Part shown: positions 1 through 64,000 of the stretch, piece by piece
Layout: every line of letters starts with the position of its first letter
Numbering within the stretch: the stretch's first letter is position 1
DNA from: Alphaproteobacteria bacterium
Lineage (GTDB): Bacteria > Pseudomonadota > Alphaproteobacteria > UBA2966
Assembly (NCBI GenBank): GCA_964291395.2
Contig: OZ219858.1
Location: 32,001 to 96,000 of the forward strand
Length of the DNA: 64,000 nucleotides
Direction: 5' to 3'
Made by a program: the position numbers and the translations under genes
The notes under the pieces: model-generated
Databases searched by the model: none
What the model saw: only the letters and a program-made list of their open reading frames with translations
What the model was told of the DNA's origin: nothing

Positions 1-555
1 TCCGTAAAGGCCTCGTCGAGGCCCTCGGTGGCGAATGTCGATTCGAGTACGACGTTGGTGCCGAGTTCCTCGTGAACCAGCGGCGCATCATCGCGCGCCG
101 CACTCTCGAGATCCACGGCGGCCGGCAGGGGATCGTACGTGACGAGGACCCGTTCCACCCCGTCCTCGGCCACGTAAGGGATTTTCGGCCACGACCACGG
201 CGACCGCCTCACCGACGAAACGCACCTTCTCGCGGGCGACGGCATCACGGGTGGTATCGCGGTGGCCCTCGAGCAGGAAGCCGGTGTGGATCGGCCGGGT
301 CAATCGAGCGATATCCTCGCCGGTAAGCACGTCGATGACGCCCGGGAGCGCCAAGGCCTCCTCCGCGTCAATCAAGACGATGCGGGCGTGGGCCTCGGAG
401 CTCAGGACGAAACCGAGGTGGAGGGTGTTGGAAGGTTCGGGAACGTCGTCGATGTAGCAGCCCTGGCCCGTGAGCAACCAGGCGTCCTCGCGGCGGGGGA
501 TGCTCCGGCCGACGATCTTCCAGGAATCGTCGCCCGGCCTGTCTGGAACGGCCAT
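1..555 (-). CDS. Xanthine dehydrogenase/CO dehydrogenase family molybdopterin large subunit (CoxL-like), N-terminal part; apparent frameshift near 178; runs off window
   Basis: VGRSIPRREDAWLLTGQGCYIDD, HARI, VRFVGEAVAVVVAE motifs; after one extra base at AATCCCT the homologous sequence YVAEDGVERVLVTYDPLPA continues in another frame. Confidence 0.85.
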
Positions 556-558
556 GGC

Positions 559-1041
559 TCAGCCTTCTCCGGTCGGCATGCTGCGGGCCGCCTCGGCCAC
601 GGCCTTGATGATGTTCACGTAGCCGGTGCAGCGGCAGACGTTGTTGGTGAGCCCGCGGCGGATCTCGGTCTCGTCGGGCGACGGATTTTGCCGCAGCAAC
701 TCCACCGTGGTGAGCACGAAGCCGGGCGTGCAATAGCCGCATTGCAGCGCGTGATTGCGATGGAATGCATCTTGGATGGGGCTGAGGCTTGCCTCGGCGC
801 TGACCCCTTCGATGGTCGTGATCTCGGACCCGGAGACCTGGACAGCGAAATGCAGACAACTCCGCGCCGTCTGCCCGTCGAGAAGCACTGTACAGGCACC
901 GCAGACCCCCTGCTCGCAACCGATATGGGTGCCGGTGAGCCCCAGCTCGCGACGCAGGAAATCCACGAGCAGATACCGCGGCTCGACGCTGCGCACGTAT
1001 TCCGCACCGTTGACGGTTAGCCTGACCTCGACCTTGCTCAT
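559..1041 (-). CDS. (2Fe-2S) small subunit, CoxS/CutS family
   Basis: GCEQGVCGACTV and QCGYCTPG...CRCTGY motifs. Confidence 0.95.
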   Translation of the reverse strand: MSKVEVRLTVNGAEYVRSVEPRYLLVDFLRRELGLTGTHIGCEQGVCGACTVLLDGQTARSCLHFAVQVSGSEITTIEGVSAEASLSPIQDAFHRNHALQCGYCTPGFVLTTVELLRQNPSPDETEIRRGLTNNVCRCTGYVNIIKAVAEAARSMPTGEG

Positions 1042-1895
1042 GCGATCGCTTCCCTCACGGCCCGCTCGACGAGCGTCGCGGTCAAGCGCCGGCGGTAGGC
1101 GGCACTGGCGTGGATGTCGTCAGCAGGATCGACGGATTGGGCCGCGGCTTCGCCGGCCGCGCGCAGGATGTCCGCGTCGAACGGATTTTCCACGAGGATG
1201 CACTCCGCTTCGGCGAGGCGGACGGGTGTCGGCCCGACACCCATGACCGCCAGGCGCACCCCGGCGCACGCCCCGTCCTTCGACATCTCCAACGCCGCGG
1301 CGACGCCGACGACCGCGAAGCCATGCCGGCGGTTCCCCACTTCGGCGAAGGCCGCGCGGTGGTTCGACCCGGCTCGGGGAAAACGGACGGCGTGGAGCAT
1401 CTCGCCTTCCCGGAGGGAGGTCGTCAGGTCGGAGAGGAAGAAGCCGGACGCGGCAACCGTGCGCTCGGCTCCGGCGCTCCGCACGAGGAGTTCGGCGTCC
1501 AGCGCCAAAGCCACCGCGGGCAACTCCGCCAAGCGGTCGGCATGGGCCAGAGTCCCGCCCACAGTTCCCCGGTTGCGGTGAGCCGTGCCGCCGAGATGAG
1601 GCAGAGCCGCGGCGAGCAGAGGACAGGCTTCGCGCACCTTCGACGACCGCTCCGCCGTCATCTGGCGGGTCATCGTACCGCAGACGAGGGAACCGTTCTC
1701 CATCCTGATGTAAGCGAGCGAAGGGCAGCGGCCCAGATCGATGATTACCGCGGGCTGGACGATGCGGAGGTTGAGCATTGGAACGAGACTCTGCCCACCG
1801 GCGAGCAGCCGGGCGTCGTCACCGTGCCGGCGCAGCAAGTCCAGCACTTCCTCTTCCGTCTCCGGCGAAACGTACTCGAACGGCGCCGGTTTCAC
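1038..1895 (-). CDS. FAD-binding medium subunit, CoxM/CutM family
   Basis: MKPAPFEY, LAGGQSLVPMLNLR, RNRGTVGG, DDIHASAAYRR; M-S-L gene order. Confidence 0.95.
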   Translation of the reverse strand: MKPAPFEYVSPETEEEVLDLLRRHGDDARLLAGGQSLVPMLNLRIVQPAVIIDLGRCPSLAYIRMENGSLVCGTMTRQMTAERSSKVREACPLLAAALPHLGGTAHRNRGTVGGTLAHADRLAELPAVALALDAELLVRSAGAERTVAASGFFLSDLTTSLREGEMLHAVRFPRAGSNHRAAFAEVGNRRHGFAVVGVAAALEMSKDGACAGVRLAVMGVGPTPVRLAEAECILVENPFDADILRAAGEAAAQSVDPADDIHASAAYRRRLTATLVERAVREAIA

Positions 1896-2032
1896 CCGTC
1901 GGCCTCCCCGTGCTCCCGGCTATCGCGTCCGGGCGGCGTATCTAATCACGCTGCCCGGCAAGGGTCGACCCATGCGGCCTGTCCGTTCGTAGCCTAAACT
2001 CGGAGTCGCGAGACACGAAGGGGGATCAGTTC

Positions 2033-3436
2033 ATGACCGATGACCCGGCCATGATGACGGCGATGGAGCTTGTCACCCGGTATCGCCGCAAAACGCTCTC
2101 ACCCGTCGAAGCGACGGCAGCGGTCCTTGCGCGCATCGACCGGTGCGACCCCGCACTCAACGCCTTCTGCGTGCTCGATGGCGATTTCGCGATGGCTGGA
2201 GCCCGGGAGTCCGAAGCGCGCTGGCGGAGGGGCGAGCCGCAGGGCCTGATTGACGGCGTGCCGACGACCATCAAGGACGTCATACTGGCGAAAGGCTGGC
2301 CGACGCGGCGCGGCTCCAAGACGACGCCGGCCGAGGGCCCGTGGGACGTCGACGCACCTGCCTCGGCGCGCGTGCGCGAGCACGGCGCGGTGCTTCTCGG
2401 CAAGACCACGACACCGGAATACGGGTGGAAAGGCGTCACCGATTGCCCGCTTACGGGCACCACGCGGAATCCCTGGAACGCGGATCTGACGCCGGGCGGC
2501 TCGAGCGGCGGCGCCACGGCGGCGTGTGCCACGGGCATGGGCGCACTCCACGTCGGCAGTGACGGCGGGGGCTCGATCCGCATGCCATGCGCCTTCACGG
2601 GCGTTTTCGGCATCAAGGCCACCTCGGGCCGCGTACCCGTGTATCCCCCGAACTACCTTGCCGACACCGTCCATCACGGTCCAATCACGCGGACGGTTGC
2701 CGACAGCGCGCTCTTGCTGACGGTCCTCTCGAAGCCGGACGCGCGCGATTGGTTCGCCATTCCGTACGAGCCCCGCGACTGGCGCGTGGGGCTCGACGAC
2801 GGTGTGCGCGGAATGCGCATCGCCTATTCGCGGAACTTGGGCTACGCCGACGTCGACCCGGAAATCGCCAACCTGGTTGAGGCGGCGGTCCAGGTTCTGG
2901 CCGATCTCGGCGCCGTGGTGGAGGAACAGGATCCGGGGTTCGAGGACCCCATGGAGCCCTTCCGCGCGAACTTCTTCTCGTGCCTGCGACCGGTCATCGA
3001 TGCGGTTCCGGAAGATCGCCGGGACCAACTCGATCCGGGTTTCGTGCGCTGGGTCGACGCCTACCGGGACACGGATGCCGACTCTCTACTCGCCGCTCAG
3101 GGCATCCGCATGAACCTCGGCCATGTCATGAACATGTTTCTCGATTCCTGGGACCTTTTGCTCACGCCCCAGGTCCCGATCCCGGCCTTCGAGGTGAATG
3201 CCGAAGTCCCCGCAGGACGGGGAATGAAAAGCTGGATGGAGTGGAGCCCGTTCACCTACCCTTTCAACTTCACGGGCCACCCGGCCGCGACGGTGCCGTG
3301 CGGCCTGACGTCCGATGGCCTGCCCGCGGCCATCCAGCTTGTCGGACCCCGCTATCGCGAGGATCTGGTACTGCGGGCCGCCCGGGCGTACGAAACGGCC
3401 CATCCCTTCGTCATGCCGCCCTTGCCATCGGTGTAG
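2033..3436 (+). CDS. Amidase signature family protein
   Basis: IKD lysine, PGGSSGG, GSDGGGSIRMP signature. Confidence 0.95.
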   Translation: MTDDPAMMTAMELVTRYRRKTLSPVEATAAVLARIDRCDPALNAFCVLDGDFAMAGARESEARWRRGEPQGLIDGVPTTIKDVILAKGWPTRRGSKTTPAEGPWDVDAPASARVREHGAVLLGKTTTPEYGWKGVTDCPLTGTTRNPWNADLTPGGSSGGATAACATGMGALHVGSDGGGSIRMPCAFTGVFGIKATSGRVPVYPPNYLADTVHHGPITRTVADSALLLTVLSKPDARDWFAIPYEPRDWRVGLDDGVRGMRIAYSRNLGYADVDPEIANLVEAAVQVLADLGAVVEEQDPGFEDPMEPFRANFFSCLRPVIDAVPEDRRDQLDPGFVRWVDAYRDTDADSLLAAQGIRMNLGHVMNMFLDSWDLLLTPQVPIPAFEVNAEVPAGRGMKSWMEWSPFTYPFNFTGHPAATVPCGLTSDGLPAAIQLVGPRYREDLVLRAARAYETAHPFVMPPLPSV

Positions 3437-3498
3437 GGCGGCGTTTCCCTTTTCTCCACAGGAGATGGAAGAGGCGAACGACGTTCGCCGAAGGGACC

Positions 3499-3840
3499 CT
3501 ACCGGAACGGGCCCCATTCTCGGGTGGGAGCGCCCTCACCGTCCGGAACCTCCTCGATGAGGAAATAGGCCGACGTGGCGTATTTGCGGCGGACTTCCGC
3601 CGCTTTTTGGTAGGCCTCGGAGTAGTACCAGCCCTCGGCGGCTTCCTTGCTCTCGAAGCCGAGGATGACGAAGCGGCCCGGCTCGAAGTCGCCTTCCAGG
3701 ATCTTGGCGTCGCCCGCCCCACGGGCCCGTCCCACGTACCAGCCTCCGTGTTCAATCACGGTTGGCGGCACCAAGGCGCTATAGCCCTTGTAAGGCTCGG
3801 GCTCGAGGACATCTACGTTGGCAACCACGTATGCGACCAT
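3499..3840 (-). CDS. DUF1330 domain protein
   Basis: AYVVANVDV..Y..Y, HGG, LEG, VILGFES..AA..WY.S..YQ pattern; GGGAGG RBS. Confidence 0.85.
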   Translation of the reverse strand: MVAYVVANVDVLEPEPYKGYSALVPPTVIEHGGWYVGRARGAGDAKILEGDFEPGRFVILGFESKEAAEGWYYSEAYQKAAEVRRKYATSAYFLIEEVPDGEGAPTREWGPFR

Positions 3841-4002
3841 CACGGCCTCCCTTTCATGAGCGATTGTGCGCGAAATCATGCCGGGCGCTCCGAACCGCGT
3901 CAAAATCGGGGTCGGACCCGAGGTCCGATCCCCATCGACGATTTTTCCGCTACCATGGGCTTAGGTACCGCTCAACCCCCGCGACCCGTAGTCTCAAACC
4001 CG

Positions 4003-4896
4003 ATGACAGCGCTCAATCCCGAACCGGCCGCCCAGGCCAGGCGTCAGCGCGTGCTGTCGGGTGCAGCCCTGGTCACCGGGGCGGGGCTGATGTTCGCCCT
4101 GGCCGGCATGTCCATCAAAATGGCGGGGGAGACTCTCGGCAGCACCCACATCCTCTTCTGGCGTAATGTGCTGAGCCTGTTGATCCTGACCCCGTGGATC
4201 CTCTGGAACTGGCCCCATTCCTTGCGGCCCGCCCACACGGGCCTGATCGTGCTGCGCGGCGTTTCCGTCGTGGCGGCACTGCTCTGCTATTACTACGCGG
4301 TCACGGTGATCCCCCTGGCGGACGCACTGCTGTTCAATTTCAGCGCACCCATATTCGTACCGGTGCTCGGGCTACTGCTGTTCGGTTTCGCCCTGAACCG
4401 GGCGGTACTGCTCGCCGTGATCATCGGCTTCATCGGGGTCGCCTTGATCCTCAAGCCGGGCACGAACCTCTTCCAGCCGGTGGCACTGATCGCGCTGGCT
4501 TCGGGCGCCTTGGGTGGCCTTTCGGCCGTCGCCATCTGGCGCATGCCGGCGAACGAAAGCGCGACGCGTATCGCCGTGTTCTTCGCCTTGATCGGCATCG
4601 CGATCACCTCGGTGGCGATTGTCGCAGACCCCCGCCTACCGCCACCCGAGTCCTGGAGTCCACTCGTCATGCTGGGCGTGTTTTCGACAGCCGCCCACCT
4701 GCTTTACGTGCGTGGCTGCCTAATCGCTCCGACCGATCAGGTATCGACCCTCACGTACACGTCGGTGTTTTTCGGCGCCGCGATCGGCTGGATGATCTGG
4801 GACGAGCGCGTGGACTGGTTCATGACCGCGGGCACGGTGCTCGTCATCGGTGCCAGCGCAATCTCTGTTCGCGCCGGACGGGGCACTGCCGCTTGA
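4003..4896 (+). CDS. DMT/EamA family transporter
   Basis: About 10 hydrophobic segments, FSAPIF, IGFIGVALILKPG; start at MTALNP. Confidence 0.9.
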   Translation: MTALNPEPAAQARRQRVLSGAALVTGAGLMFALAGMSIKMAGETLGSTHILFWRNVLSLLILTPWILWNWPHSLRPAHTGLIVLRGVSVVAALLCYYYAVTVIPLADALLFNFSAPIFVPVLGLLLFGFALNRAVLLAVIIGFIGVALILKPGTNLFQPVALIALASGALGGLSAVAIWRMPANESATRIAVFFALIGIAITSVAIVADPRLPPPESWSPLVMLGVFSTAAHLLYVRGCLIAPTDQVSTLTYTSVFFGAAIGWMIWDERVDWFMTAGTVLVIGASAISVRAGRGTAA

Positions 4897-5159
4897 ACCT
4901 TCAAGCTATTGAAATTGAGAATCTTTCCGCTTTCGCGAAAGCGTTGGCCGTGGCCTCGTCGGGACGCGCCTTGACGCGCCAGGCAAGGGCCGTGGCCTTG
5001 GTCGCCTCGGAGCCCGGCAGCCGGCTGACAGGGTGTGACAGACCGCACCGATGCGGCCTCATCCTTGCCCTCGGTCTGCCCGTTTACCGGGCTCACCCGA
5101 ACGTTTAGCATCGCACAAGCGAACGAAAGTCCAGCTTCTCCCATTCGCAGGTGAACGGC

Positions 5160-5627
5160 ATGCTCGATATTGGCGACTCGTTTCCCAACCTGACGTTCAA
5201 TCTCGTGGGCGGTGCCGGAACCGTCGCCATCCCGGACGATCTCGAGGCCGACTACAACATCGTCCTGTTCTATCGCGGCCATTGGTGACCCTATTGCCGT
5301 CGTCAGTTGGACGACTGGGAAGCCCACAAATCGGAACTCGAGGCGATCGACGCCAGGGTGGCCGTCGCAGGCAGCGTGGACAGCGCCTGGCACGCCCAGG
5401 AGATCGCCGACGGCGTCTCGTTCCCGATCGCCCAGGGCGTGAGCCGCGAGCAGGGCGAGGCGGTCGGCGCTTTCTGGGAGGATGACCGCAAGTTCATCCA
5501 GCCCGCGGAGTTCATCCTGCTCAAGGACGGCACGGTGCGCGGCTCTTCCTACGCCGCCGGCCCCCTCGGCCGCCTGGATGCTTCGGACGCCATCAAACTG
5601 ATTACCTTCTGGGAATCGAACAAGTAA
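5160..5627 (+). CDS. Peroxiredoxin-like (AhpC/TSA, redoxin) selenoprotein, Sec at TGA 5286-5288
   Basis: Single frame MLDIGDSFPNLTF...VLFYRGHW-TGA-PYCRRQL...QPAEFIL; TGA occupies first Cys of the WCPYC motif; SECIS-like hairpin follows. Confidence 0.9.
5289..5319 (+). promoter_or_regulatory. Bacterial SECIS element
   Basis: Stem GTCGTC/GACGAC (5299-5315), loop AGTTG starting after 16 nt from TGA, G at loop position 2; CCC/GGG lower pairing. Confidence 0.8.
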
Positions 5628-5675
5628 GCCAACTCGCGGCCCGAGGCCGAGTTCCGCGAGCGAAGCGGAGTCCGC

Positions 5676-6182
5676 CTAGAAGAAGATGGTGATGCTGCGG
5701 GGCAGCAGCGACTGATCAAGAACGACCTTGCGCCTGACGATCCGGTAGCTACCATTCTCCGCCCGGAGCCGGTCTTCCCGACGGCCCACGAAGATCTTCT
5801 CCGTCCGCTCCAGCCGTGACTGATAGACCATCAGGTTGCAGCGCACGTCGAGTTCGCCGTCGCCGCCAGCGCCGGCCTCGTCGACCTCGACGTTGGAGAT
5901 GAAATAGCGCAGGCGCGAGGGCGGCTGCTCCGCATGCGCCAAGTGATGGCGCAGGCGCTGCACGCGCGCCGCCATGAAATCCTTGTCGTCATCGACGTGC
6001 GGCAGAAACTCCTCGCCGCGCTCGGAATCCTCCCGGTCCACCGTCGTTTCCCGGATGGGCATGAGGTAGCGCGTATCGTCAGTAAAGAGATCGAGCCACT
6101 CCTCGAAGCGGCCCTCCGCCAGCATGCGGACTTCCCGATAGAGGAACCGTTCAACCCTGTGCTGCAAGTCTGGGCTTGTCAT
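5676..6182 (-). CDS. Aromatic ring-hydroxylating dioxygenase beta subunit
   Basis: VERFLYRE...WLDLFTDD..Y.MP, AEQPPSRLRYFISNV, GRREDRLR; follows alpha gene. Confidence 0.93.
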   Translation of the reverse strand: MTSPDLQHRVERFLYREVRMLAEGRFEEWLDLFTDDTRYLMPIRETTVDREDSERGEEFLPHVDDDKDFMAARVQRLRHHLAHAEQPPSRLRYFISNVEVDEAGAGGDGELDVRCNLMVYQSRLERTEKIFVGRREDRLRAENGSYRIVRRKVVLDQSLLPRSITIFF

Positions 6183-7509
6183 AGACCATCCGCGCTCCTT
6201 TGCCGCCATCCATCAGGTCCGCCCAGTGCCGGTAGAACAGCCTCTGATTCTCCTCGGATACGTAGGTCGAAATGTGCCCGGGCACGTCGTCGAACCCCTC
6301 GACCGGGTCCCGCTCGAGGGTCATCTGGTAGTTGAAGTCGAGGCGTTGGCCGATCACGCCGGCCGTCGACTGCGTGACCTGCTCGAAGTTCTCCGTGTCG
6401 TCCGGGCCGACGATGCCGGACGTCGACTGAAAACGCGTGAAATCAATCCGCGCCATATCCTTGACCACCTGCGGCGCGTCCCGGTCGGTAGCCGCCCACT
6501 GCCATACCTCGAGACGGCCCGGACCCTTCGGCGTCCACAAGTACAGGCCGATCGGCCGCAGCGTGCTGAAATCGTTGATCGAGAAGTTCGGAAACAGATT
6601 GCCGAACGGCAACGCGTGGACCTTGGCCTGGGCTTCCGAAAGCTTGAGCAGACGGGCGTGGCATTCCTCGACGTACTCCACGACCTCGGGACCCATGTCC
6701 GCGGCCAGCATACGGTCGACCTTGACCCGTTCGCCGGAGAGGGTGAACTGCGTGAAGCCGTGGCCGTTGTCCATGGCAATGTCGTAATATGTGAGCTTGC
6801 CCTCGCGGTAGATCAGGGGATTGGCGGGGTTGAGCTGCCGGATGTCCAGCGCGTAGGCCGATCCGTGGCTGTGGGCGAGATGGTATGAGTCGCCGACGAA
6901 GTTCTCCGAGGCGATCTTCCAGTTGCCGTCCACCGAGTAGCGCTGCTGCCCCGGGATCACCTCGATGCCCCCCAGCGACCGCTCGATCAGGATGTCCAGA
7001 TACCAGCGCGCGTTGCCGAGGTAGTCATCGAGACTCCCGGCGTCTTCGTCCCAGTTGCCGAACACGAACCCGCCGTAGCTGGCCAGCCGCGGCACCCGGT
7101 GCAGACCCCAGTCCTCCTTGTCGAGACCCCCGAAATAACCGTCCTCGAAGTTCGGCACCGCCTTGAGCGAACCATCGGCGCCGTAAGTCCAGCCGTGGAA
7201 AGGACAGGCGAACTGGCGCGCGTTGCCCGCGTCCGTGCGGCACACCCGCATGCCCCGGTGGCGGCAGGAGTTGAGAAAAGCCCGAACCTCGCCGTCCCCG
7301 CCCCGCCAGATCAGCACCGGGTCCTCGCCCATGTAGTTGGTGGTGTAGTCCCCGGGGGCGGGAATCTGACTCTCGTGCGCAAGATAGAGCCAGCATTTGG
7401 CGAAGATATTCTCCAACTCGGCACGGTAAACCTCCGGATCAAAGAAAATCCGGCGGCTGATCAGACCCTCCTCAACCCTCACCAGATCGCGAACACGGAT
7501 ATCCGACAT
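6151..7509 (-). CDS. Rieske ring-hydroxylating dioxygenase alpha subunit (biphenyl/phenylpropionate-like)
   Basis: Rieske CRHRG...CPFHGW; NWKIASENFVGDSYHLAHSH; DDTEN. Confidence 0.95.
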   Translation of the reverse strand: MSDIRVRDLVRVEEGLISRRIFFDPEVYRAELENIFAKCWLYLAHESQIPAPGDYTTNYMGEDPVLIWRGGDGEVRAFLNSCRHRGMRVCRTDAGNARQFACPFHGWTYGADGSLKAVPNFEDGYFGGLDKEDWGLHRVPRLASYGGFVFGNWDEDAGSLDDYLGNARWYLDILIERSLGGIEVIPGQQRYSVDGNWKIASENFVGDSYHLAHSHGSAYALDIRQLNPANPLIYREGKLTYYDIAMDNGHGFTQFTLSGERVKVDRMLAADMGPEVVEYVEECHARLLKLSEAQAKVHALPFGNLFPNFSINDFSTLRPIGLYLWTPKGPGRLEVWQWAATDRDAPQVVKDMARIDFTRFQSTSGIVGPDDTENFEQVTQSTAGVIGQRLDFNYQMTLERDPVEGFDDVPGHISTYVSEENQRLFYRHWADLMDGGKGARMVYDKPRLAAQG

Positions 7510-7648
7510 GGTCACCTCCCTTCGCCCCATCATAGCCGCAACCGCCACGAGGGAAAACGCCCGCCTCCAACGCCAGCCGTCCAACCCCAGGCCCGACTCG
7601 ATTCATCATTTCGGGTGAAAACAGTACAATGAGGACCGGAGGGAAATC

Positions 7649-8980
7649 ATGAGTGCACTCTCGGCTCCAAGCGGTCAACCCCTGATCATCGACGATGCGG
7701 AGGCGGGCGTTTTCCGCGTCAATCGGGCCGCCTACGCCTCCGAAGAGGTGTTCGAGCGCGAGCAGCGCGCCCTCTACGATCACTGCTGGCTGCTGCTGGG
7801 ACATGAATCCGAGATCTCCCGACCGGGAGATTTCAAGACCCGCACCATAGCGCTGAGGCCGATCATCCTCTGCCGGGGCGACGACGGACGCGTTCGCGCG
7901 TTCATCAATTCCTGCCCCCATCGCGGCGCGGAGCTGTGTCGCGAAACCGAGGGCAACCGATCCATCTTCCACTGCATGTACCACTCGTGGACGTTCAGGA
8001 ACACGGGCGAGGTGCATACGGTGCGGGCCGAGGAGGGATACACCGGCGGATTCCGGCGTGAGGACTTCCACCTCAAGCAGGTGCCGCGCCTCGAGAGCTA
8101 CCGGGAATTCGTCTTCATCTGCTTCGATCCGGACGCGCCCGATCTGGTGACCTACCTCGGAAACGCGGCGCGTTATCTCGACTATCTCGCCGACCAGGGC
8201 GGCAACGGCATGGAAATCGTCGAGGGCACCCAGCTCTACGCCGCGCGGGCGAACTGGAAGCTGCAAATGGAGAACGTCATCGACTTCTACCATACGGTGC
8301 CGCTGCACACGTCCTACTTCCGCTTCCTCGAGAGCACCGGCGCCGACATCTCCGGCGGCGTGGGCGGCGCCGGCTATGACCTCGGCAACGGGCATTCCGC
8401 CGTGCATTTCAAGGCGGGCTGGGGCCGTCCCGTGGCCCGCTGGGAACCCCGCTGGGGCGAGGCGGAGAAACACCGGCTGGAAGCGCTCCGCACCGATATC
8501 GAGTCGCGCGTCGGAGCGCAGCGCGCCGAGATGATCTGCGACTGGGACCACAACATCCTGGTCTTTCCCAACTTGACCGTCGCCGACGTGGTGGCCCTGG
8601 TGGTGCGCGTGGTCAATCCGATCGCGCCCGGCATGATGGAGATCACCCAGTGGTGCCTGGCGCCCAAGGGCGAACCCGAGGAGGCCCGCTCGCGGCGGCT
8701 GCACGCCTTCAACACCTTCCTCGGTCCGGGCGGTTTCGCCACGCCCGACGACATCGAAGTCTTCGAAGGCTCGCAGCGCGCCTTCTGCGCCCACCGGGAA
8801 CTCGCCTGGTCCGATTTTTCACGAGGCTACCACGGGGAAGCGACCCGGCCCGAAACGGAGATCCGGTCCGACTACGAGGGTCAAATCCGGGCCTTCTACC
8901 GCGAATGGGCGGCGCGCATGGGAGCCATTGTCTCACATCGCGTGGACGGCGCCCTGCCCCGCGAGGCAGCCGCGGAATGA
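7649..8980 (+). CDS. Rieske ring-hydroxylating dioxygenase alpha subunit (benzoate/p-cumate-like)
   Basis: CPHRG...CMYHSW; NWKLQMENVIDFYHTVPLH; FLGPGGFATPDDIE. Confidence 0.95.
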   Translation: MSALSAPSGQPLIIDDAEAGVFRVNRAAYASEEVFEREQRALYDHCWLLLGHESEISRPGDFKTRTIALRPIILCRGDDGRVRAFINSCPHRGAELCRETEGNRSIFHCMYHSWTFRNTGEVHTVRAEEGYTGGFRREDFHLKQVPRLESYREFVFICFDPDAPDLVTYLGNAARYLDYLADQGGNGMEIVEGTQLYAARANWKLQMENVIDFYHTVPLHTSYFRFLESTGADISGGVGGAGYDLGNGHSAVHFKAGWGRPVARWEPRWGEAEKHRLEALRTDIESRVGAQRAEMICDWDHNILVFPNLTVADVVALVVRVVNPIAPGMMEITQWCLAPKGEPEEARSRRLHAFNTFLGPGGFATPDDIEVFEGSQRAFCAHRELAWSDFSRGYHGEATRPETEIRSDYEGQIRAFYREWAARMGAIVSHRVDGALPREAAAE

Positions 8981-9483
8981 CGGCCGCGGCCGCCGGCACG
9001 CCAACCGTCACGGCATCCGATCTGGAGAGTTTCCTCTATCACGAAGCGGACCTGCTCGACTCCTGGCGCCTTGAGGATTGGCTGGAACTCTTCCTGCCCG
9101 ACGGCACCTACGAGGTGCCGACGACGGACGCGCCCGACGGCTCGCCCGAGTCGACCCTCCATTTCGTCGCCGACACGATGACCGTGCTGAAAGGCCGGGT
9201 GAACCGCCTGATGAGCCCGGATGGCTATGCCGAGAGCCCACACGCCCGAACCCGACGCTTCATCTCGAACGTCCGTCTGGTCGAGGCGGAGGGGGACATG
9301 GTGCGCCTCGCGGCGAACTTCATGATCGCCCGCATGAAAAAGGGCGCCCAGGACCTGTTCATCGGCCACTACGACCACCGGCTGAAGGTCGCGGGCAACG
9401 GCGAGCTTCGGTTCCAACGTCGGCGATCTATCCTCGATCTGGAAGCCCTGCGCCCGCAGCGATCGGTGAGCATCATCATCTAG
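8977..9483 (+). CDS. Aromatic ring-hydroxylating dioxygenase beta subunit
   Basis: ATGA overlap with alpha; LESFLYHEADLLD, AESPHARTRRFISNVR. Confidence 0.93.
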   Translation: MTAAAAGTPTVTASDLESFLYHEADLLDSWRLEDWLELFLPDGTYEVPTTDAPDGSPESTLHFVADTMTVLKGRVNRLMSPDGYAESPHARTRRFISNVRLVEAEGDMVRLAANFMIARMKKGAQDLFIGHYDHRLKVAGNGELRFQRRRSILDLEALRPQRSVSIII

Positions 9484-9644
9484 GGCGGCCTGGGCTCGAC
9501 CGGAGCCGACCCGCCACTCCTTGTCGCTCACGTCAGCGGATTCATACGCCGCGTCGCGACCTCGGGAGCGGTTCGGGCCTGGCCCGGACCGCTCCGGATC
9601 CATTCGCTTGCCCGGGCACATGGGCTCCTGTACTCACGGATGCC

Positions 9645-10880
9645 ATGTCAGCTAACACCGCTGCCACGTCCGCCTTCCACGCACCCACGCACCCTTACCG
9701 CTGGGCCATGCTGGCCGGCGTCTGGCTGATCTATTTCTCGTTCGGAATCTTCGTCGCGTCGATGGCGCCGCTCGTGGCGCCGATCACGGCTGATCTCGAG
9801 ATTTCCCATGGCGCCATGGGCACCGTGCTGGGCGCCTGGCCTCTGGTCTACATCGCCTCGTCGATCCCCGCGGGCGCCCTGATCGACCGCATGGGTCCGC
9901 GCCGCTCCATCATGCTGTGCACGGTGCTGATCACGCTGTCGGGCATTCTGCGCGGCATCGCCGACGACCACCTGTCGATGTTCCTGGCAGTGGCCGTGTT
10001 CGGACTCGGGGGACCGTTGATCTCGATCGGCGCACCGAAAGTGATGAGCCTTTGGTTCGAGGGCAAGGAGCGGGGCCTTGCCATGGGGATCTACATCTCG
10101 GGGCCGGCGGTCGGCAACATCACGTCGCTGGCACTCACCAACAGCGTCATGATGCCGTTCTATGCGGGAGATTGGCGCGCCGTCCTGTTCACTTATGCAG
10201 GCGTTGCCGTGCTCTGCGGCGGGCTGTGGGTGCTCATCTCGGCCCACCCGGCGAGTCGCACGATGGAGCGGCAGATCGCGGGAGAGCCCAAGCGTTCTCA
10301 GATTCAGGTGTTCGGAGAGCTTCTGTCGGAGCCCGTCGTGCGTCTCATCCTGGTGATGAGCGTCGGCATGTTCATCTTCAACCACGGACTCAACAACTGG
10401 CTGCCGGAAATCCTGCGTACCGGGGGAATGGATGCCGCCACCGCCGGTTACTGGGCGTCGATCCCGACGGCCGTCGGCGTCTTCGCGGCGCTGTCGATAC
10501 CCCGCTTCGCGACGGAAGACCGGCGCCTTTCGGTTCTGGGCCTCCTGTTCCTCGCGGCCGGTGCCGCCACGATGCTGCTGCACCTCTCCGCCGGGCCGTT
10601 GCTGGCGGTTGGACTCGTATGCCAGGGCATTGCGCGCGGCGCCATGATGGCCGTCTCCATTCTCGTGCTCGTGGAATCGCCCGGCGTGGACTCGCGAAAC
10701 TCCGGCGCCGCCGGAGGCCTGTTCTTTTCCGCGGCCGAGGTGGGCGGTGTCCTCGGTCCGGTCCTGGTGGGAGCGATCCATGACCTGACCGGGGGCTTCG
10801 CCGCCTCTCTCTACATGATGACCGCCATCTGCGCCGTTCTGCTCCTTCTCCTCTGCCGGCTACGGTCGCTGACGCGGTAG
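9645..10880 (+). CDS. MFS transporter
   Basis: GALIDRMGPRR motif A, about 12 TM segments. Confidence 0.9.
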   Translation: MSANTAATSAFHAPTHPYRWAMLAGVWLIYFSFGIFVASMAPLVAPITADLEISHGAMGTVLGAWPLVYIASSIPAGALIDRMGPRRSIMLCTVLITLSGILRGIADDHLSMFLAVAVFGLGGPLISIGAPKVMSLWFEGKERGLAMGIYISGPAVGNITSLALTNSVMMPFYAGDWRAVLFTYAGVAVLCGGLWVLISAHPASRTMERQIAGEPKRSQIQVFGELLSEPVVRLILVMSVGMFIFNHGLNNWLPEILRTGGMDAATAGYWASIPTAVGVFAALSIPRFATEDRRLSVLGLLFLAAGAATMLLHLSAGPLLAVGLVCQGIARGAMMAVSILVLVESPGVDSRNSGAAGGLFFSAAEVGGVLGPVLVGAIHDLTGGFAASLYMMTAICAVLLLLLCRLRSLTR

Positions 10881-11096
10881 TCACGACATGGCACCATCGC
10901 CCCTTCGGGACTCGCCGGCGAAATGCCCCGCAACAGATGCATCGTCGACCGCAGGAACGGGGACGGCGCGACGTTCCTTATTACGGCGATTTACAAGTTC
11001 GCGGATTGCGCCTATTGAGGCCCCGCACGCACGGCACGGCTCCGTGCTCCCGACGACACCCGCACTCGACGGAATGGCTCCGTCCTGGGGCACAAC

Positions 11097-12326
11097 ATGA
11101 CCGATTCAGCGACGGCGGGCGCCGCCTTCAGGCGGCGGGTCATAGTCATCATCGCCGCGGCCAGCGTCATCGCGGCGCTGTCCTTCGGCATCCGGTCGTC
11201 GTTCGGTATCTTCCTGCAACCCGTCTCGGCCGACCTCGGCTGGGGCCGCGAGATCTTCGCATTCTCCATCGCGCTCTCGTCCGTCCTGTGGGGCGCGGCC
11301 CAGCCCTTCGCCGGCATGCTAGCCGACCGCTTCGGCTCGGGCAGGGTCCTTGCCGCAGGCGCCCTGATGTACGCCGCGGGCATCGCGCTCATGGCATGGT
11401 CCTCGACCCCGCTGGCCGCTCACCTCACGATCGGCGTCCTCGTCGGACTGGGCAACGCCGGCTGCGGGTTGTGGATCGTATACGCGGCGGTGGCCAGGGC
11501 TGCGGCCCCGGAACGCCGCACCCTGGCGGTAGGCATCGTGTCGGCCGCCGGATCCTTCGGCCAGTTCGCCGTGGTGCCGATCGGGCAGGCCTTCCTCGAC
11601 ACCTACGGCTGGCAGACCGCGTTCGTCCTGCTGGGGATCGCCGCGCTCGCGATGCTGCCGATGGCCGGCGCCATCACCGGCCGCGCCGCGGCATCGGCCG
11701 TCGCTCCACAGAGGTTCCGGGCCGCGCTGACGGAGGCCGCGCGCCATCGCGGCTACCTTCTGCTCAATGCCGGGTTCTTCGTCTGCGGATTCCAGGTCAT
11801 CTTCATCAGCACCCACCTGCCGGCCTACGTGGCGGACCGCGGCCTGCCGGCGGAAATAGGCGCCTGGACGCTGGCCCTTGTCGGCCTGGTAAACATCGTC
11901 GGCTCCATCGTCAGCGGGATGCTGGGCGACCGCTTCAGCAAGAAGAGTCTCCTCACGCTGCTGTACCTCGGCCGGGCCGTCGTGATCGCGGCCTTCGTCC
12001 TGTCACCCCCGTCCATTGCCGGCACACTGACGTTCGGCGTGGTCATGGGTCTCGTGTGGTTCAGCGTCATACCGCTGACGACGGCCCTGGTCGCTCAGAT
12101 CTTCGGTTCGCAATACCTGGGGACTCTTTCCGGCATCGTGTTCCTCAGCCATCAGACCGGCGCCTTCCTCGGCGCGTGGCTGGGCGGCCGCCTGTTCGAT
12201 GCGACGGGCTCCTACGATGTCACATGGTGGATCGCGGTCGCCCTCGGCCTCGCCGCGGCGGCCCTTCACTATCCCATCGACGAACGGCCGCTCAGGCGCG
12301 CGGCTCCCGCAGAAGGCGCCGCCTGA
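11097..12326 (+). CDS. MFS transporter (3' end duplicated at ~20.9-21.1 kb)
   Basis: GMLADRFGSGR and GMLGDRFSKK motifs, about 12 TM. Confidence 0.93.
   Translation: MTDSATAGAAFRRRVIVIIAAASVIAALSFGIRSSFGIFLQPVSADLGWGREIFAFSIALSSVLWGAAQPFAGMLADRFGSGRVLAAGALMYAAGIALMAWSSTPLAAHLTIGVLVGLGNAGCGLWIVYAAVARAAAPERRTLAVGIVSAAGSFGQFAVVPIGQAFLDTYGWQTAFVLLGIAALAMLPMAGAITGRAAASAVAPQRFRAALTEAARHRGYLLLNAGFFVCGFQVIFISTHLPAYVADRGLPAEIGAWTLALVGLVNIVGSIVSGMLGDRFSKKSLLTLLYLGRAVVIAAFVLSPPSIAGTLTFGVVMGLVWFSVIPLTTALVAQIFGSQYLGTLSGIVFLSHQTGAFLGAWLGGRLFDATGSYDVTWWIAVALGLAAAALHYPIDERPLRRAAPAEGAA
12184..12310 (+). repeat. Direct repeat copy 1 (MFS 3' end; left junction of island)
   Basis: 12237-12310 identical (74 bp) to 20992-21065; 12184-12236 matches 20939-20991 with 10 mismatches in 53 nt. 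Confidence 0.95.
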
Positions 12327-12373
12327 CCGGCCACGACGGAGTCCAGGACACTGCAGTAATTTCGGAGACCGTG

Positions 12374-13276
12374 TTACGACTCATCGACCTCCGCAATCAG
12401 CCATTCCCGAAATGCGACCGCTTTCGGTGCTGTAAACGCGGCTTCCGGCCCCACGAAATAATACGCAAGATCGAGCGGCATCGTAGTCGGGAATGGACAT
12501 ACCAGCCGGCCAGCCGCTATATCGTCGGCCGCCAAGGATACGCGTCCCAATGCGACACCCAGCCCGTCGACCGCGGCCTGCAGCGCGAAAACAGACTGAG
12601 CGAACCGTAGTCCTCGCGTGGGATCGACCCCCTCTACCTCGGCCGCGAGCAACCACATCGTCCAATCCGGGCTCACATCCGCGAAATCATACGTATCGTC
12701 GTGAATAAGCATGTGGGAACGCAAATCCGCAGGCGCCTTGAGCGGCGATTTCCCTTCAAGCAAGCGCGGACTGCACATGGGCGTTACCGCCTCGGATAGC
12801 AATTTTTCGACTCTGAGCATCGGGTAATTGCCGTCACCGAACCGAACGGCGAGATCGATGTCCGATGTCGAGAAGTCAACCAATTCAATCGTCGTGGAAA
12901 GCCTTACGTCGACATCGGGGTGGGCACCGAGAAAACGATCCAGCCGCGGGATCAACCATTTTGCGGCGAAGGACGGTGCGGTACTGATGGTGAGGACGTT
13001 TTTCGTTTTCTCCTTCCGCGCTTCATCCAGGGCGGCGGCAATTCGCATGCATCCTTCGCGGATACCGGGCAGGAACGCCTGCCCGGCGTCGGTAAGACGC
13101 ACGGCACGATTGAAGCGTAGGAACAGCGGCACGCCCAATAATTCTTCCAGGGACTTGATCCGCTGGCTGATGGCAGCCGGCGTGACTTTCAGTTCCTGAC
13201 CCGCGCGCTGAAAGCTCAGGTGCCGCGCACAAGCTTCGAACGCCTGCAACTGTTCAGTCGAGGGCAGACGTACCAT
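12374..13276 (-). CDS. LysR family regulator, GcvA-like
   Basis: RLPST..LQAFEACARHLSF..A..EL.VTPAAISQRIK.LE; PSFAAKWLIPRL. Confidence 0.93.
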   Translation of the reverse strand: MVRLPSTEQLQAFEACARHLSFQRAGQELKVTPAAISQRIKSLEELLGVPLFLRFNRAVRLTDAGQAFLPGIREGCMRIAAALDEARKEKTKNVLTISTAPSFAAKWLIPRLDRFLGAHPDVDVRLSTTIELVDFSTSDIDLAVRFGDGNYPMLRVEKLLSEAVTPMCSPRLLEGKSPLKAPADLRSHMLIHDDTYDFADVSPDWTMWLLAAEVEGVDPTRGLRFAQSVFALQAAVDGLGVALGRVSLAADDIAAGRLVCPFPTTMPLDLAYYFVGPEAAFTAPKAVAFREWLIAEVDES

Positions 13277-13561
13277 GGTATGCGCCGATAGAGCTTCTTT
13301 GTCCGAAATAATAACCGGGCGGATAACAGAGTATCGTACAAACGGATCACGCCAAAGCGTTCGTCCCGACTCAGAAGCTTGGGAGGACGGGACGCTCGCA
13401 TGCTGGACATCGATCACGGAATCCAGCCCGGATACCTCGCGGCGACCCGTCTAATGAGACTGATCTCAGTGTCCTTTTACGCGGATCTCGACTCTCGGAT
13501 CAGCCGGCAGGCATTTGTGCTCACCGGTACTCTGCACTCGGTGAAATTCGAGGCGCACTAC

Positions 13562-14164
13562 TCAAAAGCGGTTCTTTATCCTTCGTGCCATTGTTTCCGG
13601 CGGGGTGCCGAAGGCAAAGTGAGTGAGATAGCGACCATCCGGCGCCATCAGGAACGTGACGGTGGAATGGTCGAGCACGTAGTCCCCATCTGTGAGGACC
13701 GTTTTTCTGTAGTACGTGCGAAACGCCTTCGCAGCCGTCGCCACCTGGTCTGCCGTGCCCGTCAAACCGGCAATTTGTGGATGGAAGTTCGCGACGTACT
13801 CGGCAAGGACCTGAGGCGAGTCCCGTTCCGGATCCAAGGTTATGAACAGCGGTTGGATTTTCCGGGCGTCGACCCCGAGCCTGTCCAGTGTCATCGAGAT
13901 TTCCAGCAACGTGGTCGGGCAGATGTCGGGACAGGAAGTGTAGCCAAACGAGATGAGCAGATACTTCCCCCGGTAGAACTCATCGGTCACGGCCCGTCCG
14001 CTGTGGTCGATGAGTTCGAACCGTCCGCCAATGTGGAAAACCTTAACGCTTCCGGTGGTTGAAACCTTCGATTCGGCGTATACGCCGGGTCCACCGGTCG
14101 AAAGGGTCGTCAGCGCAAAGAAGGCGACGGTCGCCAAAGCGGTCTTACTTGTCGATCTCTTCAA
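13562..14164 (-). CDS. SCO1/SenC family copper chaperone
   Basis: FGYTSCPDICP (CxxxC), ITLDPERD, YVLDHS; TTG start after GAGGAG; signal-like N-terminus. Confidence 0.93.
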   Translation of the reverse strand: MKRSTSKTALATVAFFALTTLSTGGPGVYAESKVSTTGSVKVFHIGGRFELIDHSGRAVTDEFYRGKYLLISFGYTSCPDICPTTLLEISMTLDRLGVDARKIQPLFITLDPERDSPQVLAEYVANFHPQIAGLTGTADQVATAAKAFRTYYRKTVLTDGDYVLDHSTVTFLMAPDGRYLTHFAFGTPPETMARRIKNRF

Positions 14165-14213
14165 GAAAGACTCCTCGACCCGACTTTCGGTGCAGCCTCG
14201 AACGGCAATCGAT

Positions 14214-15458
14214 TCAGTGGCAGTAGGCGACCGCGCCAGCCATATATAGGCCCCAGGGCTCCTTACCCACATCGTCAATCACCTTCACGAGACGTTGCTT
14301 CGGAACGTCGATCACCGCAACTTGAGCGGTCTTGCTGAGCGCGATGTAGACCTTGGTACCATCGGGTGTCGTCACGCCAATCTCGGGCGACGAGGGCAAC
14401 GGAATTTCCGCGACCACCTCGGGCTCGGTCAGGTCGACGACCAACGCCTTGTTCTCGGCCCGACTCGGGATCACCGCCGTGGTCTCGAACCAACCCGTGT
14501 TGACCCCCGTCATGTCCCGTGCGCCAGGGATGCGGGCCATCTCCTCCAGCGTCCGCATGGAGATGACAGAGATCGTCCCGTCGCCGTTGTTGAGAGAAAT
14601 CAACTGGAGGCTGTCCGCCGTCGCGTAGGTACGAAACGGCACGTCCCCTAGAACCAGGGTCTTCACCTTCTCCTGCGTGCGCAGGTCGATGACGGTCAAC
14701 GTGTCGCTGGCTCCGTGCGAGGCAAATCCCCTGGATCCGAAGGTGGTGCGGCTGAGGTTGATGACGCCCGGGATCAGCCGCTGCGTTCCCGGATCGACTA
14801 TCCCCATTCTGTCACCGGCGGTGTACGCTCCGATCCCGCCCGATGCCGGCCGCCGGTCCGTTGGGCCGATCGGAATCTCCCCGACCACCTCGCCACTGGC
14901 GACGTCGATGACGCTTACCTCCGCCGACCCTAGATTGCCGACATAAAGCAGCTTCCCGTCGGGACCGAAGACCATGGTGTCCGGACCGTGCAGGCCGGGC
15001 ACCGTTCTCAGCACGCGGCCGTGCCGTAGCGAGACGAGAAAGACTTTTCCGGCCTCGACGCTGCTGGCCGCCACGATCTCGCCGTCGCGGTCGATCTCCA
15101 TACGATCCGGATCGTCCCCGAGCTCGATCCTACGGACCACCGCGAGGGTTTCCAAGTCTACCACTGCGATGCTGTCGTCCACGGTGTTGCTGGCAAGCAG
15201 GAAACCCAGCGGCCTGGATGTACTCGCATCCGTCGGAAGCAGAAGCTGATTGGGAATCTGGTCGAGCCGGAGCGTGGTCTCGAGTTCGTCGGACTCGGTG
15301 TCGATAATCGCCACCTCGCTGGTCGCGCGGTCGGGCACGAATACATAGCGCCGCACGTCGTCGAGCGCCGCCACCGGGTGAATGACCGCGAGCAGAAGCC
15401 CGGCCATCGCGCCGACCCGAACCGCGACGGTCGTCGGCGGACGGGCTCTGCCTAGCAC
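14214..15458 (-). CDS. Exported YVTN/YncE-type beta-propeller protein
   Basis: Repeated blades (PDGKLLYVGN..S.EVSVID, TPDGTKVYIA...VAVID); signal-like N-terminus; ends YCH; start uncertain (15458 or 15407). Confidence 0.85.
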   Translation of the reverse strand: MLGRARPPTTVAVRVGAMAGLLLAVIHPVAALDDVRRYVFVPDRATSEVAIIDTESDELETTLRLDQIPNQLLLPTDASTSRPLGFLLASNTVDDSIAVVDLETLAVVRRIELGDDPDRMEIDRDGEIVAASSVEAGKVFLVSLRHGRVLRTVPGLHGPDTMVFGPDGKLLYVGNLGSAEVSVIDVASGEVVGEIPIGPTDRRPASGGIGAYTAGDRMGIVDPGTQRLIPGVINLSRTTFGSRGFASHGASDTLTVIDLRTQEKVKTLVLGDVPFRTYATADSLQLISLNNGDGTISVISMRTLEEMARIPGARDMTGVNTGWFETTAVIPSRAENKALVVDLTEPEVVAEIPLPSSPEIGVTTPDGTKVYIALSKTAQVAVIDVPKQRLVKVIDDVGKEPWGLYMAGAVAYCH

Positions 15459-15460
15459 CG

Positions 15461-17059
15461 TCAGCCCCCGCTCTCCGCGGCTGGGGCATCTCCGATCAGG
15501 ATGTCGTCGATACGCAGGATCGTGACGGCGACCTCGGTCGCCGAGGCGAGCGCCTGGGTCTTTATCTCCAGGGGCTCGAGAATCCCGGCTTCCCAGGCGT
15601 CGACGAGCTGCCCCGACACGACGTCGAATCCGCACCAGGTGTCGTGCCGCTCATGACGGGCTTCCACCAAGCTCAACTGGTCGATCGCATCTGCACCGGA
15701 GCTCTCTATGAGCGTCCGCGGCACGACGGTCATGGCATCGGCGAACGCTTCGGTGACGAGACGCTCCTTCCCTGTCAGCCCCGCGCGTGCGCGCTCCCTC
15801 AACCGCCGGGTCAGCTCGACCTCGACAGCCCCGGCCCCGGCCACCACCTTGCCACGCGTCAGCGCGCTGCCGATATCACCCACCGCATCTTCGAGGGCCC
15901 GCCGGGCCTCTTCCGCGGCATGCGCCGTGCTCCCCTTCACGAGTAGCGTCACCGCCTTCGGATCCTCGCAATCCTCCACGTAAATGAACGTCGACTTTCC
16001 GAGGGTTTCCTCGTGAATCCTGCCCGCTCGGCCGAGATGGGCGGCGTCCAGCATGTGCGGCGACGAGACGATCCGGGCTCCGGTCGCCTTGGCGAGCCGC
16101 ACCAGATCGCCGCGGGGGACCCGGCGGACTGCGAAGACCCCGGCCTGGCTCAGGAAGTCGTCCGCCGGCTCCTCGATATTCTGCTGGCAGAACAAAACAT
16201 TGCAGCCCGAGGCAACGATCCGTTCGACCATCTCGGCCAGATTCTTCCGCTCCTGCTCCACGAAGGCCTGCATTTGACGGGGGTCGCTGATGTGAATCTG
16301 GGTGGCGATCTCCGGGTCCTTGATCTCGATCGGCTGATCGATCAGCCCCACGTTCGCCCTTTCGACGCGCGTCGGCATGGACGGGTGCGCGCGCTCCCGC
16401 GCCAGCAGCACGCCCTTCATCAGCGTGCTGGCCTCGGTCGGCTCACCGACCATGCGCTCTAGCTTCACTCCGTCGTCGTCGATCACCGCGCGCTTGCCGT
16501 CGTACCGGATCACCTTTCTCACCGCCTGGATGGCGAGCGATGCCAGCGTTTCCTTAGCCGATTCGACGGCCTTTCCGGTCATTGCGGTATGGGCGACCCG
16601 CGTGATGATCTCGTCGTCGTCGGGACCGACCGCCTCGCCGATGTCCTCGAGGATCTCCTGGGCCATGCGTTCGGCGGTGCGAAAACCTCGGGCGATGACG
16701 GCTGGATGAAGGTCCATCTCCAGCAGGTCTTCAGCCTTGCGCAACACCTCGCCGGCGAGCACGATGACGGTCGTCGTGCCGTCTCCGACTTTGTCCTGCT
16801 GCGTGACGGCCGCCTCGATGGCCAGCTTGGCGGCGGGATGCCTGACCCGCATTTCGTTGAGGAGCGTGAAGCCGTCGTTCGTCACGACGATGTCGCCCAG
16901 GCCGTCGACGACCATCTTGTCCATGCCCTTGGGCCCGAGCGTGGAGCGCACGGTTTGGGCAAGGGCATGGATGACCGAGATGTTCGACCGGTGGGCGTCC
17001 CTGCCGGTCGTCCTTTCCATGTCCTCGGATACTCCGAGCGTGTCCCGCCTGTTCACCAT
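15461..17059 (-). CDS. Thermosome-type group II chaperonin subunit
   Basis: STLGPKGMDKM, VTNDG, HPAAK, VGDGTTT, TAMTGK, lid segment IEIKDPEIATQIHISDP, VLFCQ, AVRRV, LAKATGARIV, ILRIDD. Confidence 0.93.
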   Translation of the reverse strand: MVNRRDTLGVSEDMERTTGRDAHRSNISVIHALAQTVRSTLGPKGMDKMVVDGLGDIVVTNDGFTLLNEMRVRHPAAKLAIEAAVTQQDKVGDGTTTVIVLAGEVLRKAEDLLEMDLHPAVIARGFRTAERMAQEILEDIGEAVGPDDDEIITRVAHTAMTGKAVESAKETLASLAIQAVRKVIRYDGKRAVIDDDGVKLERMVGEPTEASTLMKGVLLARERAHPSMPTRVERANVGLIDQPIEIKDPEIATQIHISDPRQMQAFVEQERKNLAEMVERIVASGCNVLFCQQNIEEPADDFLSQAGVFAVRRVPRGDLVRLAKATGARIVSSPHMLDAAHLGRAGRIHEETLGKSTFIYVEDCEDPKAVTLLVKGSTAHAAEEARRALEDAVGDIGSALTRGKVVAGAGAVEVELTRRLRERARAGLTGKERLVTEAFADAMTVVPRTLIESSGADAIDQLSLVEARHERHDTWCGFDVVSGQLVDAWEAGILEPLEIKTQALASATEVAVTILRIDDILIGDAPAAESGG

Positions 17060-17233
17060 GCCGATAGCCCTCCCTCACCGGCGCGCCCACTACCGGCCTG
17101 GCAAGGAGCCTCCCAAAATCCCGGATTGCCGGGGATTGCGAGCGGCTCCTTCCTCAGGCTCCGCACCGTGCGTGGGCGTCCGTCCCCACGGCCCTCGCGA
17201 AAGGAGGGGTGGCTTCCGTCGCCGGCCCGTCGG

Positions 17234-18559
17234 CTAGATCCGGAACGCCTTCATTGCCTCTCCCCAGGCGCGTTTGCGGAAGGCATCGGACGTCACGTCC
17301 ACCGTGCCCTCCGTCATGACGCCGGTGATGGGCTCGAAGGGTTCCGTGAGCTCCGGCGCGTGATGCGTGTCGATCAGTTCGTCGAGCTTGAACTTCTTCT
17401 TGCCCAAACCGATCTTCATCATCGTATCGTTCCACAGCGAGTCGACCGACGCGTAGTTGAGCCCGTAGTGCCAACGGGCCCGGAAGTACTCCGACACCCA
17501 TTCCACGGGGGCGGGCGTACCGGAAACCTGGGCGGCGATCTCGACCGTCTCCCCCCAGTTGTCCCGCATGAACTCGCAGGCCTTCTTGTGGCCCTCGATC
17601 ACCGCGAGGATCATCTCGTCGGGAAGACCCGGCCGAGCCGCCAGCCCAACGCACTGCACGTAGGTCTGGGTGTCCCGGCCGTCGGCGCTCATCATGTGGT
17701 CGCCGCCGTCGAGGCAGTGGCCGATCACCTTGGCCTCCTTGAAGTATTCCGGATACGAGTCGTACTGCTCGCAGATGGTCTGCGCGTCGACCTGGCCCGT
17801 GACCAGGGCCGTGGCCACCTCGGGTGGCGGCAGGTAGTGGATCTTGAAGTCCTTCTCCGGATCGAGCCCGTGGTCCATGATGGTCCGGAAGCACGCGGCG
17901 TGCGTGATCGTCCCGGGCACGAGCGTGGATATCCGGACGGGATCTCCGTCCGCCTTCCGCTTGGCCGCATACTCGAAGAACTTAGGGAAATCCGTGAGGC
18001 CCTGATCGTAGAGTTCCTGCCGGACGGCCCAGCCGCCGTGGCCGACCATGCCGCCCACGATGTGCTTCGAGGGGATGCCCTTCTGGGCCGCGACCCCGGG
18101 CGTGTTGCTGCCGACGTAGGCGAAGTCAATCTCTTCCGCGATGAACGCTTCCATCACCTGCGGACCGGAGGGCGCGCCGAGGAACTTGGTATCCCAGCCC
18201 ATGCTCTCGAAGATCCCCTTCTTCTCGAGAATGTAGCCCAGGAGCTCACAATCGAGAGTATTGATGTAGCCGTATCGTATAGTGCCTTTCGTGGCACCCT
18301 TCGTGGACGTCCCGGCTTTCGCGCCGGTCGGGGTCGCCGCGATCGAACTCGCAAGGGCGAACGCCGTGCCGCCCGCCGCCGCGGCTTGACCGAACTCGCG
18401 ACGCGTGAGACTACGGGCACGCACGCGGTCCAACTCTGCCCTGTGTTCGTGATACTCCCGGTGGGTCTTCTGAAACGCCTTGGGCGTTATGTCCGGATCC
18501 ATGACCAAGTCCCAGAAGCCCGTCTCTCCGGTCCCATCCTGGTTGCGCTTGGTTGTCAT
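17234..18559 (-). CDS. ABC transporter substrate-binding protein, NitT/TauT/SsuA-like, Tat signal
   Basis: LTRREFG twin-arginine motif, TIRYGY, SGPQVMEAF...IDFAYVG, ALVTGQVDA; AAGGAG RBS. Confidence 0.85.
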   Translation of the reverse strand: MTTKRNQDGTGETGFWDLVMDPDITPKAFQKTHREYHEHRAELDRVRARSLTRREFGQAAAAGGTAFALASSIAATPTGAKAGTSTKGATKGTIRYGYINTLDCELLGYILEKKGIFESMGWDTKFLGAPSGPQVMEAFIAEEIDFAYVGSNTPGVAAQKGIPSKHIVGGMVGHGGWAVRQELYDQGLTDFPKFFEYAAKRKADGDPVRISTLVPGTITHAACFRTIMDHGLDPEKDFKIHYLPPPEVATALVTGQVDAQTICEQYDSYPEYFKEAKVIGHCLDGGDHMMSADGRDTQTYVQCVGLAARPGLPDEMILAVIEGHKKACEFMRDNWGETVEIAAQVSGTPAPVEWVSEYFRARWHYGLNYASVDSLWNDTMMKIGLGKKKFKLDELIDTHHAPELTEPFEPITGVMTEGTVDVTSDAFRKRAWGEAMKAFRI

Positions 18560-18624
18560 CTTCTTGCTCCTTCGCCGCCGTTGCTGTCGCGCCTGCATTC
18601 AGTGTGATCCGACGGTAACGGCGC

Positions 18625-18861
18625 CTATTCCGCCGCTTGCGGCTTTCGTTTGATGGTCAAGCCTTCGGGTTCATCGCCGTATTCCGGCAGATGCTCCCCC
18701 GCCTTGTAATGATTGAAGCCCGGATGTTCTCGCACGATGACGTAGACGTACTCCCGTGGCGCCTCGAAATGGTCCACGACCGCATTCGTGAGGGCTTCCT
18801 GAAGCGCATGAATGTCTTCTCTGGAGCGGCCCTCCCGCACATCAATCTGAATGATCGGCAT
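18625..18861 (-). CDS. 4-oxalocrotonate tautomerase superfamily protein (CaaD alpha-like)
   Basis: Pro1 after Met, DVREGRS, VIVRE, GEHLPEY. Confidence 0.85.
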   Translation of the reverse strand: MPIIQIDVREGRSREDIHALQEALTNAVVDHFEAPREYVYVIVREHPGFNHYKAGEHLPEYGDEPEGLTIKRKPQAAE

Positions 18862-19003
18862 AACTTTACTCCCGCGTGTTCACTTCAGCTTCGCGGCCCG
18901 TCACATTAACCCGCACGACCCGGCCGCCCGAGGAAACGCACGAGCCGATGAGTAGAAGTATCGGCCTGCACCGGGATCCTGGCAAACGAATAGTGACAGC
19001 GTC

Positions 19004-19026
19004 TCGGATAAACCCGGTTTATCCGA
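19004..19026. promoter_or_regulatory. Perfect 11-1-11 palindrome, candidate operator
   Basis: TCGGATAAACC-C-GGTTTATCCGA in the intergenic gap upstream of the tautomerase gene. Confidence 0.55.
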
Positions 19027-19066
19027 AGAATTGGGACTTGCCCGCCCTCGCGCCATTTTCACGAAC

Positions 19067-19825
19067 TCAGAACTCGTCTTGGCGCATCATCCTGTAAATC
19101 TCGGCTTCGAGGTCAACGAGACGAGAATCCCCGGAATCGCGATCTACATTGGGTGTCCGCAGATCCCGGTCGAGGTCGAACACTCTGACGATTTCGCCGG
19201 GCTTGGTCTTGAAAAGCGATATGCGCGAGCCGAGAAGAAGCGCCTCCCGGATCGAATGAGTCACGAACACGACCGTCTTTTGCGTTTCCTTCCAGATTCG
19301 CAGAAGCTCCTGTTGCATGTAAGTCCGCGTCTGAGCGTCGAGCGCTCCGAACGGCTCGTCCATGAGCAGCATGGCGGGATCGTTCGCGAGTACCGAGGCA
19401 AGCACCATTTTCTGTTTCATTCCGCCCGATATCTGAGACGGATAGTAGGTCTCGAACTCGCGGAGGCCGACCAGATCGACATACTTCTGCGCGACATCCA
19501 TGCGCTCGTCCTTCGGCAAACCCTGCACTTCCAGACCGAATTCGATGTTGCGGATGACGGTTCGCCAGGCGAAGTGGGTTCCTTCCTGAAAGACGAGCGC
19601 CCGATCGGCGCCGGGGCCCGTAATCGGCCGGTCACCGCGCGCGACCTGTCCACTCGTCGGGAACTCGAAGCCGGCGATCATGCGCAACAAGGTCGTCTTG
19701 CCGCATCCGCTGGGCCCCAGCAGCACGTGGAGCTCTCCGGTCAATATCTCGAGGTCGATTCCTTGCAGAGCCTGAAAGCCGTTGAAGCTTTTCGAGACAC
19801 TCTCGATCGTGACCTCGGCGCTCAT
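19067..19825 (-). CDS. ABC transporter ATP-binding protein (TauB/SsuB-like)
   Basis: GPSGCGKTT, ISGGMKQK, LLMDEPFGALDAQTR, FVTH. Confidence 0.95.
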   Translation of the reverse strand: MSAEVTIESVSKSFNGFQALQGIDLEILTGELHVLLGPSGCGKTTLLRMIAGFEFPTSGQVARGDRPITGPGADRALVFQEGTHFAWRTVIRNIEFGLEVQGLPKDERMDVAQKYVDLVGLREFETYYPSQISGGMKQKMVLASVLANDPAMLLMDEPFGALDAQTRTYMQQELLRIWKETQKTVVFVTHSIREALLLGSRISLFKTKPGEIVRVFDLDRDLRTPNVDRDSGDSRLVDLEAEIYRMMRQDEF

Positions 19826-20691
19826 CCCTTCACCACTCCTTTGCGCCAACGGAAGAGCACGTCCTCGATGGCCAGGACTCCCCGGACCATGAGTACGCTC
19901 AAGGCGCCGATAGCGACCATCCCGCCGATCACCGCCTCGGTCTCGAAGGCATAACGGGCCTTCCAGATCATCCAGCCGAGACCGTGGTCTACCGAGATCA
20001 TCTCCGCCGCCACGACCGTCATCCAGCAGAAGCCGATGGCGATGCGCATGCCGACGAAAGCCGAGGGAAGCGCCGAGGGAACGACGACCTTCCAGAGAAC
20101 CTGGCGGGTGGATGCACCGAGCGTCTGCGAGTACTCGATAACCTTCTTATCCACCGAGTGGACCCCCGCGATCACGGAGACGATCATCGGGAAGAAGGCT
20201 CCCAGCGTGGTGATGAATATGACCGACTTCACGCCGACGCCGAGCCAGATTACGCTCAGCGGAATCCAGGCCAACGGCGGCACCGGGCGCAGGACCTCGA
20301 CCAGCGGATTTATCAGTTGTTCAAGGACCCGCGACCAGCCGATCAGCAAGCCCAGCGGCATGGCCAGTATCAGCCCGATGAAGAAGCCGCCGAAGACCCG
20401 CGCACAACTCCACAGGATGGCCTGGACCAGATCGCCGGAGACCATGCGGTCGAAGAGCGTGACCACCACCGTGGTAAAGGTGGGCAGCTTGATGGGCGGA
20501 AACACACCTGTCCGCGCGACCGCCTCCCACACCACAATCGCCACCGCGATCACGATCAACGACCGCACCGTTCCGAAGATTCGGGGCTTCGCGCCCGCTC
20601 CGTCAGACTGTGGACTTCGTTGGTCCGCGAGGGCTCCGTGCGTCAGCGTCTCTACCGAGGACTCGGAATCACCCGTCGTCGTGCTGGCCAT
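19822..20691 (-). CDS. ABC transporter permease (TauC/SsuC-like)
   Basis: LRPVPPLAWIPL, EAA-like EYSQTLGAS...VVVPSALP, VVAAEM; ATGA coupling to ATPase. Confidence 0.95.
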   Translation of the reverse strand: MASTTTGDSESSVETLTHGALADQRSPQSDGAGAKPRIFGTVRSLIVIAVAIVVWEAVARTGVFPPIKLPTFTTVVVTLFDRMVSGDLVQAILWSCARVFGGFFIGLILAMPLGLLIGWSRVLEQLINPLVEVLRPVPPLAWIPLSVIWLGVGVKSVIFITTLGAFFPMIVSVIAGVHSVDKKVIEYSQTLGASTRQVLWKVVVPSALPSAFVGMRIAIGFCWMTVVAAEMISVDHGLGWMIWKARYAFETEAVIGGMVAIGALSVLMVRGVLAIEDVLFRWRKGVVKG

Positions 20692-20938
20692 GACGGCATC
20701 TCCCGTATCACGCACAACCCCTCTGCCGTGCGGCAAGGACCTCCCCCGCCGAACCATCGGCCGAGACCGTCGGAACGCGAAACAGCGAAAGTATCGGCCG
20801 GTGGCACGGGGCTGACAAACGATTAATCATCGGGTTCGCACAAATCCTACTAAAGCGATGGTATCGATCCTTGCAACCGAGGCGAAGGTGACGTTCGCCC
20901 GGCTGTCCGAAAATCCCTTTCGCCAAGCACTTGGCATA

Positions 20939-21069
20939 GCGGCCGCCTGTTCGACTTGACGGGTTCGTACGACATTACGTGGTGGATCGCCGTCGCCCTC
21001 GGCCTCGCCGCGGCGGCCCTTCACTATCCCATCGACGAACGGCCGCTCAGGCGCGCGGCTCCCGCTTGA
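20939..21069 (+). repeat. Direct repeat copy 2: detached MFS 3' fragment (right junction)
   Basis: Translates GRLFDLTGSYDITWWIAVALGLAAAALHYPIDERPLRRAAPA*, no start or upstream MFS sequence. Confidence 0.95.
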
Positions 21070-21117
21070 CGCCCGACATGCCGAGCGTCACGTAGCCGCC
21101 TCCTCCAGAGCACGGGT

Positions 21118-22665
21118 TCAGTTCAATCTCAGCAGAAACGTGTGAGTCCCGACGGTGGTCGAAACTTCGAGGTCACCGTCGACCTCGCGCCAGTCGTCGC
21201 TCCTTTCCCCATCGACGATGACCGTGCACGACTTGGGATTCACGTTGGTCACGCGGAAGGTCGTGGGCTCGCCGCGCGCCGGCGGGATCCCGGGATCGGT
21301 CGCCACGACCAGCATGCGCCGGCTCTCGTCGTAGACCGCTTGGCTCAGGCAAACCTTGGGAAAGTCGACGCCGTAGACCGTCGGATCGACGAACTTCCTC
21401 AAGTTGGGCTCGTTGAAGAGCCGCCACCAGGCGCCTTCACTGATCGATTCCGCCATGGCGGCCGAAGCGTTGAACTGGCCGCGCGGGTGCGGCTCGTTCA
21501 GCCCGAACCTCCAGGTGAATTCCAGCGTCTCGGGGTCGAGGGTGGGTTCGTGGTGCTCCTCGGCGCAGACCTTGAGCTTGGCGTGGACCGCGTCGTCGCC
21601 GAATTCGCGGGCGAAGGCCAGGCCGTAAAGCGTGGCCCGCGGGTTGCCGGGCGACTCTTCGGCGGGCTCGAGCGATCTCCAACCCAGACATTCGACGGCC
21701 GAATCGAAGAACTGGCGCGCCACGTCGTGGCGCTGCGGGGCCAGCCCGAGGACCATGAGGAACTTGTCGTAGTTGCCCCAGAAGAACGACCCGGTGCCGT
21801 CGGGCCGCATGCTGATCTTATGGTTGTAGTCGATTATCGGGTCGTAGTAGTTGGTGTACCAGTCACCGACCTTGCCGTCCCGCATGGGCAGGTAGTGGTG
21901 CAGCGCGTATTCCCACCAGTTGTCGAAGACCAGATGCAGGTCCGTGCGGTGATTGATGTCGTGGAGCCTCAGACCGAGGCCCGCGGGAGCCAGTCATATG
22001 GGCCAGACCTTGGTGTTCTCGCAGTGGCACCCTTCGGGCCGTGACGACCACTGTTTGGCGAGGTGCCCGGCAACGCCCGAATAGGTCCAGGTGAACGTGT
22101 TCTCGCCGTCTCGGATGGTCTCGAAGGGCTCGTTCCACTTGTCGTCGTTCGTGACGTACTTGTGCAGCCCGAGGACGATGAGGAAATTCCCCTTGAGCCA
22201 GAGCGCGCCGTCGGCCCGGATAGGGTCGATCTGGCGGCCCCAGGGCTCGACCCCGTCGGCGGTCCAGCCGGGCGTGTCGTAGCGGCCACGCAGGAACCGG
22301 GGGATCCAGGCCTCGTACCATTCCTCCGGATACTGGTCGCGGCGCGGGTCCTCGCCGATCTGCGTCAGCCAGTCCTCCGCAGCCCACCAGCCCGTATAGC
22401 GAAATGTGAGCTCGTCGAGGATGGTGCCGTAGACCTCGCGCCAAGCCGGGGTGGTATCGCACATGAGGCCCATGGCATAGCTCGACTCGAACAGGTCGAA
22501 ACGGTACCAGGAGCGCCGCGGCTCGCCGCTGATGTTGTCCCAGTGGGGATGGGGCCGGCTCTCCTTGTCCCAGTTGTCCGGGGTCGTCGCCTTGCGGTGG
22601 AGATAGCGAAGCCACCCGCGGCTGCGTTCGCTGAGTTCCGGGTAACCTGCCACTGTCGACGGCAT
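21118..22665 (-). CDS. Linalool dehydratase/isomerase (Ldi)-like protein, predicted selenoprotein (Sec codon 224, TGA 21994-21996), 515 aa
   Basis: ORFs 21994-22665 and 21118-21885 are in frame with only a TGA between; CHCENTKVWPI-U-LAPAGLGLRLHD resembles the Ldi Cys-x8-Cys region; SECIS-like hairpin follows. Confidence 0.8.
21964..21982 (-). promoter_or_regulatory. Bacterial SECIS element
   Basis: GGGCCTC-GGTCT-GAGGCTC hairpin; loop starts after 18 nt from TGA and begins GG. Confidence 0.75.
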
Positions 22666-22850
22666 GAAGCGCCCTTACCCTCTAGTTGTCTTGGCCCGCA
22701 ACAGAGAGTGTAGCGGGCAATTCCCGGATGACAATTGTCCCGTCCGAGAACGGTGCCCGTCCCGAAGACGGCACGAAAACTGGTACAGTTTTCAAGCCCC
22801 CGGTAGAGTGACCTTCCCGGTCGATCGTCATATTCGAGGAAAGGATCCGC

Positions 22851-23483
22851 ATGAAGCTCCACGACTTCGATCCCGCTCCCAATGCCCAGCGTGTCCGCGT
22901 GTTCATGGCGGAGAAGGGACTCGAGATTCCGATCGTCGAGGTGAAGGTACGCGACGGCGTGATGTTCGAAGAACCCTACCGCTCCATGAACCCCTTCGCG
23001 GTCGTTCCGTTCCTCGAGCTCGATGACGGGACGTGCATCGGCGAGTCGGTCTCTATCTGCCGCTACCTGGAAGATCTCCATCCGACGCCCTCCCTGATGG
23101 GACGCGACCCCAAGGAACGAGCACTCATCGACATGTGGAACCGTCGGGTCGAACTGGACGGTTACTTGCCCATCATGCATGCGCTGCGCAACGCGGAGCC
23201 TTCATTTCAGGGGCGGGTCGTCCCCGGCACACGGAACGATCTCGTCCAATTCCCCGAAATCGTCGAGCGGGGCAAGGACATGCAGCTGATCCTGCTCGAA
23301 CGGCTCGAGGCGCAGCTCGCGGACAATCGCTTCATCGCCGGCGAGGCCTTCTCCATCGCCGATATCACCGGCTATTTCTTGATCCGATTGGGAGACCGGC
23401 TCGATTTCCCAATTCCCGATGACCGGCCCAACGTGGCACGCTGGTACGAAGACGTGGCCGCCCGTCCGAGCACCCAGGCCTAG
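22851..23483 (+). CDS. Glutathione S-transferase family protein
   Basis: APNAQRVRVFMAEKG, NP...VP.LELDDG.CIGES..ICRYLE, FSIADIT. Confidence 0.93.
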   Translation: MKLHDFDPAPNAQRVRVFMAEKGLEIPIVEVKVRDGVMFEEPYRSMNPFAVVPFLELDDGTCIGESVSICRYLEDLHPTPSLMGRDPKERALIDMWNRRVELDGYLPIMHALRNAEPSFQGRVVPGTRNDLVQFPEIVERGKDMQLILLERLEAQLADNRFIAGEAFSIADITGYFLIRLGDRLDFPIPDDRPNVARWYEDVAARPSTQA

Positions 23484-23589
23484 GAAACGGCGCGCCCGCA
23501 CGGTTCCGCCCCGACACCATGCGCTTTGACGAAGCGCCCGTCTCTCCTACACTGGACGAGGGCTCTGACTCCGTATCTGGAAGGCTGCC

Positions 23590-24537
23590 ATGTCCGTCTC
23601 CCTCGTCTGCATGTCGCACAGCCCGCTCATGATGGGCGCGCTGTCCCCTTCCGATCGGTCCCAGGAGGAGACGTTCTTCCACGTTGTCAGCGAAGCCGGA
23701 GAGTGGATCGAATCTAGGGACCCGGACCTGATCGTGGTTTTCGGACCGGATCATTTCGGTGGGCTTTTCTACGATCTGATGCCGGGCTTCGTGATCGCCG
23801 CCGCGGCCCATGGCAGCCACGATTGGGGACTGGAACCGGGTCCCCTGGACGTTCCCGAGGACATCGCCATGGCGTGCTTCCGCCACCTCACGGCCGAGGG
23901 ATTCGATCCGGCGTTTTCCTACGACATGCGGGTCGACCACGGCACCACCATCCCGCTGATCAAACTCACCGGAGCGCTGGCCGCCTACCCGGTCCTGCCC
24001 ATCGTCATCAACTGCGCCGCCATCACCCGCCCCGGGTTCCGCCGCGTACGGGAGTTGGGCGCCGCGGTCGGTCGATTTTTGGCCGGCCTCGACAAGCGCA
24101 TCGTCATCATCGGCTCCGGGGGACTTTCGCACGATCCGCCCACGCCGGTGATCGACCTCAACGACGAGAGAATCGTAAACAGAGTGGTCAAGCGGAACGT
24201 GCCTACACCCGAGGAGTTCAAGCGCCGCGAAGCCCGGGTGGTCGAGGCGGCGAAGGCGATGTGCCGGGGCGAAGGTCCGCTTCTGCCGCCGAGCGAGAAG
24301 TTCGACCGGCGATTCCTGGAGCATTTGATGATGGGCGACCTCGAAGCGTTCGACGACTGGTCCGATGAGATGATGGACCGGGAAGCCGGGTTCGGCGGCC
24401 ATGAAGTGCGCTGCTGGGTGGCCGCCGCGGCGGCGGTGGCGGCGGCGTCGGACGGCGAGCCGGATTTCACCCTCGACTATTACGACATCATCCCCGAGTG
24501 GATCACCGGCATGGCCGTGGTGCGCGGCACCGCGTAG
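23590..24537 (+). CDS. mhpB: Extradiol ring-cleavage dioxygenase, MhpB/LigB family
   Basis: CMSHSPL, FGPDHF.GLFYDLMP, VDHG, GSGGLSHDPP, GGHEVRCWVAA. Confidence 0.85.
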   Translation: MSVSLVCMSHSPLMMGALSPSDRSQEETFFHVVSEAGEWIESRDPDLIVVFGPDHFGGLFYDLMPGFVIAAAAHGSHDWGLEPGPLDVPEDIAMACFRHLTAEGFDPAFSYDMRVDHGTTIPLIKLTGALAAYPVLPIVINCAAITRPGFRRVRELGAAVGRFLAGLDKRIVIIGSGGLSHDPPTPVIDLNDERIVNRVVKRNVPTPEEFKRREARVVEAAKAMCRGEGPLLPPSEKFDRRFLEHLMMGDLEAFDDWSDEMMDREAGFGGHEVRCWVAAAAAVAAASDGEPDFTLDYYDIIPEWITGMAVVRGTA

Positions 24538-24754
24538 TTCCTGCGCCGACCAAGACACGCTCGACCCCCGTCCAACTCTCCCTCCCTCGCCGAGGCCGTG
24601 GAGGGCAGGAGGCCATGTCCACGAAAGCACCTCGCACTTTGGAAAATCATCGCATTCCCGCCTGCGGCGGCAGGCATCACCGAAGCGTTGATCCCACCGT
24701 CCCGGTTGACGGGTTTTCACGAATCTGCTGCAAGAGCCCACTCCGGGTACCGAT

Positions 24755-25978
24755 GTGACAACCGCCGCATCCGCTCCTCTCAGCCGAGACGTCAAGGTCA
24801 TCGGCCTTGTCGGAAGCGCGCACGTCGTCAGCCATTTCTTTCAGCTGGCGTTGCCGCCGCTTTTTCCGATCCTCAAAGACGATCTGGGCGTCTCCTACGC
24901 CGCTCTCGGCCTGTTGAGTACGGTTTTCTTCGTCGCCTCGGCCGTAACCCAACCCGCCATGGGATTTCTCGTGGACCGCATCGGCGCGCGGCGCGTGCTG
25001 ATCATCGGCATCACCCTGCTCGGCCTCTCTTATCTGATGATGGGGCTGCTGCCCACGTATCCCGCCTTCATCGTCCTGGCAGCGATCGGCGGAGTCGGCA
25101 ACTCCGTGTTCCATCCCGCGGACTACTCGATCCTGACGGCATCCGTCAGCGAGAGGCGTTTGGGCCGGGCCTACAGCGCCCATACGGTGGGCGGCAACGT
25201 CGGCTGGACCCTTGCCCCAATCGTCATGATCGCATTGGCTGCCGTCATCGGGTGGCAGGGCGCCCTGATCTCGATCGGCATCGCCGGATTGGCGCTCGGC
25301 GCGTTCCTGACGTGGCGAGGCTCGCTGCTGCGAGACGAAAGCGACGCTCATAGACGTTCGGAGGGGGGTGGCGATGGTGGTTCGCGAACCACGGGGTTCG
25401 CGTTCCTCTTCAACGCGTCCATTCTCGCGTCTTTCATCTTCTTCATGTTCCTGGCCATGGGGCAGTTCGGGATTCAGTCGTTCTCCGTGACCGCGCTCAA
25501 CACGGTCTACGGCGTCGATCTCGCGCTGGCCGGTTCCGTGCTAACGACCTATCTGGCGGCGGGCGCCGTCGGGACCATCGTCGGCGGGGTCGCGGCCGAC
25601 CGCGTGCGGGACCCCGGGATGATCGTCGCGGTCACCTTCGCGATTACGGCGCTGATCTTCGTGGCCATGGGTGGCCTCGAATTGCCGTTTTGGGCGATGT
25701 TCACGGGCTTCGCCCTGACCGGGTTCGCCATGGGAGTCGCCATGCCGTCCCGAGATCTCATCGTCAAGCGCGCAACGCCGGCGGGCGCGACGGGCCGGGT
25801 GTTCGGCTTCGTCTACTCCGGGCTGGATATCGGCGGGACCATCACCCCGGTCTTGTTCGGCGCCTTCATGGACCTCGGCCGGCCCCACTGGCTCTATCAC
25901 ACCGTGGCGCTGCTGATCTTTGCCGCCATATGCAGTGTCCTGGTTGTCCGGCAACGGACCGGCGGCGCCAGCGGCTGA
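24755..25978 (+). CDS. MFS transporter (Fsr-like)
   Basis: HVVSHFFQLALPPLFP, GFLVDRIGARR, GNSVFHPAD. Confidence 0.92.
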   Translation: MTTAASAPLSRDVKVIGLVGSAHVVSHFFQLALPPLFPILKDDLGVSYAALGLLSTVFFVASAVTQPAMGFLVDRIGARRVLIIGITLLGLSYLMMGLLPTYPAFIVLAAIGGVGNSVFHPADYSILTASVSERRLGRAYSAHTVGGNVGWTLAPIVMIALAAVIGWQGALISIGIAGLALGAFLTWRGSLLRDESDAHRRSEGGGDGGSRTTGFAFLFNASILASFIFFMFLAMGQFGIQSFSVTALNTVYGVDLALAGSVLTTYLAAGAVGTIVGGVAADRVRDPGMIVAVTFAITALIFVAMGGLELPFWAMFTGFALTGFAMGVAMPSRDLIVKRATPAGATGRVFGFVYSGLDIGGTITPVLFGAFMDLGRPHWLYHTVALLIFAAICSVLVVRQRTGGASG

Positions 25979-25997
25979 CGGAGGACACCATTCAGTC

Positions 25998-26033
25998 CCA
26001 TGGCGGTTTCAAGCCGGGTTTGAACCGCCATGG
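25998..26033. repeat. REP-like palindrome copy 1, possible bidirectional terminator
   Basis: CCATGGCGGTT...AACCGCCATGG at convergent gene ends; near-copy at 60900-60934. Confidence 0.7.
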
Positions 26034-26686
26034 AGCCCCTTGAAATCCGACGGCGCGTCGGACTGGTTTTGCGCCAGGGCATCGCGGAACGCCGGCATGC
26101 CCTCGCACAATCCGTAGATCCGCCGCACCGTCGGATAGAGCGTCAAATCACAGTCATAGCGGCGCGAAACCTGTATCAGCGAGGCCAGGCATATGTCGGC
26201 GAACGTCAGAGATTCTCCATGGCAATAAGTTCCCGTGGCCGGATCACCGACGAGCGACGCCTCCAGCATTTCCAGCCCCTGGCGAACCCAGTCATGGCAC
26301 CAGCGACGAACGCCAGCCTCGTCCTGGTTCAGGTCGTCGGCAAGGCGGTTGCGTATGCGGCTGGGCAGCAGTGCGAAGATGTCCCCGACCAAGGCGAGCG
26401 ACAGGCTGCGCACGCGTGCCCGGCCGGCCGCATCCTCGGGCAGCAGCGGGGGCTCGGGAAATCTCTCCTCCAGGTACTCGAGGATGGCCAGGGACTGCGT
26501 TACGACCACGTCGCCATCCTTCAGCGCCGGAATCTTTCCCTGCGGGTTGAGGGCCCGGTAACCGGGGGACGCGGTGTCGCCCTTCAGAACATCGACGATC
26601 TCGTCCTCGTAGGCGATGCCCTTGAGATTGAGCGCGACACGCGCCCGGTAGACATTGGAGGACAGGTAATAGCCGTAAAGTTTCAT
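26009..26686 (-). CDS. maiA: Maleylacetoacetate isomerase-like GST zeta protein
   Basis: MKLYGYYLSSNVYRARVALNLKG, NPQGKIPAL, QSLAILEYLEE, YCHGE..T.ADICL. Confidence 0.8.
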   Translation of the reverse strand: MKLYGYYLSSNVYRARVALNLKGIAYEDEIVDVLKGDTASPGYRALNPQGKIPALKDGDVVVTQSLAILEYLEERFPEPPLLPEDAAGRARVRSLSLALVGDIFALLPSRIRNRLADDLNQDEAGVRRWCHDWVRQGLEMLEASLVGDPATGTYCHGESLTFADICLASLIQVSRRYDCDLTLYPTVRRIYGLCEGMPAFRDALAQNQSDAPSDFKGLHGGSNPA

Positions 26687-26694
26687 GGGACGGA

Positions 26695-27489
26695 TCACCC
26701 CTTGTTCAGGAACGCGCTCATCCGCTCCTCCCGCTCCGGCAGATTGAAGACCACCGCCGCCAGATCCTGTTGGAGCGCGAAGGCGGTTTCATTGTCGGGG
26801 GGGCCTTCACATCGGACGAGCGCTTCCTTGGCCATCGACAGCACCGTCGGGGGCTTGTCGAGCAACCGCGCGACGATGTCCGTCACGGCCCTGTCGAGGC
26901 CGCCCTCGGGTGCGACCCGGGTCACCAGACCGAGGTCCTTGGCTTCTTCGGCGTCGATCCGTTCGGCGAGAAGAACCATCTCGAAGGCCCGGGCTCGACT
27001 ACCCAGATGACGGGGCAGCAGCGCGGCGCCCCCGACGATGCCGACATCAATCTCGGGCTGCGCGAATCGCGCGTGGGGCGCGGCGATCACGATGTCACCC
27101 GCCATGACGAGCGCGCAGCCGGCACCGAAGCCCAGGCCGTTGGCGGCAATCACCACAACTTGGGGCAGCGCGCGCAGACGGCGGTAGATGTCCACCGTGT
27201 ACCCGGCGAATTTACGAAAACCCGAGACGGTCAGCTTGGAGACATCGTCGATATCGGCCCCCGCGCAGAAGGCTTTCTCGCCGGCGCCGGTGAGGACGAG
27301 AACCGACACGCCGCGATCCTTCGCCAATTCATCGGCGACGTGAAACAGTTCTTCGAACATGCGCCAACCCAGCGCGTTCAGCTTGTCGGGTCGATTCAGC
27401 GTCACTCGAACGACGCGATCCTCGTGCGTCCGCCCGACCGAGATTTGCTCGTAGTCCACGATGAGTTCCCCCTCTCGATCTCCGGTCAC
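26695..27489 (-). CDS. Enoyl-CoA hydratase/isomerase family protein
   Basis: TLNRPDKLNAL, AFCAGADI, FAQPEIDVG. Confidence 0.93.
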   Translation of the reverse strand: MTGDREGELIVDYEQISVGRTHEDRVVRVTLNRPDKLNALGWRMFEELFHVADELAKDRGVSVLVLTGAGEKAFCAGADIDDVSKLTVSGFRKFAGYTVDIYRRLRALPQVVVIAANGLGFGAGCALVMAGDIVIAAPHARFAQPEIDVGIVGGAALLPRHLGSRARAFEMVLLAERIDAEEAKDLGLVTRVAPEGGLDRAVTDIVARLLDKPPTVLSMAKEALVRCEGPPDNETAFALQQDLAAVVFNLPEREERMSAFLNKG

Positions 27490-27593
27490 AACCTATCCCA
27501 CCGACCCGTTTCGGCCCAAGCGCCGCCCACCTTTACGCCAACGGAACGACCCTTCACACTTGCCCGCCGTTCAACCGGAAGGCCCTCAGCCGC

Positions 27594-29692
27594 ATGATCC
27601 GACTGGCATTCGACATCGGCGGAACGTTCACCGACATCGTGCTGCACGATTCCCTGTCGGGGGCACTGCACGTCGCCAAGACGTTGACCACGCCGGACGA
27701 CTTGGCTCGTGCGGTCATGACCGGCCTGGATGCGGTTCTGGACGAGACGGGGTGGAAATCCTCCGACATAGACGTCCTCCTTCACGCCACGACCGTGGCG
27801 ACGAACGCCATCCTTGAACGAAAGGGCGCCAAGACGGCGCTCCTGACGACCGAGGGATTCCGGGATGTCCTGATCCTGGGCCGCCAGAAACGTTACGAGA
27901 CTTACGACCTCTATTTTCGCAAACCGGAGCCGTTGACACGACGCCGGCACATCTACGAGGTCTCCGAGCGCCTCGATACCGACGGAAGCGTCATTACGCC
28001 GATCGACATGGATGGTCTCGACTCGGTGGCCGACCGGCTCCTGGCAGAGGGGATCGAGTCGGCCGCGATCGTTTTCCTGCATTCCTATGCCAACGCGGAC
28101 CATGAAAGAGCCGCCGCGCGGCGCCTCGCGGAACGCGTGCCCGGTCTGGTCATCTCGGCGTCCTGCGACATCTCCCCTCGCATCCGTGAATACGAACGCA
28201 GCAGCACGACCCTCGCCAACGCCTTCGTCAAGCCGATCACGGCCCGGTACCTCGACAGACTGCAGGAGACCTTGGGGAAGCGGGGGTTTTCGGCACCGCT
28301 CCACGTGATGCAGTCGAACGGTGGGCTCGTGACGCCGGAGATCGCCCGTGACTATCCCGTCCGCATCGTCGAGTCGGGCCCGGCGGCCGGTGTTCTGCTC
28401 GCGCGGCACATCGGACGTCGGGAATCCACGGACCACGTGCTGACATTCGACATGGGCGGCACGACCGCCAAACTCGGCGTCGTGGACGACGGCGAGCCGG
28501 CCATCACGCCCGCTTTCGAAGTCGACACGATCGACTCCCGGCGCTATAGCGGCTTGCCCCTGTCGACCCCCGCGATCGAGCTTCTGGAGATCGGCGCCGG
28601 CGGCGGCAGCATCGCGGCCACCGACGGACACACCATCCAGGTAGGTCCCCAGAGCGCCGGCGCGGACCCGGGGCCCATCTGCTACGGCGGCGGGGGCGAC
28701 CGGCCGACGGTCACCGACGCCAATCTCGTGCTCGGCTACCTCGATCCGGGATATTTCAACGGCGGTGCCATGACGTTGGATCTGGAGTCGGCGGAGGCCG
28801 GCCTGCGGCGGACGATCGCCGACCCCTTGGGCCTGTCGCTGGAAGACGCGGCATGGGGCATTCACGCGGTCGCCAACGCCAACATGGAGCGCGCGATGCG
28901 GGTCATGTCGGTCGAAAAAGGCCGTGACCCCCGCAAGTACACGCTGGTCGCCTTCGGCGGCGCGGGACCGATCCACGCGGCACGAATCGCGCGCTCGCTC
29001 TCGATTCCCCGCGTCATCGTCCCCGCCGCGGCAGGAGTCGGCTCTGCGGTCGGGCTGCTTACCGCCGAAACCCGCATCGACGTGACCCTCACGCGCACCA
29101 TGGCGCTGGAGGCGAGCGCGAGCAGGCAGATCGCGGCGGCGTATGCGGAACTCGAGTCTCTGGTGGCGCGAGAGGCGCCACGCCTCGGTCCGGCCGCGCC
29201 AAGGCTCTCGCGCTATGCCTATCTCCGACAGGCAGGGCAGGGCTTCGAGATCAACGTCAACCTGCCCGACGGCCCCATCGACGACGGTTACGCCGACCGC
29301 GTGATCGAGGCCTTCCACGCCACGTATGAGCGGGACTACGGCTATCGCGACGAGGCATCCGGTGTCGAGGCCGTGGACTGGTGCCTGGCGGCGACGTTTT
29401 TCGACGATACGACCGGCCAACTCGAGACGAAAGCGGTCCCGCGCGAGGAGAGCGGACGGATCGACGGCGATCGGCAGGTGTATCTGCCCGAATACGGCAC
29501 GCAGGTGTCCTGCCGCATCCTGGACCGTGCAACGCTGCCCGTTCCGATGGTTCCGATGGTTCCGATGGCCTCGTAGGCCCCGCGATCATCGAAGACCCTG
29601 AGTCGACGATACTTGCACTACCGGGCGACCGCCTTAGCATGTCGGAGCGCGGCGACGTCATCATCGCCATCAACGCAAGGGAAAACGGTTGA
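27594..29692 (+). CDS. Hydantoinase A/5-oxoprolinase ATP-binding subunit; apparent 1-nt frameshift at ~29540
   Basis: DIGGTFTD, HATTVATNA, ESGPAAG, DMGGTT, GAGGGSIA, TVTDA; conserved tail GPAIIEDPESTI lies in another frame ending 29692 and overlapping next start. Confidence 0.9.
29541..29567 (+). repeat. 9-bp tandem repeat (GTTCCGATG)x3
   Basis: Read directly; sits at the frameshift point. Confidence 0.95.
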
Positions 29693-31422
29693 ACGACGCG
29701 AACTCACGATCGATGACCGACCTCGGACGGAACGCCCGCATCGACCCCATCACCTTGTCGATCGTCTGGAGCAAGCTGATGTCCATCGTCGAGGAGATGG
29801 GCGGCACGCTGCGCCGCACGGCCTATTCGCCCGCGGTTCGGGAGGGGGACGACTTTTCGTCAGGGTTGTTCGACCGCAAGGGGCGCCTGATCGCCCAGGG
29901 ACAGTTTTCCCCCGCGCATATCGGGGCCATGCCCAATGTCATCCGCAACGTCTCCAAATACATTCCCGTGGAAACTCTGGTCCCCGGCGACGTCATCCTG
30001 TTCAACGATTCGTCGCTGGGCTCCGGCCACTTTCCCGACTTCTTCCTTATCATGCCGGTGTTCGTCGACGACCGGCTCGTCGGCTACTCGGGGGCAACGG
30101 CGCATCACATCGACACCGGTGGCGCGACGCCCGGCTCGCAGGAGATCGCGGGCGTCAGCGAGGCCTACCAGGAAGGGCTCCGGCTCCTGCCCGTGCGCCT
30201 GTTCCGCGCAGGCGAACTGGACGAGGACATCATGCGCACGATCCTCGGCAACGTCCGGGTCCCCGATCTCGTTCAGGGCGACCTCTTCGCGCAGCGGAAC
30301 GCAGCCCACGTCGGCATGACCCGCATGCTCGCAATCTTCGAGGAGTACGGCGAAGAGCTGATCGAGAACACGTTCGAGGAGATTCTCGCCGCCTCCGAAG
30401 CGCGCATGCGCGAGTTCATCCGGACCCTGCCCGATGGGTCCTGGGAATTCGAGGACTTTCTCGACGATGCCGGGCCCCGATCGGACCCCGTGCGTTTCCA
30501 CGTCCGCGTCACCGTCGATGACGGCGATATCGAGCTCGATTTTTCGGGAAGCAGCGATCAGGTCCCGGCGGGGATCAATTCCTACTACAACTTCACCCGG
30601 GCCTGGGGAAACTTCACCGCGATGGCGCTGGCCAAGGCCATTATGCCTCAGAACGAGGGAACCATCCGGCCGATCAAGATCACGGCCCGCGAGGGCTCGT
30701 TCTTCAATGCGGTGCATCCGGCGCCGTCCGGCGGGCGGGCGACCAACCAGGTCCGCCTGTTCGAGGTGGTCAACGGCGCCCTGGCCAAAGCCTTACCCCA
30801 CCGCGCCATGGGGGCCTTCACCCACTGGAGCAACCCCAACATCGGCGGCCTCGACGACCGCACGGGCAAGCCCTTCGTGCAGTACGATCTTCTCTTCGGA
30901 GGCTATGGCGGTCAGCACGACAAGGACGGCGAGGAAGGCATGGCGCCGCTGATGAACTGCACCAACATCCCCGTCGAGGTGTACGAGCATGCGGGGCCCC
31001 TTTTGGTGAAACGCCTCGAGCTGATGGCGGATTCGGGCGGCGCCGGAAAATTCCGCGGCGGACTCGGACTTCGCAAGGACGTTCAACTCAGATGCAAGGA
31101 GGCCCTGGCCACCTTGCTCACCGACCGGCGCAAACACGCGCCTTTCGGCGTCTTCGGTGGCAGTTCCGGCAAGAAGGCGGAGATCATCCTGTTCCGGAAC
31201 GGAGATTCGATTTCGCTCGAGACCAAGGAGACGCGAGCCCTGAAGAAGGGTGACGTGTTGAGCTTCCAACTGTCCGGGGCGGGCGGCTATGGCGACCCGG
31301 CCGAGCGTGAGCCCCGGCGGATCGAGGACGATCTGGCGGACGGTTACGTCACCGAGGAAGGCGCCCGGCGCGACTATGGAGTCGAGATCAAGGACGGCAA
31401 GGTCGTCGGCGGAAAAGCCTAA
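29689..31422 (+). CDS. Hydantoinase B/oxoprolinase family protein
   Basis: DPITLSI, RTAYSPAVRE..D, GHFPD, HHIDTGG, YQEGL, DSGGAGKFRGG, GAGGYGDP. Confidence 0.93.
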   Translation: MNDANSRSMTDLGRNARIDPITLSIVWSKLMSIVEEMGGTLRRTAYSPAVREGDDFSSGLFDRKGRLIAQGQFSPAHIGAMPNVIRNVSKYIPVETLVPGDVILFNDSSLGSGHFPDFFLIMPVFVDDRLVGYSGATAHHIDTGGATPGSQEIAGVSEAYQEGLRLLPVRLFRAGELDEDIMRTILGNVRVPDLVQGDLFAQRNAAHVGMTRMLAIFEEYGEELIENTFEEILAASEARMREFIRTLPDGSWEFEDFLDDAGPRSDPVRFHVRVTVDDGDIELDFSGSSDQVPAGINSYYNFTRAWGNFTAMALAKAIMPQNEGTIRPIKITAREGSFFNAVHPAPSGGRATNQVRLFEVVNGALAKALPHRAMGAFTHWSNPNIGGLDDRTGKPFVQYDLLFGGYGGQHDKDGEEGMAPLMNCTNIPVEVYEHAGPLLVKRLELMADSGGAGKFRGGLGLRKDVQLRCKEALATLLTDRRKHAPFGVFGGSSGKKAEIILFRNGDSISLETKETRALKKGDVLSFQLSGAGGYGDPAEREPRRIEDDLADGYVTEEGARRDYGVEIKDGKVVGGKA

Positions 31423-31444
31423 CGATTGCAGGCGGGGAACGAAC

Positions 31445-33466
31445 ATGGATGAAGTCGGCAAACTCGAACTGATCCGCGAGGCGCTCATCGCGGTTACCCA
31501 GGAAATGAGGGCGAACGTGATCCACTCGTCCTATTCCTCGATCATTTACGAGGGCCATGACTTCTCCACCGCGCTCGTGGGACCCGATGGACGCTACGTG
31601 GCGCAGTGCGACGGGGATCACCCGCTCCACGTCTTCTCGGTACCGTATTCGACACGGAAGATCCTCGAGGAATTCGGAGACGACATCCGTGAAGGCGACA
31701 TATTTCTTCACAACGACCCTTACACGGGCGGAACGCATCTGAACGATATCCTGCAACTGCATCCCGTCGTCCATGAGGGCGACATCGTGATGTTCGCGGC
31801 CATCCGCTACCACTTCGGCGACGTGGGCGGCATGACGGCGGGCAGCCTGTCGGGCGAAGCGCGTGAGATCTTCCAGGAAGGCCTTCGCATCACGCCCACG
31901 AAAATCTGCAACTCAGGGGTGATGAACGAAGCTTACCTCAGCCTCCTCTTCAACAATATGCGCCAACCCCTGGAGCGCCGCGGTGACTTCAACGCCATGT
32001 ACGGCACCGGCCGCAAGGCGGTCGAACACGTCCAGCGCCTGTGCCGGCGATTCGGGAAGAAAGACCTGCTGGAAGCGATCGACGAGATCCTCGCCCGCTC
32101 CGAGAGGGTCATGCGAAGCCGCATCCGGGCCCTCGAAGACGGCGACTACTACGCCGAGGGATTCATGGAGAGCACGGGCACGAGTCCCGAGCCCCTGGTC
32201 CTGCGCCTCAAGCTGAGCGTGAAAGGCGATCGCCTGATCGCGGACTACACGGGGACCTCGCCGCAGACCGCGGGACCCACCAACGTCGGTCCGGCGATGA
32301 CGATGACGTCCCTCTGCACGATCGTGAAGTCCTTCCTCGACCCGGGAACCCCCGTCAATCACGGCTCGTTCGAGCCCATCGAGATCGTCTCGCCGCCCGG
32401 CACCTTCATCAACGCGACGTACCCCGCCGCCTGCGGCGGCATGACGGAGGTCAAGACCCTGCTGGACTCGGTAGGCTCGACCGCCATGGGCCAGGCGGTC
32501 CCGGAGATGAAGGTCGGGGACCTCAAGGGGGGCGCCAATCACACGTACATTTCCGGACCGGATCCGCACCGCGACGACGACATCTACTTGCTTTATGAAT
32601 GGATCGCCGGCGGGACCGGGGCGTCGGAAGGCCACGACGGCAACAACGGCGTGCGCAATTACACCGAAGGCGACTTCAACTCGGTCCACGCGGTCGAAAT
32701 CGTCGAGAGCCAGTACCCGATCGCCGTCGACCGCTTCGAGATCCGCGCAGGATCCTGCGGCGACGGCAAGTGGCGGGGCGGCTTCGGCGTACGCCGCGAT
32801 GTCCGGGTCAAGAGCGACACCGGCGCGCTGTCGGTCCTCACCGACAAGTGCGTCATCCCGCCCTTCGGCGTGCACGGCGCCAAGAACGGCGCGGGCAACC
32901 ATTTCGTCGTCATCCGCGACGGCGAATTCCTCGAACCATCCGCCGTTCCGGGCAAGGTCTCCGGCTTCCCGCTTCGGCAAGAAGACGTGGTGCGCGAGGA
33001 GTCCGCGGGCGGCGGCGGCTACGGGGACCCCCTCGAGCGGGACCCGGACCTGGTGGCAATGGACGTCCGCCTGGGCTACTTCACGGCCGATCAGGCGGAC
33101 AGGCGATACGGCGTGGTCCTGAATGCGGATGGCAGCGTCGACGGGCCCGCGACCGGGCGCCGCCGGCAGGAGCTAGGGGACGAGCGTATCCACGTGGCCG
33201 TCCAAGCGGCCAACGAGGAGATGAACGCCGGCGCGAAGCGCGAATTCGTCGTGCCGTCCGACGTGGCCGCGCGGTTGGGGATCGGCGAAGGCGACCTCGT
33301 CGAGCTGATCGCCGGTACCGGACCGCTCGTGCGGGGGTGGGCGCGCATCGGCGATGCCGACGGCGACGCACCGGTCATGGTCGGCGCATCGGCGTTCAAC
33401 CTCCTGAAGGCGGCGCCGGGAGGACCGACGGAGATTCGGCGAGTCGTCTCCACACCGCCGGAGTAG
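31445..33466 (+). CDS. Hydantoinase B/oxoprolinase family protein with C-terminal extension
   Basis: HNDPYTGGTHLND, HFGDVGG, FQEGLRI, GGGGYGDPLERD; about 90 extra C-terminal residues. Confidence 0.93.
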   Translation: MDEVGKLELIREALIAVTQEMRANVIHSSYSSIIYEGHDFSTALVGPDGRYVAQCDGDHPLHVFSVPYSTRKILEEFGDDIREGDIFLHNDPYTGGTHLNDILQLHPVVHEGDIVMFAAIRYHFGDVGGMTAGSLSGEAREIFQEGLRITPTKICNSGVMNEAYLSLLFNNMRQPLERRGDFNAMYGTGRKAVEHVQRLCRRFGKKDLLEAIDEILARSERVMRSRIRALEDGDYYAEGFMESTGTSPEPLVLRLKLSVKGDRLIADYTGTSPQTAGPTNVGPAMTMTSLCTIVKSFLDPGTPVNHGSFEPIEIVSPPGTFINATYPAACGGMTEVKTLLDSVGSTAMGQAVPEMKVGDLKGGANHTYISGPDPHRDDDIYLLYEWIAGGTGASEGHDGNNGVRNYTEGDFNSVHAVEIVESQYPIAVDRFEIRAGSCGDGKWRGGFGVRRDVRVKSDTGALSVLTDKCVIPPFGVHGAKNGAGNHFVVIRDGEFLEPSAVPGKVSGFPLRQEDVVREESAGGGGYGDPLERDPDLVAMDVRLGYFTADQADRRYGVVLNADGSVDGPATGRRRQELGDERIHVAVQAANEEMNAGAKREFVVPSDVAARLGIGEGDLVELIAGTGPLVRGWARIGDADGDAPVMVGASAFNLLKAAPGGPTEIRRVVSTPPE

Positions 33467-33547
33467 CTGTCGTTGCCCTAGCCCTGCCTCTCTCGTCTCT
33501 CGCCTCGGCAAATCCTCCGGCGGGGGTGGGAGGGGGGAGTCGAACGG

Positions 33548-34693
33548 CTAGTCCAACTCCCGCAACAAACGCAGCAGGAACCGGGACCGCTCGCAAAGGC
33601 GGTCGACGACGATATGCTCGTGTTCGGCATGGGCGCCGGCACCCACCACGCCGAGGCCGTCGAGGGTCGGTACGCCGAGAGCCGCGGCGAAGTTTCCGTC
33701 CGAGACGCCGCCCGCCCATGTCTCCTTCAGGTCGAGGCCCACATCGGCCGCGACCGACTTCGCCCGCTCGAAAAGAGCCATACCGGCCTCGCTGCGCTCG
33801 AACGGCGGGCGGTTGATGCCACCCAGAACCTCCACCTCGATATCCTCCCCTTCGGCCCGCAGCCCGAGAAGGACCTGCTCCAGTTCGTCCGCCTCCGCCG
33901 GGTCGGCGAAGCGGAGATCGACTTCGGCCTCCGCCTCTTCCGGCACCACGTTCGGCCGCGTCCCGCCGCGTACCGTTCCCACGTTGAGCGTGACACCGCG
34001 CCCGTAGTCCGTCATGGCCTCGATCTTCACGATCATGCGCGCCAGTTCCGCAATCGCGCTCCGCCCCAACCGATGGTCGGATCCTGCATGCGCCGCCCGG
34101 CCCCGCACGCGAATGCGGAACCGCCCCCATCCGCTCCGCGTCGTTACGGCAGCACCATGCGGCGGCCGCGCAGGCTCGTTCACGAGCACGTATTTCGCCC
34201 GCCGGGCCTCGGCTTCGATAACCTCCCGCGAAGTCGGGCTGCCGACCTCCTCGTCCGAGACGAGAACGACCGTTATGGGCAGCGGAGGCCTGTCATCGGA
34301 CGCCATGATCGTTCGGATGGCGTCGCAGACCAGGTAGGCGCCTCCCTTCATGTCGTAGATGCCGGGCCCGTACGCCTTGCCGTCCTCCACCCGGAACGGG
34401 CGTGCTTCCAGGGTGCCCATCGACCACACCGTATCGAGGTGGCCGAGCACCATGATCCCGGCCTCATTGGTCGCCCAGGGCGTTCGGCCGATCAGGTGAT
34501 CGCCAAAGCCGTCCCGTCCCGGAATTCGTTCGGTTTCCAGACCAGCGTCGCCGAGGCTTCCCTCGACCAAGTCGACCATGCGATTGACCGCATCCGCGTC
34601 GGTGGACGGCGACTCGATCTCCACCCAGGATCGAATGCCCGCGAGCAGCCGTTGGTTTTCCTCTTGGGTTTCGGCCATTGCCTGAGCGTTCAA
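33548..34693 (-). CDS. M20 family metallopeptidase (glutamate carboxypeptidase-like)
   Basis: IESPS, GHLDTVW, GPGIYDMKGG, SDEEVGS, SDGN, GAHAEHE. Confidence 0.93.
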   Translation of the reverse strand: MNAQAMAETQEENQRLLAGIRSWVEIESPSTDADAVNRMVDLVEGSLGDAGLETERIPGRDGFGDHLIGRTPWATNEAGIMVLGHLDTVWSMGTLEARPFRVEDGKAYGPGIYDMKGGAYLVCDAIRTIMASDDRPPLPITVVLVSDEEVGSPTSREVIEAEARRAKYVLVNEPARPPHGAAVTTRSGWGRFRIRVRGRAAHAGSDHRLGRSAIAELARMIVKIEAMTDYGRGVTLNVGTVRGGTRPNVVPEEAEAEVDLRFADPAEADELEQVLLGLRAEGEDIEVEVLGGINRPPFERSEAGMALFERAKSVAADVGLDLKETWAGGVSDGNFAAALGVPTLDGLGVVGAGAHAEHEHIVVDRLCERSRFLLRLLRELD

Positions 34694-35553
34694 ACCTTGA
34701 TGAAGGGGTTGATCGCCTCCGGCTCCGCCTCACCCTCTCGCTGATCGAGATAGGCTTGGGCGACCTGCTCGCAGGTGGCGAACCAGACGTCATCGAATTC
34801 CCGCATGAAGGCGATGAATTCCCGCAGCAGGGCGATTCGCGACGGGCGCCCGATGCCCTGCGGGTGCATGACGAGGTCGAGATAAGCGCCCCAGCTATGG
34901 ATCTCGCGGAACTCCTCCCTCCAGATCGACAGGATATGCTCGTTGGTCGCCATCGGTCGCGGCACGCTGATGGTGAAGAAAAGGTAAGGCGCGTCGTCGG
35001 TCGACCAGTGCCAGGGCAGTTCCACAGGGCCGGGACGTCCGTCCTCAAGCACATGCTGGTAGGGGACGATGTCGTCCAGCAGAGAGCTGTCGTAGAGGAA
35101 GCCGCGGTCAGTCAGGAGACGAAGCTGATCCATCGTGGTCTCGCCGGCCGGGGACCTGTAGCCGACGGGTCGCACGCCAACGGTCTTCTCCAGGGCTTCC
35201 AGGCCCCGATCCAGCTCTTCCAGGACCTCGTCCGGCTTGTCGGGATCGGGCCATTTGTGGAGATAGCCGTGGTGGGCGACTTCGTGGCCGTGTTCGAGGA
35301 TCATTTCGACCCGCTGCGTGCGGTTCTCGGCGACCCAACCAGGGACGAAGAAGGTTGCCGGCAACCCTTCGTCCTTGAGAAGCTCAAGGATCCGGGGAAC
35401 ACCGACCTTGGCGCCGTAGGTGCCATAGGAGAGGGTGCCGGGACGCTTGAGATTTTCGGGATCGCGGCTGATCCAGTTGGTCTCGGAGTCGAAATCGAAC
35501 GACAGCGACACCGCGCATCTGGCGCCGTCCGGCCACGTGACGTTGTGTATCAT
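34690..35553 (-). CDS. Polysaccharide deacetylase family protein (PuuE/HpPgdA-like)
   Basis: WPDGARCAVSLSFDFD, ATFFVPG, HEVAHHGYLH, GYRSP, YDSS, MHPQ. Confidence 0.92.
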   Translation of the reverse strand: MIHNVTWPDGARCAVSLSFDFDSETNWISRDPENLKRPGTLSYGTYGAKVGVPRILELLKDEGLPATFFVPGWVAENRTQRVEMILEHGHEVAHHGYLHKWPDPDKPDEVLEELDRGLEALEKTVGVRPVGYRSPAGETTMDQLRLLTDRGFLYDSSLLDDIVPYQHVLEDGRPGPVELPWHWSTDDAPYLFFTISVPRPMATNEHILSIWREEFREIHSWGAYLDLVMHPQGIGRPSRIALLREFIAFMREFDDVWFATCEQVAQAYLDQREGEAEPEAINPFIKV

Positions 35554-35656
35554 GTGAGTTCCTCCCCGTCCCGACCCCGGTGCACCGAAGCCCCCGATCG
35601 CGCGAGACTCTAGTGGGCGGAACCACGCCGAACAACAAGCCCGCCCCCGCTCGTCG

Positions 35657-36598
35657 CTAGCCGTGCAGGGCGGACTTGGCGAGCATCATGTGCACGCCCT
35701 TGTGCTGGTTGACGATTTGGCTGACATGAAGGTCGGCCGCGATGCTGCAAAGCGTGTACGCGTCTTCCTTCGACAGATTGGCCCGCTCCTGGATCAGGGT
35801 CAGCATATCCCCCAACGCCTTCTTGGCCGCGTCGTCGAGATCGGGATCGAAAGCCATGGTGATGTAGTGGGTCGGCGTCTCCGCCCGCGGCGAGTCCAGT
35901 TCCATGTCCTTGCGCAGGTGAAGCTCGAACGTACCCGACAGGCAGGTCTCGATGGCGGTGACGCAGACTTCGCCGTCCCCCTGGGCAGCATGCCCGTCGC
36001 CCGCGGAGAACAAGGCACCCGGGTTGAACACGGGAAGATAGAGAGTGGTGCCCGGCAGCAAGTCCTTGACGTCCATATTGCCGCCGTGCTGACGCGGAAT
36101 GATCGAGGTGATGCGTCCCCAGGCGGGCGGTGGCGCCACCCCCATTACACCGAAGAAGGGGGTGAGCGGCAGGTCGACGCCCCAGGGCAGCTCGGCGACC
36201 ATGCGCTCGCGGTCCAACGGGATATGAAGGAGCCGCTTGTCGGGGAACTCCTCGGGCAAGGCACCCGCCAAGGGGCGGATGAGGTTCCAACCCCAGTCCT
36301 GGCGCAGCCGGACGTCCAGGATGCGCACCTCGAGAACGTCCCCGGGCACGGCGCCGCGGACGGCCACCGGGCCCGTCATGATGTGACCGACGGGTTCCGG
36401 GGGCACGTTCTCGTGCACCTCGAGGTGTTCGGGGAGTATCTCGAACCTGCCGTGGGGCAGGACCTCGGGCGTTCCGGAAAGGCAGTGAAGCGTGACGGCA
36501 TCACCCGGCTCGACCTCGAGGACCGGCGGCAGCGACGCGTCGAAGATTCCCCAGTGAACCGTCCGGGGACCGGCATGGAGCTCGTGATGTCGTCCCAT
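35657..36598 (-). CDS. Acetamidase/formamidase family protein
   Basis: TVHWG.FD, HIMTGPV, GGNMD, GDGHAAQGDGEV. Confidence 0.93.
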   Translation of the reverse strand: MGRHHELHAGPRTVHWGIFDASLPPVLEVEPGDAVTLHCLSGTPEVLPHGRFEILPEHLEVHENVPPEPVGHIMTGPVAVRGAVPGDVLEVRILDVRLRQDWGWNLIRPLAGALPEEFPDKRLLHIPLDRERMVAELPWGVDLPLTPFFGVMGVAPPPAWGRITSIIPRQHGGNMDVKDLLPGTTLYLPVFNPGALFSAGDGHAAQGDGEVCVTAIETCLSGTFELHLRKDMELDSPRAETPTHYITMAFDPDLDDAAKKALGDMLTLIQERANLSKEDAYTLCSIAADLHVSQIVNQHKGVHMMLAKSALHG

Positions 36599-36641
36599 CC
36601 GCAATCCTTTCCCGCCGAGCCGGGATCGGTCGACCTCCGGT

Positions 36642-37826
36642 TCAGGCGGACTGACCGACCGCGGCCTCCCGTCTCCGTTTCAGGAGCAGCCACAACGTCG
36701 CGGCCAACGCCGCCAACAGGAACGGTATGGCGCCGAGGTTCACCGTATTCCAACCGAAGACGTGCAACAATCCGCCCGACGAGAGCGACGCTAAGGCCAC
36801 GGAGCCGAACACGAGGAAGTCGTTGAGCCCCTGCACCTTGGCCTTTTCCGCCGGATCGTGGGCTTCCGTGAGCAGGGTCGTCCCGCCGATGAAGAGGAAG
36901 TTCCAGCCCACACCCAGCAGGACCAGCGCGATCCAGAAATGATAGAGGGTGATTCCCGCCACGGCAGCCGCAACGCTCCCGAACAGGAGCAGCGCCCCCG
37001 TCACCATGATCCTGAGAACGCCGAAGCGGCCGATGAGATGGCCGGTGAAGAAGGACGGCGCAAACATGCCGATGACGTGCCACTCGATGACGAAGATGGT
37101 TCTGCTGTAGGACAGGTCGCAGGCGATCATCGCCAGAGGACTCGCGGTCATCACGAGGCTCATGACGCTGAAACCCACCATGGCCCCGACGACGGCAACG
37201 GCAAACACCGGCTGGCGGACGATTTCGGAAAGCGGACGCCCGGTTTCCCGCCGCTCTTCCGGAGTCAGGCTCGGGAGTCTCAGTTGCGTCAGCAGCAGGA
37301 TGACGAGCAGACACAGCAGGATGACGGAGAGATAGGTGCCGAGAAACGTGTACGGCGCAAAGAAATCCTTCGTGAACTTGCTGCTCTCCGGCCCCAGCAC
37401 GCCGCCGACGATCCCTGCCGCCAGGACCCATGAGATGGCCCTGGCCTTGAAATCGGAAGACGCGGACTCGGCGGCGGCGAACCGGTACTGATGGGCGAAG
37501 GCATTCTGGGTTCCCAGAAAGAACGTTCCCAGGCCGAACAACCAGAAGTTTCCGATATAGATCGCGTAGCTGCACAACAGTCCGCCGACCATGCCGACGG
37601 CGGCGCCCGACATGAACCCATAGCGCCGGCCGACGATCCGCATCCACTGGGCGGCGGGAATCGTCGACAACGCGACGCCGATGACGAAGGTGCTCGCCGG
37701 CAGCGTCGCAAACGCCTTGTTCTCCGCCAGACTCTGGCCGATCAGCCCCGCCAAAGCGACGACCGTTACGCTGACGACGAGCGCGACGGCCTGGCAGCCC
37801 GCCAGGATGGCGATGTTCCGGTTCAT
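36642..37826 (-). CDS. MFS transporter
   Basis: YRFAAAE, MTASPLAM, HVIGMFAPSFFTG, GWNFLFIGGT. Confidence 0.92.
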   Translation of the reverse strand: MNRNIAILAGCQAVALVVSVTVVALAGLIGQSLAENKAFATLPASTFVIGVALSTIPAAQWMRIVGRRYGFMSGAAVGMVGGLLCSYAIYIGNFWLFGLGTFFLGTQNAFAHQYRFAAAESASSDFKARAISWVLAAGIVGGVLGPESSKFTKDFFAPYTFLGTYLSVILLCLLVILLLTQLRLPSLTPEERRETGRPLSEIVRQPVFAVAVVGAMVGFSVMSLVMTASPLAMIACDLSYSRTIFVIEWHVIGMFAPSFFTGHLIGRFGVLRIMVTGALLLFGSVAAAVAGITLYHFWIALVLLGVGWNFLFIGGTTLLTEAHDPAEKAKVQGLNDFLVFGSVALASLSSGGLLHVFGWNTVNLGAIPFLLAALAATLWLLLKRRREAAVGQSA

Positions 37827-37950
37827 GCGGATTTCTCTGCTTGATCGCGAACGGGGACAGATCGTCCCTCAATGTCGCGCCTCAGGCAATACGGGAGCAA
37901 GATCGACGGCCACATGCCTCCCATGCGCCTGCCGCACCCCGCCCAACCCG

Positions 37951-38000
37951 GCGGAACGAAGCGGGACAAGCCGGGACTAGGCGAGACTAAGCGAGACACG
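37951..38000. repeat. Degenerate 10-bp tandem repeat x5 in divergent intergenic region
   Basis: GCGGAACGAA GCGGGACAAG CCGGGACTAG GCGAGACTAA GCGAGACACG. Confidence 0.7.
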
Positions 38001-38085
38001 TTGTGCCGGGGACGGCGAATCGACAAAGGCAGGCAACTCCCCCACGATAGGCACCGACCCTTTCCGGCAACCGTGGACGGAGCGA

Positions 38086-38955
38086 ATGAAAGGTCGGACA
38101 CTTGGCGTATGGCACACCCTCAACGGGCTACCGGCGGCGCAACTCGGCGACTTGGCGCGGCGGGTGGAGAATCTCGGGTACACGGCGCTCTGGTATCCCG
38201 AGGCCATCGGTTACGAGGCCTTTTCGCTCGGAGGCCATCTGCTCTCCCGGACCACCACGCTCAAGATCGGAAGCGGCATCGCCAACATCTACGCCCGCGA
38301 TCCCCTGTCTGCCGCCCAGGCCCACGACACGCTCAACGCGATCTACGGCGGCCGTTTTGTCATGGGGTTGGGCGTCTCCCATGCACCCGCGGTGGAGGGT
38401 GTCCGCGGACACACCTACGGCAAACCCGTGGCCACGATGCGGGCTTATCTGGAAACCATGGCCCGCGCCGAGCTCATTACTCCTGACGTCGAGCCGCAGA
38501 TCGTGATCGCCGCGCTCGGACCGCGCATGCTGGCCTTGTCGACAGAACTCGCCCAGGGTGCCCTGCCCTACAGCGTGACGCCCGAACATACCGCTTCGGC
38601 GCGTGGAATCCTCGGCCCGGACCCCTGGCTTTGCGTACAGCAAAAGGTCTGTCTCGAGACCGATCCGGACACCGCGCGCAAGGCCGCCTCGCGTGCGCTG
38701 GGACGTCACCTTCAACTGCCCAACTACCGCAACAGCTGGCTCCGTCAGGGCTTCTCGGAGGACGACTTCGTTGATGGCGGCAGCGAGCGGTTCCTGGACG
38801 CGATCGTCTCCTGGGGAACGGCGGACCGGATCCGCGGCCATATACAGGCGCACTTCGATTCGGGCGCCGATCACGTGTGTATCGAACCCGTCAATCCGCG
38901 CGACGCCGTAGAACCCGACTGGGACGCGATGGAGGCCCTGGCCCCCGCGGGCTGA
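38086..38955 (+). CDS. LLM class oxidoreductase, probable F420-dependent subfamily
   Basis: LGYTALW, GIANIYARD, GRFVMGLGVSH, AALGPRML, VTPEHT..AR, LPNY, GADHV. Confidence 0.88.
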   Translation: MKGRTLGVWHTLNGLPAAQLGDLARRVENLGYTALWYPEAIGYEAFSLGGHLLSRTTTLKIGSGIANIYARDPLSAAQAHDTLNAIYGGRFVMGLGVSHAPAVEGVRGHTYGKPVATMRAYLETMARAELITPDVEPQIVIAALGPRMLALSTELAQGALPYSVTPEHTASARGILGPDPWLCVQQKVCLETDPDTARKAASRALGRHLQLPNYRNSWLRQGFSEDDFVDGGSERFLDAIVSWGTADRIRGHIQAHFDSGADHVCIEPVNPRDAVEPDWDAMEALAPAG

Positions 38956-39073
38956 AATCCTCCATGACCACCCGCGAAATCACCCCTCCGGGGCCGCATG
39001 ACGCCGACCGGTTCTCGTCCCGGAGCGCGGAAACGGTTGACGTAACCTGTTGAAATATCGAAGGGAATCTTGA

Positions 39074-40054
39074 ATGAAGACGCGTAAACTCGGTAACAGC
39101 GATATCTCGGTATCCGCCCTGGGACTCGGCTGCATGAGCATGACCCCGTTCTACGGAGCTCCCGACGACGCGGAATCCGTAGCAACCCTGCGGCGGGCCA
39201 TCGAGCTCGGTATCACCTTCCTCGACACGGCCGTCAGTTACGGAAGCGGAGGCAACGAAGAACTTATCGGACCGGTCCTGAGTGACTTCCGCGACGATGT
39301 CGCAATCGCGACCAAGTTCGGCGTCTACCTCGAACCCGGCGGTATCGGCTACAGCGGCGATCCGGAGTACGCCTATCAATGCTGCGATGCCAGCCTCTAT
39401 CGCCTCAAGACCGACGTCATCGACCTCTGGTACCTGCACCGGGTCGACCCGAACACGCCCGTGGAAGAGACCGTCGGCGCCATGTCGCGCATGGTCGAGA
39501 AGGGGAAGGTGCGGGCACTCGGGATCTGCGAGGTCAGCCCGGCAACCCTGCGGAAGGCGCATGCCGTCCATCCCATCTCGGCCCTTCAGAGCGAGTACTC
39601 CTTGTGGACCCGCGACCCCGAAGGCGACGTTCTGGAAACCTGCCGCGAACTCGGCGTCAGCCTGGTTCCTTACAGCCCGCTCGGACGGGGCTTCTTCACC
39701 GGTACCGTGACCAGCCGGTCCGACTTGCGCGAGAACGACCGCCGCGTTCTTTTTCCACGGTTCAGCGAGGAGAACCTGGAACGCAACGTGCTGCTGCTCG
39801 ACGTCGTCAAGGGCATCGCCGCGGCCAGAGGTTGCACGATGGGTCAGGTGGCGATCGCCTGGGTACTCGCCCAGGGAGACGACATCATCCCCATCCCGGG
39901 GACGCGGCACCGCAGGTACCTCGAGGAGAACACCGGGGCGGTCGACGTCGCTCTCGACGGAAACGACCTCGCCGAACTCGACCGGGCCTTCCCGCGGGAC
40001 GCCGCCTCCGGGCGGCGCCTTCCCGACATGCAGATGCCCTACGTCAACCAATAG
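39074..40054 (+). CDS. Aldo/keto reductase
   Basis: [47 protein letters not shown]. Confidence 0.95.
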
Positions 40055-40065
40055 AGGCCGACGCC

Positions 40066-40593
40066 ATGAGTCACGTCTTCGGAAAGATCATTCAGACCGC
40101 CTACGTCGTCCGGGATATCCAGGCCGCGATGCGTCACTGGACCGAGATGATGGGCGTCGGCCCCTGGTTCTACCGCGAGAGGGTGCCGTTGGAGACCTTC
40201 ACCTACAAGGGAGAACCGTCCGATCTCGAGATGTCCATCGCACTGGGGTACGACGGGGACATGCAGTTCGAGCTGATCCAGCAACGCAACGACGCGCCCT
40301 CGGTCTACAAGGACTTCCTGGAGACCTTCGGCGAAGGGCAGCAGCACCTGGGATTCCAGGTCGACGGTCTCGACGCCGCCATCGAGAAGGGCAAGAGCCT
40401 TGGCTACGAAATGATGCAGGAAGGCTACATCGCCAATTCGGGTCCCTTCGTTTACATGGGACTCGGCGATCATCCCGGTACCATGGTCGAGTTCCTGACC
40501 ATGCCGGAAGTCCGACGGCGGAACTGGGAGCTCATCAAGGGTTGGGCCCGGGGATGGGACGGATCGGACCCCATCCGGACGGAAATCGTTTGA
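40066..40593 (+). CDS. VOC/glyoxalase family protein
   Basis: QTAYVVRDI..AM.HW...GVGPW, QFELIQQ, EGQQHLG, GTMVE. Confidence 0.9.
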   Translation: MSHVFGKIIQTAYVVRDIQAAMRHWTEMMGVGPWFYRERVPLETFTYKGEPSDLEMSIALGYDGDMQFELIQQRNDAPSVYKDFLETFGEGQQHLGFQVDGLDAAIEKGKSLGYEMMQEGYIANSGPFVYMGLGDHPGTMVEFLTMPEVRRRNWELIKGWARGWDGSDPIRTEIV

Positions 40594-40800
40594 CTCGGTA
40601 CACCCGAATTCCATATCTCGCCGCATCGGCGTCGCGGCACCGGCCGGCTCGTGGCGAGCGGCAAAACCATACGGCGCGCGGCCACTGCATGAAAGTAAGT
40701 GCCCAGCGCCAAACCATGAACGGCCGGATTTGGACAACCGATTCGACATTCGAGGATCGCTCGAACGTCCCCGTTCATTGGTCCTTGAAGATTGAAACTT

Positions 40801-40898
40801 CCGTAACGAATTTGTAACTATCGCCTTTCTCTTCGAACGGGACGACGTTGAGCGTCGCCCTGTTCATGGTCGGCTACGGGTTGTCAGTGAATTGTCGA
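40801..40898 (+). promoter_or_regulatory. Two candidate Pho-box-like 11-bp-spaced direct repeats
   Basis: CCGTAAC-GAAT-TTGTAAC (40801-40818) and TTGTCAG-TGAA-TTGTCGA (40881-40898) upstream of a CYTH-CHAD gene. Confidence 0.4.
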
Positions 40899-40908
40899 AC
40901 GACTCTGG

Positions 40909-42495
40909 ATGCCGAGAATGGCGATGGCGGAACTCCCTGGCCCGAACGTTGAAATCGAACTGAAGCTCAGCGCGTCTGCCGAAACCATCGAAACCCTGTC
41001 GCGGTCCGCGCCCGTCGTACAGGCCTCCGAAGGTCTCGGCATCGTCAAGACTCTGGAAAATACCTACTACGACACCCCCGATTTGAGGCTTTTGGCTCGT
41101 GGAATCGCGCTGCGGGTGCGCAAGGACGGAGAGCGTTTCGTCCAGACCATGAAGACTGAGTTCGAGTCGGGTGGGGCTCTCGCACGCCGCGGTGAGTGGG
41201 AAACCCCGGTCGGGGGTCCTCAGCCTGATCTCACGGCGATCGACGACGCGGACGCGCGTGAACTGCTCGGCTTGATCCTGCCGGGAGAGCTCCAGCCCGT
41301 CTTCAGCAACCGTGTCCGGCGGGAAGTTCGTGTGATCAACGGCCCGGACGAATCAGGTCATGCCCGGACGATCGAGATCGCGGTCGATATCGGCGAAACC
41401 CGGGCCGGCGATGCGACGGAACCGATCGCCGAGATCGAGTTGGAGCTGCTCAAGGGTTCGGCCGAGAACGTTTTCGACCTGGCGCTGGCGTTGCACCGGA
41501 TCGGTCACGTTCGCATCGAGCCGCGCAGCAAGTCGGAACGCGGCTACGCTCTGTCGACGGATATCGTGCCCCGGTGGCAGAAGGCCGAGCCGATCGTCTT
41601 CAATCCGCAAACGACGATCGACGAAGCGCTCGCCGACGTGTTCAACGCCTGCTTCAAACATTGGACCGCCAACGAATCCGCCGCGCTTGATGGGCGCGAC
41701 CCGGAGGGCATCCACCAGATGCGGGTCGGATTGCGGCGATTGCGATCTGCCCTTTCCATCTTTGGACCGCTTCTTCCCGAGGACGCGCTGGCATGGCTCA
41801 AGGAAGAGGCCAGCGACGCACTCGGAGCGCTGGGCCGTGCGCGGGACCTCGATGTATTCCTGGGAGAGCTGCTGAGTCCCGTGGCCCGGGAGTTTCGGGG
41901 TGACGAATGCCTTGTGACCTTGCGTCGCGCCGCGGCGCGCGAGCAGGCCAAGGGGTACGAACAAGCCAGATCGGCCATTGTTTCACCCCGATACACTGAA
42001 TTCGTCCTCCGCTTTGGCGGCTGGGTAGAGGGCCGCCGCTGGCGAACCGAAGGCACATCCGACGTGTTGGACCGCCCCCTCGTCGCCTATGCGGACAAGT
42101 TGTTGGAGAAACGGCATCGCAAGGCACTCAAGCTCGGCCGGCAATTCGAGATTCTGTCGGTGGATGGGCGCCATCAGGTCAGGATTGCGCTCAAGAAGCT
42201 TCGGTATACATCGGAATTCTTCGAATCGCTCCATCCGAGCCGGAAAACCAAACGCTATGTGAAATCCCTTTCACGACTGCAGGATAGTCTTGGTCATCTC
42301 AACGACGTGGCGGTTGCCGAGCGCCTCATGGAAGATCTCGCGAATCGAAGCGCGCTGCCCAGCGAGCAAGCCGCGCTCCAACGGGCCGCCGGCCTGCTGA
42401 TCGGTTGGTACGCACGAGGGGTTGCCGATACGGAACCCGAGACGGTCGCCAACTGGGAGGCATTCTCCGTGGCCGCGCCGTTCTGGCGGCAATAG
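40909..42495 (+). CDS. CYTH and CHAD domain protein (inorganic triphosphatase YgiF-like)
   Basis: EIELKL, YYDTPD, LRVR, QTMK, EIELEL, SKSERGY; HQMRVGLRRLRS, H..RIALKKLRY, LQDSLGHLND. Confidence 0.93.
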   Translation: MPRMAMAELPGPNVEIELKLSASAETIETLSRSAPVVQASEGLGIVKTLENTYYDTPDLRLLARGIALRVRKDGERFVQTMKTEFESGGALARRGEWETPVGGPQPDLTAIDDADARELLGLILPGELQPVFSNRVRREVRVINGPDESGHARTIEIAVDIGETRAGDATEPIAEIELELLKGSAENVFDLALALHRIGHVRIEPRSKSERGYALSTDIVPRWQKAEPIVFNPQTTIDEALADVFNACFKHWTANESAALDGRDPEGIHQMRVGLRRLRSALSIFGPLLPEDALAWLKEEASDALGALGRARDLDVFLGELLSPVAREFRGDECLVTLRRAAAREQAKGYEQARSAIVSPRYTEFVLRFGGWVEGRRWRTEGTSDVLDRPLVAYADKLLEKRHRKALKLGRQFEILSVDGRHQVRIALKKLRYTSEFFESLHPSRKTKRYVKSLSRLQDSLGHLNDVAVAERLMEDLANRSALPSEQAALQRAAGLLIGWYARGVADTEPETVANWEAFSVAAPFWRQ

Positions 42496-42530
42496 ACCAT
42501 TCCGGTCGCAATTCGGTCTCCCGAGGAACG

Positions 42531-43178
42531 ATGATCACGGTACTGGTCGCCAACCCGAAGGGCGGCTGCGGCAAAACCACGATCGCCACCAATCTGGCGG
42601 CAGCCTTCGCCAACGGGGGTCTGCGCACGGCGCTCGCCGATGCCGACCGCCAGCGCAGCAGCCTGTATTGGCTAAAGCTGCGCCCGAGTACGGTCCCGCG
42701 CATTCTCGGCCTCGAGTGGATCAAGGGCGATCCCAAGCCTCCGAAGGGCATCGACCGGCTCGTCATCGATTGCCCGGCCGGCCTTCGGCCGTGGCGGTTC
42801 CGCCAATTCGTCGCGCGCGTCGATGTCGTCGTCATCCCGGTGCTGCCGTCGCCCTTCGACGAGCGAACGGCCGAGCGCTTCGTGAAGCGGATACTGAGGA
42901 ACAAGGCGATCCGCAAACGACGCGCGGCGGTAGGGCTCGTGCGCAACCGAGTCCGCGCCCGATCGCGCGCCGCGGACCACCTGGAGATCGCGACGACCGG
43001 GATGGACGTGCCCGACGTCGGCGAAATCCGGGACCGGGCACTCTATATAGAGGTGGCGTCGAACGGCCTGGGCATCTTCGACCTGCCGACGCCCCGTATC
43101 GAGACGGTCCAGGCCGATTGGTATCCGCTGCTTCGCTACATCGAGACCGCCGGATGGCGCGGTTCGGCAAACGAGTGA
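42531..43178 (+). CDS. ParA family ATPase
   Basis: NPKGGCGKTT deviant Walker A, DADRQ, VIDCPAG, PVLPSPFD. Confidence 0.92.
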   Translation: MITVLVANPKGGCGKTTIATNLAAAFANGGLRTALADADRQRSSLYWLKLRPSTVPRILGLEWIKGDPKPPKGIDRLVIDCPAGLRPWRFRQFVARVDVVVIPVLPSPFDERTAERFVKRILRNKAIRKRRAAVGLVRNRVRARSRAADHLEIATTGMDVPDVGEIRDRALYIEVASNGLGIFDLPTPRIETVQADWYPLLRYIETAGWRGSANE

Positions 43179-43262
43179 GCCGCGAGACGCGGAACCGCAA
43201 AAGCGCACAATATTGCGGCTGAGTCCTCTGCACGGCACCATGGACAAAACCCGGGAGACGCC

Positions 43263-44951
43263 ATGAACCGCGCCAACGCTCCGTTCGACCCCGTAAGCCT
43301 CAAGATCATGTGGGACCGATTGGTCTCCCTGACCGACGAATGCCTCGAGGCGATGGTCCGCGCGTCGTTCTCGACCACGGTGCGGGAGTGCTACGACCTT
43401 TCGGTCACGGTCATGGACCGGCGAGGGCATTTCATGGCTCAGGGCTCTCAGAGCATCCCTTCGTTCACCGGCTCCACGCCGGCTTCGCTCAAACACATGC
43501 TGGACCGCTTTCCGCCGGAGACGCTGGTGCCAGGGGACGTGCTCTGCACCAACGATCCCTGGATGGGCACGGGACACGTCTTCGACCTCACGGTGATGCG
43601 TCCCGTGTTTCGTGGCGATGAGATCGTCGCCTACACCATGAGTATCTCGCATTTGCCCGATATCGGCGGTGTCGGTTACGGCACGGCTGGCTCGGAGATC
43701 TACCAGGAAGGATTGCGCCTGCCGGTTTGCAAGCTCGTCGAAGCCGGCACGGTCAACGAAACCGTGCTGGAGCTGCTGCGTTACAACACGCGGGTGCCGG
43801 AGCAGGTCATCGGCGACTTCATGGCCAACGTGAACTGCAATCAGATCGCCGGGCGCGAGCTGCTGGCGTACATGGGGGAGTACGACCTCGACCAACTGGA
43901 CGATCTGTCGTGGGCGATCCGAAATCAGTCGGAGCAGGCGATGCGCACGAAAATCCGCGCGCTGCGTGACGGTGTCTACGAACACAGCATCAAGATCGAG
44001 GGCTTCCCCGATCCCATCACATTGGCCTGCCGGATCGAGATCGCCGGGGACAGCATGCACATCGATTACGCCGGTACGGATGCCAGCGTGCCGCGCGGCA
44101 TCAATGCTCCCTACTGCTTCACCAACTCCTACTCGCTCTATGCGGTGAAATGTCTCGTCGGCCTGACGACCCCCAACAACCAGGGCGTGATGGCGCCGAT
44201 AAGCGTCGCAGCGCCGGAGGGTTCATGCCTGAACACCCTGCCGCCGTCACCGACCGGGGCGCGGCACCTGACGGGATATTTCTGCATGCCGCTGATCTTC
44301 GGCACTCTCGCCGACGCGGGACCTGAGCAGCTGCAGGCGGATTCCGGAATGCTCAACGTCTTCAACATGCAGGGCCGACACAAGGACGGACGGCCCGTGA
44401 CGGCGCTCTACTTCTCGTCCGGCGGCTTCGGCGCCCTCGATGGCCACGACGGTTGGCCCAACACCGCGCTGCCGGCCAATGTCGCCATCGTGCCCGCCGA
44501 GGTGTGGGAGAACATTACCGGAATGGAGGTCGTGCGTAAGGGGTTGCGGCCCGATACGGGCGGGCCCGGCACGGCGCGCGGCGGACTCGGCGGCGAGACC
44601 GTGCTGCGCAATGCCACGGGCTATCCCATGACGGTTTTCGGGATGGAATGCCGCACCGTGTTTCCGCCGGTTGGCATGCTGGGGGGGTACCCGGGCGAAT
44701 TCCGCGAGACGCGTATCAACGGCGAGCCGGTCGTCTACCGCAGCAGCTACCGGCTCGAGCCCGGTGATGTCATCGAGCTCTTGGAGTGCGGCGGCGGCGG
44801 CTACGGTGATCCGTACGACCGGGACCCTGCGAAGGTCCTCGAGGACGTGCGGCATGGTTTCGTTACCCGGGACGGCGCCTTGCGAGACTATGGCGTCACC
44901 GTCGATCTGACCTCCATGGCGGCCGAACGGGTCCGACCGGCGGCGGAATGA
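43263..44951 (+). CDS. Hydantoinase B/oxoprolinase family protein
   Basis: DPVSLKI, RASFSTTVRE..D, NDPWMGTGH, HLPDIGG, YQEGL, GGGGYGDP. Confidence 0.93.
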   Translation: MNRANAPFDPVSLKIMWDRLVSLTDECLEAMVRASFSTTVRECYDLSVTVMDRRGHFMAQGSQSIPSFTGSTPASLKHMLDRFPPETLVPGDVLCTNDPWMGTGHVFDLTVMRPVFRGDEIVAYTMSISHLPDIGGVGYGTAGSEIYQEGLRLPVCKLVEAGTVNETVLELLRYNTRVPEQVIGDFMANVNCNQIAGRELLAYMGEYDLDQLDDLSWAIRNQSEQAMRTKIRALRDGVYEHSIKIEGFPDPITLACRIEIAGDSMHIDYAGTDASVPRGINAPYCFTNSYSLYAVKCLVGLTTPNNQGVMAPISVAAPEGSCLNTLPPSPTGARHLTGYFCMPLIFGTLADAGPEQLQADSGMLNVFNMQGRHKDGRPVTALYFSSGGFGALDGHDGWPNTALPANVAIVPAEVWENITGMEVVRKGLRPDTGGPGTARGGLGGETVLRNATGYPMTVFGMECRTVFPPVGMLGGYPGEFRETRINGEPVVYRSSYRLEPGDVIELLECGGGGYGDPYDRDPAKVLEDVRHGFVTRDGALRDYGVTVDLTSMAAERVRPAAE

Positions 44952-44952
44952 A

Positions 44953-46299
44953 CTATTCGGCGGCCTCGAGCAGTTCGGCGCTGCAGGCCTTGACGAGCTC
45001 GGCGAGCTTTTTCGGCTTGTCGAATTCGATGCGTTTGCCGTCGAGGCAGGCCTCCGCCATTTTCAGACGCATGGCGCGCAGGAGATCGCCGTTCTCGAAG
45101 ACCTCGGGCGTATAGCCCAACTCTTCCAGGCGCTTGCCGATAACCCAGGGCGGTGCCCAGCCCGGCGTGACACGATAGCCCGCTGTCCGCCCGATCCATT
45201 CCGGCGGCAGGTCGCATGGGCGCCCCGGCATCTGCACGAAATCCGGATCGAGATAGCGGTAGGCCCGCTCGCCAATAATTGGATAGTCCGGCGTGATGCT
45301 TTCGCCCATGTGGATCTTCACCATCCGGCCGGCGATCTCCGACAAGCGCTCAAACTTGTAAGTCTCGCGCACATGCTCGTTGCCGGCCCGAAGCAGGTTG
45401 GTGAGCAGCATCATCGACGAGCCGTGATAGCCCTGGGCCGCATGGGGCGTGAACCCCGACCAGACGCCGTCGGCGCCGGCCAGAATGCCCTCGATCACCG
45501 CGGCGTCCTCGGTGCCGTTGCCGGAATGCGGGTGGAGGAGGATGACGCGCGGCGATGGGTTGTACCGGCGCATGAGCCTGACCAGTTCCGCCGTCTGGAA
45601 CGGGAAATGGGTGCCGCGGACATCCTCGAACATGAGGCCGCTGACGGGTAGCGCGGCGAACAGCTTCAGCATACGTACGACAAACTCGGGATCCTCATCC
45701 CAGGCGTCGAAGACATCGGCGAGCCGCAGGTAGATGCGCCCCCGGCGGTTCGTCGCGTTCTCTTCCGGCAGGTGTTCACGCAGGAACATCACCGCGTCCT
45801 CGATGATGCGGAGCAGTCCCTCGCGGGTGCGCCCCTCTTCCTTCAGCAGGCTCGGGCGGGTATCGAGGTACACCACCACGTTCGGGACCTTGCCCCACAG
45901 AGTCCGCTCGATACCGTAGTTCGTTCGAAACGATGCACCGGGCGCGGCGCCGCCGTCCGTCATGCCCATGGTGGAGACGGTCGAGAACACCCCGTCCATG
46001 TTCTCCCGCTTTTCGATGAACCATTCGAGGAACTGCACGTCGACGTTCCGGAAGTCGAAAAAGCTGAACAGCGCCAATTCCTTGAAACCGAATTCCTCCG
46101 CAAGCCGATAGAGCTTGATACGATCCTTGAGCGTGTGCCCGCGGGGCGCAGGCAAGCGGCCCTCCAGGACCGACAAATCGAGGATGTGAGGCATGACGTT
46201 CCGCAAACGTGACATGCTTGCGTCAAGCCGCCGGTTCATGCCGGCGATGGCGTCTTTGTCTCGCTTGTTGAGTCGGGTCTTGTTGGCCGCACGGGACAT
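44953..46299 (-). CDS. Hypothetical protein, divergent DRE-TIM/HMGL-like barrel
   Basis: Long ORF; ILDLSVLEG, LMFED, LLHPHSGNG, AGADGV, GERAY resemble DRE-TIM elements. Confidence 0.6.
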   Translation of the reverse strand: MSRAANKTRLNKRDKDAIAGMNRRLDASMSRLRNVMPHILDLSVLEGRLPAPRGHTLKDRIKLYRLAEEFGFKELALFSFFDFRNVDVQFLEWFIEKRENMDGVFSTVSTMGMTDGGAAPGASFRTNYGIERTLWGKVPNVVVYLDTRPSLLKEEGRTREGLLRIIEDAVMFLREHLPEENATNRRGRIYLRLADVFDAWDEDPEFVVRMLKLFAALPVSGLMFEDVRGTHFPFQTAELVRLMRRYNPSPRVILLHPHSGNGTEDAAVIEGILAGADGVWSGFTPHAAQGYHGSSMMLLTNLLRAGNEHVRETYKFERLSEIAGRMVKIHMGESITPDYPIIGERAYRYLDPDFVQMPGRPCDLPPEWIGRTAGYRVTPGWAPPWVIGKRLEELGYTPEVFENGDLLRAMRLKMAEACLDGKRIEFDKPKKLAELVKACSAELLEAAE

Positions 46300-46475
46300 C
46301 GCCCACTCCCCAGCAATGGATCCGCAAAGATGTCCCCATGTTAGCCGAAAGGTGCACAGGAAGGGCTACGGCGTCACGACGGTTCTTCCCCTCTCGTCCG
46401 CCCTCTCCGGCCTCCTCCCTGCCAGGGGGGAGGAGAGCAAGGTCGATCCACAAGGGTCCCGGACGGGGAGAGGGC

Positions 46476-47405
46476 TCAATACTGCGCGTCCCGATCCACC
46501 AGGCATTGGAGCGTCTCGCCCCGTTGGGCGCGACGCACCTGGGCGGCCAGCATGGGCACGGCCGTCTCGGGCGCCGTCAGGCTGGAAACGTGGGGCGTGA
46601 TCCGCACTTTGGGATGTGTCCACAGGGGATTGTCCGGCGGCAAGGGCTCCTCGTCGAAGACGTCGAGCGCGGCCCCGGACAACTGCCCCGAATCCAGGGC
46701 CGCCAGCAGGTCGGCCTCGACGACCAAGGCCCCCCGCGCGCAGTTGATCAGGTAGGCTCCCCTCGGCAACTGGCCGAGCGTCTTCTCGTTCAGCACGCCC
46801 CGCGTCTCGGAAGTAAGGGGCAGCAGACAAATGAGGATTTCACTTCCTCTCAGAAAGTCGGGCAGCGCGTCCTTCCCGTGATGGGACGTCACGCCCGGCT
46901 CGTCTTTCGGCGTCCGGCTCCAACTGCCGAGCACGAAGCCGAACGGCCGCAGCCGGCGTGCCGTCGTTCTCCCCAGGGCGCCCAATCCCAGGATGCCGAC
47001 ACCCCGGTCCCCGGCATCCTTCTGCGGCACCTGCCGCCACGACTTGCGGCCCTGAAGGTCCGCGTAGGCGTCGAATTCCCGATGCGACCACAGGGTCAGC
47101 GCCGCCGTGTACTCGGCCATCCGCTCCGCCATGAGCGGATCGATCAGACGCGCGATGGGCACGCCGTCCGGCAGCTTCGGATCCTCGAACAGATGGTCCA
47201 CCCCGGCACCCGGCGAGAGGATGGCCTTGAGGTTGGGAAATCCGGCGAGCCGGCCGCGGGGCAGGTTCCAGACGACCGCAAACTCGATGTCGGCCGGATC
47301 GCCCACGTCGGGCCAAACCCGGAACTCCACGTCCGGAATGAGCCTCGACAGGCCCTCGCGAATCTGTTCGCCTTCTTCCCATTCGCAGTGGAACAGCAAC
47401 GCCAT
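46476..47405 (-). CDS. 2-hydroxyacid dehydrogenase, GhrA-like glyoxylate/hydroxypyruvate reductase
   Basis: GAGVDH, MAEY, GLGALG, LLPLT..T, INCARG, LDVFDEEPL, ITPH. Confidence 0.92.
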   Translation of the reverse strand: MALLFHCEWEEGEQIREGLSRLIPDVEFRVWPDVGDPADIEFAVVWNLPRGRLAGFPNLKAILSPGAGVDHLFEDPKLPDGVPIARLIDPLMAERMAEYTAALTLWSHREFDAYADLQGRKSWRQVPQKDAGDRGVGILGLGALGRTTARRLRPFGFVLGSWSRTPKDEPGVTSHHGKDALPDFLRGSEILICLLPLTSETRGVLNEKTLGQLPRGAYLINCARGALVVEADLLAALDSGQLSGAALDVFDEEPLPPDNPLWTHPKVRITPHVSSLTAPETAVPMLAAQVRRAQRGETLQCLVDRDAQY

Positions 47406-47514
47406 GGCCGGATGCCTCTCGATGACGGAGTGGAAGTGCTACCATCCCCGGGAGCCGAGGCCAAGCAGCGCCGGGACTCGACGAGACCTTCCGCGAGGAA
47501 CGGAGGCAGGATCG

Positions 47515-48528
47515 ATGCGCGACGTCCACGTTCCCGTCATTGACGTGGCGCCGTTTCTGGCGGGCGACGCGGCCGCGAGCCGCGCGCTGGCGCGTGAGGT
47601 CGACGTCGCGTGCCGCGAGATCGGGTTTTTCACCGTCGTGGGCCATGCCGTTCCCGAGACGCTGATCGAGGAAGCGCGGGACGCGGCGCTTGGCTTTTTC
47701 CGCCTGCCTGTCGAGGAGAAGCGGCGAACGCCGCGTCCGTCCCACGAGTCGGGACGCGGCTATACGGTATTCGGCGATCAGGCGCTCGCATACTCCCTGG
47801 GCGTCGAAACGCCCCCCGACCTGCAGGAAAGCTTCGGCATCGGACCGCTCGACGCGCTGCCGGACGACCCCTACTACTCCGCGCCCGAGGCCTGGACGTT
47901 CTTCGCCCCCAACATCTGGCCCTCGACCCCGGTCGAATTTCGGCCCGCGTTCAGCCGGTACTTCGCGAAGATCGATATTCTGTCGCGCCGGCTGATGGGG
48001 CTTTTCGCCCTTGCCCTCGGACTGGACGGACGGTATTTCGACGACAAGGTCGACCGCCCGGTCAGCAGCATGAGAGCCGTTCACTATCCGCCGCTGCGGG
48101 CGACGCCGCAGTCGGGCCAACTGCGTGCGGGCGCACACTCCGACTACGGATCGCTCACCATTCTGCAGACCGACGACGATTCGGGCTGCCTGCAGGTGAA
48201 AACTCGACGCGGCGACTGGATCGACGTGATCCCGCCGCCGGGAGCTTTCGTCGTCAATCTCGGCGACCTCATGAGCCGCTGGACCAATGACCGCTGGATT
48301 TCGACCCTGCACCGCGTGGCCATCCCACCCGACGGCCATGGCGGCGCGCGGCTCTCGCTCGTGTTTTTCGGCCAACCGAACTACGACACCGTGATCGAAT
48401 GCCTGCCGACGTGCCGGGGACCCGACAATCCGCCCCGCTATCCTCCGATCAGCACCGTCGAGCTCTCACGGTCCAAGCACATGAAGGTGCGCCACATGGA
48501 CGTCGGTTACGAGGCCGCCCGCCCCTAG
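47515..48528 (+). CDS. Isopenicillin N synthase family 2OG-Fe(II) oxygenase
   Basis: VPVID, AC..IGFF, HSDYG (HxD), NLGDLMSRWTN, STLHRV, RLS. Confidence 0.93.
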   Translation: MRDVHVPVIDVAPFLAGDAAASRALAREVDVACREIGFFTVVGHAVPETLIEEARDAALGFFRLPVEEKRRTPRPSHESGRGYTVFGDQALAYSLGVETPPDLQESFGIGPLDALPDDPYYSAPEAWTFFAPNIWPSTPVEFRPAFSRYFAKIDILSRRLMGLFALALGLDGRYFDDKVDRPVSSMRAVHYPPLRATPQSGQLRAGAHSDYGSLTILQTDDDSGCLQVKTRRGDWIDVIPPPGAFVVNLGDLMSRWTNDRWISTLHRVAIPPDGHGGARLSLVFFGQPNYDTVIECLPTCRGPDNPPRYPPISTVELSRSKHMKVRHMDVGYEAARP

Positions 48529-48932
48529 CCGGCAAGATACGCGATCACCTGGACTTCGAGCAGATAGTCCGGATCCGCGAGGCGGGAAACCTCCACGACG
48601 GTCGAAACGGGCCGTGTGTCGCCGAAGAATTCCGCGGCGACCGGACTGCCGAACTCACGGTAGCCGGCGAGGTCGGTGGCGAACACCGTACAGGAAACGA
48701 CGTCGGACGACCCCGCGCCGACTGCCGCCAGCGCCCGCCCGACGTTCGCGTATGCCGCCGCTGCCTGTGCCGCCATGTCGCCTCTCCCGATCAATGTGCC
48801 GTCCGTGTCCAGGGCCACCATCCCGGAGAGATGAATCTGCGTACCCGCCCTCGTTCGGATCACCTGCGGATAGGTTCTCCCGCCGGCATCTCGAAGCTCG
48901 TACAAGTCCGTCGGATTTATCCGCTCGATCAT
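48525..48932 (-). CDS. RidA/YjgF family protein
   Basis: YPQV, LSGMVA, P.ST.VEV.RL.....LLEV. Confidence 0.88.
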   Translation of the reverse strand: MIERINPTDLYELRDAGGRTYPQVIRTRAGTQIHLSGMVALDTDGTLIGRGDMAAQAAAAYANVGRALAAVGAGSSDVVSCTVFATDLAGYREFGSPVAAEFFGDTRPVSTVVEVSRLADPDYLLEVQVIAYLAG

Positions 48933-48963
48933 GATGGCTGGCGGCAACGTCGTTGGACTTGAA

Positions 48964-49968
48964 TCACCGGTTTGCCTCCCCGTCGATGCGCGTCGTGAGC
49001 TTTTTGTACATCTCCGGCCCTGCCATCACGGGCTGATATCGGGGCGGATTGCCGGGTGACGTACAGGTCTCGAGACACCGCACCTCCGTGTCATAGTTGG
49101 GGTGCAGGAAGTAGCCGATCGACTGGCGCCGGACACCCGCTTCGTCCGGTGACGGCACTTCGACCCGATGCCGGGTGGAAGCCCAGCGGTCGTTGGTCCA
49201 GCGCGCCATCATATCGCCGATATTGAGAACCAATTGTCCGGGACCCGCCGTGACATCCTCCCAAGCGCCGCCAGGCCTCTGTATCTGCAGGCCGCCGTTC
49301 CCGTCCCTGTGATCCATGGCCAAGAGCGTCACGCTACCGAAATCGGTGTGGGCGCCGCAGCGGAGCTGTCCCGGCTGGGGCGGCCCGGACAACGGTGGAT
49401 AATGGAAGGAGCCGAGCGGGCTGAAATGCCGGTCGATTTTATCCGCGAAGTACGTTTCGGGTAGATCCAGCGCCACGGCGAAGATCCGCATCACACGTTC
49501 GGCCAGGGAGTCCATCTTCTCGTAAAGGCGAAGATGGATGGCCTTGAAGCCTTCCGGACGATCCGGCCAGAGGTTCGGCGCGTAGAGATCTTCAACACCG
49601 GGGAGGCCCGCAAAATCGGGCGCGAACCGATCACCGGGCCCGACCGTGAAGATTTCCCGCAGATCGGGCGGCCGTTCCTCGCCCAAGGTCGCCGCGAGGT
49701 TCCGGGTGCGTGGTGCCGTGTAGCCCAAGAACTGCAGTGCGCCCGGCGATAGGCACCGCCGCTTCTCCGCCTCCGGCAGGTCGAAGAAGGCCCGCCCCGC
49801 CGCGAGGGCGGCATCGATATCCGTTCGAGGGACGCCATGCCCGGAGACGACGAGAAATCCTATGGTGCGGCACGCCGTGTCCACCGCCTCCGCGATCGAC
49901 TGCTTCTCGGTAGCGGACCCTTGATCGAACGGGCTGATATCGATGACGGGGATGGAATGCTCCGGCAT
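48964..49968 (-). CDS. Isopenicillin N synthase family 2OG-Fe(II) oxygenase
   Basis: IPVID, HTDFG, NIGDMMARWTN, STRHRV, RQS. Confidence 0.93.
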   Translation of the reverse strand: MPEHSIPVIDISPFDQGSATEKQSIAEAVDTACRTIGFLVVSGHGVPRTDIDAALAAGRAFFDLPEAEKRRCLSPGALQFLGYTAPRTRNLAATLGEERPPDLREIFTVGPGDRFAPDFAGLPGVEDLYAPNLWPDRPEGFKAIHLRLYEKMDSLAERVMRIFAVALDLPETYFADKIDRHFSPLGSFHYPPLSGPPQPGQLRCGAHTDFGSVTLLAMDHRDGNGGLQIQRPGGAWEDVTAGPGQLVLNIGDMMARWTNDRWASTRHRVEVPSPDEAGVRRQSIGYFLHPNYDTEVRCLETCTSPGNPPRYQPVMAGPEMYKKLTTRIDGEANR

Positions 49969-50113
49969 GACTCGTGCTGATCTCACTCAAACGTTCGCGC
50001 CGACCGACATCTTCTCATGCCTTGACCGGAGCGACCAGAAACCGGTTGTTTCAAGTGCCGTCCCCCACGGATAATGAACGAAGTTCACCATGGAAAAGGG
50101 GGGAACGAGCATC

Positions 50114-50326
50114 ATGGGTGAGATCGACGGCGACGCCATCTCTGTCTGGATAAAGGAGCACCAGGACCTCGATGTCACGCCAGAGCGAGCCAAGGAAATC
50201 GCGGCGATCGCCTTCCGCCTCAACCGCGTGACGCTTGACGCCGCCATGGCGCAGGAACATCTCGACGATCCCGCCCGGTATTTCCGGACACTCGTGGAGC
50301 TCGCCGACTTCAAGCGCGGCACATGA
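50114..50326 (+). CDS. Small protein coupled to amidase (possible accessory subunit)
   Basis: 70 aa, helical-looking; stop overlaps amidase start (ATGA). Confidence 0.65.
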   Translation: MGEIDGDAISVWIKEHQDLDVTPERAKEIAAIAFRLNRVTLDAAMAQEHLDDPARYFRTLVELADFKRGT

Positions 50327-51735
50327 ACCTCCCGCTCACCGATCTTACCTTGGCGCAGGCGGCCGATTCGATTCGCCGCCGCGACGTCACCGCCGTCGCC
50401 TTCACCGAAGCGGTCCTGGCGCGCGCAAATGCGGTTCAGCCCAAGACCAACTGTTTCCTCCGAGTCCATCGGGAGGAGGCCCTCGCGGCCGCCGAACGGG
50501 CCGACGCCGAAATTGCGGACGGCAACTGGCGTGGTCCGCTGCACGGCGTGCCGCTGGCCCACAAGGACGTATTCGACCGCGAGGGACACGTCGCAACGGC
50601 AGGCGCCATCCTGTTCGACACACCGGCGACCAGCCCGGCCACCGTGATGTCAAGGCTCGACGACGCCGGAGCCACGTACCTGGGAGCTTTGAATCTGGAC
50701 GAGTTTGCCGCCGGAGGCACCGGCGCCAACGATCACTACGGACGCACGTGCAACCCCTGGAACACGAACCACATCAGCGGAGGCTCGTCCGGCGGCTCGG
50801 GAGCGTGTGTCTCCGCGCGCGCGGCCTTTGGCGCGCTCGGCGGCGACGCCGGAGGATCGGTGCGAATCCCCGCGGCCATGTGCGGTGTCGTCGGCCTCAA
50901 GCCCACGTTCGGCCGCGTCAGCCGCGCCGGCACCGCACCGCGAACGTTTTCGGTGGACTGTACCGGCCCGATGACAAGGACGGCCGAGGACTGCGCCCTG
51001 ATGCTTCAGGCCATCGCGGGTCACGATCCCCGGGACCCGACCACGCCTGACGTTCCGGTGCCCGACTATCGCGCGGCGCTGCGCACGGACCTCGGGGGTG
51101 TTCGCATCGGGGTTGCCGTGGGAAACCCCTTCGATCAGGTGGAACCGGAAATAGCCGCCCTGTTGGCGTCCGCGGCCGACACGCTCCGCGATCTCGGCGC
51201 GGTCCTCGTGGATGTCACCGTGCCCGACGTGATGCGCCTCAACGACTTGCAGCAGATTCTCGGCAAGAGCGAGGCCGCCGTCATCTGTAGCAAGTGGATG
51301 CGCGAACGGCCGGGAGACATGACGTTTGACGCGATCAGCGTCGTCCAGGAGGGCCTGCTGATGCCGGCCACCCGATATCTCGAGGCGAAATCCCTGCGGG
51401 CGCCGCTGTTGGAGGCGCACGTGCGCGCCATCTACACGGAGATCGACGTGTTGTTTGCACCCGTTTTGGCCGGACCGACGCCCACCATCGCGGAGACCGA
51501 TTTCGAGGACCACGACCGGGTCGAGGAACTCTTCACCCGCTCGGCCAGATTCACGCGCTTCGCCAACTACCTCGGCACGCCAGCCCTTTCGGTCCCGTGC
51601 GGGTTTTCCGATGGCGGCTTGCCCGTGGCTTTTCAGCTTCACGGCCCGCCCTTCGGTGAAGCGCGACTCCTGGCCGTCGCCCACGCCTACCAGGGCGCCA
51701 CCGACCACCACGCCAAGGCCCCCCGGCTTCCCTAG
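50323..51735 (+). CDS. Amidase signature family protein (GatA/AtzE-like)
   Basis: GPLHGVPLAHKD, SGGSSGGS, GGDAGGSVRIPA. Confidence 0.95.
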   Translation: MNLPLTDLTLAQAADSIRRRDVTAVAFTEAVLARANAVQPKTNCFLRVHREEALAAAERADAEIADGNWRGPLHGVPLAHKDVFDREGHVATAGAILFDTPATSPATVMSRLDDAGATYLGALNLDEFAAGGTGANDHYGRTCNPWNTNHISGGSSGGSGACVSARAAFGALGGDAGGSVRIPAAMCGVVGLKPTFGRVSRAGTAPRTFSVDCTGPMTRTAEDCALMLQAIAGHDPRDPTTPDVPVPDYRAALRTDLGGVRIGVAVGNPFDQVEPEIAALLASAADTLRDLGAVLVDVTVPDVMRLNDLQQILGKSEAAVICSKWMRERPGDMTFDAISVVQEGLLMPATRYLEAKSLRAPLLEAHVRAIYTEIDVLFAPVLAGPTPTIAETDFEDHDRVEELFTRSARFTRFANYLGTPALSVPCGFSDGGLPVAFQLHGPPFGEARLLAVAHAYQGATDHHAKAPRLP

Positions 51736-51884
51736 GCGCGACCGACAGGGCGGGCGAAGGAGCCCACGACGAGAACGCCGGCAGCAGCGCGGAACCCTTG
51801 CGGCGCGCCGTTCTGGCGGTTCCCGGGGTCCGGTGTTCTAATCAAGGGGCTGCTTTCCACATCCCCGTTTCAGGAGTCTCAACC

Positions 51885-52292
51885 ATGGCAACCAACGCGG
51901 AGGTCATCAGGCTCGACCCCGATCCCTTCAAGGACTTCCACATCGCCCAGGGTTACCGCGTCGGCGACATCATCATCATCTCAGGGCAGGTGGCCATCAC
52001 CGAGGACGGCCGGATCATCGACGGAGACTTCGACACCCAGGCGGAGGCGACATTCCGCAACATTCAACGTGTGCTCGAAGCGGCCGGCTCGTCGCTGGAC
52101 AAGGTTATCAAGGTCACGATCTACCTGACCGACATGCAGGCACATCGAGGCCGCATCATGGAACTGCGGCGAAAGTGGTTCTCGCCCCCCTATCCGGCAG
52201 ACACGCTGGTCGGCGTGAAGGAACTCGGGCATCCCAGCCGCCTGCTGGAGATCGAGGCGATCGCGCTCGCCAACGGCGACATCATCGGGTGA
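51885..52292 (+). CDS. RidA/YjgF family protein
   Basis: ISGQVA, NIQRVLEAAG, KVTIYLTD, PADTLVGV, LLEIEAIA; AGGAG RBS. Confidence 0.92.
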   Translation: MATNAEVIRLDPDPFKDFHIAQGYRVGDIIIISGQVAITEDGRIIDGDFDTQAEATFRNIQRVLEAAGSSLDKVIKVTIYLTDMQAHRGRIMELRRKWFSPPYPADTLVGVKELGHPSRLLEIEAIALANGDIIG

Positions 52293-52335
52293 CGGCCCGG
52301 CCAAGGAAACCCGCAGGCGTACCCGGGTGGGGACC

Positions 52336-52674
52336 TCAGCGCCGGTCCCCCCACTCGCGGGTCGGGCCGGCACCCGCGGGCACCTCGTCGATGATGAAGA
52401 CATCGCCGTCGGAGCATGCCTTGCGGATCTCGGCCGCCGCCTGATATTCGTCCGAGTCGTACCAGGCGTGGGCGGCCTCTCTCGACTCGAAAGCGAGTAT
52501 CACGAAACGTCCGGGCTGGAAGCTTCCCTCCACGATCTCGGCGTCTCCGGCAGCCCCGGCGCGTCCGACATACCATCCGCCATGGGCGGCGACCGTTTTG
52601 GAAACCGAGGCGCTGTAGGCCTTGTAGCCCTCGGGATCGTGGACATTGATGTTGGCGACAACGTAGACGGTCAT
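52336..52674 (-). CDS. DUF1330 domain protein (paralog of 3499-3840)
   Basis: VYVVANINV.DPEGY..Y, HGGWYVGR, PGRFVILAFES, WY.S..YQ; GGAGG RBS. Confidence 0.88.
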   Translation of the reverse strand: MTVYVVANINVHDPEGYKAYSASVSKTVAAHGGWYVGRAGAAGDAEIVEGSFQPGRFVILAFESREAAHAWYDSDEYQAAAEIRKACSDGDVFIIDEVPAGAGPTREWGDRR

Positions 52675-52875
52675 CGGGGTCCTCCCGGTTCGCTTGCGGC
52701 ATCGGCCGAATGGTGACGCGTCGGCGCGGCACGGTCCAGAGCCGACGGCCGGAACCACGGCCGATCACGAAAGTGTGGCGGTCCCACCCGACACGAGATG
52801 GAATGCTTGGCGGACGTGTCGCGTTTTTGGGCGCGGCCGGTTCGCGCCATGTGGCCGGAGGACGGGGAGAAACCT

Positions 52876-53344
52876 ATGAAACCCGTCACATCGCGCGCTT
52901 TCGCCGTCGCTTGCCTCGCCGTGGCGCTGCTGGTGCCGGATGCGAATCACGCCCAGGCCAAACGCGCCATCACCTACATTACTGATCCCATCCACGCGGA
53001 GGCGGCCACGCGGCTCGAAGCCGAGATCAGCAAGCGATTCAATCGGCCGATCGGTATCTGATCCTCGGCCACGATCACCGCGACCGCAGCGCCGACGGCG
53101 AGGTCTTTTCCGACACCGCGACGGTGATCGCTCGAGAGAAGGCCAAGGACGCGATCATCGGCGGCACCACGAGGACCTGTACGACGCCGTTGTCGCGGCC
53201 GCGCGCGGCGGCCAGAGCCTGGAACAGATGAAGGCATCGATCACGCTCGACGAGTACAAGAACCGGGGTTCCTACGCCGATTGGCGCGAGCTCGACATCG
53301 AAGAGGTCTACGCCCGTGTTGCACTGCAACGACGCGGAGACTGA
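52876..53344 (+). pseudogene. Degraded exported MBL-fold metallo-hydrolase
   Basis: Signal peptide and DPI...LEAEISKRF in one frame; YLILGHDHRDR (decayed HxHxDH) in a second; C-terminal EQMKASITLDEY in a third; far too short. Confidence 0.7.
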
Positions 53345-53421
53345 ACGAATGTGAACCAGGGCGTCCACATGCACAGGACCGGCATGGCAGACTGTGCCGC
53401 AAACGACAAAGGACGAACCCG

Positions 53422-54603
53422 ATGTATGACGCCACCAAGGACATCATCCTGCCGACGACCATCACCGGATCCCTGCCCCGCCCGAAGTGGTTCACGGGAA
53501 ACCTGGGCGCCCGCTCGTTCCTCGAAGCGATGATGGAGTCCGCATACCGGGAACAGTACACGGACACCGTCTCGGCCTATCTCCGGGAACAGGAAACCGC
53601 CGGTCTCGACATCTGCACTGATGGCGACGCCCACTACGACGAACAGATCGGTGGCCAGAGCTGGACGTCCTACCCTCTGTTCCACATGGACGGCTTCGAC
53701 CGGCATCGCCCGGAGCTCTCGCGTATGCAGACGGGCGGCGTCGACTGGCCCAGGGGTCATATCCTGCACGACTACCTGGAAGCCCGGGTGATGCCGCGCA
53801 TCATCGGCCCCGTAGGGCGCGGCGATCTCCAGTACACGGAAATGTGGAAGACGGCCCAGGGTCTGACGCCCAAGCCCGTGAAGTTCGGCACCATCGTGCC
53901 CGACCTACTCGCCATGGCAGTGCAGGACGACTACTACGAGGATCCCGTCGACCGCCTTATGGCGCTGAGCGCGGCGATCCACGAAGAACTCACGGCGCTC
54001 GCCGACGCCGGCTGCCGCGTCATCCAAATCGAGGAGCCGCCGTTGCACCTGATCCCGGGTCGGGGCTCCGTGTTCGACAAGCTCGGCATGCCCGAGCTCG
54101 TGGAGGTGTTCAACGCCACCGCCAAGGGCCTACGGGACAAGACCGAGGTCTGGTGCCACACCTGCTGGGGCAACCCATGCCAGCAGGGCGTCTTCTCGGA
54201 CGTGCACAGCTACGAGCCGGCTCTCGAATACATGAACCAGCTCGACGCCGACGTGATCACGTTCGAGTCGTGCAGCACGGGACATATGGATATCGAGGCC
54301 ATCGGCAGGACCATCACTGACAAGAAGATCGCCATCGGCGTCATCAACCACCGCACCCTCCAGGTCGAAAGCCCCCGAGAGGTCGCCGAGAGCATCCGCA
54401 CGGCGCTGAAGCACGTCCCGGCCGAGCGACTGGTCATCAGCACCGACTGTGGCATGGGGCGCGAGGGCATGAGCCGACGCCATGCGCGGTACAAGGTGGT
54501 CGCCCTGGTTCAAGGCACGAACATCGTGCGCCGCGAGCTCGGCCTGCCCGAAGCGGAATGCCTGGCGGCGGACGAGCGATATTCGCTGGTGACGGGGGAG
54601 TAG
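53422..54603 (+). CDS. Cobalamin-independent methionine synthase II family protein
   Basis: TTITGSLPRP, QETAGLD..TDG, IQIEEP, HTCWGN, TFE, TDCG (Zn ligands). Confidence 0.9.
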   Translation: MYDATKDIILPTTITGSLPRPKWFTGNLGARSFLEAMMESAYREQYTDTVSAYLREQETAGLDICTDGDAHYDEQIGGQSWTSYPLFHMDGFDRHRPELSRMQTGGVDWPRGHILHDYLEARVMPRIIGPVGRGDLQYTEMWKTAQGLTPKPVKFGTIVPDLLAMAVQDDYYEDPVDRLMALSAAIHEELTALADAGCRVIQIEEPPLHLIPGRGSVFDKLGMPELVEVFNATAKGLRDKTEVWCHTCWGNPCQQGVFSDVHSYEPALEYMNQLDADVITFESCSTGHMDIEAIGRTITDKKIAIGVINHRTLQVESPREVAESIRTALKHVPAERLVISTDCGMGREGMSRRHARYKVVALVQGTNIVRRELGLPEAECLAADERYSLVTGE

Positions 54604-54606
54604 GGT

Positions 54607-56205
54607 TCAGGCTGCGTCTTCGAGGATCATCGCGGCGGCCTTCTCGCCGATCATGATGGCCGCGGCGTTGGTGTTGCCGGAGACGATCGTCGGCATGATG
54701 GAGGCATCGGCGACGCGCAACCCCTCGATGCCGCGGACCCTGAGACGCGGATCGACCACCGCGCCATCATCGACGCCCATGCGGCAGGTCCCCGTGGGGT
54801 GATAGATGGTGCCGCCGATCTCACGCGCGCACGCCAGCAGTTCCTCGTCGGTCCGATAGTCGGGGCCGGGGTCGACCTCGCGCTTGACGTACCTCGCAAA
54901 GGCCGGCTTGGCGGCGATCTCTCGCGCAAGCTTCATGCCGGCGACGGTTGTCGTGCGATCGATCTCCTCGGCCAGATAGTTAGGACGGATCCTCGGATGA
55001 ATCTTGGGATCGCTCGACGTGACCATGATGTCGCCCCGGCTCTCGGGTCGGCATTGCGAGGACACCAGCGTCACCCCTGGAAAATCGTGCAGGCCCAGGC
55101 GGGGATTGGGCGTGCTGAGGGGCATGAGGAACAATTGGAGGTCGGGTGTCGTCAATTCGGGGCGCGAGCGCGTAAAGAGAAAAGCTTGCCCGGCGGAGAT
55201 GGTGAGCGGCCCCTTGCGCGTCAGCAAGTACTGGATACCCATCATCAGCTTCTTGAACGGGTCGCGGACATCGCCGTTCAGGGAATGAAGCCCGTCCAGT
55301 TCGAAGACGCCGCGCACCTGGAAATGATCCTGGAGATTGCGGCCAACCTCCGGCAGGTCGTGCACCACCGGGATTCCCAAGTCGCGCAGATGTTCCGGAT
55401 CGCCGATACCGGAAAGCTGCAGCAACTGCGGTGAGTTGACCGAGCCGCCCGACAACACGATCTCGCGGTTCGCCCGAACCTGCCCTTCCTCGCCTCCGCG
55501 CGTATAGTCGATCGCCGTTGCGCGTCCCTCCTCGACGAGGATGCCGGTCACGAGCGCTCGCGTCATGACTCGGAAATTAGGGCGTTTCCTGGCCGGCCGC
55601 AGGAATGCTACCGAGGCGCTGGAGCGGAGTCCGTTGCGCGTCGTCGTCTGATAATACCCAATGCCGTCCTGGTAGACCCCGTTGTAGTCTGGATTGTCCT
55701 GGAATCCTGCCTCCCGACAAGCCTCGAGAAAGGCCTCGCAGGCAGGGCGCCGGTCGGAGATCTCCTGGACACCCAGGTAGCCGCCCACGGCACGGTAGTC
55801 GTCCGCGCCTTTCTCGTAGTCCTCCGAGCGCTTGAAATGGGGTAGGACGTCCTCATAGCTCCATCCCGTGTTGCCGAGCTGGCGCCAATGGTCGTAGTCC
55901 GCGTCCTGGCCCCGGACATAAAGAATACCGTTGATCGAACTGCTGCCGCCCAGCACCCGCCCGCGTGGCCAAGCGATCTTGCGTCCGTTGAGGTTGGGAT
56001 CCGGCTCCGTCTCGTAGTGCCAGGAGAGGTCGGGATGGTACATGTTCCTGTAGTAGCCGACGGGGATGTGAATCCACGGGTTCCAGTCCCGCCCGCCCGC
56101 TTCCAGCAGCAGTACCTTGTTCCTCGGGTCTTCGGATAGCCGGCTGGCCACAACGCAGCCAGCGGATCCCGCACCGATGATGATGTAATCGTAGGTCTCG
56201 CTCAC
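54607..56205 (-). CDS. GMC family oxidoreductase (choline dehydrogenase-like)
   Basis: [46 protein letters not shown]. Confidence 0.95.
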
Positions 56206-56258
56206 GCGCGCCCTCCCAGGCTTCACGGATATACGGGCCGGCGGGAGCAATCAAGGAC

Positions 56259-56334
<76 letters not shown>

Positions 56335-56396
56335 TCTGCGCGATTGAGTAGTCGAGCGTCCGGGCAAAGGCAAGAGCCCGAGGCACGCCTTGCCCA

Positions 56397-57554
56397 TTAT
56401 AACTCCTCCATCTGGGCGCGCCGGGGCAGGCGTACGTCGCGGTGGATGTAGACGCTCATGACCAGCCCGAAGCCCACCAGGATGGTCACCATGGCGGTGC
56501 CCCCGTAGGAAACGAGCGGCAGCGGCACGCCGACGACGGGCACCAGGCCCGTCACCATGGCGATGTTGATGAAAAAATAGACGAAGAAGGTCGCCGCGAT
56601 CCCCATCGCCAGCAGGCGTCCGAATTGATTGCGCGAGCGCAGCGCGATGGCGATGGCATAAATGAGCATGACGACATAGAGCGCCAGCAGACCGAGCGCC
56701 CCCACCAAACCCAACTCCTCCGCAAGCATCGTGAAGATAAAGTCGGTCTGCATCTCGGGCAGGAAGTTGAGATGGCTCTGGGTTCCCTGCAAGAAGCCCT
56801 TGCCGAACAGGCCGCCCGAACCCAACGCGATCTTCGACTGCAGAATGTGATAGCCGGCACCCAGGGGATCGCGCTCGGGGCTGAGGAAAATGAGGATGCG
56901 CTCACGCTGGTAATCGTGCAGGTAGTGCCAAGCGAAGGGGACGGCCGCTACGGCGGCCATGATCGCGGCGCCGAACATCCACAGCCGCACGCCGGCGAGA
57001 AAGAACATTGACACGGCGCCGATCAACAGCAAAAGCGCCGTTCCGAGGTCCGGCTGGCGCAATACCAGCGCCACTGGAATGATCACCATCAACGTCGGCA
57101 CGACGAGTCTCCGCGACTGGGCGACATCTTCGTGGGCGACGCCGTGGAAATAGCGGGCGAGCGCCAGAACGAGAGCGATTTTCATAACCTCCGATGGCTG
57201 CAGTTGGAAGGGGCCGAGATCGACCCACCGCTGCGCCCCCATGCCGACTGTCCCGACGACCTCCACGGCGACCAGCAGCGCCAGGGCGACGCCGTAGATG
57301 AGGAACGCCGCCCGCAGCCAGAACCGGACGTCCACGACGGCGACGATCAGCATCAGAGTGAAACCCACACCAAAACGGATCAGTTGTCGTGATACCCACG
57401 TTTCGGTCGAGCCGCCCGAGATCGAATACAACGTTGCGAACCCGATCAAGGCCGTGATGACGATGAGTAGCATGAGACCCCAGTTCAGCTGCCAGATACG
57501 CTGAACAAAAGTGAGGCGGCTCTCGCTCAGGTTGTTTGAGGTTCGGACCGCCAT
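56397..57554 (-). CDS. rodA: Rod shape-determining protein RodA
   Basis: GAQRW, QPSE.MK, QPDLGT, YQ..R, PEMQTDFIF, VSYGG; downstream of PBP2. Confidence 0.96.
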   Translation of the reverse strand: MAVRTSNNLSESRLTFVQRIWQLNWGLMLLIVITALIGFATLYSISGGSTETWVSRQLIRFGVGFTLMLIVAVVDVRFWLRAAFLIYGVALALLVAVEVVGTVGMGAQRWVDLGPFQLQPSEVMKIALVLALARYFHGVAHEDVAQSRRLVVPTLMVIIPVALVLRQPDLGTALLLLIGAVSMFFLAGVRLWMFGAAIMAAVAAVPFAWHYLHDYQRERILIFLSPERDPLGAGYHILQSKIALGSGGLFGKGFLQGTQSHLNFLPEMQTDFIFTMLAEELGLVGALGLLALYVVMLIYAIAIALRSRNQFGRLLAMGIAATFFVYFFINIAMVTGLVPVVGVPLPLVSYGGTAMVTILVGFGLVMSVYIHRDVRLPRRAQMEEL

Positions 57555-57555
57555 G

Positions 57556-59436
57556 TCAAATCTCGGTGGGCGTTTCGTCCGCGACGAGCTCGCCGACTGC
57601 CAGCACCCGGCCCGGATCTCGCCGTTGCACTTCTGCCAGCACATCGCGTGCCACGGGAGCCGCCGCGGAAGCACCGCCGCCACCGTGTTCGATCACTACC
57701 GCCACCGCATAGCGGGGGCTGTCGAAAGGCGCGAAACCCACGAACAGCCCGTGGTCCCGGTCCCTCCACGGGCGCTCTTCGTTCTTCAGCAGGCGCGTCT
57801 GTCGCTCGGCCTTGGTGATGCGTCGGACCTGAACGGTTCCTGTCTTCCCCGCGATCTCCATGCCGGGCTTGCGGATTCGGGAGCGGTAGGCCGTGCCGCG
57901 AGGACTGTTACTGACCAGATCCATCGCCCGGTGAATGAGTGACAGGGATCCCGCCGATAGTCCGAGCGCCTCCCGTGGCGGGGGCGCCGTCGCCTGCTGA
58001 ACCGATGCCTGCGGCTCATGCGCGATCAGCGTCGGCTTCACCCGGAACCCGCCGTTCGCGATCTGGGCGGTCATGACGGCCAGTTGCAACGGCGTGACCA
58101 GCAGATAGCCTTGACCGATTCCTGTCACCAGCGTCTCGCCCTGGTGCCAGGGTTGACCGAGGCGCTCTCGCTTCCATTCGCGGCTCGGGACGAGGCCGTC
58201 CTTCTCGCCCTCGATGCCGATGTCGGTGGGAACCCCGAGGCCCAACCGCTTGGCCATCTGGCTGATCCGGTCGACGCCGACGCGGCGCGCGACGTCGTAG
58301 AAATGAATATCGCAGGACTGCTCGATGGCGTTGACCAGCGACAGCTTTCCGTGGCCACCCTTTTTCCAGCAATGAAAGAAGCGGTCGCCGAATTCGATCC
58401 TGCCGGAGCAGAATACCCGATGGTCGGTCGAGATCACCCCGGCTTCCAGGCCAGCCAGCGCGACGATCATCTTGAAGGTCGACCCCGGCGCGTACTGGCC
58501 GCTGACCGCGCGATGCACCAGCGGCGTTCGGGGATGGCGACTCAACGCACGCCATTGTTCCACGCTGAGGCCTAGATTGAAGGCATTCGGGTCGAAGCTC
58601 GGCGCCGAAACGAGAGCCAGCACGTCTCCCGTATGCACGTCCATGACCACCACCGATCCGGCTTCGTTGCCCAGGCGTTCGTGTGCGAAGCGCTGCAACT
58701 CCATATCGATGGACAGACGGACGTCCCGTCCGGGCTCGCCGTCTTCCCTTTCGAGCTCGCGAATGGCCCGGCCGTAGGCGTTGACCTCGACCTGGCTGTT
58801 TCCGGCCGTGCCACGAAGCACTTTCTCACGAGCCTTCTCGATACCACTCTTGCCAATACGGAACCCGGGAAGCTCAAGCAGCGGATCGCCGGTCTGCTCT
58901 TCCGGCGATACGGGGCCAACGTAGCCGACGGGATGGGCCAACGACTGGCCGTAAGGATAGAATCGCGTTTCTCCGACGTCGGGCTGTACGCCAGGCAAAT
59001 CGGGCATGTGCACATTAATCCGCGCAAACTCTTCCCAAGACAGGTTTTCGAGGACCGTAACCGGCATGAAGCTGGCGTTGCGTTCGGCATCGCGCAGCAC
59101 CCGCCGCTGGTCACGGTCGTCGAGCGACACCAGACTCCGCAGCACGAAAAGGGTTCGTTCCACGCTGGGCGTCTGCTCGGGAATCAGAAGAATCCGATAG
59201 TTCCGCCGATTCCTGGCCACCTCGACTCCGAAGCGGTCGAGGATTCGACCCCGGGTCCGCGGCAACAAACGCCAGGAAATCCGGTTCTCGTCGGCGAGCA
59301 CGCGGTAGCGGTCGGCGCTGACCACCTGGAGGTAATAGAGACGTCCCACGAGTACGGTAGTGAGCGCCGCCGCGCCGCCCGAAAATATCAACGCCCGACG
59401 GGTGAATGCCTTCTGCCGTACGATATCTTGCTGCAT
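57556..59436 (-). CDS. mrdA: Penicillin-binding protein 2
   Basis: RGRILDR, PGSTFK (SxxK), SCD, KTGT. Confidence 0.96.
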   Translation of the reverse strand: MQQDIVRQKAFTRRALIFSGGAAALTTVLVGRLYYLQVVSADRYRVLADENRISWRLLPRTRGRILDRFGVEVARNRRNYRILLIPEQTPSVERTLFVLRSLVSLDDRDQRRVLRDAERNASFMPVTVLENLSWEEFARINVHMPDLPGVQPDVGETRFYPYGQSLAHPVGYVGPVSPEEQTGDPLLELPGFRIGKSGIEKAREKVLRGTAGNSQVEVNAYGRAIRELEREDGEPGRDVRLSIDMELQRFAHERLGNEAGSVVVMDVHTGDVLALVSAPSFDPNAFNLGLSVEQWRALSRHPRTPLVHRAVSGQYAPGSTFKMIVALAGLEAGVISTDHRVFCSGRIEFGDRFFHCWKKGGHGKLSLVNAIEQSCDIHFYDVARRVGVDRISQMAKRLGLGVPTDIGIEGEKDGLVPSREWKRERLGQPWHQGETLVTGIGQGYLLVTPLQLAVMTAQIANGGFRVKPTLIAHEPQASVQQATAPPPREALGLSAGSLSLIHRAMDLVSNSPRGTAYRSRIRKPGMEIAGKTGTVQVRRITKAERQTRLLKNEERPWRDRDHGLFVGFAPFDSPRYAVAVVIEHGGGGASAAAPVARDVLAEVQRRDPGRVLAVGELVADETPTEI

Positions 59437-59437
59437 G

Positions 59438-59953
59438 TCAGGCCCTTCGCAGCGCCGTCCGAGCGATGCGGGCAAAAATCCAGACGACGCAGGGATAAGT
59501 GGCCAATGTCAGGGCCCCCTGCAGCGCCACCGGGCGCGGATCCACCAGGGCCACGAAATAGATGCAGGAAATCAACCAGCCGGTCATGGTTGTGCCGAGC
59601 ACGACGAGGGAGAAGCCGAACCATTCGACGGGAAAGGTCCGTCCCAGGAACGCCCGGCGCTGCGTGGAGACGAGGCCGTAAACGACGACCAGGATCAGCG
59701 CGAACAGGCCGAGCGGCCCACCCGTAAGACCATCCTGCGCCAGGCCGAGGACGAACACCACCGGCGCCGGCAACAGTTCCGGCCGGTAGATGCTCCAGTG
59801 ATAGACCGCCATCAACGCGAAGAAGGGCGTCACCTCGGGCAGTCCGGAGAGACCCATGGGTACCACCGAAACGAATACGGCGGCGAGTGTCAGCGCGCCC
59901 GGTGTCAGCAGACGCAGGCGGATACCGAAGCGGCGCCAGGTCAGGCTGTTCAT
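59438..59953 (-). CDS. mreD: Rod shape-determining protein MreD
   Basis: AVYHWSIYRP, LGLAQD.L.G.PLG; synteny. Confidence 0.93.
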   Translation of the reverse strand: MNSLTWRRFGIRLRLLTPGALTLAAVFVSVVPMGLSGLPEVTPFFALMAVYHWSIYRPELLPAPVVFVLGLAQDGLTGGPLGLFALILVVVYGLVSTQRRAFLGRTFPVEWFGFSLVVLGTTMTGWLISCIYFVALVDPRPVALQGALTLATYPCVVWIFARIARTALRRA

Positions 59954-60831
59954 CGCGGCGTCCGACCCCTTCTGGCGGCCACGCTGCGAGAGGGCGGACG
60001 GTCGAAGTCGTGCTTGACGATGCGCACGTAGTCGAGCCGCTGAAACTGGACGAAGGGCTGGACATAGGGCACGCCGTCCGCCACCGACGTGACCACGCCG
60101 ATGGGCAGTTCCGCGGGGAACACGCCACCATGACCCGACGTGACGACGCGGTCACCGGGGCCCAACTGCGCGCCTGCGGGGAGGTAGTTGAGCCGAAGGG
60201 CGTTCGAGTTGTCGCCTTCCAGCACGCCCCGATCGCGCGAAGGTTCGAGAACGGCGGGAACCCGCGAGTTGAGGTCGGTGATCAGGAGGATTCGGGAGGA
60301 CCTCAAGCCGACTTCAGCCACCCGTCCCACGAGGCCATCCCCGTTGATCGCCGCTTGTCCCTTGACGACACCGTCCCGACTGCCTGCGTTGAGCAGAATG
60401 GTGCGGACAAAGGGTCCTCCGGAATCACCGATCACCCGAGCCGAGACGAACGTCGAAGACGGGTCCACCCGCGCGTTGAGCAAAGCCGTCAGCCCCACGT
60501 GCTGCTGCTGCAGTCGAAGGGCAGTGGCCCGCCAGTGCTTGAGTCGCGCGTTCTCCTCCCGAAGCCGCGCGTTCTCGTCGTGCAGATGCACAAGGAACCT
60601 AGCCTCCTCCATGACGCGGCTGAACGTGATCGCGGGCCGTGACAGGACTTCGAGGACGGGCGATGCGGTGTCGAGCAAGACCGTTCGAAAACGTTCAACC
60701 GCTCCGGTGTTGGATTTGTTGAGCAGCATCAGGACCACCGCCGCGGCGGCGAGCAGAACAAACGCAAAGCGCTGGACCATGACCTTGCCGGACATGGCGT
60801 CCCGCTGAGTGTTGCCGCCCCGTTGTCTCAC
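59950..60831 (-). CDS. mreC: Rod shape-determining protein MreC
   Basis: ENARLREEN coiled coil, ARVIGD, GLVGRV, LITDLNSRVP, VTSGHGGVFP. Confidence 0.95.
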   Translation of the reverse strand: MRQRGGNTQRDAMSGKVMVQRFAFVLLAAAAVVLMLLNKSNTGAVERFRTVLLDTASPVLEVLSRPAITFSRVMEEARFLVHLHDENARLREENARLKHWRATALRLQQQHVGLTALLNARVDPSSTFVSARVIGDSGGPFVRTILLNAGSRDGVVKGQAAINGDGLVGRVAEVGLRSSRILLITDLNSRVPAVLEPSRDRGVLEGDNSNALRLNYLPAGAQLGPGDRVVTSGHGGVFPAELPIGVVTSVADGVPYVQPFVQFQRLDYVRIVKHDFDRPPSRSVAARRGRTPR

Positions 60832-60899
60832 CCGATCATCCCCCGCTATCCGCCTCCGGCCGATATTCCTAACCTACCGGCCGGGCGGGCGATTCGCAT

Positions 60900-60934
60900 C
60901 CATGGCGGTTCGAGTCGGGCTTGAACCGCCACGG
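60900..60934. repeat. REP-like palindrome copy 2
   Basis: CCATGGCGGTTCGAGTCGGGCTTGAACCGCCACGG, near-copy of 25998-26033. Confidence 0.7.
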
Positions 60935-61288
60935 AGGCCGCGACGCGGCCCGCCGGGGGAGAGGATCGGTGCCACACACGGACAAACGACAGATATGGAA
61001 ACCTGACGCGGTCGCCCTGAACCATGTTTCGCCAAATCGGCCACACGCTTCCCGCTCTACTTCAATATTCTACACGAACCTTGCAATACGTGCGAGTATA
61101 AAATCACCAATTAAGAAAATTTGTGGTGACTCCGGCACCGGTATCCACAGGCGGACAAACGACAGACACGGTGTCCACGAACACCCCCTCCCCCGCCCTG
61201 ACTCCCCGGGCGCGGAGCGGAAATCCGCCGTCACAGGCGAAAACGAATGTCGAATGTCGGAGCGATTCCAGTCGAACGGAAACCGCCC

Positions 61289-62332
<1,044 letters not shown>

Positions 62333-62403
62333 TCAGACTCCAGATCAGGGGGACGAACCACACCTCCGTCCCCCAATATTGACCACGGGCAGACGACCTC
62401 TCG

Positions 62404-63951
62404 TCAAGCGCTCAGCGCTATCGGTGCCGTCCTCTCCCTTTTGACCATCAGTTTGTTGAGCGCGTTTACATACGCCCGAGCCGAAGCCACGAGCGTATCG
62501 GTATCCGCCCCCTGTCCGTTCACGGTCTTACCCGCTTCTTCAAGCCGAACCGTTACTTCGGCCTGGGCGTCGGTGCCCTCGGTTACCGCATGCACTTGAT
62601 ACAACTGCAAATTCGCGTCGTGCGGCACCAATTCCTTGATCGCGTTGAAGGTTGCATCGACGGGCCCGTCCCCGGTCGACTTGGTCGACCTTATCTCGCC
62701 CTCGACGTCGAGCTCGAGCTCCGCCGTTTGCGGACCCCTTGAACCCGCGACGACGTAAAGAGAGACGAATCTGATCCGATCGTCTGCTCTCAGTTCGTCA
62801 TCGACGAGAGCGATGATATCTTCGTCGAAGACATCCTTCTTCTTATCTGCGAGGTCCTTGAAACGGCGAAAGGCGTCGTTGAGCGCATTGTCGCCCAGCT
62901 CAAACCCCAGCTCACGGAGCTTCTCGCGGAAGGCATGACGCCCCGAGTGCTTGCCCATCACGAGATTGGACTTGTTCAGTCCCACCGACTCCGGAGTCAT
63001 GATCTCGTAGGTACCGGCGTGCTTGAGCACCCCGTCCTGATGAATGCCGGCTTCGTGGGCGAAGGCGTTGGCACCAACGATCGCCTTGTTTGGCTGCACG
63101 GTGAAGCCGGTGATCGCTGCCACGAGGCGAGACGCCTTGGTGATGTTCTCGCTCTGGACCCCGGTGACGAAGGGCATGAGATCGTTGCGCGTTCGAAGCG
63201 CCATCACGATCTCCTCAAGAGCCGCGTTCCCGGCCCTCTCACCCAAGCCGTTGATCGTACATTCGACCTGACGCGCGCCGTTGGCGACGCCCGCCAAGGA
63301 GTTGGCGACCGCCAGTCCCAGATCGTTGTGGCAGTGAGTCGAAACCCGCGCCTTGTCGATGTTGGGCACCCGATCGAACAGCATGCGGATCAAGGCGCCG
63401 AACTCCTCCGGAATGGCGTAGCCAACGGTGTCCGGGATGTTGATCGTCGTCGCACCGGCCTTGATGGCAGACTCGACACAGCGGCACAGGAAATCGTGCT
63501 CCGTGCGCGTTCCGTCCTCGGGACTCCATTCAACGTCATCGGTGAAGGAGCGCGCGTAGGTCACGGAATCGACGACCGCCTCGTGCACGGCCTCGGACTC
63601 CATCTGGAGCTTGTATTTCATGTGCAGCGGGCTGGTGGACAGAAAGGTGTGGATCCGCATCCGTTCCGCCGGCTTCAACGCCTCGGCTGCCCGGTCGATG
63701 TCCTTCCGCCCAGCCCGCGCAAGACCGCAGATCACGGACTTCTTGACGACTTGGGCGATTTCGTGAACCGCCTCGAAATCGCCGTTGGAGGCGATGGGGA
63801 AGCCGGCCTCGATCACGTCGACACCCATCTCCTCCAGAACCTCCGCGAGACGCAGTTTCTCCTCAAGGTTCATGGAGGCGCCCGGTGATTGCTCACCGTC
63901 ACGCATGGTCGTGTCGAAAATCAGTACTTGGTTTGAATCCGTACCGGTCAT
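62404..63951 (-). CDS. leuA: 2-isopropylmalate synthase
   Basis: DTTMRDGEQ, HCHND.G, GERAGN, HEAGIHQDG, GKHSGR, regulatory domain GDGPVDA. Confidence 0.97.
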   Translation of the reverse strand: MTGTDSNQVLIFDTTMRDGEQSPGASMNLEEKLRLAEVLEEMGVDVIEAGFPIASNGDFEAVHEIAQVVKKSVICGLARAGRKDIDRAAEALKPAERMRIHTFLSTSPLHMKYKLQMESEAVHEAVVDSVTYARSFTDDVEWSPEDGTRTEHDFLCRCVESAIKAGATTINIPDTVGYAIPEEFGALIRMLFDRVPNIDKARVSTHCHNDLGLAVANSLAGVANGARQVECTINGLGERAGNAALEEIVMALRTRNDLMPFVTGVQSENITKASRLVAAITGFTVQPNKAIVGANAFAHEAGIHQDGVLKHAGTYEIMTPESVGLNKSNLVMGKHSGRHAFREKLRELGFELGDNALNDAFRRFKDLADKKKDVFDEDIIALVDDELRADDRIRFVSLYVVAGSRGPQTAELELDVEGEIRSTKSTGDGPVDATFNAIKELVPHDANLQLYQVHAVTEGTDAQAEVTVRLEEAGKTVNGQGADTDTLVASARAYVNALNKLMVKRERTAPIALSA

Positions 63952-64000
63952 GGTTTTCAGTCCTTCGAACTCTATTCGGGCTTGATTTGCAAGAAACCAC

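Follow-up and report, generated by a model that had tools for sequence, protein, structure and literature searches.

What is a thermosome, a group II chaperonin, doing in a bacterium among the genes of an ABC importer? The initial annotation of our window (the whole stretch of DNA that was analysed, 64,000 nucleotides) described seven co-oriented genes and a downstream LysR gene, with the thermosome stop 2 nt from the likely propeller start and SCO beginning about 50 nt after the propeller stop. All eight lie on the minus strand (Table 1); the propeller start 2 nt from the thermosome stop is a GTG codon, at which the 98%-identical database protein P0139 also starts, and the SCO gene begins with TTG 49 nt past the propeller stop. 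That description lacked a 139-nt flanking repeat, two similar promoter-like sites and the signal peptide of the propeller. Its author knew of no described pathway of such composition; our literature search found no report of this linkage between thermosome and importer.

The eight genes lie within an islet of 8.75 kb, both flanks of which are copies of the 139-nt 3' end of an MFS gene. The two copies are spaced 8755 nt apart, are 89% identical, and are indistinguishable over their final ~70 nt. Open reading frames and domain searches revealed no integrase gene between the repeats. The cluster is real and bounded, in support of the initial idea that it is a unit, and the islet is probably a mobile block. 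Carriage by a plasmid was rejected, as the binding protein has no close match on plasmids and the plasmid-borne thermosome matches are all haloarchaeal (24/24), and carriage by a phage was likewise rejected, the phage search having returned three weak partial matches. A search for a riboswitch or tRNA anchor gave a single match, a tRNA-Lys gene at 56259-56334, distant from the islet. Just outside the islet, the upstream gene encodes a candidate new selenoprotein; it had no match in Pfam, NCBIfam or PDB searches, and it may resemble linalool-dehydratase.

Table 1. Genes, promoter-like sites and boundary repeats of the islet (positions in the window)
Feature	Position	Strand	Remarks
ABC permease, SsuC/TauC/SaoP group	20691-19822	-	under all cutoffs; 54% identity to Afipia copy
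ABC ATPase, nitrate/sulfonate/taurine group	19825-19067	-	67% identity to Afipia copy
Tautomerase	18861-18625	-	PF01361; Pro1, Arg8/Arg11; accessory
NMT1/SsuA-type binding protein, twin-arginine motif	18559-17234	-	
Thermosome, group II chaperonin, small distinct clade	17059-15461	-	NF041082 618.7 bits, cutoff 450
YVTN/YncE-like beta-propeller, secreted	15458-14214	-	family C-terminus Tyr-Cys-His; signal peptide judged by eye
SCO1/SenC protein, CxxxC + distal His	14164-13562	-	PF02630 166.8 bits; accessory
GcvA-like LysR regulator, within islet	13276-12374	-	NF008352 349.9 bits, cutoff 288
Promoter-like site P1	20789..20825	-	99 nt ahead of permease
Promoter-like site P2	18956..18992	-	96 nt ahead of tautomerase; 26/37 nt identical to P1
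Left boundary repeat	12172..12310	+	3' end of MFS gene 11097-12326
Right boundary repeat	20927..21065	+	orphan copy of MFS 3' end; stop in MFS frame closes copy

The host is bacterial. The same 64-kb window contains mreB, mreC, mrdA and leuA, all above their NCBIfam cutoffs, the GC3 of the thermosome gene (0.84) matches that of flanking genes (0.80-0.88), and the database holds near-identical proteins (34, 28 and 22 members); for these reasons we rejected an archaeal contig or a chimera. The promoter scan performed at chance (2 sites found, 1.6 expected), so P1 and P2 count solely through their position and mutual identity; P2 probably drives transcription from tautomerase through SCO. In the related loci of the Afipia group, described below, the P1/P2 motif had no convincing copy, the one match (in locus L002) containing four mismatches.

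The chaperonin is, by its sequence, a true group II thermosome with intact ATPase residues. It passes the NCBIfam models NF041082 and NF041083 (609 bits, cutoff 400) and falls below the cutoff of TIGR02339 (594.4 of 671.1). Its alignment with the Methanococcus chaperonin Mm-cpn is gap-free across the nucleotide-sensing loop and the lid region, indicating a lid of group II length. K163 of the sensing loop is kept in 20/20 members of its clade, as are the GDGTT P-loop and the catalytic Asp pair, labelled after Mm-cpn. In a quick tree, which took in no group III sequence, these 20 members form a long-branched clade apart from the archaeal thermosomes. Five of the 25 changes fixed in the clade fall within residues 293-298, a concentration equalled by 10 of 20000 random sets, and these residues presumably form the beginning of substrate-binding helix 11. 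A role of helix 11 in substrate binding by chaperonins is given in the available part of PMC9704529. A Met-rich tail is found in one of the 20 clade members versus 91 of 102 in the archaeal-type comparison set, which consists mostly of DPANN-type matches. The neighbourhood of the gene in the window, as in both Afipia loci, consists of ABC genes and not of a dnaK/dnaJ/grpE operon, so gene context joins the lid and the sensing loop (the feature used to separate group II from group III in PMC5635000) in ruling out a group III assignment, as far as the available part of that source describes the group.

The order binding protein-permease-ATPase-thermosome-propeller is seen in two Afipia-group loci, L001 and L002, where successive genes are 21, -4, 46 and 9 nt apart. 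Between the window and these loci, identity is highest for the ATPase (67%), followed by the binding protein and thermosome (58% each), the permease (54%) and the propeller (30%). The initial annotation's refuting condition, that homologs of the components never co-occur, thus fails in our neighbourhood scan: importer, thermosome and propeller recur together. Tautomerase, SCO and LysR are not supported as core parts, being missing from both loci, which instead hold an aconitase X pair divergently upstream; they are lineage-specific additions. The conserved core is the ABC importer plus the thermosome, with the propeller present in both lineages seen as DNA. Neighbourhood DNA was seen for the window and, as a second and independent lineage, for the Afipia group, in a GTDB scan that was incomplete, in that it did not return the locus of the cultured strain Afipia carboxidovorans OM5, which carries the binding protein. 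Three loci of distant binding-protein relatives have no thermosome.

Six of 13 binding-protein homologues match one of the 18 top thermosome matches in the size of the longest source contig; in the same comparison with the 102 archaeal-type thermosomes, one of 13 matched (about 0.18 expected). From this equality we infer six further thermosome/binding-protein pairs, although equal sizes can arise by chance, as at 2068 and 1805. Across eight pairs the identities of the two proteins correlate (r 0.85, exact Mantel 5/40320), and all four supported splits are common to the thermosome and binding-protein trees. This co-divergence is joint inheritance of thermosome and binding protein; it does not name the client.

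Could the thermosome be a passenger, captured with the ABC genes from an archaeon, linked to them by hitch-hiking and acting as a general stress chaperone? The mobility of the block would allow this, distant relatives of the binding protein occur in haloarchaea, and a single-protein group III chaperonin shields Escherichia coli from heat (PMC5220055, in the part available). We consider it unlikely, however, since the linkage has outlasted about 40% divergence and a changed gene order, the apical domain has a concentration of the changes fixed in the clade, and neither dnaK nor other heat-shock genes lie within the islet or adjoining in L001/L002.

The binding protein has features that single it out as a candidate client. 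It is rare, with six representatives at E <1e-30 among 1.84 billion. A twin-arginine pair (R53, R54), invariant in 14/14 core binding proteins, is followed by a hydrophobic stretch, so that the protein is a predicted Tat substrate, and a conserved leader of ~35 residues precedes the motif. The same 14 proteins all have a cysteine triad, C104/C263/C303, placed in the cleft by motif homology, with a model of only moderate quality (pLDDT 65). Among 73 distant relatives the Tat motif occurs in 5/5 with the triad vs 10/68 without it, using tolerances loosened after a first pass; in that stricter pass the figures were 2/2 and 12/71 (p 0.035). In fold the protein resembles the CmpC regulatory domain (Z 17.3) and NrtA and PqqT (16.1), and identity of <=20% to SsuA, TauA, NrtA, CmpA and PqqT does not permit transfer of a ligand from structure comparison. 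Family atlas look-ups returned generic families and nothing more specific.

That the chaperonin travels with one rare importer suggests that it was repurposed to fold the importer's unusual binding protein ahead of export. We read the locus as a mobile islet centred on a rare ABC importer, to which an archaeal-derived group II chaperonin belongs as client-specific maturase, an account in which our confidence is evenly balanced. The chaperonin would act in the cytoplasm, most likely on the twin-arginine binding protein, which, ahead of Tat export, would have to fold and probably also acquire a metal held by the thiols of the cysteine triad; the leader ahead of the RR motif would be a candidate handle for the chaperonin. 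The substrate of the importer may be a metal or metalloid that reacts with thiols, or a small acid chelated to a metal, and the propeller may be a secreted periplasmic accessory that has lost the His site of its family. Against the maturase account, the ATPase is more conserved than either the binding protein or the thermosome, a 174-nt spacer with strong predicted folding parts the binding-protein and thermosome genes, and the propeller directly follows the thermosome in both lineages. A more specific form, in which a thermosome domesticated in bacteria would proofread for Tat by recognising the leader via a remodelled helix 11, loading metal or Fe-S on the triad and releasing the precursor to Tat, is doubtful; if true, it would mean a group II chaperonin with a single client and a class of ABC binding proteins that carry a cofactor.

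The ATPase and permease are linked to the thermosome equally well in the loci seen, and in Afipia the thermosome lies 46 nt after the ATPase and the aconitase X pair lies upstream, so the chaperonin might instead assemble the importer's membrane part (ATPase or permease), or else a neighbouring enzyme of the Fe-S or tautomerase kind. This is improbable, because neither ATPase nor permease stands out within the very large group to which they belong, rarity being confined to the binding protein, and each lineage has enzymes of its own; the nearest solved relatives of the tautomerase are 7M59 (E 1e-16) and the CaaD alpha subunit (E 2e-9).

The initial annotation proposed that the chaperonin folds either the propeller or the Tat-exported protein. 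The second option fits our data best. For the first, the thermosome adjoins the propeller in both lineages (gaps of 2 and 9 nt) and might fold it or keep it export-competent, much as CCT folds propellers, including WD40 proteins (PMC9704529, in the part available). Both thermosome-linked propellers are unusually diverged and without three His of the propeller face that are invariant in 113/113 other family members (N70, R119 and D160 in the window copy, which keeps the terminal Cys-His); in the family tree, where the His-less propellers have long branches, a single origin for them has support of 46. Two propeller matches also share a source-contig size (20430 and 3704, compared by eye) with clade thermosomes. 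We nevertheless consider this reading unlikely, because the propeller carries a Sec-type signal (by eye; a Tat-like motif occurs in 2/119 family rows), implying folding in the periplasm outside the cytoplasm, and because its family is widespread, with 402 matches vs about 20 clade thermosomes. In addition, the propeller is the least conserved protein between the lineages, and none of the six thermosome/binding-protein contig sizes appears, by eye, among the 120 of 402 propeller matches listed. In a close relative, P0140, permease residues 1-125 are fused to a near-complete propeller, which is consistent with loss of the intervening genes, the thermosome among them. Our propeller model spans the protein minus its signal peptide and final 30 residues. 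As for copper loading by SCO, also proposed initially, all annotated propeller neighbourhoods that came into view belong to cobalamin operons, so copper is not favoured over other metals.

The question of how group II chaperonins select their clients has usually been approached through CCT, which has eight subunits. It becomes directly testable with a mesophilic thermosome that is encoded by a single gene, has one candidate client and differs in its substrate-binding helix. The locus also points to an uncharacterised family of binding proteins with a cysteine triad and predicted Tat export. Reviews describe bacterial archaeal-like chaperonins as group III, encoded in dnaK operons; the clade described here, truly group II and linked to a single transporter, is unlike that picture.

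Compared with the archaeal group II thermosome (Mm-cpn, PDB 3KFB/3J3X), the protein is alike in its gap-free loop and lid, its catalytic residues and its passing of the NCBIfam alpha/beta cutoffs, but differs in its bacterial host, own long-branched clade, altered apical motif, lack of a Met-rich tail and ABC operon. Group III chaperonins such as Carboxydothermus Ch-CPN are likewise bacterial, archaeal-like and equipped with a built-in lid; as described in the available parts of PMC5635000 and PMC5220055, they lack the sensing loop (Arg replacing Lys), have a lid four residues shorter and lie in dnaK operons, whereas the thermosome here keeps loop, Lys and lid length and is not accompanied by dnaK. 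MmoG, a GroEL-like chaperonin encoded in operons for soluble methane monooxygenase, with a proposed role in maturing one metalloprotein client (PMC9324122, in the part available), provides a precedent for the maturase account, being operon-embedded with a single proposed client; it is a group I protein without a lid that acts on a cytoplasmic enzyme, whereas our group II chaperonin has as its candidate client a transporter subunit destined for export. In the SAO ABC system (SaoA/SaoP/SaoX), binding-protein cysteines converge in the cleft (bioRxiv 10.1101/2022.07.06.499078). It too is an importer of the nitrate/sulfonate/taurine group, and SaoP is the best NCBIfam match of our permease, but the scores for SaoA, SaoP and SaoX (205.9/360, 178.6/295 and 35/300) are all below cutoff, the transporter genes contain no in-frame TGA (no Sec), and the remaining genes of the nine-gene SAO locus are absent. 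Finally, the binding protein has its fold in common with SsuA, TauA, NrtA, CmpA and PqqT, and differs from these distant homologues in its Tat signal, long conserved leader and cysteine triad.

Annotation and coordinates in the window confirm the eight genes named in the initial annotation (permease, ATPase, tautomerase, an NMT1/SsuA-type binding protein with a twin-arginine motif, thermosome, YVTN propeller, SCO and LysR, all on the minus strand), as well as the two intergenic spacings it gave on either side of the propeller gene. The host is bacterial, as mreB, mreC, mrdA and leuA are present in the same window, and the GC3 of the thermosome gene (0.84) is in line with that of flanking genes. 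An assembly accident was considered as the source of the cluster and rejected because the databases contain near-identical thermosome (93%), binding (93%) and propeller (98% identical) proteins. A 139-nt direct repeat with 89% identical copies, the longest in the window by self-comparison, places a duplicated MFS 3' end at both flanks; therefore, LysR through permease is one inserted unit of 8.75 kb. The unit has slightly lower GC content (0.62 vs 0.65), and no integrase gene is present within it. Two promoter-like sites, identical at 26 of 37 nt, are located 99 nt before the permease gene and 96 nt before the tautomerase gene, with the number of sites in the scan at chance level (2 found, 1.6 expected).

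Features located in the window and at related loci
Sequence	Coordinates	Feature
Window	12172-12310	direct repeat, left copy: 3' end of MFS gene
Window	20927-21065	direct repeat, right copy: orphan, encodes same MFS C-terminus, terminates at stop
Window	22665-21118 (-)	candidate new selenoprotein, just outside islet
Window	21996-21994	in-frame TGA of candidate selenoprotein
Window	88-9483 and 22851-33466	dense catabolic gene context: molybdenum-hydroxylase subunits, two divergent Rieske oxygenase alpha subunits, LigB-type dioxygenase, GST, hydantoinase A/B
Window	48254-48317 and 49163-49226	inverted repeat, 64 nt, 78% identical (self-comparison)
L001 (Afipia group; L002 similar)	6096-9758	split aconitase X pair with adjoining genes
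L008 (Manganitrophus plasmid)	9887-11101	His-bearing YCH propeller
L009 (Manganitrophus plasmid)	8284-9497	His-bearing YCH propeller

In the candidate selenoprotein, reading through the TGA connects two ORFs to give a protein of 515 aa; the TGA lines up with a Cys of a 38%-identical Streptomyces protein. A hairpin ~18 nt after the TGA, with a 5-nt loop starting GG, agrees with the loop and spacing rules described for bacterial SECIS elements (PMC13188914); its energy is no better than that of shuffled sequences (z 0.1). Searches of Pfam (with the two halves), NCBIfam and PDB returned no family for the candidate.

By its sequence features, the window chaperonin belongs to group II, not group III. 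It scores above the thermosome alpha and beta cutoffs and below that of TIGR02339 (NCBIfam profiles), and its alignment with the Methanococcus group II chaperonin Mm-cpn is gap-free across the sensing loop and lid. Group III chaperonins, the archaeal-like chaperonins of bacteria, are described as lacking the sensing loop and having a shorter lid (PMC5635000), whereas the window copy keeps the loop and the lid length, and group III genes are located in dnaK operons (PMC5220055; PMC5904260). Two supplements of PMC5635000 contain no Oligotropha, Afipia or proteobacterial entry. Among the best 120 thermosome homologues listed, the top 18 are 52-93% identical and the remainder 49-53%, the named organisms in the remainder being DPANN/Woesearchaeota. 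A quick tree of 58 rows, which sampled 35 of the 102 archaeal-type matches and held no group III or GroEL row, groups the window copy, two Afipia-group copies and 17 matches in a 20-row clade (SH-aLRT 100, stem 0.76), with the database protein P0017 as its sister. P0017, encoded on a 2-kb contig, falls between the clade and the archaeal types, its apical motif being half changed. The clade keeps the catalytic residues in 20/20 members, has lost the Met-rich tail and differs from the archaeal set at 25 fixed positions, 5 of them inside residues 293-298, where we place the beginning of helix 11. The groove that binds clients is made up of this helix and the proximal loop (PMC9704529; bioRxiv 10.1101/775585).

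The thermosome gene is linked with importer genes. As the most probable reading, to which we give an even chance, we propose that the thermosome would act as a cytoplasmic maturase for the islet's ABC importer and that its client would be the Tat binding protein; client, metal and substrate are our inference. A client role of the ATPase, the permease or a neighbouring enzyme seems to us quite unlikely, and a mere passenger role of the thermosome rather unlikely. A GTDB scan for binding-protein loci (71 stretches looked at, 5 loci confirmed) yielded two close loci, both Afipia-group, with the order binding protein, permease, ATPase, thermosome, propeller, and three distant loci with ABC genes only. 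Neither Afipia-group locus contains tautomerase, SCO or LysR within 21 kb. Upstream of the Afipia operons, and divergent from them, is a split archaeal-style aconitase X pair, adjoined by CobT-like and IclR genes; both loci conserve the intergenic promoter region, which the pair may share with the ABC-thermosome operon.

For 6 of the 13 binding proteins, the longest contig equals in size that of a clade thermosome. Only one equals any of the 102 archaeal-type matches, on a contig too short for both genes, and 4 of the 7 unmatched binding proteins are on contigs <2.6 kb. Over eight thermosome/binding-protein pairs, two seen as DNA and six inferred from equal-sized contigs, the identities correlate (r 0.85, 5/40320 permutations), and the two trees have four supported splits in common. 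The correlated identities and common splits show joint inheritance of the two proteins, not interaction.

With regard to the Tat binding protein as the putative client, Tat exports folded, cofactor-loaded proteins. The binding protein is rare (6 representatives at E <1e-30 among 1.84 billion), its 13 homologues, one from Afipia carboxidovorans OM5, are 56-93% identical, and its predicted model (pLDDT 65) has an SsuA/NrtA/CmpA-type fold. Residues 14-47, ahead of the invariant RR, have a conservation of 0.65 vs 0.55 in the hydrophobic signal region, and C104, C263 and C303 are invariant in 14/14 proteins. In a distant set (73 of 91 matches kept, with ≥280 residues and a Met start), the Tat motif occurred in 5/5 relatives with the Cys triad vs 10/68 without it in a looser second pass (p 2e-4), and in 2/2 vs 12/71 in a stricter first pass (p 0.035). 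P0254, P0257, P0260, P0263 and P0267 are distant Tat-type binding proteins with the triad in common; P0254 (42% identical) apparently has the leader twice, judged by eye.

The propeller, which is unlikely to be the client, is modelled as a confident beta-propeller (pLDDT 90; best structural match YVTN 1L0Q); its family has at least 402 members, with 114 of the 120 matches listed ending Tyr-Cys-His (YCH) and a Tat-like motif in only 2/119 members. The window copy shares 44-51% identity with the family and just ~30% with the Afipia copy, and three His that are invariant in 113/113 other members are missing from both thermosome-linked types. The widespread YCH family may be an undescribed periplasmic metal binder. 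On the Manganitrophus plasmids, a His-bearing propeller comes after a porin where a cobalamin operon ends, a context that hints at metal binding, not copper in particular. A 555-aa protein, P0140, joins permease residues 1-125 (78% identical) to a propeller (89%), which points either to a close relative that has lost ATPase, tautomerase, binding protein and thermosome by deletion or to a chimera. SCO, the propeller Cys-His tail and the binding-protein Cys triad hint at a metal, and the tautomerase (nearest solved relatives 7M59 and CaaD alpha) and Afipia aconitase X hint at small organic acids.

Literature searches, which missed most subscription papers, turned up no description of an ABC importer with a linked group II chaperonin. 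For Oligotropha (Afipia) carboxidovorans, a chaperonin of archaeal type may reportedly have been mentioned in surveys from 2010, so the existence of the chaperonin gene may already be known, and its gene context not. In the ABC system SAO (SaoA/SaoP/SaoX), the cysteines of SaoB/SaoX are described as converging in the binding cleft (bioRxiv 10.1101/2022.07.06.499078); the window genes, however, score below the Sao cutoffs. Operon-embedded chaperonins have precedent in MmoG, the GroEL-like chaperonin of soluble methane monooxygenase operons (PMC9324122), which the window thermosome resembles in the embedding of its gene within an operon.

Follow-up and report, generated by a model that had tools for sequence, protein, structure and literature searches.

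How does a thermosome come to be encoded in an alphaproteobacterium, and what would it do there? Group II chaperonins are, in the textbook view, proteins of archaea and eukaryotes. We analysed a stretch of 64,000 nucleotides (the window) from an uncultured alphaproteobacterium, in which the sequence-only reading had noticed a gene for such a chaperonin, proposed that a true thermosome had been acquired by interdomain transfer, and suggested that it is retained as a pathway-dedicated chaperone. The features on which the following account is based are collected in Table 1.

Table 1. Chaperonin gene, neighbouring genes and flanking repeats in the window
Feature	Coordinates	Strand	Basis or remark
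LysR-family (GcvA-like) regulator, island edge	12374..13417	minus	Pfam HTH_1 + LysR_substrate
SCO1/SenC copper-chaperone-like protein	13562..14278	minus	Pfam SCO1-SenC 166.8 bits
Secreted YVTN/YncE-like seven-bladed beta-propeller	14214..15458	minus	Pfam YNCE 59.8 bits, NCBIfam YVTN repeat
Group II (thermosome-type) chaperonin, P0001	15461..17059	minus	532-aa ORF, Pfam/NCBIfam/PDB matches, Mm-cpn alignment
SsuA/NrtA-fold (NMT1-like) binding protein	17234..18559	minus	Pfam NMT1_2 63.4 bits
4-oxalocrotonate-tautomerase-family small gene	18625..18861	minus	Pfam Tautomerase 47.8 bits
ABC transporter ATP-binding subunit (taurine/sulfonate/nitrate type)	19067..19849	minus	Pfam ABC_tran
ABC transporter permease (TauC/SsuC/NtrB type)	19822..20757	minus	Pfam BPD_transp_1, NCBIfam
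Direct repeat copy 1	12172..12310	.	Family D1; 3' end of native MFS gene 11097-12326
Direct repeat copy 2	20927..21065	.	Family D1; duplicated remnant of the MFS 3' end, other island edge

The chaperonin gene is an open reading frame with zero internal stops in its minus-strand translation, and the plus strand of the same interval is riddled with stops. The translation matches Pfam Cpn60_TCP1 (PF00118) over residues 33-521 with 521 bits (E 3.7e-156), far above chance, and passes the NCBIfam models thermosome_alpha (NF041082, 618.7 bits, cut-off 450) and NF041083 (609, cut-off 400), while an older subfamily model, TIGR02339 'thermosome_arch', gives 594.4, under its cut-off of 671.1. The closest solved structures are archaeal thermosomes (E 1.5e-148 for Mm-cpn), followed by CCT subunits, and the 60 PDB rows among the matches listed are all thermosomes or CCT. 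Group I was considered and rejected, since GroEL models reach only 34-91 bits with cut-offs of 352-1041, and no groES adjoins the gene.

Aligned to Mm-cpn of Methanococcus maripaludis (PDB 3KFB), the protein shows three small indels only. No gap interrupts the nucleotide-sensing loop (query residues 150-175), where K163 faces K161, the lysine whose role is described in a passage of PMC5635000. The catalytic aspartate D391 lies opposite D386, and residues 217-319, which hold the lid stretch, are also free of gaps, giving a full-length built-in lid. Six ATPase residues (D62, D93, T95, T96, K163 and D391) are invariant in 23/23 rows of the clade to which the protein belongs (see below) and in 78/78 archaeal rows. 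The same family, architecture, lid, sensing-loop lysine and catalytic aspartate are thus found in archaeal thermosomes, both in Mm-cpn and in those of Woesearchaeota/Nanoarchaeota, from which the protein differs by 14 clade-fixed substitutions, of which five fall at residues 293-300 (presumably in the apical domain), and by a C-terminus without the Gly/Met-rich tail; in the 12 archaeal rows whose ends were compared, tails rich in Gly/Met/Pro prevail. The clade is under strong purifying selection, with dN/dS values of 0.026 and 0.049 in two comparisons of its genes (locus L086 with L087, and L087 with L088). We conclude that the gene encodes a subunit of a genuine group II (thermosome-type) chaperonin. 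In this respect the sequence-only reading was accurate: the 532-residue Cpn60/TCP-1 frame is exact, all the motifs it quoted occur in the minus-strand translation (TLGPKGMDKM, HPAAK, the lid segment IEIKDPEIATQIHISDPRQMQAFVEQE, VLFCQ, AVRRV, TNDG, GDGTTT, ALEDA and TAMTGK), and the missing GGM tail, the intact ATP motifs, the retained sensing loop and the assignment as a true thermosome all stand.

The bacterial 'thermosomes' described so far, according to passages of PMC5635000 and PMC5220055, are divergent group III proteins only. According to PMC5635000, these proteins, such as Ch-CPN of Carboxydothermus hydrogenoformans (An et al. 2017), are encoded in dnaK operons, carry deletions in the lid and have a sensing loop shorter by six residues, in which Arg replaces Lys; its Supplementary Table 1 and Fig. 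1 list 195 group III sequences. Firmicutes and thermophiles are the main sources from which group III is described. The present protein resembles them in being a lidded, apparently GroES-independent Cpn60 from a bacterium with GroEL of its own, but that it belongs to group III is extremely improbable, because it lacks all three of these features, with a full-length, lysine-bearing loop, no lid deletion relative to Mm-cpn, and neighbours that are a binding protein and a propeller instead of dnaK, dnaJ or grpE, and because it is 50-53% identical to true archaeal thermosomes. The only full-length HSP70 match of the genome (C3:873228-875015) does share contig C3 with the thermosome (C3:47464-49059); dnaK lies 825 kb away, which places the chaperonin outside a dnaK operon. 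The six-residue loss in the sensing loop occurs in 0/149 aligned cluster representatives, and the clade is alphaproteobacterial.

The host is a bacterium, as the earlier reading had it: its 16S is bacterial, and the cluster (90% identity) containing its DnaK bears the label 'Alphaproteobacteria bacterium'. The genome has two ordinary groES-groEL pairs, both on contig C1 and away from the chaperonin; its only two Cpn10 matches lie there, each directly upstream of a GroEL-type gene, in agreement with the reported absence of groES beside the thermosome. Prefoldin alpha was not found in the genome, a further difference from the archaeal setting. Contig integrity, which that reading had named as a point to check, holds, and the contig is no chimera. 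On either side the sequence runs collinear with 4/5 congeners at 82-89%, GC3 of the chaperonin gene is 0.84 (0.74-0.88 in its neighbours), and sequence of the region is also found in independent sponge metagenomes. One independent run (X2) covers 10001-22824 at an even depth of 11-15, with one record (18) reaching from the regulator into the chaperonin, and a record of another run (X3, 31) spans the right-hand repeat. The X2 pieces meet at 12270/12271 and 21025/21026, within the repeats, and no contig piece among the matches listed bridges position 12310 at the left junction. In another assembly, members of the thermosome, binding-protein and DnaK clusters are each on a contig of identical size, 2,530,980. 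An assembly chimera or archaeal contaminant, to which the contamination estimate of 9.01% and the archaeal nearest named homologues might point, has next to no probability, given the collinear flanks, the host-like GC3, the agreement of independent runs, the bacterial genes on either side in 4/4 loci and the same block in a cultured Afipia strain (by accession spacing).

In the trees, which were built from the bacterial clade, thermosomes of archaea and the GroELs of this genome, the chaperonin falls in a small clade with the annotated 'thermosome alpha subunit' of Afipia (Oligotropha) carboxidovorans OM5 (ACI92780.1) and proteins of Afipia sp. MAGs, to which it is 57-60% identical. With IQ-TREE (70 rows) the clade of 19 is supported at 100/100, its union with L006, L013, L014 and L030, which places it beside Woesearchaeota-type thermosomes, at 100/98, and a Woesearchaeota/Nanoarchaeota clade of 37 at 100/96; FastTree with 242 rows agrees. 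The nearest relatives of the bacterial clade are, by these trees, thermosomes of the Woesearchaeota/Nanoarchaeota (DPANN) type, and the 10/10 cluster representatives that we labelled are archaeal thermosomes. The nesting inside the archaeal group is borderline and the root is open by AU tests: p is 0.055 for a placement of the clade outside the Woesearchaeota/Nanoarchaeota group, which was named after the tree had been seen, and a root on the bacterial stem is not rejected (p 0.145, lnL difference 2.1). Among the papers listed by a full-text literature search, none is on a thermosome in Afipia, Oligotropha or Alphaproteobacteria.

The same AU result, which keeps a tree of 49 archaeal rows against the bacterial clade plus GroEL, is what an old vertical bacterial lineage, sister to all archaeal thermosomes and owing nothing to transfer from archaea, has in its favour. 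We regard such a lineage as very improbable, because all that this tree changes is where the GroEL branch attaches: a very long branch (length 10), it is moved to the bacterial stem, itself long, and the root of archaeal thermosomes would then fall inside a shallow Woesearchaeota cluster. It also fits poorly with identities of 50-53% to DPANN thermosomes as against 30-46% to more distant cluster representatives, and with a distribution in bacteria that is patchy (0/40 relatives and 0/400 genomes of the class). Our scan of a genome collection kept 80 loci among the matches listed, all archaeal, and is uninformative on the bacterial distribution, as Afipia was not among them.

The proposed interdomain transfer is supported, with qualifications as to its route and to the rooting and nesting of the clade. 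A monophyletic bacterial clade that groups with Woesearchaeota-type thermosomes and is patchily distributed fits the claim, and the trees would put the archaeal-to-bacterial step, an old one, at the base of this clade; the immediate donor to this genome was most likely a bacterium too, the gene arriving within an island. Possible vectors were also surveyed. The 21 matches in plasmid records are all haloarchaeal and none is bacterial. Chaperonin relatives are encoded by 322 of 429 stretches of viral contigs, the best being 42% identical; none of them falls in the thermosome clade, and nothing points to a virus as the vector.

The island measures about 8.75 kb and is bounded by direct repeats of 139 nt (89% identity, spacing 8755). 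It is absent from all five congeners searched (0/5), where the MFS gene is joined directly to the sequence corresponding to window position ~21110 onward. The regulator at its edge matches NCBIfam PRK11139 at 349.9 bits (cut-off 288). The tautomerase gene appears by sequence comparison to be native, splitting the island between binding protein and ATPase without being part of the module, as window positions 18611-18989 match a congener (G005) at 85%, in which they are enclosed by the counterparts of the island's flanking genes. The island also carries the SCO1/SenC-like gene, whose coordinates are those of the longest open reading frame and whose true start is probably later. It has no match in L086-L088, three metagenome loci with little DNA downstream of the propeller.

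What stays with the chaperonin from locus to locus is a block of five genes, for a binding protein of the SsuA fold with a predicted Tat leader, a permease, an ATPase, the thermosome and a secreted YVTN propeller. A survey of bacterial homologs for conserved neighbours, which the sequence-only reading had suggested, bears this out: by tblastn, ATPase, thermosome and propeller are present in 3/3 metagenome loci (L086-L088), and L087, the sole locus long enough, also has the binding protein and the full permease. The ATPase copies are 66-68% identical to the one in the window, the L087 permease 61%. At L088, whose thermosome is 99.8% identical to the OM5 protein, ATPase, thermosome and propeller follow in order. 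The binding-protein gene comes first in L087, whereas here it follows the ATPase, with the native tautomerase gene between them. In none of the readable loci does the thermosome gene adjoin groES or dnaK. By contrast with these bacterial loci, 0/80 of the archaeal loci listed have a binding protein, permease or propeller beside the thermosome.

The association extends to cultured Afipia. In four annotations of A. carboxidovorans, thermosome and binding-protein accession numbers are exactly 3 apart, so that in OM5 the binding protein (ACI92777) would lie three genes from the thermosome, judged by these numbers. The binding-protein family is small, with 15 clusters only (E<=1e-20) among 5.8 billion proteins, and at least 8 of the 15 appear to share contigs with thermosome-clade genes, as inferred from equal contig sizes; the arrangement was read directly in L086-L088 and the window. 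The identities of thermosome and binding protein to their window counterparts run parallel (93/93, 65/65 and 64/66). This conserved company of a thermosome with a transporter binding protein is a new finding. Contigs from an RNA library (X16) fall on 15817-16166, 14612-15055 and 17542-18394, a hint of expression, considering that such contigs can contain DNA.

For the binding protein we took as start the Met common to its relatives, residue 14 of the longest open reading frame (17234-18598). A conserved N-terminal region of about 50 residues precedes an invariant twin-arginine motif: in an alignment of 15 rows, R66 and R67 show no variation and E68 and F69 hardly any, and a hydrophobic stretch follows. 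On this motif, judged by eye, the protein is predicted to be Tat-exported, and TatC was found in the genome. C117, C276, C316, H294 and H377 are also invariant. The AlphaFold model (pLDDT 80.1) has a fold matching SsuA, TauA, CmpA, NrtA and PqqT, with a Foldseek E of 1.1e-15 for SsuA 2x26; all NCBIfam equivalogs are under their cut-offs, as are the best NCBIfam matches of the ATPase.

These observations lead us to favour, with a probability of roughly 0.6, a chaperonin that is an ATP-driven folding chamber with a closing lid in the bacterial cytoplasm, serving the module and not the proteome at large. As a group II protein it would be expected to assemble into a double ring of 8 or 9 subunits that closes, upon ATP hydrolysis, with no need of GroES. 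As the thermosome always travels with one unusual binding protein, it may be kept for a single client. The candidate we propose, tentative and in our estimate somewhat doubtful, is the precursor of the binding protein. Its twin-arginine leader would require folding in the cytoplasm ahead of export, which the precursor would undergo with the chaperonin, possibly around a bound cofactor or metal, as three invariant Cys and two invariant His suggest. The mature domain of ~40 kDa would probably fit the thermosome cavity. The pathway-dedicated chaperone proposed earlier fits both the retained gene order and a thermosome that goes together with a single family of binding proteins; a dedicated client is what we infer. 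In a more specific and unlikely version, Alphaproteobacteria would have captured a group II chaperonin from a DPANN-like archaeon and domesticated it for one client, the Tat-exported Cys/His binding protein; the long conserved leader of this protein would recruit the chaperonin, which would fold and proofread its client as a cage in the cytoplasm. A complex prediction of the thermosome with binding-protein residues 14-100 (score 0.00, mark 0.32) argues neither for nor against binding.

The partner could instead be another product of the module, namely the ATPase, the permease during its assembly or the propeller before export, or the role could be other than folding; we judge this improbable. 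The propeller is the closest neighbour: its probable start, GTG 15458, lies 2 nt past the chaperonin stop (an alternative ATG is at 15407), the spacing of 2-8 nt in the window and L087 suggests coupled translation, and its position is kept in L086-L088 despite divergence to 27-29% identity, including that of the OM5-clade propeller. In the window, however, its N-terminus resembles by eye a Sec signal peptide with an AxA-like site at its end, and a Sec-like signal is seen in this way in 4/4 loci; a protein exported by Sec passes through the membrane in an unfolded state, which would rule it out as the client. Its wider family is also large (608 proteins at E<=1e-5, 120 of them listed) and occurs without a thermosome in 4/400 genomes of the class. 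The propeller's context was considered separately as a clue to module function: in 2/2 other annotated genomes (L094 and L096) the relative adjoins a Peptidase_S41 gene, with no transporter and no thermosome beside it, and this neighbourhood did not clarify what the module does.

A stronger challenge comes from the promiscuous, broad-spectrum nature of chaperonins, owing to which the linkage may reflect co-transfer only: the thermosome would then be a general-purpose auxiliary on a mobile transporter island, with many clients under stress and none dedicated. The host already has two groES-groEL pairs, so an extra chaperonin could be a stress add-on, and the island is dispensable in the genus. 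We nevertheless consider a general-purpose role unlikely, because the linkage of a hitch-hiker would be expected to decay with time, yet the pairing of thermosome and binding protein persists across ~40% sequence divergence, and because the binding-protein family appears almost confined to thermosome carriers. The substitutions clustered at residues 293-300 and the lost tail likewise suggest specialisation. Extra GroEL paralogues with specialised tasks are described in Alphaproteobacteria in a passage of PMC5220055. Like these, the thermosome is an additional chaperonin besides the housekeeping ones, possibly with few clients; the paralogues, however, are group I and work with GroES, whereas the protein described here is group II and, by the trees, of archaeal descent.

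For a chamber serving the module, with the binding-protein precursor as its possible client, a parallel may be seen in the system-specific Tat chaperones. Those of the TorD, DmsD and NapD type are encoded beside one Tat substrate with an unusually long leader, and the proposed logic of a cytoplasmic chaperone encoded beside its one long-leader Tat substrate would be the same here. They are small binding proteins, whereas the thermosome would be an ATP-driven cage, and we know of no chaperonin that acts as a system-specific Tat chaperone.

The locus thus reveals a canonical group II chaperonin kept under strong purifying selection in Alphaproteobacteria and tied to one small gene block, which the cultured strain A. 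carboxidovorans OM5 also carries (by accession spacing). It would date a transfer of a large oligomeric machine from a DPANN-like source to bacteria, and Tat export may have in it a helper of a new type. If the link to the block is functional, it offers a simple bacterial setting for studying a thermosome alongside its natural client, and shows how a foreign folding machine gains a foothold beside GroEL. Should the dedicated-cage proposal be true, this would be the first chaperonin among the system-specific Tat chaperones and, at the same time, a minimal model from nature for the client specificity of CCT.

The chaperonin (P0001) is read from the minus strand as 532 residues with zero internal stops, while the plus-strand frame of the same interval is interrupted by stops. 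All of the motifs quoted in the sequence-only reading were found in this translation, which, as also stated there, ends without a Gly/Met-rich tail. Pfam Cpn60_TCP1 matches residues 33-521 (521 bits), and the NCBIfam models thermosome_alpha (618.7, cut-off 450) and thermosome_beta (609, cut-off 400) are both exceeded, with the older TIGR02339 model at 594.4, under its cut-off of 671.1. The CCT models (265-392) and the GroEL models (34-91) stay far under their cut-offs. The best 60 of 130 matches among solved structures are archaeal thermosomes, CCT subunits and one resurrected ancestral group II chaperonin, the top one being the archaeal thermosome Mm-cpn (Methanococcus maripaludis; E 1.5e-148). 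The alignment with Mm-cpn covers 514 columns with three small indels, none of them in the nucleotide-sensing loop or the lid. In this alignment K163 stands opposite K161, and D391 opposite D386, the residue mutated in the PDB entry 'Lidless D386A Mm-cpn variant'. The catalytic apparatus is intact. The finding is real: this alphaproteobacterium encodes a canonical group II chaperonin, P0001, as had been proposed.

Group III chaperonins, of the Carboxydothermus type, are defined in the description of An et al. 2017 (PMC5635000) by a gene that lies within the dnaK operon, by a sensing loop that is shortened by six residues and has Arg in place of Lys, and by lid deletions. None of these three features holds for P0001. 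The sole full-length dnaK of the genome is on C3, the host contig that carries the thermosome, 825 kb away from it, and the sensing loop is retained with its Lys, which bears out the distinction from group III made earlier. No groES is adjacent, as noted before; the two groES-groEL pairs of the genome are both on another contig, C1.

To place the protein, we built a tree with IQ-TREE (LG+C20+F+G4 by PMSF; 70 rows and 549 columns, with bacterial-clade, archaeal and GroEL rows present and CCT and group III rows absent). The best 120 of 3445 matches to P0001 include 18 clusters at 55-93% identity (P0002-P0019), followed by thermosomes at 49-53%, of which the named ones are from Woesearchaeota, Nanoarchaeota or DPANN. 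By cluster membership, the bacterial clade includes the 'thermosome alpha subunit' of Afipia carboxidovorans OM5 (ACI92780.1), an Afipia sp. MAG and a Rhodospirillaceae MAG. Its 19 rows are supported at 100/100, their union with four Woesearchaeota-type rows at 100/98, and the enclosing Woese/Nanoarchaeota clade (37 rows) at 100/96; a FastTree phylogeny of 242 rows agrees with this topology. The most basal clade row, P0018, keeps archaeal-looking motifs; the contigs that carry it do not exceed 5.6 kb. Forcing all 49 archaeal rows to one side costs only 2.1 lnL (AU test, p 0.145): with its length of 10, the GroEL branch is free to shift to the long bacterial stem, so that the root is not fixed. 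When the bacterial clade is kept out of a group of the 18 Woese/Nano rows, which was picked post hoc from the tree, the loss is 29.3 lnL (p 0.055). Both tests temper the proposed interdomain transfer, for which the placement beside Woesearchaeota-type rows has strong branch support and the nesting among them is borderline.

Three of the four sister rows are labelled 'uncultured Methanosarcinales' yet cluster with a Woesearchaeota row. More widely, loci L006-L010, L013, L014, L018, L020, L021, L029, L031 and L047, titled 'uncultured Methanosarcinales archaeon', have thermosomes that cluster with Woesearchaeota/Nanoarchaeota rows; the taxonomic labels of these records look unreliable. Two cluster representatives, P0148 (1057 aa) and P0150 (1047 aa), are about twice the usual size with two thermosome-matching stretches each, and may be tandem-fused double chaperonin subunits. 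On viral contigs, 322 of 429 stretches (loci L103-L182) code for thermosome relatives, the best of them 42% identical, which is consistent with archaeal viruses carrying thermosome genes, as reported in PMC5649160.

Relative to 78 archaeal rows, the bacterial clade has lost the C-terminal tail and shows 14 fixed differences, five of them at residues 293-300, which probably lie in the apical domain. Within the Afipia-type group dN/dS is 0.026-0.049, and selection is purifying. No thermosome was found in 40 sampled relatives (genus 5, family 7, order 10, class 18) or in 400 further class genomes, both being samples and not a census.

The host assembly consists of three contigs (2.64, 0.20 and 1.33 Mb; GC 63.7-64.0%), with a bacterial 16S on C1 and an encoded TatC; the window is C3:32001-96000. 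A prefoldin alpha search found none in the host genome and was positive in four archaeal control genomes. The host DnaK cluster (90% identity) contains a MAG labelled 'Alphaproteobacteria bacterium', and the clusters of the thermosome and of the binding protein have members with the labels 'Rhodospirillaceae bacterium' and 'Alphaproteobacteria bacterium'. With a 20-kb query, matches were obtained in all five congeners. Four of them (G001, G002, G004 and G005) share both flanks in collinear order, with 82-89% identity, and lack the stretch between about 12330 and 21100. Window positions 12001-21300 are present in 20 of the 24 runs listed (15 studies, mostly labelled sponge metagenome). In run X2, pieces that differ by about 1.7% span 10001-22824, their depth being even (11-15), and a single piece, 12270 to 15910, leads from the regulator into the chaperonin. 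Record 31 of run X3 crosses the right-hand island repeat, and the left joint is bridged by none of the pieces listed. An assembly chimera or contaminant is rejected by the collinear flanks, the GC3 of the thermosome (0.84, neighbours 0.74-0.88) and the recurrence of the same stretch in independent runs.

Features of the island and of its surroundings (window positions)
Feature	Position	Strand	Remark
Direct repeat D1, copy 1	12172-12310		3' end of native MFS gene; 139 nt, 89% identity
Propeller	14214-15458	-	
Thermosome (P0001)	15461-17059	-	
Binding protein	17234-18559	-	
4-Oxalocrotonate-tautomerase-family gene	18625-18861	-	78 aa; mid-island; same site in congener G005
Direct repeat D3	18956-18992, 20789-20825		37 nt, 70% identity
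ATPase	19067-19849	-	
Permease	19822-20757	-	
Direct repeat D1, copy 2	20927-21065		far edge of island; 139 nt, 89% identity
Native gene	21118-21885	-	no Pfam/NCBIfam match; 84-89% conserved in congeners
Native gene	21994-22665	-	no Pfam/NCBIfam match; 84-89% conserved in congeners
tRNA-Lys (CTT)	56259-56334	-	sole RNA gene found in window

Between the D1 copies lie, all on the minus strand, genes for a LysR regulator, SCO1/SenC, the propeller, the thermosome, the binding protein, the tautomerase, the ATPase and the permease. In G005 the tautomerase segment (18611-18989) is matched at 85%, with the same flanking genes on both sides, so the island represents two insertions or one rearranged insertion, and it was either gained in this lineage or lost elsewhere. 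In run X1, one low-depth contig (4.3) connects 21077 with 12373, right edge to left, which could reflect an excised circle or a tandem copy via the repeats, or an assembly-graph artefact. One D3 copy is directly upstream of the permease start; the other separates the ATPase gene from the tautomerase and binding-protein genes, and the two could form a shared operator or promoter element. The native neighbourhood (7649-8980 and 22851-24537) looks like aromatic-compound catabolism, with genes for the alpha subunit of a Rieske ring-hydroxylating oxygenase, a LigB-type extradiol dioxygenase, a GST and MFS transporters.

The linkage of the thermosome to one block is conserved. In all three metagenome loci retrieved with a clade-specific DNA pattern (L086-L088), ATPase, thermosome and propeller follow in order, and L087, the sole long one, carries the binding protein and permease upstream as well; its flanks, with AcnX and CobT, bear no relation to those of the window. 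The thermosome of L086 is 100% identical to the Afipia sp. MAG protein, that of L087 100% to P0007 and that of L088 99.8% to the OM5 protein. In four annotations of Afipia carboxidovorans the binding-protein and thermosome accession numbers are exactly 3 apart, consistent with the order binding protein, permease, ATPase, thermosome. At the 80 archaeal thermosome loci among the matches listed, neither binding protein nor permease nor propeller is adjacent, so the block was put together in bacteria.

The binding-protein family comprises only 15 clusters (E<=1e-20) among 5.8 billion proteins. For eight, the longest contig has the same size as that of a thermosome-clade cluster or member, from which we infer co-location; six of the other seven are on contigs under 5 kb, and the most distant, P0431 (41% identity), is on a 17.2-kb contig with no size match in the clade. 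Identities to the window run parallel between thermosomes and binding proteins. In the family alignment (A2) all members share a start, after which come a conserved region of about 50 residues and then R66-R67, leading into a hydrophobic stretch; both arginines are invariant, as are C117, C276, C316, H294 and H377. The AlphaFold model (pLDDT 80.1, leader partly below 50) matches the folds of SsuA, TauA, CmpA, NrtA and PqqT at 13-18% identity. The propeller family is large (608 matches, the best 120 mostly at 44-51% identity) and is present in 4 of the 400 thermosome-free class genomes; in two class genomes (L094, 10736-11545; L096, 8506-9471) a propeller relative is directly followed by a Peptidase_S41 gene. 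By eye, the propeller has a Sec-like signal with an AxA-like end just ahead of a conserved motif in four of four loci.

The P0001 N-terminus has no hydrophobic stretch, and the thermosome would be a cytoplasmic, ATP-driven, lid-closing cage working for its block. Tat substrates need folding before export. This need, the unusually long conserved leader and a family apparently found almost only beside the thermosome make the binding-protein precursor the best candidate client; the propeller, if Sec-exported, would be a poor one. The earlier idea of a pathway-dedicated chaperone is thus supported in its conserved linkage to one block, from which service to that block would be deduced.

Among the papers listed by full-text searches, none was on a thermosome in Afipia, Oligotropha or Alphaproteobacteria. 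Passages of PMC5635000, PMC5220055, PMC12696368, PMC3907059 and PMC5649160 assign bacterial thermosome-like genes to group III or place them 'primarily in Firmicutes'. The bacterial thermosome clade is small and database-annotated yet apparently undiscussed in the literature, and the part most worth pursuing is the fixed partnership of the thermosome with a unique Tat-leader binding protein.
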